Shown: positions 1-64,000 of the stretch, one piece after another
Layout of the letters: each line of letters opens with the position of its first letter
Position numbering within the stretch: position 1 is the stretch's first letter
Assembly (NCBI GenBank): GCA_963693365.1
Contig: CAVNZM010000008.1
Coordinates: forward strand, 2,294,001-2,358,000
Length of the DNA stretch: 64,000 nt
Reading direction: 5' to 3'
Origin: Amoebidium appalachense
Taxonomy: Eukaryota > Protista > Ichthyosporea
Program-made: the position numbers and the translations under genes
Notes under the pieces: model-generated
What the model saw: the letters and a program-made list of their open reading frames with translations, nothing else
What the model was told of the DNA's origin: nothing
Database searches by the model: none

Positions 1-3702
<3,702 letters not shown>

Positions 3703-4614
3703 ACCTGCATTGAATTTCTTCGTTGTGTCACAACACATGTACACCCGAGACTCCAGGCAACCCGGGGCTTCAAGCTTCTCCCCCTTTTTAATGGAACTGA
3801 AGCTTTATTGAAAAATTTGTGGGAAGAGTTGTTCGTGTGTTAGATTCTATGTGATGTAGAACACTTTGACCAATAGTTCTGACAAATCGACTGGGTATGG
3901 GTGCGCTTTTGGGAGTTGTGCAGTTAACGCTCAAAAGCAGATGCTTCGACATTTCTGCAACAGATTAGTGAATGGCAAGATCAAAGTTGAAAGTCAAAGA
4001 TTTACGGATGCCAAATACTTCTACACATAAATACAAAGCTTTGTTCAGAAGGACTCCACAACACTTGGTTTCACATTGGATTGTCAGTAGCTTTTTCGAT
4101 TTGACCAACTGGGTTGGGTATGAATAGATGTCAATTATCAGAGTGTTCACCATGGCCCTGGCCAACATCACAATTAATGCCATCCATCCCAGCCACTCAC
4201 AAATGTGCCCTGGACACACAACAGGTCAACGAAACAACGACATGTATTGCTCTGCCGTACACGTATCGTATTGCCAGAATCTCCTATGGTGGGTTTGAAT
4301 TGGAGCAGGCCTCGTATACCTTGAATAAATATGACCCTTTTTTGTGTGCACATGCATGTTTGTATGATATCCAGTCAGCCGTATTGCAACATGCACGCCA
4401 TCGACATGAGCGTATGTGTACATGTACAGCTAATTCTTTGCAGACCACAAACTACCAGACTACCGTACACCTCTGGCTAGAGTGGCTAACAAGCAAACAA
4501 CATTCACATGTGGTGGCACATGTTGGCTGAATATGCACAGGTGCTCCATGCATGCCATCACAATAGAATACTCATCCACGTCATCAATAACCATTCCTAT
4601 TGGCTGCGTCCTAC

Positions 4615-5310
4615 CCACAGAGCTTCCAATAGAAAGGCGCCTCGATATGCATCATATTGCCGGCAGGCACAAGATTCGCTTGATATATTGTATCGATGCC
4701 TGACAGTCAGTGCATAAACAAAGCAAAGTCTACTGTAACCTGTTGGACTCCCTTAATAGCTTTATAGTTTTAATATTTTCTCCGTGCGTCACCATTTGTA
4801 CACATATGATATGTCTGGTAATACTCCGTATCTGCATAAAGTGATCTTGGGATCGGACCGAGTGCGTATCTTGTACATGTACATGCAGATCTTGTCTGGA
4901 TCTCATGAGAGGACCGCCCAGAAGCACTGACTCACTCGTTCGAAATTCACATACCTTCAGCTGATTCTAAAGACAATAATAGTTTTCTAATTAGAGGCCA
5001 TGAAAGTACTAGATGCTTGCTGCAGGCTAAATAGAGGTTTATATGATCCTTATAGGTTATTTTTATAACGACATGCACCAGATGCACATAGCATGTTCAC
5101 GTATGCACGAAACTATAACCATGCCATGGCATCGAGAAACAGAGAAATATGGAAACTAGTAATAAATAGGAGCTCACTTCTTCGATCCTCAGTACTAAAA
5201 GTCCAAAGGAGATTCTGTTCGTATTTCTTATCCCCATGAAGCGCAGGAAACCGTTCAAGCTGTTCATGGAAGTAACTGCCTTGCAGCGGTTGTAATAATA
5301 GGAATGGAGA
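4615..5310 (-). CDS. Possible short-exon gene of unknown function
   Basis: Phase-compatible GT-AG chain 5310..5178, 4966..4955, 4831..4740, 4699..4615 reads open (LHSYYYNRCK…RIEE|NQLK|IRSITRHII…|HRYNISSESCACRQY…). No start, end or family recognised. Confidence 0.25.
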
Positions 5311-5893
5311 CTGGAGATGGGACCCCAAACGGGGACGGAGCCAATGGCATACAGCAAGGAAACAACGGTGGGGGCCAGGTGAGATTAACACGGGCGTAGC
5401 TGCTTCTAGTTAGTTTATTAGACGCCCCAACGCCCGTTTCCCCCTCTCCCCCTCCCGTCCCCCCTCCCGTCCCCTCTCCTCCCCGTTCCCCCGCCCGCTT
5501 CCCCCCCCCCGGGACGGCACTCCCCCCCCCTTCCCCCTTAACAACCAGGAAACCTTGTCTCCCTCTCCGCTCATTACTTTGCACACATCCCTGTCTGTTA
5601 ACCATGTCGTGCTTGTCTATAACATTTACCTTGCACTTTGCTATATGAACCAACCTCGTCTTGGTGCTGCCTCATCACCAACCACTGGTCATATCAGCGT
5701 TCGAACATTAGGAGCAACTTTTTCCTCTCCACTCATAGTTGAATGACACTTGTTTCAGTGCACCTGCTCATTTAATTTTTCTCAGCTATTGCGCCTTCTT
5801 GTTTTGAGGAGAGTTGGGATGTCAGTTTTGTTTGTTCTCACCTGTTTGCTTTGCATCTGATACCTCCTGATCGTTTTTCTCTCACTCCCACAG

Positions 5894-6638
5894 CTCTACG
5901 AGAATGTGAATGTCCAAGCGCTGAATGCCCAAGCTCTCCAGGGTTTGCGAGTGCGAAACATGGTACAAGTTGCTTTGGACAACAGCTCAGCGAGCAATTT
6001 TTCTTTACAACAAATAAACACACAAGGAAACCTTTTCCAAGGAGCATCCAGTGGTAGTTTCATGGATAGCCAAGGAGACCAAGCAGATTTTCAGACACAG
6101 TTTCAAAACCAACAGAAAGCGTTGGCGCAAACACAGCAGCAGCAACAACAGCTAGCTCCCCAGCAACCATCCTTGAACCCAACATTTCCAAACTTAGCTG
6201 AACTGTATTTTGGCCAGCAAGGATTACCAGCTCAACCGCACATGTCTGTTGATCCATTTAGAAACCAGCCTGTGTATGACCCAACAGGGTCGCAGTTCCA
6301 GCAATTTTCGGGTCGGCCGAATGGGCAAGAGCAGGGGGGCAATGCTGCCCAGATGGCTCTTACGAATGGATTGTCACTTGTTGGGCAGGTATGATATGAT
6401 GTTTTTGAAGTCCTGCCAGTGGGTACTGATTTCATGTGTCAAGAAAGTGTAATGTGGTGGGGTGTAGTCCATTTCGGTAGCTCTTTTATTTTTTATCGTG
6501 GTTTAGCTTTTCCTTGCAGTGTCGTGCTCTCTCTCCTTCGTTATTTTCCTCTTTTATCTTTTATCTCTCTCTCCTCTCTTTCTCCCCCCCCCCCCCCCTC
6601 TTTCTCTCTCTCTCCCCCCCCCCCCCCCCCCCCGCCCT

Positions 6639-6692
<54 letters not shown>

Positions 6693-7986
6693 ATCTATCT
6701 CTCGCGGCACTCTCTCCCTCTCTCTCGCACTCTCTTTCTCTCTCTCCCTCTCTCTCTGTCCCCCCCACCCCCACCCTTCCTCTCTATCTCCTCTATTCTC
6801 CCTCTTTCGCTCTTTGCGTCCTCCCCTCCCCACCCTCCCCCCTCCCCCCTGTCCCCCATCTCTCGTTTCTTCCCTGATTCTGTGTCCCCTGTTCCCTCCC
6901 CTTCCCCAGTGCATCCGGTTCCTTTGTTTCTTCTGTTCTTCACTTCCCTTCACCTCCATTCGTTCCCTTTCCTTCTTGTGTGCCCCTTCATGGCTGTAAG
7001 CAGACTCATTCAGCCCTCTCCCTCCCTCTCTCCACCCCTTCCTCTCTGCCTTCCCGCCTGTGTCTAATTCGCCTTTTCTCTCTGCCCACCTTTCTCCTCC
7101 CCCCCCCCCCCCCCCCTCTCCCCTTTGAAAGATCTGCATCACACACACAGACACACACACACATGTGAATATAAATATGTAGTTCTTCCTGTCTCCCTTC
7201 CTCTCCATCTTCCTTACCCCCTCTTCCTCCCTCTCACATGCTCACCATCATCAATCCCCCCTCTTCTTTCCCACCATTTATTTTGCTCTCTTTCTGAGCC
7301 CCCGCCCCCCCCCCCCCCCTCCCTCCGGGTACTGTGGATGACGTGGGCCCCCCCTGAGGATGGGCTCTGCTTATTATGCATACTCTTTATGTATGGCTTG
7401 CATTCTGCATCGTGTTATCCGTTTGTTCTTGTGTACTTCGTACTTTTTGACGCATTCAAAACCCCCCTCCCCTCCCTCCCTCCCTCCCCCCCCCCCCCCC
7501 CCCCCCCCCCCCCGCCCGCCCGCCCGGGGCCGTCCCCCGGTGCTGTCTGCAACCTTTTCCGTGTCCCCTTGGCCTTTCTAGATTAGTATGAATAGGCACA
7601 CACCTTCGTGCATAGTTTCTTTGGTAGTGAGCATATGGACGTGTACTTTCCTATGCATATCCTAATCGGCCACACCAGACCCATGCACGCACGCACCTGC
7701 TCATCCACTCACTCACAGTCTCTCTTTCATGTGTGTGTGTGTGTGTGTGTAGTCTTTCATGTGTGTGTGTGTGTGTGTGTAGGTGTGTGTGTGTGTGTAG
7801 GTGTGTGTGTGCGTGCGTGTGTACGTGTGTGTGTGTATGTAGGTGTGTACCCACACGTATGTTCATTTCTGTCTCCCTATTTTCGTTCCGGGCCCCCATG
7901 CCTCACGCAGATGACTAACACCAGCACACAACCACACGAACACAAATGACTTGCATGAGCAGCAGTGCGTACACCACACGTGGGCG

Positions 7987-8069
<83 letters not shown>

Positions 8070-8949
8070 CTTGGGAGCTTCTCCAGCATATCCAACATGT
8101 TATACGGGCAGGGCTCAGCCGGCCTCTTGCGCGCAGGGGTTGGTGGGCTTGGTGTGTCATCTATGCCCAACCTATCATTGAATATGGGCGGAGCTGGGGA
8201 TCTGCTCCAACCGCAGCTGAATTTGGGCTCAAATTCTGCACTGTTACAAGCACAACAGGTGCTTATGCAGGTAGGGGTGTGTGGGGGTGTGTGTGTGTGG
8301 GAGGGGGGGGGGGGGGGGGGGGGGGGGGCAGGTTGCGGGAATGTGTGTGGGTGGGTAGGTTTGGCTTTGTGGGTGCGGGTGTCCTTGTGGTTGGACATGG
8401 GTGGGTGTGTGTGTGGATGGGCAGGTCTGGATATGGGCGTGGGTGTGGGTGTGGTTGGGTAGGTGGAAATCGGTGTTTGGGTGGGTGAGTGGGTGGGTGG
8501 ATGGGTACGCGGGTGTGTGTTGTCCTTGTTCGAGGGAGAGAGAGAGACACACACACAGAGAGAGAGGGAGAGAGAGGCCGGTGTGTCTGTCTGTGTGTAT
8601 GTGTGTATCTGTATGGGTAGCAGGCACTTGTTTTCCTATGTGCGTGCGCGTAGTGGGTGTCTCGACCACCACTATTCCTCTCTTATATGGCATCACATCT
8701 TTACCTCTTGATGTTTGTTTCTATTTGGTATTATTATCTACCCATTTATTTTTTCCGTTGCAACGGGTATTCGCGCTCTTGCAAACAGCATACTTATGGC
8801 TGCCGTGTTACAGTCCTACAGTACGTGCAGCAGCTTTTTCTGATCTGTGTTTTTTTTTCGTTTACATGTCTTGCTTAATAGGTTAATCTGACCGTTTCAA
8901 ATGGTCAAATTCAATTCCTTCGTGTATCATATTACGTCTAACTCATACA

Positions 8950-8999
<50 letters not shown>

Positions 9000-9064
9000 C
9001 TCTTTCTCCCCCCCCCCCCCCTCTCTTCCAACTAAACACACCCACGAACACACACACACCCACC

Positions 9065-9108
<44 letters not shown>

Positions 9109-10117
9109 CACACACACACTACAGCAGCCTTTTCTGATCTGCAATGTCCCACCCAACTCCTACTTTTACCCATTATTAAGCCGATCGCCTCATCGCTTTA
9201 TCTCCATTGGCTAACAACCTAACCACCAAACAGCAACAACAACAGACACAGGCACTCCTCCAGCAACAAGCCCAACAACAACAGCAACAACAACAAGTAG
9301 AGCTACTCCTATTGCAACTACACGCCATGCGCCAGCGGCAACAACAACAAATCCAGTCGCTTTTACAGACGCACCAACTAGAACAGTTGGATTTGTTGGC
9401 GAGATTACAAGCGGCTATGGGAGGGGCAAGTATTATGCCGAGCACACAGCCCACCACACCTACAACACAACAGCAACAGCAGCAGTCTGTGCCGCATACA
9501 CCCCAGAGGAGTGAAGATGGGGATATGAAACTTCAGCAGGCAGATGCAAACCAACAGGTAATGCAGACACACAAACAGCTGGGCACGTGTGGAGGAACAG
9601 CTACACATGTACACGTTTAGACTCAGGACATATTCTAACCCGCAAGCATGTGTATGCACAACATGCACGCGTTTGCTTGTACACGTGCACACATGAGGCA
9701 CACACAGGTAGAACATAACATATATGGGCGGAAACACACATGTGCAAGCACAAGCACATGCACGAAAACACTTGCATACACACACACAGACACAAATATG
9801 CACAAAAGATATTCAACACTCCCAGGATCGTGCTAATGCACAGACACGCACATCAACATGAGCACCTGCATGAACACAGGCGCACACATGTACACGAAAC
9901 CACACACACACACACACACATGCGCGCGCGCGCATGCGCGCAAACACACACATGCACATGCACATGCACCACTCACACACACAAGTACGCCTGCAGACAC
10001 ACATACACATGTGCACATGCAACACAAGCACACCCACACACACACCACACACATATTCTTTACCAGCGCATGCGACCGCGTGCTCGACGCGCACCCTCAC
10101 ACACACACATTCACTTC

Positions 10118-10148
<31 letters not shown>

Positions 10149-11761
10149 CCCTCCCCCCCCCCCCCTCACTCCCTCACTCCCTCCCTCCCTCCCTCTTTCT
10201 CTCTCTCTTTCCCTCGCCAATTACAAGACACAGAGACAGGCACATACACCACACACAAACATGTAAAGCACGTCAACCTAATAATGTGGACGTGCAGAAC
10301 ATGCTTGAAAACAGACACCCGCATTCCCCCCCCCCCCACCCCCACCCCCACCCCCACCCCCCCCCCCCCTTGTCCCGCAAAAAGCCTGCACCCCTTTTCC
10401 TGTCTGCACGGTCCTGTTCATAAAAATGCATGCTCTGACCATGCCCACACAACCAAACATCTACCCACCAAAAAACCCTAACTCTCAATCTATCGAAATT
10501 CCCAGCCCACCACCACAGCACCGCCGACACCCCAGAAAACACCCAACGAAGTTTCCGAAAACACCAACGGGCAGACACAGACCGGCACCTCACTAACCCA
10601 AAATCCGCAACCAAAATCCGGAGGCAACCTCCCACCCCCCACCCCCACCCACGCACCACCACCACCACCACAACAACACACGGCACAAGAAACAGCACCC
10701 CCGAAACAACAAAAAACCAACGCCAAACAACAAACACGCGCCACTGCACCCGCAACGAACACACAGGGGCAAACACAGGACAAAACACAACATTTGACGC
10801 AACCGCGGGGAAAGGTGCTAGGAACAACGCCCCCAGGCACACGACCAACAAGCCCACAACCTACACAGCCACCACAACGCCCACCAAGCGCAACCCCTGC
10901 AAGCCCAAAACACGTACCCGGTGCACCACCTTTTCCACCCATGCACATGCCATATATGCCGCCACCACACATACCATGGTTTCCGGGGATGCCCCCCCTC
11001 CGTTTTTAGTTCCCCCCGGCGCATATCCGGGACCCCCGCGCCCCCCAGGTCCTATGGGGATGTATTCTGTAAAGGGTGCTGTGTCTTCGGAGAAGGATGG
11101 GTCGGGTGATCATGAAGGGAGTGGGAATGATAGCGATAGTGATAGGAGGAGGGATGATGCAATGTATTCGACGGAGGAGAGTGAAGCGGTGTCACAGAAG
11201 AGGGAGAGAAACTCGGCTGCTTCGACAAGGTTTAGAATGCGGAAGAAACAGAAGGTGTGTAGGTGTGTGTGTGGGGGGGGGGAGGGGGGGAGTGGGGGTG
11301 GGAGTGGGGTGGGGTGGACGGGTTGGGGGGGGGGGCGGGGGGGGAAGGGGGGGAAGAGGGGGGGGGGGGGACCGGGGGGGGACCGGGGGCGGGGTAGGGG
11401 TGTGGGTGTGGGTGGTGGGGGTGAGCGGGGCCGATGTTGTGTGTGTGTGTGCATGTGTGTGGGTGTTGGTGTGTTCGTGTGTGTGTTTTGTTTACGGCAG
11501 ATGGGCTGTATTTCATTGTTGGTGATGCATGTGTGTGCCTGTGTGTGTTGTGCCTGCTCTGCTTGCGGTTAAAGAAGGGGGGGAAGGGGAGGGGTGGGGG
11601 GGGGGGGGGGGGGGGGTGGATGGGGGGGTTCGATTGTAATCGTAGTGATGGAGTGTTTGTTGTGAAAGGAAAGGGGGGGGGGGGGGGGAGAGAAGGGGTC
11701 GGTTGGAGAGGGGAGGGGAAGGGTTGTAGAAAAAGAGAGAGACAAAGAAATATGGAGAAGT

Positions 11762-11818
<57 letters not shown>

Positions 11819-11821
11819 CCA

Positions 11822-11862
<41 letters not shown>

Positions 11863-12493
11863 ACAATGTGTCCTTTACATCGTATGAACCTTTGGCCTGA
11901 GAGATGGTGCAGGCTGTTACAGGGAGGCAGCATGTGGTGCAGTCTGGCAGGAAGGAAAGAAGAAGGGGAGGGGGGGGGAGGGGGGAAGGGTATGCTTTTA
12001 CCATAGAAATGCATGGATGGGCGTGAGGGAGATGACGGGAAAGGTAGTGATTAGAGATAGGCTCGAGTGTGTAGGTGAAAGGCATGGGGGTTGGGGGTAT
12101 TAAATTGTGTGGGTGTTCAGACTTGCTTGCATCGGTGTAAGTTCGAAGTTTTTGATGTGTTGTTGACTTTTTGTGTTTATACAGATGTTGGAGCTGCAAC
12201 GTGCCACCCAAGAAATGGCCAACAAATGCAACCAACTGGAACAAGAGTGTGCAGCCCTCGAACAGGACGTGACTAGGCTGAAGGCAAGATTGACCCACGG
12301 TGCGGAGGTGAAGCAAGAGCCCAATGCGGATGGTACCTCCATGCAGATGCAAGGGGGGCAGGCAAAACCGTATAACTATCAAGAGCATGCCGCAAAGTTT
12401 GGGATGGTGCGGGGAGGGGGGGAACAGGGCGCGCGTGCCGGGGCAGGGAATCAACGAACGGGGGGAGGAAGCAAACAAAAACAGCAGAAATAG
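5894..12493 (+). CDS. bZIP transcription factor with Gln/Pro-rich N-terminus (MetR/Cys-3/Zip1-like basic region)
   Basis: Exons 5894..6388, 8064..8270, 9234..9557, 10506..11254, 12185..12493, all phase 0. Basic region [19 protein letters not shown] is spliced to a zipper with heptad L/M ([36 protein letters not shown]). One extra C is needed in the C7 run at 10992-10998. The start may be ATG 5645 via small upstream exons (uncertain). Confidence 0.88.
7326..7465 (+). mobile_element. Poly-C-terminated interspersed repeat, 140-bp copy
   Basis: Identical by eye to 43908..44047. Embedded between C-rich tracts in a bZIP intron. Confidence 0.85.
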
Positions 12494-12693
12494 TGGGTGT
12501 AGGGGGTGTGGGTATTAGGTGGGAGAGTATAGCTGGATACTTGTGTGTGTTTGGTTGCGCATGTTGTGATGGTGTAGAACGTGCGCGCATGTGGGCCCCG
12601 CGTGCGCAAGGTAGCTATAGCTATACACACGCACTCAGACACGACGCTCGCGCACCTCTTGCCCCCCCCCCCCGGCCGTCCCTCACCACCACA

Positions 12694-12726
<33 letters not shown>

Positions 12727-13753
12727 GGAGCGGATTTAGCCGGGCCTACATCACGCAGTATTGCATACACAATTCAGGTGCACAACATGCATACACGTGT
12801 ATGCCCCTATGACGTACGCATCAGCGCACACGGTTGCACACATAGGGTGCCATGTAGTGCTGCCGTGCACACACACAACCAGCATAAACCAATCATATCT
12901 GCGATTCAGCATAAACCAATCATATTGTGCGATTGGTGCGAATGGAAGCTGCTAGTAGTTCACAGAATTGTAGTGTTTGTTTTTCTACTCGGCATTATGT
13001 GTTTAAAATACTGTTTAACTGGGTCGCATATGAATTACAATACAGCATGTTGGAGGTTTCGGTAGGCTTAGACCAGTGGTGAATCGAGCGCGGTTAAATA
13101 TCCCATATTTAGGCATTTTAGTGTGCCTTTGGATTTATTCTTAAATTTCGAATGGCCGTGTGTGCCTGGTTGCACACAAGGTTTAGATGGCTGAGCATGA
13201 ATATTTCATGATGACGAGAACTCACTCCCCATTGAGCTCATGAGCTTGCAGCAAAGAAAACATCCCGTATGCTTATGCATCCGTACATACATTATGCTTA
13301 ATTCGAAGACCCCCCCTCCCCCCCTTCCCGCCCCCTCCCCCACAGATATAGATTTATCGTTGCAGAGGCTGAACATGTACATGCATCTTTGCTATGTCGT
13401 CCTCGCATGTTGGACACTTCTCTTGGCATTCGTTTCACCTGCATGCTGAATTCACTAATAGTGCTAAAGGTTCTCTGTGCTGTCTGTTGTCATGGTCACC
13501 TCACAATTATACTCAGTCTGTTATAACCGCAATTTCATCGATCCCTCCCCTCCCCCTCCCCCCCCCCCCCCCCCCCCCTCCCCTCCCAAAAAAATCCCTC
13601 CCCCCCCCCCCCCCCCCCCCCCCCCCCCGCCCGCCCCAATGCACTTACCACGTCAGGCACGCACGCACGCACACATGCATGCACACACACACACACACAC
13701 ACGCACGCACGCACGCACACACACGCACACACACACACATACAAGCACAAACG

Positions 13754-13843
<90 letters not shown>

Positions 13844-14498
13844 TTTGTACACACACACACACAACCGCCCCTCCGGATCCCCCCCCCCCCCCCCCCCCCC
13901 CCCTACCCTGTTGCCTTTTGCCCCATGTAACGCCGCAGTAAATAGTTTTCACTGACTGCAGATTACATCTCTTTATAATGCGGCTGATGTCCAAATATGA
14001 TTAGTTATGCCTGTATTTTATATGGTGTTGCATTTTTTTTTTTAAGAATGACAAATGATGGTCTGGCACAATTTTTTTTCGTGATTAGACTACATAATTA
14101 TTCTCATGACATGTACTTGATTCCGATTGAACTGTTTTTTTTGTACATGTGGGGAAAAAAAAAGAAAACACCTGCAGCCTCAATAATTTACTCGCATGTA
14201 CAGTAACATATTTGCAAGCTGCACACCACCCCCTCGCTAGAATAACTTTTCTTCCTCAGTCGGACCCTCCGCCCACACACACATACACCATGGATTCATA
14301 CACACACACGCACGCACACGTACATGTACATGTGATGCACACAGTACACACGCATACACACCATGCTCACACATACACCATGCAAGCCCGCACACCCGCA
14401 CACACACAACACCAACAACACCCCCCCCCCCCCCCCCCCCCCCCCCCCCGACCCTCCCCCCCCCCCCCCCCCTTTCACCCCCCCCAAAAACACACCGT

Positions 14499-14557
<59 letters not shown>

Positions 14558-14965
14558 CCTGTCGAGCACCTATGTACGTGCCCACAACGAAGCAAACTGT
14601 GTGCACAACTACGTCTAAGGGTTGTCATGCCCGTGCATGTGGATGGGTTGCAGTTATCCGCTGTATGTCTATTATTTTCACCAATGGCTTAGCTGAGCAC
14701 ACAGATAGCCCTATTTAGTGTACTGTCGGTGCTGTGTGGTAGACGATAGTTCCCTCGAGGGCCTGCAAGGGTCCTCCGGGAACAAAACATGAGGAGAAAA
14801 AAAAAAAAAAAAAACTAGTACTTCGCTTCCGCAACTGCTTCGGGTCCGTTTGCTACACATGCCGCTTCTTTTGGGAAGGGCTAGCAGCGTTGAAATTCTT
14901 TCCCGTTCGAACTTTTTGTTTTCCTTTTCTGTTCTTTCTCTTCTTTCCTTTTCTCCATCATACCC

Positions 14966-14997
<32 letters not shown>

Positions 14998-15662
14998 CCC
15001 CTCCCCCCTCCCCCCTCCCCCCTCCAAAGCCAATTTTTGGATATCATGATACGGCAATGTATATGTCGGAGTCCCAGGCGTGGATTGGTTCTTGCATACC
15101 GTGGTAGGATAAGTGCTTCAAGTGTATTTCTGGAATATTTAATACAGCCTGTTTGCCAATGGAGAGGTTATGCCGTACTAGCGATATTATAAAAATTTGT
15201 ATTATTGGGTGTATGATGAATATTCATGAATTCTTTGTGGTCTATCTAATTTCTTTAAAACATTTACACGGAATATCTCCCCGTGAGACTCGGAGATGAA
15301 ATCACCCTCCCATTTTGTTTTTGTCTACTACAATGACCTTGTGGGCACTGTTTGCAAAGTCTATGCTACAATATTGATATTCCGGCTTTTTTTTGTATCA
15401 TTGAAACTTTTTTTTCGCAGGCCAAAACTTCCCGCCAAAATTTCTATATTTGGCTAAGTGATGCGATCGCGCGCGAATTACTGTATCTGATATGGTATAA
15501 AAAAGAAGCAAGGTGCATTTCACAGCCCGTGCTCAATAATAAAGTGGGTGGGCATCATGATGTGTTCAACTTGGTAGGTGGACGGTGGTGATGATGGTCG
15601 AACTAGGTGCATTCTGTGTGCGTGCGCATAGTCTGAGACGCGCACACGTGCGTGCGCGCACG

Positions 15663-15702
<40 letters not shown>

Positions 15703-15708
15703 CGCGTA

Positions 15709-15741
<33 letters not shown>

Positions 15742-15743
15742 CA

Positions 15744-15806
<63 letters not shown>

Positions 15807-16108
15807 TGCGTGTGTGCGCCATGCGCGTGTCGTGGTGACCCTTCCGTGATGTTGGTTGAAGCTGGGGGAGGGGAGAGAGGGGGAGGAGGAAAAGGGAGGG
15901 AAAGGGGGGGAAGAGGGGTAGGACAACTCTGTGGTTCTGTCTCTACCTATTAAGGAACAATACCGGCATCTTCACACATACATACTGAGTGATGCACCCA
16001 AGGTCTGGCCTGATATTTATTGAAAGAAGCGATCACACATACGTGCGCGCGCACGAACGCACGCACGCACGCACGCACGCACACACGCACGCACATACAC
16101 ACACTGTG

Positions 16109-16234
<126 letters not shown>

Positions 16235-16276
16235 AAGAGAGAGAGACACACACAGACACACACAGACACCCCCCCC

Positions 16277-16336
<60 letters not shown>

Positions 16337-16410
16337 AAAATTAGCCCACATATCCGAAATCTTCGTCATTTACATGTATTCACAGAGCATTTTTTCCTAA
16401 ATTTTGGGTG

Positions 16411-17248
16411 GTAGTGAAAGTTGAGCTGCCAAAACTGTGCCCTCCACCCGCCAGCGTGGTACGGCAACACTTCTTCGTCTTTGTCTTGTGGTGGGTTCTT
16501 GAGTGGGTGCTTGTCTGGGATGGCAACAACAATGCACACTGTTTCAAAACTTACGGATTTACAGTCGTGGATTGCCAGCGCCGCAGCTACTCCCTCGGCG
16601 CCTTGACACTTCTTGACCAAGCGCGTGGGGCCGCGCGTGGGGCCGAGGCGCTGCTCTGTTGCAGAGAATGGGAAAAATGCGAAAATCCCTGTGGAATTTC
16701 AAAAATGATTTTGTGATTGATCGGCATACCTGGGCCGTTAACTAATTGCCGAATGCCGATGCCAGGATCAGACTCAGGGTCACAGAGAAAGTCCGACAAG
16801 TTTTGATGCAGCCGCCGCGGAAGAAGAACAACAACAACAACAACAAGAAAACAAAACAAAACAAAAAAAACAAAAAAAAACAAACAAAAAAAAAAAAAAA
16901 AAAAAAAAAAACGCACACACATTACATATTACTTGACGCTAGCAAATATTACATAATAATTGACGCTAGCATCCAGCGTGGAGCATCAATTAACCGCTTT
17001 ATGAATATATCTATTGATGAATAGTAGCCAATAAGTTTATTAATTTTGCGTTCTGATTGGAAGGTATTTATAGGCGCTGGCACCATGGCAATGGGCTTTA
17101 GCCCATCTCTCTGAGTTTGAAGTGTTTTCAAATTCGCATCTTCCTCTGACAAGACACCACCACTAGCAGGAGTAACGATAAGTGTGGGGCTTGGCATGTT
17201 CGAATCAGTGTTTGCGCTCGAGGAGCTGTAGTTGGCGTGAGCTGCCAT
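16411..17248 (-). pseudogene. Rolling-stone-like membrane protein gene, copy 1 (5' fragment only, interrupted)
   Basis: MAAHANYSSSSANTDSNMPSPTLIVTPASGGVLSEEDANLKTLQ matches copy 3. Resumes after a ~540-bp insertion as IHDCKSVSFETVCIV…EEVLPYHAGGWRAQFWQLNFHY, then similarity stops. Confidence 0.75.
16573..17116 (+). mobile_element. Non-autonomous Helentron/Helitron2-like element
   Basis: Absent from paralog copy 3 (empty site ggaTTTgaag). Terminal tgccagcgcc (16573) with subterminal inverted ggcgctggca (17073-17082), then hairpin atgggct-tt-agcccat (17091-17106). Both junctions are in T runs, with no classical TSD. Confidence 0.6.
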
Positions 17249-17551
17249 TATAGCGGGTAGGCGATTGCTGTGGAATAAGCGGAACACAAAAAAACAACAC
17301 AAAAAGGTAAAAAGCATTTGTGGAAGATTAAAGTACGTTGAAGTACTGGTTACAAAAGAGCTGCCTTGCACAAGCACGAATCAAATTGTAGTACACTACG
17401 AACTCCTTTTGTTCTCGCTAAGAAATACTATAAAACATGTGGCTAGTTCACGATGGGCTTATCAGTAGTAGTATGTACATGGGCAACCCATAAAAGGCAA
17501 TAAGCATATGGTGCCGAGGAAAAAATAGTCATCATAGGTGAGCCCATCTAG

Positions 17552-19489
<1,938 letters not shown>

Positions 19490-20814
19490 GATAGCGGGTA
19501 GTCGATTGCTGCTGGAACAGCCCAAACACAATTCGAACAATAGAATGCAGCGAGAATGGTTTTTCAAGCTTTTCAAATGAGTGCGTGTCGGAGTATATAC
19601 TTGTTGGTGCGAGCATACAACCAATCACAAGAGGCTGCAAAGCATTGTCCAATCGTTACAAAGCTGTCAGATCCACGAATCAGAAGGCTTTTGATCAGAT
19701 GACGGTGGTGTTGCAGCACTGCTCAAACAGCATCCTCCCCCCCCCCCCCCCCCCCCCTCCGCCCCCTCCTCCTTCTCCCTCCCTCCCCCCCCCCCCCCCC
19801 CTCCCCACCCCTACTATTTTCTGCTGCTTTTGATCACAGTACACAATCTTCCCTCTCCCTAAATATCACTCTAAGAGTCTACCTATAGCGTGACGATTAC
19901 CTAACTTTGACTGAGTCGCGAATCACGACATTCCACGCGGTCCAATCACACTGCACCGCCGCACCGCATTCCACAGCGCGCAGAGCGCACGGAGCAAAAA
20001 AAAAAAAAAAAAGGTTTAGTTGAGGTAGTTGATAGCACATTAATTATTTACGTAAGGCACCAGAAATTCCATACAAAAATACTAAAAGAAATAATTCTAA
20101 GCTGTTCACGATGGAAAGCGTAAACAAATATAAGAAGACTCCAAAAAGAATGTAAATTCTTGCAAATTGTTGCACGTGGAATCCGGCCCGTGGTCAGAGA
20201 CTCAGAGGGCCGTGCCACCAAGCCCAGTTGCAACTTGAGGCGACGCGTGCGCCGTGTGCCACACCTGGTCTAGCCCCGCTGTGGCCCCAATCCGTGGGTG
20301 TACATACAGAACAACCAGAGGATGTACTCTTGTAGCGTTCAATCTTGTTAATGCTTTACATCATGTACGGCGTTAAATGGTTTAAGTTTTTTGATTGCAA
20401 TGAGGGCACTTCTGGGTCGTGGAATGTAAAGATAGACATTCCAGAGATGACAACATGAGCCTTTTAGATCTTCATCAGGTTAGTACAGCCCAACATTATA
20501 AATTGTTTAATGTACAGAGGGTTTTGGAATCGTGATATTTCTTATGAAAATGGAATAATGTTTCTATAACAGTAATTTTGATTCAAGGGAAAGGAAAAAA
20601 GGAAGGGAAGGGGAAGAGGGTCTCTCAAGATGTGCATGGCAACAAAACCTTAGGAGCCTTCTGATTCGTGGATCTAACGGCTTTTTGGAGCTTTTTAGTC
20701 TCTTTCGATTGGCTGTAATGTCTAATCAACACGTAAATAAGCCTACACCCATTCACTTGTGTTGTTTCTTTGTGTTCCGCTAGCTTATTCCACAGCAATC
20801 GCCTACCCGCTATA

Positions 20815-22888
<2,074 letters not shown>

Positions 22889-23214
22889 CTAGATGGACTC
22901 ACCTCTGGGCACGCTACTAGCATGACCATGATGTTTATTGCCTTTTATAAGTTCCCCATGTACATATTACAGGTCATGAATTGAGCACACCTACCAATAT
23001 GAAATTTCTTAAGGAGAACAAAAAAAGTTCCGATAGCTTACTAATTTAGTGCATTTGCAAAGCAATTCTTTGCAAATAGTGCCGGGTTATAGCTTATGCC
23101 TTCAATTTGACTAATCATTCTAACTGACAACGTGGCACTGTGTGTATCCCGGAACCACCGAAATGTTTTGATAGAAACACTGTGCAAATGCATTTAAATT
23201 ACATCACCCGGAGA

Positions 23215-24006
<792 letters not shown>

Positions 24007-24465
24007 AATTAAATTTTCATGATGCGGTTAGCCAAGCAGTGTCTCTTCGCTATCATCCATACAGGACAGTCGTGCTTTATACCAGACTGGCCTGGACTGG
24101 GCTCACCCAACAAGAAATATCCGAATTGAGAGAAATTGGAGCCTGAGGGGAGTAACAACCTTCTCGTCAGTTTCGCCTCCGTCGATAAACCATGGATTTA
24201 TTGAAAAAACTTCTATGAACGAATGGAAAAAACATCAAATACGATGTTTCTCCGTATTTTTGCGACTTAGTGCAATAAGGGACTGTTTGTTTACATAAGC
24301 ACGTGTAGATTTGTGCATAATTTGCCACGTGCACAGATTGCGTGCAAGTAAGCTACTTGGTCCTATATTGGGGAGGATAAGGGTCACGGCGTACTTGGAC
24401 GTCATAAGATTGGTTTCAACACACAGTCTTTCAGGTATTTGTAATATCCCCTCCTGCGCGCGCGC

Positions 24466-24520
<55 letters not shown>

Positions 24521-25098
24521 TGTGTGTGTGTGCAAGCTACCCAATTGCAACTTGGCACCGTGTCTGCAGACTCTGCTTGGCTGGAGCACACAAGGTTGAA
24601 TTTAGTGTGCATTTGACTTTACTGTGACATAAAAGTATATGTATGTGTGTGTGCACGTGGGTGGGACGGTGTGTAAATTGTTTGGCAGTGGAGAATGTGT
24701 CCAAGCACAAGATTCATAAAATGGGAGAAAGGAGAGTGGAAGGGAGGAAGGGGGGAGCGGGGGCCTTGGGGGGGGGGGGGGGGGGCGAGAGGGAGAGAGA
24801 GTGAGAGAGAGTGAGAGTGAGAGAGAGAGAGAAGAGAGAGAAAGAGAAAGAGAGAGGGAGGGAGAGAGAGAAAGAGAGAGAGTGTGTGTGTACATGTGTG
24901 TGTGCCGAAACAGAGATCCCGAAAGTATATAAACAGAGCTTTCCTAAGTGCGCAAGATCTTTCCGAGTTGGACCCTTAAACAGGCCAATCTACTTCTCGG
25001 TGACCAGTCAGTTGAACGCAGTCAACACCAGAGCGGAAACAACCACTCGCTCAAAACCAGTCACCAAAGCATTAATCAAAGTACACCACACACACTAA

Positions 25099-25667
25099 AT
25101 GGCCAGCGCAATGCTCATTTTCGCCGCCCTTGCAGCTATTGCCAGCACGGCCCAGGCGCCTCCCTCTCCACCCGCTTCACCAGTGTGCCCTTCACCCTGC
25201 AGGACCAATACCCAACCTTTGACACCAGCTACAAGCTGCGACCTGACAAACGCCCCGGGCGCAGGTGTGCAGTGCAGTTCAGCCATTGCGCAGCTGTTTT
25301 CATCCCCGCTGGACTGTCAAAGCATCACTGGGCAGGCATGCGGCACCAACAACGATGCTGGCTCGTCCTTTGAAAACTGGTGGCAGGCCACCGCCGGCGC
25401 AGAGCCCGTTACGGGGCCTACGGGCAACTCCCCCACTTTCAGTGTCAAGGCGTTCGCAGCACCACTAGTGAACCCATGTGGTGCGAGTTCTCGTGCTCCC
25501 TGACAACTGATGCTTCGGCGTGGATGTGCGTGTCGGATGGCTGCGAGCAGACGCTCTACACCACACAGGAGGCATGCAAGGCCGACATTCGGAAGTTCTG
25601 TGCCATCCGGTCGTCTGAGGCATTTATGGACTGGTGGGAGGCACTTAATAAGATTAGCAGCTACTAG
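25099..25667 (+). CDS. Small secreted cysteine-rich protein, intronless (~189 aa after 1-nt correction near 25475)
   Basis: Signal-peptide-like MASAMLIFAALAAIASTAQA, Pro-rich linker and many Cys. The Cys-rich reading continues in the shifted frame (MWCEFSCSLTT…DWWEALNKISSY*). TATATAAA near 24926. Confidence 0.7.
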
Positions 25668-25938
25668 TAGTTAAGACGATTTATTACAGTTAGTTATTAG
25701 CATCGTAAAACCGTACTTCGTATCCATCTTGCGCCTGTAGTAGGACATCCTTAGTAAATCTTTGAGAAGGGACTGTACGTGCAATTGTACATATATAAAC
25801 AGCGTAAACCCCCTGGGCCACATATATATCCGAATGACTGACTAGTCCTCCAATAAACACACTTTGCAAACAAATTTTAGCCTCAGCCAGATCAAGAAAA
25901 TATGCTTGCATGAACACTACCCCTATACTAAAGAAATC

Positions 25939-25972
<34 letters not shown>

Positions 25973-26159
25973 CTCTCTCTCTCTCTCTCCTCCCGAGGCT
26001 CCCGGGACCCTGAGGCTCTCCCCCGTCCGCTTGCCCCTACCCACCCACCCCTCCCTTGCCCTCACGAAATGTCCAGGAACCTCCCTCCTGATCCCTTTTT
26101 TTTTTTACATACTGCCTCCTTCTCTTTTGCAGCACACTCGCCAAATATCCTCAAAATAA

Positions 26160-26208
<49 letters not shown>

Positions 26209-27123
26209 ACCGGCACCCCCCCACCCCCTTCTGCACTTCTGCACCGCCCCTTCCTCTCCTCCCCCCTTTACCCCCTTCCCCCCTCCCCCAACAATTGCAA
26301 ACACGTCCACCCATGGCCAGCCTCCGGTTCCTCGTACGCGTGACTGTGCACATCTTTCCCTTCCTCTCTTCCCCAGACCCGGCCCACCTACGCAGCTTCG
26401 AACGACTATGTAGCTCGCTATAGCATTATGCGTGTGCAACAATCCTAGTAAAGCTTTCTCTGGCGCGCAAAAACCTATTACACTATAGGTACCCTCACTT
26501 CAACAGATGCATATGTACGTCACCAAGCAATTACTGTTTACTTCTGATGGCATTGCGATTGTGTACCTAACACAATGTAAGTTCATGAATTATTGCAACT
26601 AACATTATAGGCACACCAAGATATACTAAACACCCAACAACCCAAACACCTTCAAATCGAACAATTACAACAGTAACTATTAGACCGCCAAGTTAGTATA
26701 CACTATTTTTTCTTTGAGTAATACTATGAAAGCCAAGAGACACATCATTATGCTACATATTACTTGCCAAAACATCTAACACAAGTCATTCGCACAACAT
26801 CACTCAAGAAAGCAACAGAGAGGCATCACACACATGGTATCTACACATAAAGCAATAGCAATACAAATTTCATCCTATGCAGCAATTTCATACCGCACCA
26901 GGTAATCACCACACCCTACCCCATTTCAAAAACTGTCCACTTACGAACAGATTTTCATTATCAATACAACATAAATACTAAAACAACCTACGTTGCAGAG
27001 GTACAAAGATCAACACTAATTATATACGGTTAAAGATGAGATGGCAACAAATGTTTGTGTGTAAGTATGTGTGGGTGGGCGCACATCCAAAGGTTTTGTG
27101 TGTGTGCGTGCGTGCGTGCGTGC

Positions 27124-27178
<55 letters not shown>

Positions 27179-27462
27179 TGCGTGTGTGTGTGTGTGTGTA
27201 CCGCGTGTGCGTACCTCGTGTGCACGTGCGTGTGTGTATGTGTACACGTGTGTGTGTGCGTGTGGCTGTGTTCATGTGACTTTAAGCATGTCTATGTATA
27301 GCCAAGCCCGTTCAGGTGTGGGCAAACAGGTGCATGTGTCAACAACAAAAAACACCCCCTTCCCACAGTAACCCCCCTTCAACACCACCACCCACCCACA
27401 CACATGCAAGCCCAAGAAAACAGAGCATGCGTTAAGTCACACCCACCACCCAAGCCACCACC

Positions 27463-29416
27463 CTACATAGCCGAGCGCATACCCAACCACCCAAATACCG
27501 CCTGGTACGGTGTACGTCTGGTTGGTGCCGGCTCCGGTACCTGGCTCGTATCCATCTGCATGTGCTCCTGTGTGTTTGCACCCCCATCCGGCGGCCCTTC
27601 CACCATCGGAACATAACCGTTGTGGTGTCCCGAGCGATCCGATTGCGGCGTCTCAGTCTCCCCGTAGCTTGTTTCGACGATTGTCGGTGGTGTGGGTTGG
27701 TAGGATAGGCGTGAGGGGGGTAAACGCTCCGGCATCTTATACATGGCCCCGTCCGGCTGGGCCTCGTACATGCGCATCTCTTGGAAACGTGGTGGCACGT
27801 GCGTGGGTGGTGGTGTAGGCACGTGAGTGCGCATGAACGGTTGGACGGACCGTGCATAAGATGGAACGGGTTGGGGTTTCGGTGGTGGAGGTGGGGGGGT
27901 TTCTTCAGGGGGTTGCTGGGGTGCCTCGGAGCTCCAATGGCCCATAAGTGATCGGTGCACTCTTGCAGGTGACCGTGCATGCATTGCTGCCCCACCAACC
28001 TGGTACGGATGTACACGTGTTTCCTGCTTCGTCGGGGGGGTGTATGGTGCCGGATCGGGTCTAGGAGGACTCACTGTGTCCTGGAATGGCCGGAAAAACC
28101 CACGGGACTCGCTCGAATTTGTCGACCGCCCGGAGCTTAGGGTTGGGGATGGAGCCGTGATATCGTGCGGGCTGTACGGGTGCACATCGTGTTGTTGCTG
28201 CTGCGGTGGGTATAGGGGGAGCGACAATCTGGATCCTGATTGGAGATCCGGCTGGGAGCTATATAGGGAATTCGGGCTGTGGTTGGGGGGTCGGTGGTGT
28301 TGCTGTTCCGGGGGATACGTATAGTATTCAGCCGGGGGCCCCATAACCGGTTGGGCATATTGGGAGGTATCGTGTGTGGACTCTTGTGACGGCCGTGCAT
28401 GCAGGCTCATATGCATCATGGCCTGTGGTAGAGTCTGGTTCTGACCCGACCCGACTCGTTGGTCCTCCCATGTGTTAACCCCCTCCGCAGTACCCCAGTA
28501 TCCCCCATGCGACGCGCTGTTCACCAGGTGTGGATGCGATGAGTGTTGTTGTTGTTGTTGTTGTTGTTGTCCCTGATTCTGTCCTGGGCCAACACGTGCC
28601 GGGGCGGAAGCACGTGCCTGTGTGTTTTGTGACTGTTGGCGTTTCTTACGTGCGGCTAAATTTAGCGGCAGTGGAAGGGGAAGCCATGTGGCTAGTGTAG
28701 ACTGCTGTTGTTGCTGGGGCGGAGGGGGCTCGGGCATGGGCTGGGGGGCCGGAGGATGTGATTGGTCCGGTGGGGGTTGATATTGGCCCATCTCCACAGA
28801 GCGAATTTCGGACGGGGGGTGTTGGTGGTGGTTCGGGACCGGGGCCGGAGAGTGTTGCTGGTGCTGTGCTATTAATATCGAATGCACGGACGCAGGTGAC
28901 GCCGCCAGTGAATAATGCGGGGACGGGGTAACATTCTGCGGGTTACGATACGCCATGTCGGGTGCTGGTGCGGGGGGTGCCTGATCCACTTCCATATCAT
29001 TTGATTCCATAGCCGCTGGAGCACTTGCTCTAGCCGCATACTGGCTGTGTTTGCTCTTTAAAAATCGATGGCTCCCAAGGAGCCTCCGTGGGCCCGGAGC
29101 CGGAGCCGGGGGTTGGTACGGTGCTGTGCCCCCAGAGCCGGTAGGAACCAGGGAGGAGCCTTGGGAGGGCGTTTCCAAACCCCCCATAGGTTGGGGTCCC
29201 CCTACTGGTTGGACCCCACCTTCGTGTGAAATTGGTGCGGGTATGTGTTGAGGTGGGTGTTGTTGCTGCCAATTTTCGTTTGGGGTGGCGGGGCCCATGC
29301 CGGCATCGGCTTGTGGGTGTGGCTGGCTGGGTGGCTCGGGAGTAGGTTGGGGTGGGGGGTTGTTCGATTCATTGCTAGAGAAGTTGAAGGGACGGGGGAG
29401 CATGAAGAAAGGTAGC
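27463..29416 (-). CDS. Long terminal exon encoding ~650 aa of Pro/Gln/Ser-rich disordered protein
   Basis: ~1.95 kb open frame almost free of microsatellites, preceded by a CAG acceptor at 29417-29419. In-frame ATG at 29403. No globular domain recognised. Confidence 0.8.
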
Positions 29417-29533
29417 CTGGGGGGTGGACAAAACATTAGAACACATAGGCACACATCTGATTCACGTGCTGGTCATATGGCTCGTGTTTGCACGCGTGCG
29501 TTTTGAGTGTGTGTGCGTGTGTGTGCGTGCGTG

Positions 29534-29634
<101 letters not shown>

Positions 29635-29802
29635 TGTGTGTGTGCGTGCACACACACCCAGGTGCCAAAAGGAGGGGCACAGATAACAAGGGCAAGGGGA
29701 AAAAAGGAATGGGCCAGTCGAGGAAGTTAAGGATTGAGGGGTGGAGAGGGAGGAGGAGAGGAGGGGGAGGGGGCGGTGTTTTTTTTTTCTGGTTTTTTTT
29801 TT

Positions 29803-29852
<50 letters not shown>

Positions 29853-30015
29853 GCAAATCAACGCTCCACACCCACCCCCTGACAACAAGAGCAGAGGGAG
29901 GACAAGATTGTGTGAGCCATGAGAAGGTGTTATGTGTGGTCAGGAAGACGCTCATGGGAAGAAGTGTAAGCCATAGTGGGCAGCAGTCAATTGGTGGGCG
30001 GTCGGCGGGTGGGCG

Positions 30016-30057
<42 letters not shown>

Positions 30058-30363
30058 TGTATGCGTTAGAGGTTTGAAAGAGGGAGTGGGGTGGGAAGAG
30101 GGCGCCAGAGGCCGGAGGGGGGAGGAGGGCAGAGGGGGAGGGGGGGGGGGATGTGTCACGGAGTATAAAGTTCACATTCACGATGGACAACACAGTGCAA
30201 CTTAGGGGGGGAAAAGAAAGTTAAAAAAAAAAGAGCACAAGGGGGTTGCAAAGGCGCTCTTAGTGCAAGAAAGGTGAACAAGGCACCAAAAAGGGAAAGG
30301 TGAAACCGTTATTTTTAGGTGTGTGTGCTTGTGTGTTTGGAGAGAGGGAGGGGAGGCGGGGAA

Positions 30364-30394
<31 letters not shown>

Positions 30395-30493
30395 GTCAGG
30401 GAAGAACACAAGACCATAACCCAGAGTCACCAACAAAAAGGTCCTCTAGCCGAACCCGTCAAGAGGAGGATCTATACAGGCTCATATAAAGAA

Positions 30494-30530
<37 letters not shown>

Positions 30531-31216
30531 AAGCATCCTACTCGAGCCCAGATGCCAAGCAGATGCAAATGACAACAAAAATTCGCCTTTTTGATATCGT
30601 ACAATTATACTAGACACACCAGCTGCTGCTGTGTTATACACATGCCTACCTCCCCCCCCAAACACCTCCCTCCCCCCCCCCCCCCCCCCCTCCCCTCCCC
30701 TTCTCATCCCCTCCTCCCCCCCCCCCCTCCTTTTCCCCAACCTCACCTTCTCCCTCCCATTCTCACACACACACTCTCTCCCTCCCTTACGCCCGTCCGC
30801 TTGCACAACACAACCCCAAAGGAACTCATTCAATTCCCTACCTATGAAATCCACACTGAAACCCCAGGACAAAGATGCATATCGTTACAGACCATAATGG
30901 TAAAGAAAAAGGAAATCAGGCAAACGGAGAGGCCAGAAAGAATAAGGAGAGGAAGGCTACAGGGGTAAGTAATAAAGGGTACAAGGGAGGGAGGGAGGTA
31001 AATATGCAGGGGGCCACCGGAGGCGGGGAAGGGGGATAAAGGCAATTGAGAATGAGCAACAGATAAACCAAGGCACCAAAAACAAGTGCAGAGAGAGACC
31101 TTTAAACACAGCCCATCAACGGGAGGAGGGGAGGGGAGGGGCGGGAGGATGTAATAGAGCAAATGACTTAGTCGCACAGACGGATATTAGGGGAGAAGGG
31201 GGATGGGGAGATGGAA

Positions 31217-31249
<33 letters not shown>

Positions 31250-32374
31250 GAGGGGACACAGGAGTGTGTATATGTGCGAGTGTGTTCAGGACTCTGCATG
31301 CACCCCTCCCCCCTTTCCCCCCCTCCCCCTCTTTCTCCGACCACTTGCAGAGAACTCACAGCAAGGCTGAAAACGTCAAAGGCGCCAGAAGGAAGTAGTG
31401 CTGAGGGGGCAACAGAGGAGGGAAAACAGAGAAGAGAAAAGAGTTGGGGAGTGGCAGGGGACGCCACAGGGGGACGGGGGGGGGGGGGGGGGGGTATGCA
31501 TTGAAGGTGGGAAAACCATGGGCTTGGGGAAAAGGAGAGAGGTGAGGGGGGGGAAAGGGGGAGGGTGGTTACAAGGCAAACCCCTTAACGGGGATGGGCA
31601 GACGGTGCCTTACAGCACCGAAGAGGGAGTGTCAAGTGTGAAGAATGAGCAAAGATGACTAAGAGAATGAAAAGAAAGACAAAGCAAAAAGAAACTCACA
31701 CAGCTTGCGAATCGGAGAAAACTAGAAACCGAGACACCATGGACAACGTGCGGAAAGGAAAGGAGTGGAAAGAAAAGGAGTGGGCGATAGGGGGGACAAA
31801 AGAGGGACACAAGCGCAAGGATGAACAGGGTAAGAGGCGCGAGAAAGAGGGGGGAGGGGGGGGGGAGAGAGAGGAGAGAAATCGAACCAGGTACAAATTT
31901 CGTGGCTCATTCTCTCTTGAACAAATTAGAAAAGGAGGTTGCACGACACAGGTGTGTGTGTTTTGTGTCAAAGAGCGGCCGTACGCCATGTGTACATGAG
32001 TGCGTACGCGAGTGTGTTTTGTGCAGTGTGTGGACCCGAGCGCTCGAGTGTTTGTGTGCATGTCTGTGTGGGTGGGTGCATGCACGTGCATGTGCGTGCG
32101 TGGGTGTTGCGTGCACCTGTGGATGATGATTGTGTCCGTGTGCGTGGGAGTGTGTGTGTGTGTGTGTGTGTGCGGGTGTGTGCAGCTACGTGTGCATTCA
32201 TGCACACCTGAACTCTTGTGTATGTTCGTGGGTAGTACTGATTGGCACAGGGTACATTCCTCGTCAGTGAACTTGCAATTCTGAAGGAGACGCTGCAAGA
32301 GCCAACATCTACCGTTACCACCCCAGCACTTTGGTGGAGTACCACAAAACAAACACAGAACATGTATTGCTCAC

Positions 32375-32514
32375 CTTCTTGGTGGAGGCTCCTGCCTGGT
32401 TTCTGGTTGAGGGGTTTGCGCATTTTGAGGGTTCTTCTGGCAGTTCGGATCACTGCCATCACAGCGGATGTGTGTGTCCTGGCAGTGCTTACAGCTAGTG
32501 CGTTTTCGTGCCAT
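32375..32514 (-). CDS. Probable first exon with partial Zn(II)2Cys6-like motif; possibly the 5' end of the 27463..29416 gene
   Basis: MARKRTSCKHCQDTHIRCDGSDPNCQKN…PPR followed by a GTGAG donor. Spacing Cx2Cx6Cx6C. Several small AG/GT-bounded candidate exons lie between 32300 and 30400. Confidence 0.55.
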
Positions 32515-34662
32515 GTCTAAGCTGTCCACACAGCACACACTAAACAGAGTGAAATGGGGCAACACTGGGGGTGTCCATTCGCGCCAACTAGAAATTTGTA
32601 ACTGCCTGCACTGAATTACAGGTCAAAGAGCCTAAACGAACTACGACGCATTTCCACCCGGAAAAAAGGTGGGAAGAGTTGACTTGGGTGAAGTTACCTA
32701 ACGTAGAAACTAGAAACGACCTGAAATAGTCCTTAGGAACCAACAGACAGCCGCCTTCGAATTGGACGAGAGAACGAAGGTCCCTGCAGCAGTTTTCTCC
32801 GTATCAAAATAGAAAAGCGGCGCCAAAAAAAAGTTTCTGCATATCATATTCAGAAAGGGGAAAAAAAAATTAGAAGCTAGGAAACGAAGCTGTGGAAGCT
32901 CCAGCTGGTTGTGAATACCACAGCGCTCAGAACCGAAGAGCAACATAAAAAAAAAAATTAAAAAAAAGTGCACGACCGTATGTAGGTGCAAGTTGCATGC
33001 GGCCTGGTGCTGCGAATGCGGTGTGACATGTTGTAGGCCTTTGCCCGGTATGACTGTGACATAGCCAAGAGGGGGGGGAACCTAAGAGAGCCAAATAAAA
33101 ATTGTTGGCTGCAAACGTAATTTAACTCAGCAGTATAATATTGGATTAGTTGCCATACTTTTGTAATTTGTTTTAGACATAAAATTTTGATTTGGTAAAA
33201 TGAAAATAAATCTTTAGGTAGCCATGGGCCACACGCCATCGTAATACCGTATGCCCGTTTTCAAAAGTTCGTAAATTGTCCCGATTGCTAGACCCCAAAT
33301 TCATGGAGAATAAGGGGACACCTCCCGTGAAACGATTGGTCGACAAGTTACCAATCGGGTTTGGGCAATGGTTGATCATCGAATTCCACGGTCACGCGGC
33401 AAAGGAGCTCCGATCAGCGACCACGTATACGCCTCGTAGACACCCACGTGTCAGCTTGAGTTTGAATATAATAATAACGTCAAAATCAAAAGGAATGAAT
33501 AATCTGAAGTTTTCACTTATAATTCTTAGGCACATTATTCCATTTATGGTTTAGCACCCTCGAGCACGGCTCTGCTAGTGCACACTTCACACAACTGCCC
33601 GGATTGGGGTAGAGTTTGGGGAGACGTTTAAGATTTGAGAAAAAGCCACAAACCCGATGTTGGCGCCCAAACAATAACTGTAGTCTAAAATTTTAGAATT
33701 GATACTAGATAATTGCATCGCAATATTGAGATCCAAGGATCAAGACAATCCTACAAACAAAGCGACACGGCTGTTTATGATACTAAAGCAATCACTGAGC
33801 ACTTATGCTTTCAAAAATATTTCTGTTTTTTTCGTATCCAATCAACACGGCTTCAAACGAGCCGCATATGGCCGGATACGTTTAACAGTTGCAGGAACTT
33901 TTGGCGCCAATGATTCCACAATAAACAAACACCGGCCCGTTTTCACGAGCAAGTTAGGGAACAACTTAAGAGAAAGAGAGATTGAATATAGTCTTTTCAT
34001 AGAAAGTTGTTGCCGTTTTATTAAATAGCATCAGGGAAGCGAGAAGGTAAAAAAGGAACAGAGATATGCCCCCCTTTTTGGTTGGAGGTAAAGTTCGGCT
34101 AGCCAAGAAATGAATGATAAGTTGTGAACTACTGCAGAGCACTAACTACCTTGAGAAGAGGAAAGTACTGAAATACTTTAAAGGCCAATTATAGCCACAA
34201 TATTCCTACTTTTTTTATTGTTTTATAAAAACTTATTCCAGCAGGCAAGTGCAGAAACCTAGAGGCAACAGGAGGAACAGTTACTTGTCGAAAAGTGTGA
34301 TAGGAAGAGAACGAGGGCGTGTGTCCAAAAGAAAAAAGGTGGGTGTAGGTGAGATAATTTGAAAAGCAAAAAGGAGAGGGGGGAGGGGGAAGGGGGGAGG
34401 GGAGAGAGAGAGGGAATTGGGGACTAGGGAGGGAGAGTGTTTGGGGCGGGGGGGCGGGGGGAGAGGGAGGGGGGAGGGAGAGGGAGGGGGGGGGTAGAGA
34501 GGGGAGGGGGGGGGGGGAAGAGAGAGAGAAGAGAGCGAGGGAGAGAGAGGAAGAGAGAGAAAAAAACGACGGCAATGGAAGGGGGGAGGAGTGGGGGTGG
34601 AGAATGAGAGAGAGGGGGCAGGGAGGTGGACACGGGAAATGCAGGGGGGGGGGGGGGGACGG

Positions 34663-34754
<92 letters not shown>

Positions 34755-34758
34755 GTAG

Positions 34759-34806
<48 letters not shown>

Positions 34807-35321
34807 TAGTTGGCAAGAGAGAGAAAGAGGGAGAGGGGGGGAAGGGAGAGAAGTGGGGGGGGGGAAGGGAGAGAAGGGGGGGGGGGGGGGGGGGGGGAAG
34901 AGATACAGTGTGTCTGTGCGTGAGAGAAGATGTTACCAAGAGCTACAGATAGGGTTGATTCTCATGCATCCAGAACGGGAACACAACAAAATAGTTCATA
35001 CCATACTCGAAAGATGATTACTGCGGTTGCACTATCACAGATTGTGGATGACACAGGGGACTCGAAAGCTGAGAAGGAAACCACGGCACAGAAGCGACTT
35101 GTGCAAGTAGCTTCATGTTGTTCCTGTATACTTTTCGTGGTTTCTTTCTTGCATCCAGACCTTTCGATGATCTAAAACTGTTACAAAAACCCACTCTAAA
35201 ACCTCATAAGAGACAAGCTGTGAAATTATGAATCGTTCCAAGCTGCAAGTGCCTAAGCGTATGTAACAGAACCGATATTGGGCTGTATTTTCCACTAATC
35301 TGGCCATTTTGCAGGAACAAC

Positions 35322-35479
35322 ATGGGCAACTCATTTTGTTACGTCGCGGGCCCAAACGAGGCTCTTGTTGTCTCAGGTGAGGATTCTCCAACCTTTGTTA
35401 ATTCTATCTTTACTTTTATATACTCAAGATTGGAGGTTAAGGGTAGAGGTCCAGGGGACAGGGTGCCTGCCCCGGGGGA

Positions 35480-35527
<48 letters not shown>

Positions 35528-35681
35528 ATATTGAATTTTTTTGTGAAGAAGTTGACCGAGGGTATGGTGTGACGGGGGACCAACATGAATCTTGTGCTTA
35601 TGCATAATGCGGCCAACTGTGTTATTGTTCTCCTAAATGAATATGACGGATTCCTAAAGACAGGCCGTGCCTGCCTTTCAA

Positions 35682-35721
<40 letters not shown>

Positions 35722-35922
35722 AAAAAAAAAAGGATAGAAGTGAAGGAAAAAATTAGAAAAATGTGCTTGAGCCTCAGTGTACGTACCCCCAGTCCACTCC
35801 CCATGTGTGTTTAGTTATCACCAAAGAACAAAATATCTCCCTCATTCTGTCTGCGTCAGTGACAACTAAATTGGACCCCCCTGGGCACCAACTCTTTCTC
35901 CACCACCAGATACGGACTGGGG

Positions 35923-36004
<82 letters not shown>

Positions 36005-36028
36005 TCACTCACAGACACACAGACACAT

Positions 36029-36114
<86 letters not shown>

Positions 36115-36967
36115 TATTGCGTTGATGTCCTAATCATTCCACCCCCATCCCCACCCCTTTCCCCTTACTATTTGTAGGTGGGCTCTGCAGCCAAGAGAAG
36201 AAGGATTTCGTTGTGGGTGGCTACACATGTATCTGCCCCATGACCACACAGGTTGACAGGTATGTAACCCCCCTCCCCAAGAAAGTAAAAATAAAATAAT
36301 AATAATAAATTAATAATTAAATAAAATAACAATAAAATAGCTATAAAATTGAAAATAAAAGCTAGGATTATAAGAATAAGAAAAGGGTTCCTGAATTTCA
36401 TGATCATGCCCCCTGTGTGTGCACAAATGTTTCACACACACACACCCTAAGGATCATACACCCGCACATGGCTGCTAGACAAACAGGCACATGTGCACAC
36501 ACTGAGACACACTTATACACCACGCACAGCTCCCCCCCCCCCCCCCCCCCCCCAAAAAAGGGAGAAAAATGCCACCAAATTGCACTCACCTTTTGCTTCT
36601 TCTTTCTCCCTTTCAAACAACTTTTAATTAACTTGTGTGGTGGTGGATGTTATTATGGAAGGTCATGATATGATATAAGCTATTTACATAAAAACGGGTT
36701 GGGGGGGAATGATATGGTGCCGTGCTGAATGTGATCTAAACATAACCCCTGGTGGGATGCAGACTTTCGTTGGAGATTATGACCGTCACTCCAGTGTGTG
36801 AGAAGGTCGAAACACTTAAGGGTGTGGCACTGACAGGTGGGTGTGTGTTGCCTGTTATGGGTGAATGTTGTTGCCTATTATGGGTGGGGGGGGGGGCTGC
36901 CTATTTGGGGTGGGTGTTGGCTGTATGGGTGGGCTTTGCGCATTATGGGCGGGTGATGGAGTAAGGA

Positions 36968-37003
<36 letters not shown>

Positions 37004-37064
37004 CTTTTCCTTTTTTTTTTTTTTTTTTTTTTTTTGTTCTTCTGAAGGAGTAAGGAGGGGGGGG

Positions 37065-37098
<34 letters not shown>

Positions 37099-37155
37099 CT
37101 TTTCCTTTTTTTTTTTTTTTTTTTTTTTTTTGTTCTTCTGAAGGAGTAAGGAGGA

Positions 37156-37189
<34 letters not shown>

Positions 37190-37198
37190 TCTTTTTCT

Positions 37199-37248
<50 letters not shown>

Positions 37249-39989
37249 TTTCCATACTGACTCGGTTGGTGTAGTATGTCGATCGATACCACTAGTGATT
37301 CGATTCTGTGGAACATTTATTGGCTGCATGGGCCATGGGTGGTGACTGATATCATCGGCTGGTGTTATGGTGGCATGCCTAGTTACCTGGCACATGCATA
37401 ATCGGTTCATATTAGGGCAAGGTCCGTATCTACCTTTTTCGACGCGATCGAGGTTGATCCGATCGAGGATTTCAAATGAGCCTGACACGGGTATGACTCT
37501 CTCGAATCTATCGATCATAATTACGCAATGAGGGTGTAACGTCATTGGGCCTCTTTTTACGTCACCCCTCGATAACGTCATTATGATCGATAGATTCGAG
37601 ACATTCACAAGCCGTGCCAGGCCTATGTGAAATCCTTGATCGGATCAACCTCGATCGGGTCCAAAATGGTAAATATGGAGGTTGGCATAAGTTTGCTGAT
37701 GTGCTTGGCCTTTTTTGGCTGGCAAGAGTGGTTGGAAGCTATGTGGTGTGTGTTGATATGGCATGGATACGGATATCCGATAGATGAACACCACCACCAC
37801 GCTGATATATGCTCCATACCACAAGAATGTGCTGGATATTTACGTTCTCCTCTATCCCTACCGTGAGCCTGCATGGCATATTTAGCATGTAGACTGAAGA
37901 AACCATCAAAAAACACAGGAAACATGCTTGCGTGCATGTAATTGCTGGCTGGCAAGAAGATGCAGAATGACTGCATTTGTGTATGTGCCTGTGAGTGTGT
38001 GTGCACACATTTTGGGGTGGAGGAGTGTTGGAGGGGAGTGGTGGTGGTTTGAGGGGGAGAGGGGGGGGGGGGGGGGGGGGGAGGGGGGAATGAGGGGAAA
38101 TGGGGTAGGGAAGGGGAGGGGGGGGGGGAGGGGGGGCTTTTTCCTGAGTGGTGGGTGAGCTTCACTTGTATTTTTATTTTAACTTTTATTTTTTTATTAT
38201 ATTTTTTTTTTGCCCTTTGCTGTTCTGACAGGGTGCTTGCCCCTGCAGTTACCGGGGCAGCGCAGGTCAAGTTTCTGACCCAAGACGAAGAAATGCTGCA
38301 CCGTGCCGCGGAACAATTTCTGGGCAAAACTGTAAATTAACCCCCCCCCCCCCCCCCTCTCCCCCTTTCTTTTTCCCTCCCCTTTTTCTCTAAGTCTCAT
38401 AGGTGAAACTCTTATGAACGCGGGAAATATGTCTGCAAAGTCGTCTGCGTTTTCATTGCTGCTCCTGCGCAAACCCGTTAGCGAACCCACCCACTACTCC
38501 CCCCGCCATTTTTTTCCCCCACCTAACATCAAAAATTATAAATCTTAAAATATCCATTCCAAATATTCTTCCTTTTCCGTTTGTGTGCGTGGGTAAAGCC
38601 ATTAACAACCCACTCTTTCCTCTCTTCTTTCCTTTTTTTCAGCTCAGCTCTTAGAAACCCCGTGACTAACTCAAATGTTTTCGTGCCATTCATTGTCTTG
38701 TCACAATCCATTTTCCTTTTCCTGTTCTCCTTTTCCCGGATTTTCGATAGTTGAAGGCATAAGGTTGCCCCATTTTTTTTCTTGTCGTATTTCGTTTTCC
38801 GTTTTTATTTTCCTGGTTTTTGACTGTCTGGACAGGTTGCGGAGGTGCAGAATGTGGTTCTGCAGACGCTGGAGGGCCACCTACGGGCCATCTTGGGGTC
38901 GCTGACTGTGGAGGAGGTCTACCAGGACAGGGAGAAATTCGCACAGCAGGTGTGTGTGTGTGGGCGGGTGTGTGTGTGTTGTGTGTGTGCGCGTGTGCAT
39001 GTGCGTGTGTGCGTACACGTGTGTGTGTGTGTTGTGTGCTTGTGTGTTCTTACTTGTGTCTGTGTCTGTGTGTGTGTGGGGGGGGGGGGGGGGGAGGGGG
39101 GGGGGTTGGCGGGCGGCTGGGAAGAGGAGTAGGGAGGGGCGGAGGGCAGGAGGAGGCTGGCTTTAGTGTGTGTGTGATTGAGTGTGGGTTGGTGTGTGGG
39201 TGGAGTGGGACGATGAGAAGAGCAGAGGAGTTGGAGGGGAAAAGGGAGAGGAGGACTTGAGGAGTTTTGGGAGGTAGCAGCGCGGGGGGTGGGGGGGGGG
39301 GGGGGGGGGGGGGGGGGCTGTGGTGGAGGGACTGCCCCAAATAGGGTGGAGGGGGGAATTGTTTGGGGGAGGGGGGGGGAGGGGGGGGGGGGGGGGGGGA
39401 TGTGGAGGAGAGTCTCATGGAAGGATGTGTGAATGGTATAGTTGGTACCGTAGGGAATGTGGGGGGGGGGAAAGAAAAAGATTAAGAAGAAAAGAGACTG
39501 AATTGAAGTTTTCTGACGGGGAAGAGTGACTGTGGGAGCATATGTAACAACTAGGAACACAGCACAGCCAGAAACACGAAACACACAGTCAAACACATAT
39601 GCACACACATTGTCTGTTTTTCTTCCATTCTTTGCCTTCCGTACCCTTCCGTCGTGTCTCTCTTTCTATCTCCCCCTGTCTTTCCATCTCTCTCTTTCTC
39701 TGCATGCCCCCCCTAACCCCCCTCCCCCCTCTTCCCTTCGCCCTCCTCCAAACACACACACACACACGCACGCACACGCACACACACACACACCTTGACT
39801 GTACCCAAAGGTACGGGAGGTAGCGGCACCCAATGTAGCCCGCATGGGCATCGACATTCTCAGCTTTGTCATTAAAGACGTCAGTGATGAGGTGAAGAAC
39901 CCCCCCCCCCCCCCCCCCCCATGATGCATACTCTGTGTGCGTGCTCTCACAGAAATCTGCAATGTGTTTTTTCCGTAGAAAGGGTCTCT

Positions 39990-40065
<76 letters not shown>

Positions 40066-40370
40066 CCCCCCCCTCCCTCCCTCCCTCCCTCCCTCCCTCC
40101 CTCTCTCTCCCTCTCTCCCTCTCTCTCTCTCTCTCTCGCTTCCCCCGTCCCCCCCGTTCCCCCTCTCTCCTCGCCTGCCCACTCACTAGCTACGGCACAC
40201 ACACACACACACACACGCACACACACACACACAGGTCGACTACCTCAACTCGCTTGGCAAGAAACGTACAGCCGAGGTCAAGCGTGATGCCGACATTGGT
40301 GTGTCGGTGGCTGAGAAGGAGGCTGGCATTAGGGTCGATGCCCCCATCCCCCCCCCCCTCCCCCCCCCCC

Positions 40371-40415
<45 letters not shown>

Positions 40416-40539
40416 CCCCCCCCCCCCCCTTTTTTTTTTTTTTTGGTTTGCAATTCCTACGTTCTGCAAGAGGATAGCAACAGCGGGAGAGGGTAGTGAC
40501 AATTGTCAAGCGGCTACATCCTTGCTGGCACACACATAC

Positions 40540-40616
<77 letters not shown>

Positions 40617-41025
40617 GTTCGAATCGCGCAGGCAATATACCGGCACACATAAGCACACGTACGCGTTCCGATCGGGTACGCGCGGCGGCAGGGGGATGGG
40701 GGGGGGGGGGGGGGGGGGGGGGGGGAAGCTCAAGGGAAGGGAATAGAGGTCAGTCTCGGTAAGTTTGACTGTTGTTTATGTGGTTATTGTGGGCAGGCAA
40801 TGAAGGGAGGACAGTATGGAGGTGTGGACGTGATATGAGAGAGGGTGAGTGGGTGGGGGAGGGTGTATGTTGAAAATTTGGGGTTTTTCAGGAGTCGGAG
40901 GCAGAGAGGGCCCACCAGGAGGTGAAATTCAAGGCCGACACGGCCATAGCAGACAGCAAGAGCAAGTATGAAATCCAGAAGTACCAGTTTGCCCAGGAGG
41001 TCAACAAAGTCGTATGTATCCTGTG

Positions 41026-41061
<36 letters not shown>

Positions 41062-41147
41062 GTACACACAAGGGTTTATGCACTGCATGCGCGCGCACAT
41101 GCACAGGTGAGCCTCTCACGCTTGTGGTCAAACGCATATCCACAGAA

Positions 41148-41186
<39 letters not shown>

Positions 41187-41645
41187 CACACACACGTACG
41201 TAGATGTAATCCTTTAAACATAATGCATGTGTACATACAGGGACACATACCAGCAATTCACGTGCGCACGTGCGTTTAAAACATTCTTAAACGCGCATAT
41301 AGCGCCACCCCTTCCTTGCCTATCAACTACCTCTCAAGATCGTCTGCCTGTCACTCTGATTGCTGATACCTTTCAAATCTCCCCCCCCCCCCCCCCCCCC
41401 CGTCCTCTCCTGGTCCCTTCTCTTCCTTTCTGCTCTCCATGATCCCTCTCCGTGTTCTTCGCCCCATGCACCCACACCGACCTGATTCAGGAATTCAGTT
41501 GTGTGCCTTTTTTTCTTTGCTGGATGATTACAGCGCTTCCCTGTGCTAACGTCACTCGTGTCCCCACAACCAGCGTGCTGACGCGGAGTTGGCATACAAA
41601 TATAGGGTAGGTCATACTGACCCCCTCCCCCCCCCCCCCTCCCCG

Positions 41646-41677
<32 letters not shown>

Positions 41678-41869
41678 GGGGTTCTTTTTTCACCCTTTTC
41701 GCAGCACCATAACCTAAAAGGCTCTGAAGCTTTACACTGTGGGCCACCCACTTCTCCCCTTTGTAGCCTTTTTACTGAGATGTAGTAGAGTCACTATCGT
41801 GCAGGGGTTAACCTAAAAACGGAGAGAGAGCTGTGCTTCTGGGTGGGCAGGTGGGCCCGGGTGGTGATA

Positions 41870-41911
<42 letters not shown>

Positions 41912-42608
41912 GTATGTGTTGGAGGGTGTGTGTGTGTGGGGGGGGGGGAGGGGGTAGAATTCCTCGATACCTCTGCCAGGACATTATGCCATTGTTTTAC
42001 ACGACCCCCCTCCCCTTCCTTCCCCTCCCCTTTCCCTTGCGGCACTTCCACTCGCTATGGAATCTTTTCCCTCCTATGCCTTCAACCCCCCTCCCCCCTC
42101 CCCCCTCCCCCCCCCCCCAACACAAAAAAAAACAAAAAAAAAAAAACGATCCCCACCCCCACCCCAACGTTCCGCGTTTTTACCCGGAGACATAAACACC
42201 TTCCCACTACCCTCACCCATCTCCTAGTCCCCCCACCTGATATCCTAATAACATGTTCTAACATTCGTTCTTTCTTTTCTTCCTTTCACTTTCCCTTTTC
42301 TCGCTTTCCTTTATCATTTTACAGGAGGCGCAACTCAAGCAAGACATCCGCAAAGAGGAGATACAGATAGACGTAGTGGAGAGGCGCAAGCAGATAGAGG
42401 TAGAGGAGCAAGAGATCAAGAGGAAGAAACACGAGCTGGAGGCCACGGTCACACTGCCTGCTGAGTACGAGAGATACAGGGTGGAGGCTATAGCATCAGG
42501 CACAAAGTGAGTGCTAAAAGGGGTGTTGGTGTGTGTGGTGTGGGTCTGTGGGTGTGTGGGTGTCTCTGTGTGTGTGTGGGTGTATGTGCAGGATGGAGCG
42601 GGCGGGGG

Positions 42609-42642
<34 letters not shown>

Positions 42643-42928
42643 GGTGAAATGCGGGTGCCATGAGATTGGGTGGCATCGTGATGTCATTGGGATGGGGTTT
42701 CTGTTGAGTGCCGTGATGGTATTGTTGGGGTGTTCATGCGGGAGAGATTAGGGCAAACGGGGGGGGAAGGGGAGGGGTAGTTAAACGTTTTTCTTTCTTT
42801 TGTTTCCCTTCTGCTCCTGTTTCTATTCTTTGTTTTACTGGTGTAGGTTTTTTCCATAGTGGTAGTATGGGCAGGCCACATGGGCTATCTGTAGCCACAG
42901 CAGCACTGGGCACATGCCAGGGAAGATT

Positions 42929-43024
<96 letters not shown>

Positions 43025-43577
43025 ACGCGTGTGTGTGAGAAACCCGTTTGTGTGCATGTGGACGAACCTGTATGTTCGTGCATGTGCATCTATAACAATT
43101 CTGCATGGGCATGTGGATGTACCTGTGCCTCCGAATTTGTGTGTGTGTGCCCCCTTTTTGGTGTGTGTACTTTCAAGTTAGTTGGTATTGGCCCTAACCA
43201 CCTACAACCCCCCAGAACCAAAGTCATCTCAGAGGCCGAGGGTCAAGCTGAAGCTATCCGGGTATATTCCTCCTCCTCCCCTCTCCCCCCTCCCCCCCCC
43301 CCCCCCCCCCCCCTCCCCCCTCCCCCCCCCCCCCCTCCCCCTCCTCCGTCCCTCCCCCCAATTCCCCCAAAGGCTTCTCCAAAAAAAAAAGCCAACAACA
43401 ACTATTACAGTAATAGACACAGAAACGCACATACAGTGATATACGACATGTACACACGGGCATTTCGACAGGCATACTCGTGTACACACGCCAAAACCCT
43501 TTTTCTTTCTTTGTCTATTCTTTTTCTTTCTTTCTTTCGTTTTTTTTTTTTTTTTTTTTTTCTCCTCTTCTCTCCCC

Positions 43578-43618
<41 letters not shown>

Positions 43619-43658
43619 GGGCCTACCTCTTTCATGTGTGTGTGTGTGTGTGTGCGCG

Positions 43659-43695
<37 letters not shown>

Positions 43696-44341
43696 GCCGT
43701 CCATGCAGTACCTTTGTCGTTTCGATAGCTGTATGACATTGATTCAACATCATGCAATGCTATCACGCACTGAGCAAGCTTCACATATTGCTGCACGCAG
43801 ATATCCCCTCCCCCCCCCCCCCCCCCCCCCTTCCCCCCTTTCCCCCCTCCCCACCCACCCACCATCCCCACCTACCCCACCCACCCCAAGGGGAATAGGT
43901 CGAAACTCGGGTACTGTGGATGACGTGGGCCCCCCCTGAGGATGGGCTCTGCTTATTATGCATACTCTTTATGTATGGCTTGCATTCTGCATCGTGTTAT
44001 CCGTTTGTTCTTGTGTACTTCGTACTTTTTGACGCATTCAAAACCCCACCCTTCTCCCCCTCCTCCTCCCTCCTCCCTCCCCTTTGAAGAATGGGCTCTA
44101 CTTATGATGTATGCTGTGTGAGAAAAATCGGTATTGTGCTGTCGGTTGCAAATGTGTTCTTTTTGTACGCTGTAACACATTCAAAACCCCTTTGCCTTCC
44201 GTCCCGTAGTCTGCCTGACTCCCCTTTTTTCAATGGTAGTGCATCTTCCTCACTTTTCCTTCTTGTTCTATCTCTTCCACGCTCACCATATTCCCTCTCA
44301 TTTTATCCATTCTTCCTTTTCGTGTTATATCTTGTTATGCC

Positions 44342-44423
<82 letters not shown>

Positions 44424-44605
44424 CATTCATGCGTGGTGCTCTCTAATGCAACACCTACATTGTATTGTCCGTCGTGAAGGTGTACTTCGTTCTCTGAACA
44501 CATTCTTACCCTTCTTCCCCCCCTCCCCCCCCCCCCCCCCCTCCCCTCCCCTCCCCCCGAAAACACACACACACACACATGCACGCACACATGCGCGCGT
44601 GCGCG

Positions 44606-44663
<58 letters not shown>

Positions 44664-45979
44664 AGCTACGGGGCAAAGCCGAGGCCACAGCCATAGCAGC
44701 CAGGGGGCAGGCGGAGGCAGCAGCCATGATGGCCCGTGCAGAGGCGTACGAGAGATACGGCAATACGGCAGTGGTGTCCATGGCCCTCGAGGCACTGCCC
44801 AAGGTACATGCACGTACATGCACGTAGATGCACGTGCACACGTACACGCACATACATACACGTGGACACGTACATGCACGTAGATGCACCTACATGCATG
44901 AGGACACGTACATGCACGTACATGCACGTACATGCACGTGCACACGTACGTGCACGTAGATGCACGTACATGCACGTGCACACGTACATGCACGTACATG
45001 CACGTGCACACGTACATGCACGTAGATGCACGTACATGCATGAGGACACGTACATGGACGTACATGCACGTAGACACGTACAGCAATTACAAAACATGCA
45101 CGTACGTGCACGTGACACGTATACACACGTACATGCGCGTACATGACATGCAGACACGTACACGCACGTGCATGCACGTGGATACGTACATGCACGAACA
45201 TGTACGTGGACACGTACATACGTGTAGACATGTGCACACGCGCAGACGTTCACACATGTTTGCATGTTGACACGTTAATGCACGCTCAGACGTGCAGACA
45301 CGAACGCACACGTGGAACCACACACACATGTAGATACGGACACATGTATGCACAGGGAGACACGTGCACACGCATAGACACGTATGACATGTAGACACCT
45401 ACACGCCTGTGAACCGACACACGCGTAGACGCGGTACACTCAGACACGTCCAACGCTTACACGTACACACACACAGACCCTTAGCACACATGTTCGTTTG
45501 TGCACTCATACGGGTACACACAGACATAGGATGCAAACAAACACGTGCACACCTTCAGGGTCTGCACATGTATGCAACCACACATACACGATGATGCTTC
45601 CACACGTACATACCCCACAGGCAGAGAAAGACACATGCACGTTCTGGTGCATTTTCTCATGTGCACGTGTACACGGGGCACTCATGCACACACTTGCACA
45701 TAAACATGAACACACATGCATACCTGCAACCTGTGCGTGTGTGCACACGGGCGTAAACGCACGCACACCCGCGCACACGCACACTCCGAGGAAGATGACG
45801 AGAATGAGTGTGGGTGTGGAAAGAGAGATGAGAGAGTGTGTGGGGGTTTGTGTGTGTGTGTGTGTTTGTGTATGTACATGTTTACGAGTCGTGCCTTTGC
45901 GCCCCCTCCAGCCCGTGTTTGCGCACCTTTGCACCCACACACATAGAGGAAGGAGAGAGGGAGTGAAGGGACGAGAATA

Positions 45980-46049
<70 letters not shown>

Positions 46050-46299
46050 CACTAACACTAACACCACTGATGCCATGCAATAGATTGCTGCCGAGCTAGC
46101 TGCCCCTCTGGGCAAGACCGAACAGATCATCCTACTACCCGGGTCCACCACCCAGAGGTCAATTCCCCTTTCCTTTTTTCTCAACCTTCTATATTCATTG
46201 GGATTAGGCCATCATCCCCTTCCCCCCCCCCCCCCCCCCCCCCCCCCCAACCACCACCACCACCACCACACACACCCACCCCAAATAAGCATACGCGCG

Positions 46300-46330
<31 letters not shown>

Positions 46331-47042
46331 GCACGCACGCACACACACACACACACACACACAAGCAAAAGCAAAAAAAAGGAAGAACGTAAGACCCCCC
46401 TCCCCCCCCCCCCCTCCCCCCTCCCCCCCCCCCAAAAAAAAAAAAAATTCCCCCCCCCCTCCCCCCCCCCCCCCCCCCCACCCACCCACCCACCCACCCA
46501 CCCACCCACCCCACCCCTCAAAGAAAGAAGAACACCGCACGCTGCACCATAACCCTGCCTGTATTCTCATGTACAACCCCTCCTGCTAGAGCATAATGGC
46601 ACCCACTCCTCCTTCAATGGTGCGTGATCCCGGGGCCTGGGGGGCCGCGCTGCAGTAGAAATCTTATCGAGCCATTTTTCATGACAGATAAGACATTTTT
46701 ATGCTGAAGCACATTCACACAATTCCAGTAGGGTCGATAAGTTGGTTCCATGTATGATAGCAACTTTCTATTTTGGTCTGTGATGCCACTGAATTCATTA
46801 TTTGGCCATTCACCGCACCACACATTGTTTTCAATGTGTTGTCAGCCAACATGATTCGATGAAATGAGTTCCATATAAGGAAGCAACCATTGGGATTTAT
46901 TTCTTGTTATTGTTTCATATTCAAATGTCGGTAAATGACATTTGACTGATTGTGTGATACCTCCCCCCCCCCCCCCCCCTCCCCCCCTCCCCTCCTCCTC
47001 CTCCCCCTCCCCTCCCGATTCCATGGGCGCACGCACACACAC

Positions 47043-47123
<81 letters not shown>

Positions 47124-47210
47124 CACCACTGCCGAGCTCACCAAGCTCATTGCCCAGCTGCCTCCATCCATCCAGGCCGTGTCTGGAGTGGATGTGTCCA
47201 AGGTGGGTGC

Positions 47211-47285
<75 letters not shown>

Positions 47286-47555
47286 CTCCCTCTCCCTCTC
47301 TGTCCCCTCCCCCTCCCTCCTCCGCCTCCCCCTCCCCCCCCCTCTCCCTCCCCCCCCCCCCCCCCATCCCTCCCTCCCTCTCCCTCTCTCCCACATATTT
47401 CTCCCCTCCCCCATCCCTGCCTCCCTCTCCCCCCCTCCCTCTCTCCCACATATTTCTCCCTCGCTCCCTCCCTCCGTCCCTCCCTCCCCCGCGCTCCCCT
47501 TGCAGATCCCTCCCCAACCACCCACCCATTCATGCTCATACACCACACACACCCG

Positions 47556-47597
<42 letters not shown>

Positions 47598-47891
47598 ACA
47601 CAGATGGGGGGAGGAGGTGGGGGTGGGGAGGAGGGGGTGGAGGAGGGAGACAGTCCCCTCACCTCCTCCCTCTCCACCACCACACACACGCACACAACAC
47701 ACACACACATGTACACACAACACACACGCACACACGCACACACACACACACACACATCTAACCAGCGTAGTCTCTCATGTAGTGCATATAGTCACGGTGC
47801 CCCGCCTAACATAGGTGCCCACTTGCAGGTATTCCAGAAGGGCATAGGCTCGGGCACAACCACAACGCCTGCACCCGTCACTGTTCGATAA
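35322..47891 (+). CDS. FLOT2: Flotillin (reggie), flotillin-2-like, 15 coding exons, 440 aa
   Basis: Exons 35322-35376, 36178-36259, 36763-36836, 38249-38331, 38836-38949, 39811-39891, 40235-40333, 40892-41011, 41574-41606, 42325-42506, 43216-43261, 44666-44803, 46084-46157, 47124-47202, 47829-47891. All are GT-AG and phase-consistent (1323 nt). Motifs [46 protein letters not shown] and AEA repeats. Gly2 myristoylation site as in FLOT2; orthology to FLOT2 versus a pre-duplication flotillin is not established. Confidence 0.96.
36958..37210. repeat. Tandem triplication of a ggagtaaggag-(G)n-tcttttcc-(T)n-gttcttctgaa unit
   Basis: Two complete units and one partial, with differing homopolymer lengths, in flotillin intron 3. 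Confidence 0.85.
37415..37687. mobile_element. Foldback MITE (~270 bp), possibly PIF/Harbinger-Tourist type
   Basis: Arms are inverted complements over ~120 bp, e.g. cgatcgaggttgatccgatcgaggatttca / tgaaatccttgatcggatcaacctcgatcg and ctcgaatctatcgatcataat / attatgatcgatagattcgag. Flanked by TTA and TAA. Confidence 0.75.
43908..44190 (+). mobile_element. Poly-C-terminated repeat: young copy (43908..44047) followed by a diverged tandem copy (~44085..44190)
   Basis: The first copy is identical to 7326..7465. The second shares ga(a)gaatgggctct…cattcaaaacccc. Confidence 0.85.
44804..45480. repeat. Degenerate 10-bp minisatellite (GTACATGCAC)n starting at the splice donor of flotillin intron 12
   Basis: Directly visible. 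Alternating purine-pyrimidine sequence rich in CACGTG/CATG/GTAC palindromes, decaying towards the 3' side. Confidence 0.9.
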
Positions 47892-49907
47892 AATCCTCCC
47901 AGTGCACTATGCAAATAGTACATATACGATCGCCAAAGTTAACATTTATTTACAGACAACATCCAAATTAATATAAAAAGGTTAACAAATTTGCAGACTG
48001 AGTCCAGTTTATCAAAGGTTAACGAAAATTTGCAAAAAACATATAACCCACCAACGGCTAACAGCACTACATACGCTTGCACCTGAACTTCATAGCGGGC
48101 TGGTTCCTTTTTTTTTGACTATCATTCTCTCTAGGCAAGAACCAATTCGTTTTCTTTCCTATTACCAACTTTTTTTACTGGTTTTTTTGGCGTTCGGTTT
48201 GTGTTTTGTATGCCTTTATATACTTTTATGGTGGAATATTTTTAAACAGTTGTATTTCTAGTTAGTACACTCCGTAGCCTGTTATTAAACATAGATCACA
48301 TGAGCATAGTTTGCACATGCCACTGGAGTGTATTTCATTTGCCAGCCGGCAACAACTTGACATTGATCTGTAAAAGGAAACAGGGACATTGATCTGTAAA
48401 AGGCAAAGGGTGCTGGTCACAAACAGTCCCCTCCAAGTAATTATGAATTGCGCCCTGAGTAGACTTAGTTCTTCTTGAGGCCTCCTGGTTACCTTCCCCC
48501 CCCCCCCCCCCCCCCTCCTCCCTCCCTCCCTGCCTCCCTTCCTCCCTCCCGCAGGGGTAGTGCAACCACTCAAAAACAATTGTGCATGCCGGGATATGTC
48601 TTCCCCTCTCCCCTGCGCGCGCGCGCGCACACACACACACACATATAGATGAAAACTATTGATTTTATAGCTTTTTTTAAGTGTGTGCGGTTAAAATTTG
48701 TGATGCATGTGTTCTGTCTTTTTTTGGCTAGAAACGTACATGCGCACAGGTGCACATGCAGAATACAAGTTTTGGCCATGTTCATGATCATGCACGCCGC
48801 GATTGCGCAGACTCTGAACGCAGTACTCCTTGTGAATATTATCAACCCCACCACTGATGTGACTTGCGCCGCTCTTGCACAGGTCACTGTCTCCCATCGC
48901 AAGGCACAAGAATTTAGTTAACGAGCATTTATAGCCAACGAAAGTTGTAGACTCACCGTGTTCTGTCACAAACACCTCAATAAATACAGGGAATGTTGTC
49001 GACATGCATACGAATTTACCGATATGCAAAAAAGCACCTGTGCCTGCGGATGTCGAATTGGAGCTGTGTCAGTGCACGTGCACCAGATTGGGTTAGATAG
49101 CTAACAATATCGTGGCCCTTACTGTGCAACAAGCAGAATGCACTACATACAAAAACAGGGCAGCTTAGGACAATCTCGACGTTTATCTGTTGGCACAAAA
49201 AATGTCTGTGAACGACTCCAGCTGATATGATGCTTCATGACAGCAAAGCTCACCTGTGAACCATGATGAATTTGTTTTATGTGAAAAATGACATATATGA
49301 AAAAGGCATGCGTGACTGTGGCCAAATGTGTCTGTTGACCTTGTCGAAACGAAAAACGAACGAGTGAGTAGCAAAACGTCGACAGTGAAAAATTAGCTTG
49401 TGGACCAAGTCGATTGTTACACGGTCGTTTCCCAACGTTCCATCCACTTGTGTACTACCGTGTTTACCAACGGCAGCAAAAATAATAGCCAGCCACCTCC
49501 TGCTTCAGAAACTCCTCTTGTGTAATGGTATGACCCTCATGCTCTTGTTTCAATTCTTCGACTGTATACGTACGGTGGGGAGACCTGGGTAAAAAACCGT
49601 ACCATGAAAGGAAGCATGGGGAAATGAGCTAAAGAGCCCCGGTACCAGGGAGAATTGCTGTACCTGTTGTACCTGTTGTGAGCATGAACCGCGGCGTTTC
49701 AAAAGCTACAGAATATTTATTCTCATTCAAGAGACAGCCCAACAGTCTTCGTTGGGTATTGGTGCGCCAGCACACCTCGCAAAAATCATACACAATACTC
49801 GCGACCTACGTTAATATTCGTAAGGGGTGGGTGGGTGGGTGGGGTGTGCAGCAACACCAAGGCCGGTCTGCCCGGTGGGTCCAACAGACACACACACACA
49901 CACACCC

Positions 49908-50348
49908 TCAAGCGTTGACAGACACGAAGGCACTGCCGAAGTTTAGCGACTGCGTCTTGGGTGAAGGCGTCTTCGTTTCATTCGCGTTGATTGCATTCTC
50001 ATCCCCAAACACAAGCAGCAATGGGCCTCTCTCTTGTGTGCGGTAACACACACAGCCTGGGTCGACCCACAGCGTCAGCTCCTTGGGCAAACATTCGGAA
50101 AGGTGAGAAATACCGACGATCTCTGCCACCTCCGCAAGCAACGGATCCATCTTAAACGGGTGGATGCGTAGGCAACGGTTTCCTGAACCCCTCAGTGGCT
50201 CTGCTGGGTGCCAGCCTGCGACGTAGCATTTTTCAAACGTGTCGACCAACAGGCGTTGAAACTCGACTACTTTCTCGCCGGAAACCTGGCCGGAGCGCGT
50301 GAGAAGAGTGCCAAGAAAGTTGGCTGCTGCTTCGACTTCTTGGCGCAT
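49908..50348 (-). CDS. BTG: BTG/Tob (APRO) family antiproliferative / deadenylation-adaptor protein, 146 aa
   Basis: N-terminal MRQEVEAAANFL, box A-like YVAGWHPAEPLRGSGNRCLRI..KMDPLL and box B LPKELTLWVDPGCVCYR. Confidence 0.93.
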   Translation of the reverse strand: MRQEVEAAANFLGTLLTRSGQVSGEKVVEFQRLLVDTFEKCYVAGWHPAEPLRGSGNRCLRIHPFKMDPLLAEVAEIVGISHLSECLPKELTLWVDPGCVCYRTQERGPLLLVFGDENAINANETKTPSPKTQSLNFGSAFVSVNA

Positions 50349-51722
50349 TTCGTTAATTTCTGTTGTGAAATAGGGTTACAACTTTGGTAATGACATCACA
50401 AACTATTGAAGAACACCTTGGATTTTGGGAACATGGAACTCAAAAGAAAGACTGAAGACACTCGACACGCTTTGCTCATAGTGAATACTTGTGAAATGGG
50501 TCAGTGGCTTCCTACGCAGTTGGTTTTAAACACTTTTGCGTCATTGGCTTTGATTAAACTAAGAGAGGAGGGTAAACTTTGGAAAAGTGCACTTGTGTAT
50601 CAATTTTTTCGAAAAACCCCGAATAAATGCCATCTATGCTTCGATGGTGGCTATAATTTAAAAAATATAATACAAAAATTAAAGAGAATATTTAAAAACC
50701 CATATAATGTATATGAGAGGCTTCAGAGAACTACCACAATCCTCACACGCTCCGAGTGACACTCGGGAAGCTTTTTGCCCACCTCGGATCACTTATCGAA
50801 AATGATCGCTCCGGGGTAGTGGCAAGCTTGCATTTATAGGTCGGGGCCTATGACAATACTGCAGCCACCAAAAAAGAAAATTAAGATGTATAAGAAGAAA
50901 AAATACATTAATTAAAGATGTCCGTGATCTAATTGATAACTTTTACACTTCAGATGTCACCATATGTCTGTCCAATGCCGGTTTTACACGCCTAATGTGA
51001 CTCTAAGCTATTGGGTTTTGGAAGCGCCAAATATCATCGCTGACATGGTACCAGTCTGATCCAATCACATAAATGGACTATTCCTTATTCTATATTTCCA
51101 CCTTTTGATTGGTTGTTATCGAACCCTAAATCTAAAACGTGATTGCAATTAGTGAGCCAAAAGGGCGATCCATCGTGAGCCAGTCAGCCGGCCGTAGCCA
51201 CTTCTGGGCCAAGACCTCGAGTGACGTCAATGCTATAAAAAGAGTAGGTTACTATGTATAGAAAAGGTGATAATAGCGAGGAAAAAGACCCCGCAAACAC
51301 AAACAACGTTTCAGAAAAAAGTTGGTTTGGTTTACACGGTCTATATTTTGGGGGAAAAGTTGTTTGTATGATAAAACATGAGCCGAAAGGCGAGGGCACC
51401 GAATTTCTGTGTGTGCATAGCCCTCTAATAAATCAAACACTGTCTTCCAGAAATCCTTGTTTGGGCAAATAGGCAAAAGAAAAACCTCTTAACCCCTAAT
51501 AAAGAACCTACATGATACTCGATAACGTATAAGGATTGACTGCCGGGCCAGGTGGGTGTCGTTTTTCAGTCACCAATGTTTGTGGTGGTCACCGGTGGGC
51601 GTAAGTGTGTGGTGTAGGATCAGCTTGTCTGTTTGTCTATATGCGTTGTTCTGCTGCTTTTTTTTTTTCTTTTCATTTCTTTTTTTTTGTGTGTGTGTGG
51701 GTGGGTGGGTGGGTGGGTGGGT

Positions 51723-51753
<31 letters not shown>

Positions 51754-51943
51754 CGAGGGAGGGAGCTGGAAGCGGAAACATTAGCGGAAAATATCTGCCT
51801 TCTAATACACAGCACTCAGGCAGAGTACAATTTTCACAAGTGTGTGTGTGTGTGTGTGTACAGTGTGTATGTGTGCGAATGCCCACGGTGTGCGTGTGTG
51901 CAGGACATGCAGGGAAGGCGGCAGTGGGGCGGGGATTGGAAAA

Positions 51944-51984
<41 letters not shown>

Positions 51985-52200
51985 AAGCATAGGTTTATTA
52001 TAATAAAACGACCAAAAACGTAGGAATATGTGCGGCACAAACGAAAGAAATTTCTGTCGTTGACACTGCAAAACAACACATAGTGCTTATGAAAGATATC
52101 TACAAACCACGGCCATCTGGAAACACCGTTGTCTAGATGGCCGTGGTACAAACCAAGACACATTTTGGTGGTATTGATGTATGAATGTATCTGGGTGGGT

Positions 52201-52235
<35 letters not shown>

Positions 52236-53039
52236 CTCGGGGGTGGTCCCAACCACTCCCAGCTCTCTCGAGCCCAAATCCGTCTTGAGAACTAAAAACA
52301 TCCCAATGTTGTAAAGCATACACACACCATTCATTCTAACAGACACAGAGAGGCACCTACCCACCCCACAGATAAAAGGGGGAGTGCCGGGGGGATACCT
52401 GGAGAGTTGAAGTTGATCCTGAGGTAATAGGATTCTTAAAGAAGCCACCAGAATGCCACAGCTACGGCTGGTGTTAGGCACCGAACAGTTCTGCCAAAAT
52501 TTCGAAATCAGTGACCCCGATTAGCACCCGTTGTGATCAAAGTAAACAACCATTTGGTCAGTCAGAGGAGAGGCTTGCATGTTTCAACAAACGTCACGGA
52601 AACGATGACAACAGCTCGGGCAGGACACACACGTGTCGTATTTGTATTGTAAGTGATAGACGGAAAGGAGGGAAGCCTGTGTGGATGCAGCAAACAATTG
52701 GTATGTGAAAGTAGAGCCCATCATCGGCTTCTTCTCGTTGTAGTGAGCAGTGTTGGATGTAAATACTACAGCTGAATATGTAACACACATGTCGCCGAAA
52801 CGATGACAAGAGCTCGAGAAAGCATGAAATGATGATTGACAAGGGTTTATCTCAAACAATATTGTACATGAGAAGGAAAGCAACAAGCAAACGTACTCTC
52901 TCGGAGCGAAGCACAGAGGGAGGGTGTGTATGTGTGTGTGTCTGTGTGTGTGTGTGTCTGGGTGTGGGTGTGGGTGCGTATAAGGGGGAAAGAGGGAAGG
53001 TGCCGAAGAGAAATTAGGGTGCAGGCAGCCCCAAAGAAG

Positions 53040-53072
<33 letters not shown>

Positions 53073-53221
53073 CATGTGGGGGTGTGTGTGTGTGTGTGCG
53101 TGCATGCGTGTGTGTGTGCGTGTGTGCGTGTGTGTGTGGGTGTGTGGGTGTGTGGGTGTGTGTGTGTGTGTGTGTGTGTGCGTGTGGGGGGGGTGGGGGG
53201 GGGGGGGGGGAGGGGGCGGGG

Positions 53222-53323
53222 AGGTTTGGAACGTGTTATAAAACACGAAGTACACATTCATAACGGACAACACTGCAGAGTGCAAAGCACACAAAGTGTA
53301 TACATAATAAGATGAGCCCATTC

Positions 53324-53325
<2 letters not shown>
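53222..53325 (-). mobile_element. Diverged copy of the poly-C-terminated repeat
   Basis: The reverse complement reads aagaatgggctcatcttattatgtatac…tgtgtacttcgtg…cacgttccaaacctcccc, between G tracts on the + strand. Confidence 0.7.
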
Positions 53326-53363
<38 letters not shown>

Positions 53364-53646
53364 CTCCCTATAGCAATCAGTGTTGTAAACTAAAGGAGGG
53401 TGTGTCATGACATAACGCGTTGTTGCCGCATAGTTTGCAGCATGGGGTGATATGGGGCGGGGCGGGGCGGGGCGGGGGGAGGGGGGGGGGGGGGAGGGGG
53501 GGAGGGGAGGGGGAGCGGCGTTTAAGGTTACAGTACTTCGAATCAGAAGTGCCAGAGAGAACAATTAGTCCGAGAAAGAGCCCAGGGGGAAGGGACGGGA
53601 GGCTCGCCGTGCAAGGGCAAGGAAGGGGAGAGGGGAAAACGTGAAG

Positions 53647-53685
<39 letters not shown>

Positions 53686-53906
53686 GTTGAGTAGGCCCTG
53701 TACAACTGCACATATACACCAGGAAAACACGATACAGGTCTTGGTAACAAGTGTACAGCTGGCCGGGTACGTAGCACTAGCCGTACTCCAATTTGACAAG
53801 AAGGTAACGGAGCAAAGACAAAACAGATCGATACAGATATGGCCACGGGCAGTTCAAAGACATTTTCCTTTACGTGGAAGTAACAGGAGGTTTTCTTTTT
53901 TTTTTT

Positions 53907-53949
<43 letters not shown>

Positions 53950-54210
53950 ACGACAGGAAAAAAGAAAATGGATTTATTAACAAAAAAAGACATTACGGCA
54001 ACTTTGCCCCACGGTAAAAAGGGAAAAGGGAGGAAGTAAGAAGTCAAAACCGGGGGGGGTGGGGGGTGGGGGGGAAGAAAGTGTTATAGGGTACGTAAAT
54101 GCGCACATGAGGGACAACACAATGCAGAGTACAAAGCACACATACGAAGTATTAAAAGAGGGAGCTGGGCTGGGGGGGGGGGGGGGGGGGGGGGGGGGAA
54201 GGGTACTTAC

Positions 54211-55276
54211 CCATAAACTTCCGCTCTGCTGGGTCCAAAACCGGTGACCCACTCTTCCGGCCAAAAGTACGCAACAGCATCCCACGCTTGGGCGTTTTGC
54301 GTTCTTCCTTTTCATCCTCGTGCGCCCAATCCCCCTCTAAGCCTTCTATTTTCACACCCTCTACTTTGGCAGTAGGGATAGCTGGCGTGGGTAATGTTGA
54401 ACTGATCTGATGTTCTTCCGGCTGTATATCGATATCTCGGCCTTGGACCGAGGAACGTATAACACCCGTTTTCTTGCTTCCTGAAGTAGACCCCGGCCGA
54501 CTGGGGGGTTTCTCCACTTTCACTAAATTGTCTCTTTTCTTTTCCGGGGTTTTCCGTTTCCTCGTCGCCGTACTTCGACCACTTGTTTTCTCCTTCCCCT
54601 CCTCCTCCTCCTCCTCCTCCTCCTCCTTATCAAAAAAGTCAAAAACGTCTCTCTTTCTTGGTTGGCCATCGCCTGCATTGGTTTTAGCTTTGGTAGATGT
54701 GTTTTCCTTTTCTGACAATCTACGTGCCGACCTTCTCCTCGGCCTTTTGGGGGAGGAAAGAACCAACGATTGTGACAGGTCAAAAGTGGTCGAGTCAGCA
54801 AAATGATTGTCGCCCATCTTTGAACGCTTCACGCCACGCACAGCCATGCTTGTGTCTACTCCCTCCTGTTCTCTTTCCTCGTCATGATCGTGGCCTTCTG
54901 TTAACGTAAGGGGTAAATCCTCCCTCACAACTGCCATTTTTTCCTTGCCAACATCTTGCCCATCATTCACCCCCTCATCTTGCTCCGCGTTATAAACAGC
55001 TGCGAGAACATTCCTGTTTAACTCCTCTTCTCTTTCTTCTCCGGACTCGTTCTTCTGTGGGCCGAGTTGTGATGTTTCCAGGATGGTGCCATCCCCACTT
55101 TGACATGCCCACCCTTGTAGCTCCCCTGCTCTAAGTTTAACCCAGAGGCCAAACAAGGAGTCTGGTTTTGGGGTTGAAACTTGCTCAGGTTCACAATCCA
55201 TGATCAAAGAAAGCACTGCTGATCTATTTACAGCAATGAAAGTTGGAAGACACGAAGAATCTAGCACAACGGAAGG
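54211..55276 (-). CDS. Large exon of a charged, low-complexity putative nuclear protein
   Basis: 1066-nt open exon between a ttttgcag acceptor and a G|GTAAGT donor. Contains basic clusters (SPKRPRRR, RKRKTPEKKR) and poly-Glu. Candidate upstream exons extend to ~56640; downstream exons are unresolved. Confidence 0.7.
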
Positions 55277-55359
55277 CTGCAAAACTTAGCGCTCGCTAGT
55301 CTCTCTCTTTACTCCTCTCCATCTCTCTCTGTCTCTCCCCCTTTCTCCCTCCGTCTCTT

Positions 55360-55395
<36 letters not shown>

Positions 55396-56714
55396 TGTGT
55401 GTGCGTGCGTGCGTGTGTGTGCGCATGTGTGTGTGTGTGTCTGTGTGTGTCTGTGGGTCCCTCTCTCTATCCGGCGCTGGGCTCTCCCTCCCTCCCTCCC
55501 TCCCTCTCTCTTTCTCTTCACCCACTCTCCTCCTCCTGTCTCTCTCCTCGGGATCTCTCTATTCCTTCTCCCTCGCGCCCAAGTTTCTATTTTTCTCTCT
55601 CTCTTTCGTTTGTCAGTGCGTAAATGTGTATGTTATGTGCGTTCGTCCAAAACAAAGTAAGCTTGTGCACGTGTGTTTTTAACTTTTCTGTTGACCGCAC
55701 CACTGAGTCCTCTTCCCGGCATGTGCGGAAGTTTGTATGTTAACGTATACCTCATCTTTACGCTTTTGGCTGCTCAAATAATCATCAGTCTGACCTTTGA
55801 TGTCATCAATAGTAGAGCTGTACCTCGGGAGTTCCGAATCGTTACAACGGGGGCGAGTCATGCCCGGTACTGGCAGACGGGGGGGGGGAGGGCAGCACAG
55901 CAGCATGGCTTACAGACTCTTCGAACTTTGCTGCCCAACTTGCTCAGTACTAGTTAGGGGCTCGCAGCAAAACCGGGTTCTTGAGCCCTGACAACTAGAT
56001 AATCATTCACTGGGGCCTTTTGTTCTCCGTGATTAATCACAGAAGCGAACCCCCCTCCCCCTCCCCCTCCCCGGGCCCTCTCCCCTGCCCCCCCCCCAAA
56101 CTTCCCCCTTTCCCCCTTCCCCCCTCCCCCTCCCTGATAGGCCACCAGGACCTCAGGACCGACATCACCCCCTTCCCTCCCCCCTCTCCTTCCCCATCCT
56201 CCTTTTCCCATGCCCTCAGGCCGGCCCTCTAGAGATCCTCCTTTCTGAGTTCAAACTCCCCGTGCGATAACCCGCGCGCTTTGTTAAATCATTAGAGCTC
56301 TTGTTATTGACTTCCTCGTGGCGACTACAGATACCCGGCATTGGCGTATGCTGCTTGCCCCAAGATCAAACAAGCAAGCCTTGAGAATCTTGATCTACAA
56401 AAAATAGGAGTGATCGCAAGGGGGGAGGAGGGGGGAGGGGGGGGGGGGCAAACCTGAGGCATTGCTGAAAGTACTCTAAAATGATCAACTGCGTACTTGA
56501 TGGCGGGGAAAAGCTTATTAAGTGTAGAAGCCTGTAGAATGATGTAGTCGTCCCAAGATTTCTCACGTTTTTGCTGGGTGTAGGCTGTGGCAGCTGGCTG
56601 TGGCACTGTGGGCAACAAGGTGCGCAGTCCTTGTGCACGTGACAAATTCCAGATCTATCGTGTAATTCAATTCATTGGTTCAGCGCGCATCAAGGAAAGC
56701 CTAGCTGCCTAAGC

Positions 56715-56810
56715 CGCTTTTGATTGGACACGTGATTGAATATCTACGAAGTAAAATTGTCCGCCAATCACATTACGTAGTCTGCAAGGTTGAGGGTATA
56801 TAAACAGCTC
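56715..56810. promoter_or_regulatory. Putative divergent promoter with opposed CCAAT boxes and a TATA box
   Basis: ATTGG at 56723, CCAAT at 56764 and TATATAAA at 56797, between divergently oriented genes. Confidence 0.5.
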
Positions 56811-57093
56811 ACGGGAAGCCGAGACTCTGCTCAGTTTGCCAAATCGAGATGAAATTTTCTCTTTTCTAAACAAACCAGACACACACGGTGTGTGTGGCAG
56901 TTTGCCTAATACTTCACTGCGTACATAGAAAACCCCCTGAATAGCATAAACCTAATTTCTTTTGTTTGCTGTTCGATATATCGGAGGAATTCCTGATGCA
57001 CGTTGGCAGTGTTGTTCGAGCTCATACCGGCACCGTTCGAATTCGAAGTTTCACGCGCTGAGGTAATACATAGATAAATCAATTTGCGACAAA

Positions 57094-58471
57094 ATGGGTG
57101 CAGAAATTCAGTGTGGCCCTGCTTTTGCAGAGGCAACCACAGACGTAGGCATGTCGCCGCGTTTCAAGTGGTATCCCCGCATGCTACTTCTCGTTCCAGT
57201 TTTTGCGCTGTTTTACACCCCATATGCATGGCCTTTCCTTTTCGCTGCATTTGTTCTTCGCAGCATTTACTATTACGCCTTTGTCCTCCCCAAATACAAC
57301 CCACCCAAGCTTGAAATTCAGCATAAATACGTGGTGACGAGGGACTCCACACGTGTGCACTACTACGTTGTGGGTGAGGACCCAACAAACGGAGACCGCA
57401 CGATTGTTCTTGCAAACGGTGTGGGGTGTCTTTTCATCTTCTGGCGCTATGTCATTACCCATTTGGTTTCACGCGGCTACCGTTTTGTCTCGTGGGACCA
57501 ACGCGGTCAGTTCATGAGCGAGGCGCCGCCCCGCACACGCAACCTCTCCATGCGTGATTTTGCGCTGGATTGTGCTGAGATTATGGACGACATGGGCATG
57601 AGGAAGTGTGCCGTGCTGCTGGGTTGGTCGACTGGTGTCCAGGTTGGTGAGGAGAAGGGGGGAAGAAGGGGAAGGGGAAGGAAGGGTGGGGGAGGAGGGG
57701 GAGGGGGAGAACAGAGGGTGGGGGGGGGTGGGCTGGTGTTGAGATGGTGTGTATATGTTTCATGAACACGAGGGGGGAGGGGAGGGGGGGGGAGGGGGGG
57801 GGGGGGGGGGGGGGGTTTTGCAAGGAGCTACATACATAGTTATTCTTATATATGTTTTTTCCTAATTTTTCTTTTGTTTTTTTATAGCGGGGGGGGGTTT
57901 TTTTTAGAAGGGGAGGGGGGAGGGGGTGGGGAGGGGGGAGGGAGGGGGCTACGTTATGAGTCATGGCAGTGAAGCTGCTAATAAGAGGATGATTTTCAGT
58001 GTAAAAATATAGGCAAGAGCCAAAAAGCTAATACTACGTACAGGTTGGGCTTGAATTTGCCGCGCTCTTTCCCGAGCGCCTGGGCAGGCTGGTTGTGACC
58101 AACGGCAACCACGGGCAGACCTTCACGTGTGTACTGCAGCCCCTGCTCAGGTTACCCCCAATGAAGCAGCTGCTGCACTACGTCATCGAATACATCATCC
58201 GCCCACTGTGCCCATACCGCGAGGTCATCCTGGACTTCCTCAACAGGTGGGTTTGCATACTATTGTTAGGAAATGATGGCTTAGATACGTTTGTTCACCT
58301 TGGTTTAAGTTGGGTTGGTAATCCTTGGCGGGGGCTAAAGAAAAGAGGCTAGGAAAGGAATGAGTTTGCAGGATGATTATGGGAGGGGAGCCCATGGGGA
58401 GAAGGGGACCGGGGGAGAGGGGGGAAGGAGGGGGGGAGGGGGGGGGGGGGGGGGGGGGGGGAGGGCGGATA

Positions 58472-58507
<36 letters not shown>

Positions 58508-59697
58508 GGGGGAGGGGGGGAGGGGGGGGGGGGGGGGGGCAGGGGCTCAAGGAGCTTGAAGCATGCCTTTGTGTAATTTCATGGCTGTCCCAGTAGCCCA
58601 TGTGCCCTCAGTTTTGCAAAGCGTCCGCGTGGCCTACTCCCTGTGTAAGTCTTTGCCGGAATTAGCAATAATTATCTAATAAGTATGGTGTCTCGCTAAC
58701 TATCTCTGCAGGAACTATGGCTGGATCAAGATGTTCACAGGTCGGCCATGGGCCACACTTGCCCTTGAGCCGTCCATCGAGGATTACCTTATTTGGTATG
58801 TGAATGGGCTGCTTGGCAGTGGCGAGGGCCACTTCATGCGCTTCTTCCGTGTCTGCCAGGTCAGTAAATCCCTACATGTTAAATGGGGTCGTGGATTGAT
58901 GGAATTTTTTGAATGATTCCCCTAAACCTCCCCCCTCCCCTGCCCCCGCTCATGCTGGTCCTTTTCCTCCCTCTTTCCCCCCTCCAACTCTCTTCTCCCC
59001 CCCCGCCCCCCTTCCCCTCGCCCCCTCGCCCCTCCCCCACCCCCCGCCAAACCAATACTAATAATAAAAGGAAGGGGGGGAGGGGGGAATGAGGGGGTGA
59101 AGTGGGGCCTGGAAGGAGGGGGGAGGGGGAGGGGCGGGGGGGGGGGGGGGGGGGGGGGGGGGGACGGAAACATATAAAAAAAATTAAGGGGAGGGGTGTG
59201 GGGGGGGAGGGGGGGGGGGGGGGAAACAAAACGAGAAGGAAAGAATCAAAGAGAGAGAAAAGAAAGAAGATAATATAGACCATAAACATCATTTGTTTGC
59301 TTTTGCAAGTTGTGCCAATGTCCTGTCCTGCATCCGCTAAAAGTTTGTTATATTTCTCGGTACTTTGCATTGCTGTACACGTGCGCGAAGCTCTACCCTC
59401 CCTCCCACGTTTCCACGTTCCCCCCCCCCCCCCCGCCCCCGCCCCCCCCCCCCTCCCCCCCCCCCCCCCCCCAACACTTCCACCACAGTATGTCTTAACT
59501 TTGTAGGGTTGTTGTAGAGAGTTTTCTGCAAAATCTCAACAACGTTTTTTTAAGCCATGCTGGGCAAGAGAAATGGAAAGAGCTCTGGATTGCTATATTT
59601 TCCTTGGTTTTTTTTTTTTTTTTTTTGGGGGGGGGGGGGGGAGGGGGAGGGGGAGGGGTGAGGGGGGGGGGGGGGGGGGGCATGTGGTGGTTTGGGT

Positions 59698-59729
<32 letters not shown>

Positions 59730-60742
59730 GGGGGGGGGGGGGGCAAGAGCAACTTAGACGCCGGACAGCATTTCCTATTGTGCTCGCTGATTGCAGGACT
59801 TTGGACACATGTGTGTGCAGGTGCAGATGCAGAGGTGAACTACATAGCCCTCCGTATATCAGTGTCCCTGTCTATGTGTGTGTATACAAGAGAGTTGGTT
59901 AGGGAAGGTGTGGGAGGGGGCTTTTGCTTGCACGTCATAGCCCAGTGTGTGTGTATGTGTGCCCGTGGATATGGGTATGCATGTTTGGTGTGTGTGTGCA
60001 TGGAGTTTTGCGTATGATTATGCCTTGTGCGTGTGTGCATGGAATATTGCGTATAATTATGCATGTGTGTGCGTGCACATGACGCAGGCCACCTACTAAT
60101 GGCACGTACACTTCCATGGTCCTGGGTGCGAATACGCGATGATGTTCTTATGCCATTGTTTCCCGAATCGTGCAAGCTCTTTCTCCGGTGTGTATGGATG
60201 CCCATTGGTTGTGGTGCGCGTGCACGATTAAAGACCCTGTTTGCGCGCTATATTCCTTTTACGCACAACAACTACATGTATCCTGCACTGAGTGTCCTAG
60301 GTATTAACAATATCCATTTTTTTCCACACAGGAACTGGACGCACACAGTGTCTACCACCTTCTTCCCGAGATCGAAACACCCACCACACTCGTTTCCGGG
60401 TGCCTGGACTTCCTCACACCATGCTTCCAAATGTACGAAATGGAAGCACTTATGCCCAACGTTCGCCATATCAACCTTCTTTTCCACTCGCACTTTGTCA
60501 TTTTCGAGAACCCACAGGTTCTTATTAAGTGTGTGGACGAAGCGCTTGATGATTATGCAGCTGAAATGGACGCTTTGTACGCTAAAGAGGATGAACATCT
60601 GGAGGAACTGAGGAGCAGCGAGAGCGACATGGAGCACATGTTGACGGGAAGGGATGCAAAGTGTGCTGGAAACAACGAGAAGAAGACTCTGATGGGCGCT
60701 TTGGCTTCTGGGCTCCGCCGCCGCTCCGTTACGGGTGCATAG
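57094..60742 (+). CDS. Membrane-anchored alpha/beta-fold hydrolase (lipase/esterase-like)
   Basis: Exons 57094-57642, 58044-58246, 58712-58859, 60332-60742, phase-consistent. N-terminal hydrophobic segment, oxyanion-region VLANGVG, nucleophile GWSTG, acid SGCLDFLT and His in FHSHFVIFENP. Confidence 0.92.
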
Positions 60743-61563
60743 TTGGTGCTTTTAGTTCAGGATATGTGCAGGCTCTTCTTAGATATATTCAGTCTAGCAG
60801 CTCTTGTAAGTTACTATGCGACGATTTGTTTGCAAATACCATCAAGTTTCGTTTTATATTTTTTTTAAGGGACCTTTGAACTGCAGCTTTCCGCTGCTCT
60901 TATTAGATTTAGTTCATAAATAACCATCCCCCCTCTCCCCTTTCCCCCCCCCCCCCCCCCCCCCCTCCCCTCCCCCGGGGGGAGGGGGGCCTCCCATTCG
61001 ACCACTTTGTTGTTGAGGCATGCACCAAAAGGTCCCAAGCCTAGGCATCGACGTTACTGTACAAGTATAAAAATGTAGTAGTGCCGGTCACTGCTGCAAG
61101 CAAGAAAAACAAAAGTCTCTTAGTCGAACTTCTCGGTATAAGTGCTAAACAAGTTCTAGACCACCATGAAATTTATCTTCATTGTAGAACATTAGCGCTA
61201 AGGAGAAGGGGATGTGTCTGATAGGTGGGAATCAAAATCTTGTGCTACGTGCTACGTGGATAAGTCTTTTTGTTTTTTTGTGTGTGTGTGTGTTTAGACA
61301 AGGAGGGGGGGGGGGGGGGGGGGGGGGGGGGTGAGATTCATTTTCGATTTTTGGAGGTCAGGACTATGTTAGACCCTGGAAGCTGGACGGAGGGAGGGGA
61401 CGAGAGGGGGGGGGGAGATGGAATGGTGAACCTCTGGATGCGGGAATTCGCCTTAATTTTCTTTTTTGGTGTGTGTGCGCGCAAACGTGTTGTATGTGTC
61501 TGTGTGGGTGTCTATATGCATGCGTGTGTGCGTGTGTGTGTGTGTGCGCGTGTGTGCGTGTCT

Positions 61564-61637
<74 letters not shown>

Positions 61638-61654
61638 CACGGTGTGTGTGTGTA

Positions 61655-61802
<148 letters not shown>

Positions 61803-62119
61803 TGTGTGTGTGACAAGTGTGTGCACGCCCGTGCACGTTTGAGTGTGTGTGTGTGTTGTGTGTGAGTGGGGGGGGCGGTGGTTGGTGGGGTATGAGGGAT
61901 GGGTGCATATGGAAAGAAGATCTTGCAGCACATAATTTGCCCCCCTCCCCCCTCCCCCCCTCCCCCCCCCCCCCCCCCCCCCTTTCCGACCCCGGGGAGC
62001 ACAAACCATCCGGCTGGGCCACCCACACCCATGGCCATACCTGCCAGCTTTGTTTTAACCTCAATACTCCACCATTACATGGATATAGCATATCCACACA
62101 CTACCCTCAGTATATCCTT

Positions 62120-62403
62120 TTAACAGAGCACACACCGTATGTACTTCATGTCAACGAAATTTCGGTCATGTCCAGGCTCCGGATATTGACTTTCTATATA
62201 GCGGACTGTTAACCATTGTCGTGGGGTGTTGCCTGGCATGTTAGAATATTGTTCAAGTATCGCAACCAGTGTGCATACGATCAGACCGTGTGCATGCCCT
62301 CAGACCCGCTTGCACACGTGTTGACATGGCAAAGATTACGCTCATTACTCAAAATGGCCCATAGCAAAAAAAAGGCCCCCATAGGTGCTTAGTACAGTAG
62401 CCA

Positions 62404-62443
<40 letters not shown>

Positions 62444-64000
62444 AACAACAAAAAAAAGAAAGAAAGAAAGAAAGGCGCCGTTTAGGCGCACAGGATAATG
62501 TCCATTCGGGGGAGAAACCGAACGCCCCAACACGTGCTTGAGCGCGGCGCCGAGTTTTTTCTGGCCGGGAATTCTTCTGTCGATGTTGTTTGCAGCGGCC
62601 CAGCGCCGCAGCAGCGCAACAAACGTCGTGGTTGTCATGTACATACCCTCGTAGTCATCCCAATCCTCGCACACCTCCTCGCGCCTCCCCATGTCGTGGA
62701 AGAACTCATACTCAACCGGAAGGGGGTCTGTGAGGTCCTGAAGCCTGCGCTTGAGTCCGGTCATAGGCGGCAGAATGCGTACACGATCATTAAGGTCGAT
62801 CCGCATGAGGTAGTGGTAGAGATGCTCTAGCCCGGATGCATCTCCCTCGGTGTAGGCGGCTGCCAGCTCGTTGAAGTAGTCGTGATCCCCAACCCTGGCA
62901 GGGGATACCTCCATGCACGCGTAGCGGCGGTCTGTCCGGGACACGGGAATGGGGTGCTCCTCGTTGCTGAGCAGGATCCAGCGCTCACACGACTTGATGG
63001 TAGTAACGGGCAGTCCCTTTCTCTCCATGGACATCCTGTCGTCCGTGATGAGTGTCTTGAGGTGGTTGGGGATGCGGTGACTCTTGCCATAGGTGACCTA
63101 TGGAAACAGGACGTGTTAGCATGATCTGCTTCATATGAATCTACACCCCCACCCCCCAAACAACATATGCATGCACTTCCAGTGTGTGCATCCGAGCATG
63201 GCGCGCGTGTGTGTAGCGCTTCTAAAGAGATGGGTCTTGGGCGCTTCTGCATGTGTGTGTGTGCGCTAATCCAATTAGCACACAGGCTTCTCACCTCGTT
63301 ACACAGGACCAGCAGCTTGAACGAATAGCCCTCATTGAACCTCGTGTCGATCCGGTGCTCGTTCTCGACGGTGCCAACCAGGTGCATGCCTAGCATCTGC
63401 TTGATGATCGTGCAGAACACATCCTTGCCTGTGCCCTCAATGGAGCGCAGCAGCAACCCGCACTGGGGCTTGCGCTCCGGCACCTGGACAAGGTGAGCGA
63501 GCCACTGCATCAGGAAGTCGAACAAGCGCTCGTCGCGGTTGCAGATGATGTACTTGGTGTGGTAGAGGAAGCGCTGCAGTTTCTCTTCCTCGATTTCAAA
63601 GTTCTCGCGGTAGCGAAAGCGAAAACCTGGAAACATGTTGAAAACGCGGTTGAGGCTGTGCAAGTAGATGTCCCTGCGCACACCGGTTCTTGGCTCGGGG
63701 TCGGAGGGGTCGAAGACAAGATGGGCATAGGTGAGCCGGCGGCCACTGGAGAGGTAAAGGGTGCCGCGCAGGGGTGGCTGGGGGTCCCCGTCTTCGTTTG
63801 GGGGCTGTGGAAACTCAAAGGCCTCGAGAAATACGCGGACCTGGTCACGTGTCTTGAGCTCAAACGTAACAGGGAGGCCGTCGATGTTGCGCGTTTTGTG
63901 GATGAATGCATTGGGGGTTGCTACATAGGCAATGTGCTTGCTGATGTAGTCGCACACCTCTTGTTCGCTCCATGCATGTCTGCTCCTGCACACATCGGGA
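62120..64000 (-). CDS. Virus/phage-type SF3 primase-associated helicase (D5/NrS-1-like) with spliceosomal introns; 5' end beyond the window
   Basis: FNMFPGF, QWLAHLVQVPERKPQCGLLLRSIEGTGKD (Walker A), LLVLCNE (Walker B), LKTLITDDRMSMERKG, ILLSN (sensor) and DRRY (Arg finger). A phase-0 GT-AG intron at 63294..63098 joins the two supplied ORFs. Probable GC-AG intron at 62478..62233; the 3' end is uncertain. Confidence 0.85.

What the first reader, a model, noticed from the sequence alone, without database searches (positions are those of the whole stretch)
7326..7465. Candidate poly(C)-targeting or poly(C)-tailed retroelement family
Seen: an identical 140-bp sequence lies in introns of two unrelated genes 36.6 kb apart (7326, 43908). 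Shorter copies at 977 and 1014 share exactly the same 3' end (…gacgcattcaaaa + C run) but have different 5' truncations. Diverged relatives at about 354, 905, 1610, 3040, 44085 and 44460, and on the minus strand at about 30150, 53222 and 54080, also end at a C tract on their own strand. Most start just after a C tract, and some form tandem stacks. Known: a fixed 3' end with variable 5' truncation is the signature of target-primed reverse transcription, and some R1- and Tx1-clade LINEs target microsatellites. Inference: this is the 3' UTR of a recently active element that inserts into, and may regenerate, poly-C. That would link it to the extreme poly-C/G density here. I know of no element with a poly-C rather than A-rich tail, but cannot exclude one.
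Basis: partly seen in the sequence, partly recalled or inferred. Interest (0 to 1): 0.8.

Follow-up and report, generated by a model that had tools for sequence, protein, structure and literature searches.

The report
Poly-C-targeting Penelope-like retroelement stubs
These are short, 5'-truncated ends of a very abundant repeat that sits in runs of C inside introns; it is likely a Penelope-like jumping gene that inserts into existing C runs rather than carrying a poly(C) tail, a habit already described in green algae.

Summary
7326-7465 equals 43908-44047. Fourteen family members lie in the window; 12 examined end within 6 nt of one 3' end while lengths run from 31 to 155 nt. In public contigs the family is very abundant, runs on 5' beyond the window's longest copy, and its best-supported 3' ends continue into C runs. 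The C run looks like target, not tail: exact target-site duplications with non-C letters bracket three insertions (3 of 144 flank pairings, all true pairs), and the longest young copy's four 3' Cs lie inside its 5-bp duplication. Only 14 of 135 long C/G runs touch a member. (C)n targeting with 5' truncation and partial tandems is published for Chlamys Penelope-like elements (PMC8557442), and our 3' end shows the reversed hammerhead half-cores seen in octopus Naiads. The RT and endonuclease could not be reached, so membership is likely, not proven. Verdict: real, probably a new member of a known kind, in a host group (inferred unicellular animal relative) where my searches found no report.

The parts
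43889..44043 (+). Longest young copy (155 nt), in a flotillin intron; 5'-truncated at 43889
43884..43888 (+). Left target-site duplication CCCCA (right copy 44044-44048)
44044..44048 (+). Right target-site duplication CCCCA; holds all four 3' Cs of this copy
43901..43906 (+). Second half of a hammerhead core (CGAAAC), followed by a near-palindromic short stem
   Evidence: (13.3 bits, E 4.5, below cutoff)
43904..43917 (+). 3' arm of a predicted 14-bp hairpin whose 5' arm lies in the upstream 30 nt seen only in contigs
   Evidence: reverse complement printed, compared by eye with the loose end
43936..43942 (+). First half of a hammerhead core (CTGAGGA), downstream of the second half; start of the block kept by older subfamilies; preceded by an internal C7 run; also the stop codon of the only open frame
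7326..7461 (+). Young copy (136 nt), intron of a Q-rich bZIP-like gene; C-rich on both sides, no exact duplication
976..1006 (+). Young copy (31 nt), upstream member of a partial tandem
1013..1098 (+). Young copy (86 nt), downstream member of the partial tandem, joined through C6
960..975 (+). Left 16-bp duplication around the 976-1098 tandem
1099..1114 (+). Right 16-bp duplication around the 976-1098 tandem
44084..44186 (+). Older copy (67% to young family), 5-bp duplication CCCCT (44079-44083 / 44187-44191)
2962..3109 (+). Older copy (60%) with an internal insertion like that of an abundant sister subfamily
53225..53325 (-). Older copy (69%)
54077..54157 (-). Older copy (63%)
347..401 (+). 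Older 3' fragment (64%)
910..947 (+). Older 3' fragment (68%), stacked upstream of the young tandem
1605..1663 (+). Older fragment, weak
30151..30200 (-). Older 3' fragment (68%)
44436..44507 (+). Older 3' fragment (58%)
39921..39985 (+). Doubtful member: follows a C run but does not reach the family 3' end

Best explanation
These are 5'-truncated 3' ends of a high-copy repeat family lying in C runs, likely a Penelope-like retroelement of the Naiad/Chlamys type that would insert by target-primed reverse transcription. Shown: fixed 3' end, variable 5' end, C-rich flanks on the element's own strand, exact duplications of 5, 5 and 16 bp, a partial tandem, and young and old subfamilies with the same target. 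Inferred: a GIY-YIG endonuclease nicks the G strand of a C/G tract; the freed G-rich 3' end primes reverse transcription at the RNA's 3' end, perhaps by pairing with a few terminal Cs; synthesis usually aborts after 30-160 nt; the cDNA joins the upstream flank, often through the element's internal C7; second-strand nicking at a variable distance duplicates part of the C tract. So the 'tail' is duplicated target. The last about 155 nt are likely structured non-coding RNA.
For: 3' offsets 0-6 nt with lengths 31-155 nt in 12 of 12 aligned members. Best-supported 3' loose ends in contigs are C runs: 45 contigs in X1 and 23 in X2 after AAAA+C6. Suffix-prefix matches of >=5 nt holding a non-C letter: 3 of 144 flank pairings, namely 43889 with itself, 44084 with itself and 976-left with 1013-right. 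5,488 contigs of X1 and 1,639 of X2 lie on 43884-44340, summed depth about 1e6 on the element against 7-21 on the unique flank (the tool says this is no copy number). PMC8557442: Naiad/Chlamys show 5' truncation, partial tandems, (CA)n and (C)n targeting, and lack canonical hammerheads; 'HHR_half_core' = first half-core in the 3' UTR with the second 35-50 nt away on either side. Here the second half starts 35 nt upstream of the first; both halves in a shuffled 155-mer 0.03%; no Rfam hit at cutoff. The 3' ends of Naiad_Ovul and Naiad_Obim show, by eye, the same ordered motifs GTCGAAAC, CGTGGG, CTGAnGATGG, GTATGGCT before the microsatellite. A 14-bp stem with two G-U pairs links 43904-43917 to the upstream loose end, and a sister subfamily has A at both wobble Gs (by eye).
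Against: No RT or endonuclease was seen: no genome is held, the window has no RT or GIY-YIG Pfam hit in 170 frames scanned (20; 150, nearly all from the 392 candidates), and contigs gave only 30 nt beyond 43889. The octopus likeness is by eye, post hoc, and limited to 2 near-identical families; of the 8 'half_core' families 3 that I saw (Smim, Hpol, 3_Nbra) have the halves in the normal order. The two-half pattern occurs in 11 of 100 whole-window shuffles. No inverted 5' copy and no 30-40 nt tail was seen among the best-supported ends (38 loose ends not shown). The frame 43889-43939 is open and its variants are synonymous or conservative, which fits a coding end instead. 7326 and 53325 have no exact duplication.
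Confidence: 0.6

Rival explanations
1. A target-specific non-LTR retrotransposon (Tx1, R1 or CRE/RLE type) or a SINE that borrows its 3' end, inserting into C runs by the same priming mechanism.
For: Fixed 3' end, 5' truncation and variable-length duplications are shared with non-LTR elements; microsatellite-specific non-LTR families exist (abstract of PMC4640811; Tx1/R1 examples are recalled). The young family ends in AAAA.
Against: AAAA is constant in length in 5 copies and absent from most older subfamilies, so it is not a poly(A) tail. Hammerhead half-cores and the Naiad-like motif order point to Penelope-like elements.
Confidence: 0.17
2. A canonical Penelope-like element with a C-terminal GIY-YIG endonuclease: 43889-43939 would be the last 16 codons plus stop and 43940-44043 a 104-nt 3' UTR.
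For: Only this frame is open through the upstream loose end and on to 43937; common variants there are G>G, P>P and V>L, while the other frames give stops or harsher changes. By eye the residues fall as Y/L, V, G-x-N at +3/+4, +7, +14/+16 of the E..W-I..L....G-x-N end of PLE endonucleases (alignment), with N ten residues before the stop.
Against: The catalytic E position lies one codon beyond what the contigs showed; T+9, P+12 and the hydrophobic +15 do not match. No GAAA half-core follows CTGAnGA in the young copies, whereas canonical hammerheads are said to be universal in these clades. A 26-codon open frame is common by chance, and the hairpin explains the G-to-A changes as well. Two protein searches found nothing (one search had no power for long targets).
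Confidence: 0.14
3. A rolling-circle (HUH) DNA element such as a non-autonomous Helitron/Helentron or Replitron, with one fixed end and imprecise other end, inserting orientation-specifically at C runs.
For: Subterminal hairpin; orientation-specific insertion, and variable duplications were reported for Replitron-1 and some Chlamydomonas Helitrons (PMC10288648 passages).
Against: No terminal direct repeats, no CTRR end (recalled Helitron feature), the hairpin is >125 nt from the fixed end and missing from most copies; most HUH elements make no duplications.
Confidence: 0.04
4. The element adds a non-templated or slipped poly(C) tail on insertion and so creates the genome's C tracts.
For: Consensus 3' loose ends are long C runs; the right flank of 7326 is longer and more C-rich than an exact duplication explains.
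Against: 43889 and 44084 copies have only four 3' Cs, inside exact duplications; 5' flanks are C-rich in 9 of 14; 121 of 135 long C/G runs have no detectable member.
Confidence: 0.05

Closest known systems
Chlamys Penelope-like elements of Chlamydomonas and relatives (Craig et al. 2021, PMC8557442)
   Same: (C)n targeting, frequent 5' truncation, partial tandems, no canonical hammerhead, consensus 3' ends in A-A-C-run.
   Different: Host here is not a green alga (inferred unicellular holozoan); copies seen are only 31-155 nt; exact duplications are discernible; no sequence likeness shown; RT, CxC, IFD and endonuclease unseen.
Naiad_Ovul / Naiad_Obim (octopus Naiads, 'HHR_half_core' for Ovul; PMC8557442 File S1, S5)
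   Same: Reversed hammerhead half-cores with the same ordered short motifs in the last 110-150 nt, ending at a microsatellite (by eye).
   Different: They target (TA)n, not (C)n, and live in an animal; likeness not measured by alignment.
Canonical C-terminal-endonuclease PLEs (Penelope/Poseidon, Neptune, Hydra)
   Same: 5' truncation, variable duplications, microsatellite bias in Neptune and Hydra; half-cores carry the extra base after position 9, a G10.1/C11.1 pair and a near-palindromic loop 3 as in PLE minimal hammerheads (PMC4209133 passages).
   Different: No complete hammerhead in the normal order, no stem I; no 30-40 nt tail seen; reported almost only from animals.
Microsatellite-targeting non-LTR retrotransposons (Tx1, R1, RLE clades)
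   Same: Target-primed insertion into simple repeats, 5' truncation, stacks at one site (largely recalled; abstract of PMC4640811 seen).
   Different: No variable poly(A) or repeat tail here; hammerhead half-cores present; no (C)n-specific family came up.

Membership tests
Retroelements that insert by target-primed reverse transcription | Fixed 3' end with variable 5' truncation | tested here: met
   3' offsets 0-6 nt, lengths 31-155 nt in 12 of 12; contig 3' ends at AAAA+C
Retroelements that insert by target-primed reverse transcription | Variable-length target-site duplications | tested here: met
   5, 5 and 16 bp; 3 of 144 pairings, all true pairs; absent or ambiguous at the other members
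Penelope-like elements (all) | Telomerase-like reverse transcriptase | not testable with these tools
   No genome; contigs show only 30 nt upstream
Penelope-like elements (all) | Partial tandems forming pseudo-LTRs | tested here: inconclusive
   976-1006 + C6 + 1013-1098 inside one 16-bp duplication fits, but two nested insertions fit too; no full-length copy to show a pLTR
Penelope-like elements (all) | Inverted 5' copy or 30-40 nt tail in some insertions | tested here: inconclusive
   None in 14 window members or in the best-supported ends; these features are optional and 38 loose ends were not shown
Naiad/Chlamys (N-terminal endonuclease PLEs) | N-terminal GIY-YIG, CxC motif, RT with insertion-in-fingers | not testable with these tools
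Naiad/Chlamys (N-terminal endonuclease PLEs) | Insertion bias for microsatellites, (C)n in Chlamys | tested here: met
   11 of 14 3' flanks and 9 of 14 5' flanks C-rich against 5.8% background
Naiad/Chlamys (N-terminal endonuclease PLEs) | No canonical hammerhead; core halves sometimes present and displaced | tested here: met
   No Rfam hit at cutoff; half-cores 35 nt apart in reversed order; only the last 185 nt could be examined
Canonical C-terminal-endonuclease PLEs | Complete type I hammerhead in the pLTR | tested here: not met
   No GAAA after CTGAnGA in young copies, no stem I partner; applies to the terminal 185 nt only
Canonical C-terminal-endonuclease PLEs | ORF ends in the GIY-YIG E...N motif | tested here: inconclusive
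   Partial by-eye match, E position unseen; searches empty
Non-LTR retrotransposons (LINE/SINE) | Variable poly(A) or simple-repeat tail separate from the target duplication | tested here: not met
   AAAA constant; 3' Cs inside the duplication at 43889 and 44084
Non-LTR retrotransposons (LINE/SINE) | APE or RLE endonuclease with non-LTR RT | not testable with these tools
Helitron / Replitron | CTRR 3' end with adjacent hairpin (recalled), or short terminal direct repeats; mostly no duplications | tested here: not met
   3' end is CATTCAAAA, no terminal direct repeat, duplications present

The most novel reading that the evidence does not exclude
A Naiad/Chlamys-type Penelope-like element in a unicellular relative of animals whose telomerase-like RT primes on G strands and slips on, or extends, terminal Cs, so that thousands of aborted insertions lengthen and multiply C tracts and keep renewing their own target: an interstitial, telomerase-like maker of poly(C).
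Probability: 0.08. Interest if true: 0.75.

Novelty: new member of a known kind. Interest (0 to 1): 0.35.

Why it matters
If the Penelope-like reading holds, it extends (C)n-targeting elements of this kind to a lineage between the green-algal Chlamys and the animal Naiads, which bears on where the N-terminal-endonuclease clade arose. A young, very abundant family with readable duplications in a C-rich genome is also good material for the open question, stated in PMC8557442, of how these elements choose microsatellites. It is not a new tailing chemistry: the evidence points to duplicated target.

Tried and rejected
Whole-genome search: no genome held. JGI metagenome scan with a 32-nt 3' motif: 0 matches. 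Protein searches with the 40-residue frame 43817-43936: none at E<=10 among 141 longer candidates, but a simulation shows an exact 16-residue match would score E 41-130 in proteins of 400-900 residues, so this is no evidence; no candidate among 22-70-residue proteins; ESM Atlas no usable hit. Pfam scans found no RT or endonuclease in 170 frames. Rfam: 0 hits at cutoff in the window; a 3'-half Hammerhead_1 match at 13.3 bits, E 4.5. A functional type I or type II hammerhead was rejected by eye: no stem I partner, and the sister subfamily breaks stem III. An ATG at 43942 opens a 35-codon frame to the 3' end, as does one in 53325, but the two end in different registers, so I rejected a downstream ORF start. 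No RNA holder is on record; contigs of two runs guessed to be RNA hold the element, which does not show transcription. Empty sites could not be tested: both flanks are low-complexity and the two read-laying runs went to the ends. Sense-strand bias: 13 of 13 members (39921 left out, also sense) lie sense to five gene models read by eye, but 123 of 182 runs of >=6 C/G in those genes are sense C; P 0.006 per copy, 0.14 per gene: inconclusive. A fold of the predicted 14-bp hairpin and an alignment to the octopus Naiads were not computed; both rest on comparison by eye. Literature searches for a Penelope-like element in unicellular holozoans and for poly-C-specific non-LTR elements listed none.

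Full report
Observation. The window is eukaryotic, intron-rich and full of simple repeats: 135 runs of ten or more C or G. The 140 bases at 7326-7465 and 43908-44047 are identical and the identity stops there on both sides. The last four bases are flank Cs. An iterated profile gave 14 members at E<1e-4 among 16 hits listed at E<=5, with a best E of 1.8 on the reversed window; eight copies were seeds and match by construction. Four copies (976, 1013, 7326, 43889) are 99-100% alike; the eight older ones aligned are 58-69% identical to them.

Ends. In the alignment of 12 members (1605 and 39921 left out) the 3' ends fall within 0-6 nt of each other while lengths run from 31 to 155 nt. Eleven of 14 have at least 12 C in the next 20 nt and 9 of 14 in the 20 nt before the 5' end, against 5.8% of all 20-mers; none is G-rich. 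Twenty of 24 listed public runs hold part of 43884-44340. Laid on that stretch, 5,488 contigs of X1 and 1,639 of X2 fit, with summed depth near 1e6 on the young element and 7-21 on the unique flank. The tool warns that this is no copy number, and X1 may be the source of the window; with four young copies in 64 kb I infer thousands genome-wide. The family continues 5' of 43889 with a common 30-nt consensus in X1 (72 contigs), X2 (30) and X19, so every window copy is truncated. On 968-1066, the best-supported 3' loose ends are C runs (45 contigs in X1, 23 in X2), with no shared non-C continuation among the rows shown; 38 rows were not shown.

Target or tail. I compared the left flank of each of 12 members with the right flank of each. 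Exact suffix-prefix matches of five or more bases that include a non-C letter arose in 3 of 144 pairings: 43889 with itself (CCCCA), 44084 with itself (CCCCT), and the left of 976 with the right of 1013 (16 bp), which brackets the two as one tandem unit. At 43889 the four 3' Cs lie wholly inside the duplication, so that young insertion has no added tail. Other members show only C-only overlaps or none. A few terminal Cs on the RNA cannot be excluded. Only 14 of 135 long C/G runs have a same-strand member within 40 nt, so the family as detectable does not explain the poly-C density.

What class. No genome is held and the window has no RT or endonuclease hit, so the class rests on the 3' anatomy. 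PMC8557442 (abstract, sections 9 and 20, passages, and supplement parts 1, 2, 5, 53-55 plus searches seen) describes Naiad/Chlamys Penelope-like elements with 5' truncation, partial tandems, (CA)n and (C)n targeting and no canonical hammerhead. Thirteen of 49 families on its Chlamys sheet are listed as (C)n, and three such consensus ends that I saw finish in A-A-C-run. It also defines 'HHR_half_core' elements whose second half-core lies 35-50 nt to either side of the first. Our element has CGAAAC at 43901 and CTGAGGA at 43936, reversed and 35 nt apart; both occur together in 0.03% of shuffles of the 155-mer, though the pattern appears in 11 of 100 whole-window shuffles. Rfam gives nothing at cutoff and only a 3'-half Hammerhead_1 match at E 4.5. 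The ends of two octopus Naiads show, by eye, the same ordered motifs; three other half-core Naiads have the normal order. The half-cores carry small traits of PLE minimal hammerheads (PMC4209133 passages) but no stem I, so I do not predict self-cleavage. By eye, 43904-43917 pairs over 14 bp, two of them G-U, with the upstream loose end, and a sister subfamily has A at both wobble positions; its own upstream arm was not seen.

The coding rival. Frame 43889-43939 is the only open one, and the common variants in it are synonymous or conservative. The residues partly fit the end of PLE GIY-YIG domains (alignment), but the catalytic E position is one codon out of reach and three other consensus positions fail. 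Protein searches were empty, and one search lacked power. I keep this as a rival within the same class.

Mechanism. Shown: fixed 3' end, truncation, C-run context on the element's strand, variable duplications, persistence of the target across subfamilies about 35% apart. Inferred from established PLE and non-LTR biology: endonuclease nick on the G strand, priming of reverse transcription at the RNA 3' end, early abortion, 5' joining aided by the internal C7 before 43936 (two older copies and several contig ends start there), and staggered second-strand nicking. PMC11167929 (parts 1-2 of 4 read) shows target-primed insertion by a purified PLE protein without need of hammerhead cleavage.

Host and novelty. 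The window encodes a BTG/Tob protein, flotillin, a weak bZIP and a weak, incomplete Zn2Cys6-like motif; the nearest named BTG hit is 38% identical, from a frog. I infer a unicellular relative of animals; the species is not established, and an animal host is not excluded. Searches listed no Penelope-like element from such hosts. A paper on a TE-rich ichthyosporean genome has no occurrence of 'Penelope' in its main text (PMC11244446, passages only); its supplements and repeat library were not read and may bear on this. bioRxiv 10.64898/2026.07.22.740005 (part 1 of 5) and PMC10288648 (passages) were read for the retrozyme and Replitron alternatives; neither fits well. The scan's own index had nothing on this sequence or genome; one word-search note concerned another genome.

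Verdict. A real, young, very abundant C-run-targeting element; target-primed retrotransposition about 0.9 likely, Penelope-like about 0.75, Naiad/Chlamys type about 0.6. The habit is published, the poly(C) tail is not supported. New member of a known kind; interest 0.35.

Noticed in passing
window 62348-63999, minus strand: Two successive frames match DUF5906 and phage DNA primase profiles (E to 1e-12), profile positions 493-622 then 630-803, so one viral-type primase-helicase gene split between two frames at the window edge; possibly an endogenous DNA virus or Polinton-like insert.
   Followed up: partly
window 16400-22970: A cluster of direct and inverted duplicated segments (71-100% identical; 17119-17277 equals 20786-20944 inverted), apparently three or four paralogues of a membrane-protein gene in both orientations; no clear Pfam hit.
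   Followed up: partly
window 49911-50375, minus strand: BTG/Tob family gene (Pfam E 8.5e-29), few close relatives in the protein search.
   Followed up: partly
window 32374-32622, minus strand: Zn2Cys6-like motif with only four of six cysteines (Pfam E 7e-4, below cutoff), upstream of a long Q/P-rich exon at 27466-29472.
   Followed up: no
five gene models at 1-3705, 5800-12500, 27466-32622, 35260-47900, 51500-55290: C runs of >=6 are mostly on the sense strand (123 C against 59 G), and all family members are sense to their host gene.
   Followed up: partly
window 44114-44265, run X6: All 20 listed differences of X6 contigs in the unique flank are C>T or G>A, which looks like base conversion of the library or heavy deamination rather than ordinary strain divergence.
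   Followed up: no
window 43963-43997, runs X1 and X2: A contig in each run carries a 35-nt internal tandem duplication of the element.
   Followed up: no

What the first reader, a model, noticed from the sequence alone, without database searches (positions are those of the whole stretch)
62120..64000. Virus-type primase-helicase gene that has acquired spliceosomal introns
Seen: SF3 helicase motifs are split right after Walker B by a clean 197-nt GT-AG intron, with no disabling lesions in the visible part, next to ordinary host genes. Known: this helicase class is typical of phages, Polinton-like viruses and giant viruses, and recent endogenous viral inserts are generally intron-poor. Inference: either a domesticated viral replication gene or the replicase of an undescribed intron-bearing self-replicating mobile element whose body lies right of the window. 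No capsid, integrase or terminus is visible here.
Basis: partly seen in the sequence, partly recalled or inferred. Interest (0 to 1): 0.75.

Follow-up and report, generated by a model that had tools for sequence, protein, structure and literature searches.

The report
High-copy viral helicase with an intron
This is a cut-off copy of a repeated piece of DNA whose virus-type helicase gene carries a host-style intron that the high-copy family sequence shares, so it is likely the replication gene of an undescribed integrating DNA virus or transposon of a protist, not a tamed host gene.

Summary
The intron is real: 197 nt, GT-AG, phase 0, at 63098-63294 (minus strand), right after Walker B; the two exons match consecutive residues of relatives (P0004 31-267, 268-465). 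The helicase is NrS-1/DUF5906-type SF3, and its closest relatives are stand-alone ~460-500-aa proteins, so a fused primase is unlikely. It is not a domesticated gene: in public DNA runs the gene lies at about 19-61 times the depth of the flank beside it, with several diverged subfamilies; the high-copy contig carries the intron; all 5 coding differences from it are synonymous. This copy is damaged: it leaves the family sequence at 62395-62480 and lacks the conserved C-terminal tail. The family sequence runs at least ~750 nt right of the window. The protein falls in a well-supported, unnamed 15-row clade with no member among 151 loci fetched from viral, metagenome and prokaryote collections. 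The element's class is not shown. Most likely (about 50%) it is a Polinton-like/mavirus-related integrating virus, where stand-alone DUF5906 helicases are known partners of pPolB; a capsid-less giant transposon is the main rival (about 30%). No spliced read was seen. New variant of a known kind.

The parts
63295..64000 (-). Exon A of the SF3 helicase (open at the window edge): N-terminal/collar region, Walker A (SIEGTGKD, 63421-63444) and Walker B (LLVLCNE, 63295-63315). About 30 more codons are expected beyond 64000.
   Evidence: motif names from my own knowledge, positions matched to NrS-1 through the family profile
63098..63294 (-). 197-nt phase-0 GT-AG spliceosomal-type intron at an AG|GT site; branch-like CTAAC; host-like CA/G-run content; spanned by the high-copy family contig
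   Evidence: table 8 (X1 record 4, 62952-63351, depth 52.7, 1 difference); no stable fold (z 0.33), no Rfam match
62481..63097 (-). Exon B: motif B', sensor 1 (ILLSN, 62963-62977), arginine finger (DRR, 62924-62932) and most of the C-terminal winged-helix-like domain
   Evidence: motif names recalled
62395..62480 (.). Break zone: C-run plus A-rich tract where this copy leaves the family sequence; exact point not resolved (the tool skips this repeat)
62345..62473 (-). Run-on of the open frame through low-complexity and flank DNA to a stop at 62345-62347; not part of the family protein
61990..62394 (.). Single-depth flank (host intergenic DNA); holds the 59-codon ORF 62120-62299, which is not a helicase exon by profile
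   Evidence: depth X5 18.7, X17 9.27, X2 3.6 on part of it, X1 0

Best explanation
The window ends in a 3'-truncated copy of a high-copy DNA repeat whose intron-split gene encodes an NrS-1/DUF5906-type SF3 helicase, likely stand-alone, and likely the replication helicase of an integrating Polinton-like or mavirus-related virus. Shown: intron position and signals, helicase family, high depth against the flank, subfamilies, intron inside the high-copy contig, loss of the C-terminal tail in this copy. Inferred: the element is transcribed in the nucleus by host polymerase II and spliced by the host spliceosome (the downstream exon is under purifying selection and is out of frame without splicing); the protein forms a hexameric ring that unwinds the element's DNA for a separately encoded polymerase, by analogy a protein-primed PolB; new copies integrate and most then decay, as this one has. 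The intron was likely gained once in the element's lineage at an AG|GT site before its recent spread, because relatives have an unbroken frame there. Untested: polymerase, integrase, capsid and terminal repeats, all of which would lie outside the window.
For: Depth of gene over flank in the same run: X5 1137.2/18.7 = 61, X2 68.1/3.6 = 19, X17 single contigs 257-397 over 9.27 = 28-43; X1 (1.85 Mb of contigs in all) holds the gene at 57.5 and none of the flank. 20 of 24 listed runs hold 0.69-0.83 of the words, under three organism labels. Diverged subfamilies at X5 depth 120-328. All 5 coding differences between this copy and the main X1 contigs are synonymous (P about 0.001-0.002 if neutral), plus 1 intronic; of the rows shown, 7 of 7 and 12 of 19 changed codons are synonymous in two subfamilies. 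15-row clade with SH-aLRT 100 (65 rows) and FastTree 1.0 (170 rows); most members are 460-503 aa. Model of P0004 (pLDDT 85) matches the helicase-only part of NrS-1 over its whole length (6K9C, E 5e-19). DUF5906 is the commonest partner domain of pPolB in group 1 mavirus-related elements (PMC13215967 section 7); stand-alone SF3 helicases beside pPolB are charted in polisuviruses.
Against: No pPolB, capsid, integrase or terminal repeat was seen; none of 151 loci from IMG/VR, JGI metagenomes and GTDB holds a clade member (best profile score 234 bits; the clade members outside the profile score 297-582), so the gene content of the element is unknown. Endogenous viruses of this type are described as intron-less (PMC10120064 methods). 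Two clade members (P0007, P0163) carry an N-terminal domain that looks HUH-like, which points away from a pPolB partner (scores 0.83-0.86, a lead only). Depth of contigs is a rough measure and cannot tell integrated from episomal copies. No read or contig bridges the break zone.
Confidence: 0.5

Rival explanations
1. Helicase of a capsid-less integrating element: either a giant transposon of the Plavaka/tyrosine-recombinase type described in Amoebidium, or a new small replicon in which the SF3 helicase opens an origin for host polymerases, as papillomavirus E1 does.
For: An intron and dozens of near-identical copies fit a nuclear transposon. [quoted passage not shown] A capsid-less fungal lineage lies within the DUF5906-bearing pMVRE group 1. 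P0007/P0163 have an N-terminal domain whose nearest Atlas clusters are Viral_Rep, Rep_OBD, Gemini_AL1 and PPV_E1_DBD.
Against: The HUH reading is weak: Atlas scores are under 0.9 and the fold was low-confidence (pLDDT 42). The window's nearest relative P0004 lacks that domain. The passages and supplement text I searched name no helicase for the Plavaka repeats (figure pages are pictures and were not readable).
Confidence: 0.3
2. Fragment of an endogenized giant virus (Nucleocytoviricota), the gene being a D5-like helicase.
For: Structural neighbours include giant-virus and virophage helicases (Iridovirus LCIVAC01, Hyperionvirus, Satyrvirus, Qinghai Lake virophage). Some giant-virus insert genes keep introns (KDM4-like genes).
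Against: Giant-virus D5 is an AEP-SF3 fusion; this clade is mostly helicase-only. Dozens of copies about 99.6% alike do not fit inserts described as highly divergent from each other. Viral matches are only 17-23% identical.
Confidence: 0.08
3. The high depth comes from a persistent episomal virus or plasmid in the cultures; the window holds one integrated scrap or an assembly chimera joined at a homopolymer.
For: The junction lies in a C-run/A-run that no contig bridges; the gene lies near the window's edge; depth ratios differ between runs (19-61).
Against: The same variants and subfamilies recur in X1 and X5 (2020 and 2011, different organism labels) at similar proportions (57.5:10.5:9.2 and 1137:165:162); the low ratio in X2 rests on a 162-nt flank contig at depth 3.6, near the assembly floor.
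Confidence: 0.08
4. Domesticated single-copy host gene of viral origin that gained an intron after insertion.
For: Host-like splice signals (CTAAC branch site as in the neighbouring hydrolase intron); lies next to host genes; synonymous-only differences.
Against: 19-61 times flank depth, several subfamilies, intron present in the high-copy contig, C-terminal tail lost here; GC3 0.73-0.77 against 0.58-0.62 in three host exons.
Confidence: 0.04

Closest known systems
NrS-1 polymerase C-terminal helicase (PDB 6K9C/6K9E/6LRB); Pfam DUF5906 (PF19263)
   Same: Same SF3 subfamily: profile hit E 4e-26, whole-length fold match of the relative P0004, same Asn-Glu Walker B ending, GxGK, SN and DRR motifs.
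   Different: NrS-1 is a phage primase-polymerase-helicase fusion; this clade is mostly helicase-only, 16% identical in the structural alignment, sits in a eukaryotic nuclear genome and has an intron.
pPolB-carrying mavirus-related elements, group 1 (PMC13215967) and other Polisuviricotina with stand-alone SF3 helicase (10.64898/2026.10.13.758929)
   Same: Stand-alone DUF5906/SF3 helicase; many integrated copies in protist genomes; truncated copies expected.
   Different: No pPolB, TIR, integrase or capsid seen here; no introns mentioned in the passages searched (0 occurrences in PMC13215967); no named member of these elements was among the 30 proteins I looked up by cluster, and sequence kinship to them was not tested directly.
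Amoebidium appalachense giant repeats: adintoviruses (44 in the reference genome), GEVEs and Plavaka repeats (PMC11244446)
   Same: Intron-rich unicellular holozoan host with many integrated, partly truncated viral or giant-transposon copies; the window's host genes would fit such a host (inference).
   Different: Those repeats are described as having few or no introns, apart from KDM4-like genes; no helicase of this type is named in the text I could search. That the window is Amoebidium is not shown.
Introner-bearing eupolintoviruses of dinoflagellates (PMC12166617)
   Same: Precedent for intron-type insertions inside integrated Polinton-like viruses.
   Different: There most are young introner insertions into single copies; here one intron is shared by the high-copy family in a core replication gene under purifying selection, and I found no sign that it is an introner (no second copy in the window).

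Membership tests
NrS-1-type SF3 helicase (DUF5906) | Pfam PF19263 domain above cut-off | tested here: met
   Exon B 32.8 bits (cut-off 27.6), exon A 23.6 bits on the other half of the model; P0004 73.5 bits
NrS-1-type SF3 helicase (DUF5906) | Walker A, Walker B, B', sensor 1, arginine finger intact | tested here: met
   motif names recalled
NrS-1-type SF3 helicase (DUF5906) | Hexameric ATP-driven unwinding | not testable with these tools
   Needs an assay
D5/P4-type primase-helicase fusion | N-terminal primase (AEP, PolA or TOPRIM) domain in the same protein | tested here: inconclusive
   The 5' end lies beyond the window. Nearest relatives P0004, P0005, P0006 start 28-41 residues before the match and have no primase domain; a further upstream exon cannot be excluded
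Polisuviricotina (Polinton-like, mavirus-related) | Double jelly-roll capsid and A32-like ATPase genes | not testable with these tools
   No genome held; no clade member with context
Polisuviricotina (Polinton-like, mavirus-related) | pPolB or other polymerase beside the helicase; RVE or tyrosine-recombinase integrase; terminal inverted repeats | not testable with these tools
   Would lie outside the window; only low-complexity inverted repeats among the 25 shown of 260 in 60742-64000
Polisuviricotina (Polinton-like, mavirus-related) | Multi-copy presence with variant subfamilies | tested here: met
   (not specific to this group; integration of the other copies not shown)
Domesticated host gene | Single copy and intact | tested here: not met
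Spliceosomal (U2) intron | GT donor, branch site, AG acceptor, removal restores homology | tested here: met
Spliceosomal (U2) intron | Spliced transcript observed | tested here: inconclusive
   No RNA holder listed; two presumed RNA runs laid nothing
HUH-SF3 replicator (CRESS Rep, E1-like) | HUH or origin-binding domain N-terminal to the helicase | tested here: inconclusive
   Only for the sister proteins P0007/P0163: Atlas 0.83-0.86, model pLDDT 42; P0004 has no such extension

The most novel reading that the evidence does not exclude
A new class of capsid-less, nuclear, self-amplifying DNA element of protists whose only replication protein is a spliced NrS-1-type SF3 helicase (fused in sister lineages to a dead HUH origin-binding domain, the papillomavirus E1 design) that recruits host polymerases; it has spread to dozens of copies per genome and has been missed because viral-element surveys use intron-blind gene callers.
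Probability: 0.2. Interest if true: 0.8.

Novelty: new variant of a known kind. Interest (0 to 1): 0.52.

Why it matters
Surveys of integrated DNA viruses in protists call genes with prokaryotic tools on the premise that these elements have no introns (PMC10120064 methods). A recently spread family with a fixed intron in its core replication gene would be partly invisible to them, and it would show that the element's cycle runs through host nuclear transcription and splicing. The helicase clade has no described member in my searches, and a family of dozens of near-identical copies makes the element easy to delimit in an existing long-read assembly.

Tried and rejected
No genome is held for the window, so copies could not be counted directly. 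No RNA holder listed; presumed RNA runs X22 and X23 laid 0 contigs: no evidence either way. Context searches for clade members found none: viral contigs with P0001 and A2 (0 relatives), A3 (1 locus), A4 (46), A5 (8); metagenome contigs with A2 (0) and A5 (27); genome contigs with A2 (0) and A4 (69); all 151 loci are outside the clade by score, and 25 of the first 82 were placed outside it on the tree. A second intron with a last exon at 62120-62299 was considered and rejected: that DNA is at flank depth and no frame in the window matches the family's tail profile (best E 0.47, elsewhere). The fold of the P0163/P0007 N-terminal domain was low-confidence and its VIA search gave only Z under 6 to tautomerase folds, no HUH protein among the 50 rows shown: uninformative. 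A CGC/GCG depletion test for Amoebidium-type methylation showed nothing. The BTG search gave no named relative, so the host is not identified. Rfam: 0 matches. Paper searches with no hit. Earlier-findings look-ups with nothing.

Full report
OBSERVATION. On the minus strand, a frame open from the window edge to 63295 ends in LLVLCNE and is followed by GTGAG; 197 nt later a CTAAC branch-like site, a pyrimidine tract and CATAG precede a second frame starting VTYGKSH at 63097. Pfam DUF5906 model positions 1-54 fall in the first exon and 65-114 in the second; PHROG primase family 1156 is hit by both, in order; exon B hits the NrS-1 helicase structures. BLASTP places the exons on consecutive residues of P0004, P0005, P0006, P0013 and P0157 with no gap. 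The intron length is 2 mod 3, so without splicing sensor 1 and the arginine finger are lost. Its signals resemble those of the neighbouring host hydrolase gene. The observation of a clean intron is right.

THE PROTEIN. A full HMMER scan of 1.84 billion representatives with exon A gave 3 hits at E<=1e-30 and 198 at 1e-10; among the 14 best, 11 are 341-503 aa and match from about residue 25-50. The best, P0004 (501 aa, 51-54% identical), folds with pLDDT 85 and matches the helicase-only C-terminal region of NrS-1 along its whole length. Of 30 proteins looked up by cluster, none of the clade has an informative name; they come from Logan and ENA assemblies, and one (P0010) is a low-quality model in a Daphnia sinensis assembly. 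Trees put the window protein with P0004, then P0005, inside a 15-row clade: FastTree 1.0 on 170 rows and SH-aLRT 100 on 65 rows (ten redundant or partial rows were left out before building; no named mavirus, Maverick or giant-virus protein was available, so the clade's sister is unknown). So 'primase-helicase' is probably wrong: it is likely a stand-alone helicase, though the 5' end is outside the window.

COPY NUMBER. 20 of 24 listed runs hold 0.69-0.83 of the words of 62400-64000, among them runs with only 1-3 Mb of contigs. Laid on 61990-62700, the flank has depth 18.7 (X5), 9.27 (X17), 3.6 (X2, part of it) and 0 (X1), while the gene has 1137, several hundred, 68 and 57.5: ratios 61, 28-43 (single contigs) and 19. 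The tool warns that contig depth is no copy number; I use it only as a ratio within one run and read it as 'dozens'. Diverged subfamilies appear in both X1 and X5 in similar proportions. The main X1 contigs differ from the window at 6 places in 1,511 nt: 5 coding, all synonymous (neutral expectation 0.0006-0.0018), and 1 in the intron. In two subfamilies 7 of 7 and 12 of 19 changed codons are synonymous; these come from the 40 rows shown of 119 and from pieces at least 80% alike, so they lean to conserved parts. The family, both exons included, has been under purifying selection, which in turn implies that the intron is spliced (inference).

THE INTRON BELONGS TO THE FAMILY. The high-depth X1 contig spans the whole intron with one difference. 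A contig at X5 depth 328 has small indels inside it, and one at depth 120 matches both intron ends and skips the 178 nt between (what lies between is not known), which suggests the same intron in diverged subfamilies. Relatives from other sources have an unbroken frame here, so a gain in this lineage is likely; whether P0004 is genomic or a transcript is unknown.

THIS COPY IS CUT. It keeps 19 residues after the last helix motif against 28-49 in the 9 of 12 relatives where my pattern matched; the tail with the nearly invariant Tyr is nowhere in the window. No contig bridges the break, so an assembly chimera is not excluded. To the right, family contigs reach about 64,757-64,771.

HOST. BTG, an animal-like flotillin-2 exon, a weak bZIP and a four-exon hydrolase lie in intron-rich, microsatellite-rich, gene-dense DNA. 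This would fit a unicellular relative of animals such as an ichthyosporean; that is inference, and a direct search did not name the host.

HOW IT LIKELY WORKS. See Best explanation: a host-spliced, stand-alone SF3 ring helicase serving the element's own replication, most likely with a separate pPolB in a Polinton-like or mavirus-related integrating virus (0.5); rivals are a capsid-less giant transposon or new replicon (0.3), a giant-virus fragment (0.08), an episome with a scrap or chimera (0.08), a domesticated gene (0.04). Against the first: no such gene was seen, no clade member with context was found in 151 loci, and two sisters have an HUH-like N-terminal domain (lead only).

LITERATURE. 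PMC11244446: abstract, passages, sections 7 and 10, searchable supplement text (figure pages not readable, and fig. S4 may show the gene content that bears on this). PMC13215967: passages, sections 6 and 7, term search of 8 supplements (Amoebidium 0 occurrences). 10.64898/2026.06.19.733378, 10.64898/2026.10.13.758929, PMC12166617, PMC12220804, PMC10120064: passages only; preprint supplements were not seen. Seven searches found no paper describing a spliceosomal intron in a DUF5906/SF3 helicase of an integrated element; the library lacks most subscription papers. Introner insertions in integrated eupolintoviruses (PMC12166617) and intron-bearing KDM4-like genes in giant-virus inserts (PMC11244446) are precedents for introns in such elements.

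VERDICT. A real, ordinary-looking intron in the helicase gene of a young multi-copy element; this copy is a broken one. The helicase clade and the family-wide intron appear undescribed; the element class is open. New variant of a known kind, interest 0.52.

Noticed in passing
P0007 and P0163, residues ~30-150: Two members of the helicase clade carry an N-terminal domain with HUH-like spacing (W-x-hydrophobic strand, T-A-H, and Trp where Tyr is expected; reading by eye) whose nearest Atlas clusters are CRESS Rep, Rep_OBD and papillomavirus E1 DBD; possibly a dead HUH origin-binding domain fused to an NrS-1-type helicase.
   Followed up: partly
P0010 (KAI9549604.1): A clade member lies in a Daphnia sinensis assembly on a 183-kb contig; it may be a true insert or come from an attached protist. 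Not checked.
   Followed up: no
window 16410-22970: Nested inverted and direct duplications of 0.1-1.5 kb at 77-97% identity (e.g. 17468-18904 vs 22970-21515, 80%), with no Pfam match in the 5 ORFs tried from 16369-22395; an unannotated local repeat or small gene family.
   Followed up: partly
window 49914-50350 (-): Single-exon BTG/Tob family gene (Pfam PF07742, E 8e-29); only one relative at E<=1e-25, 46% identical, unnamed.
   Followed up: partly
window 38053-40474 (+): Exons of an animal-like flotillin (best match flotillin-2).
   Followed up: partly
window 37412-37690: A 280-nt self-complementary stretch (78% to its own reverse complement), MITE-like.
   Followed up: no
L059:1-6869: Metagenome contig with a DUF5906 helicase next to a telomere resolvase (ResT/TelK) and an A32-like ATPase: a small eukaryotic-virus-like element with hairpin-end machinery; outside the clade.
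   Followed up: no
ESM Atlas, rank 23: A 386-aa DUF5906 cluster that is 99% eukaryotic, mostly Parabasalia, resembles P0004 by features; likely the Trichomonas Maverick helicases (recalled, not tested).
   Followed up: no
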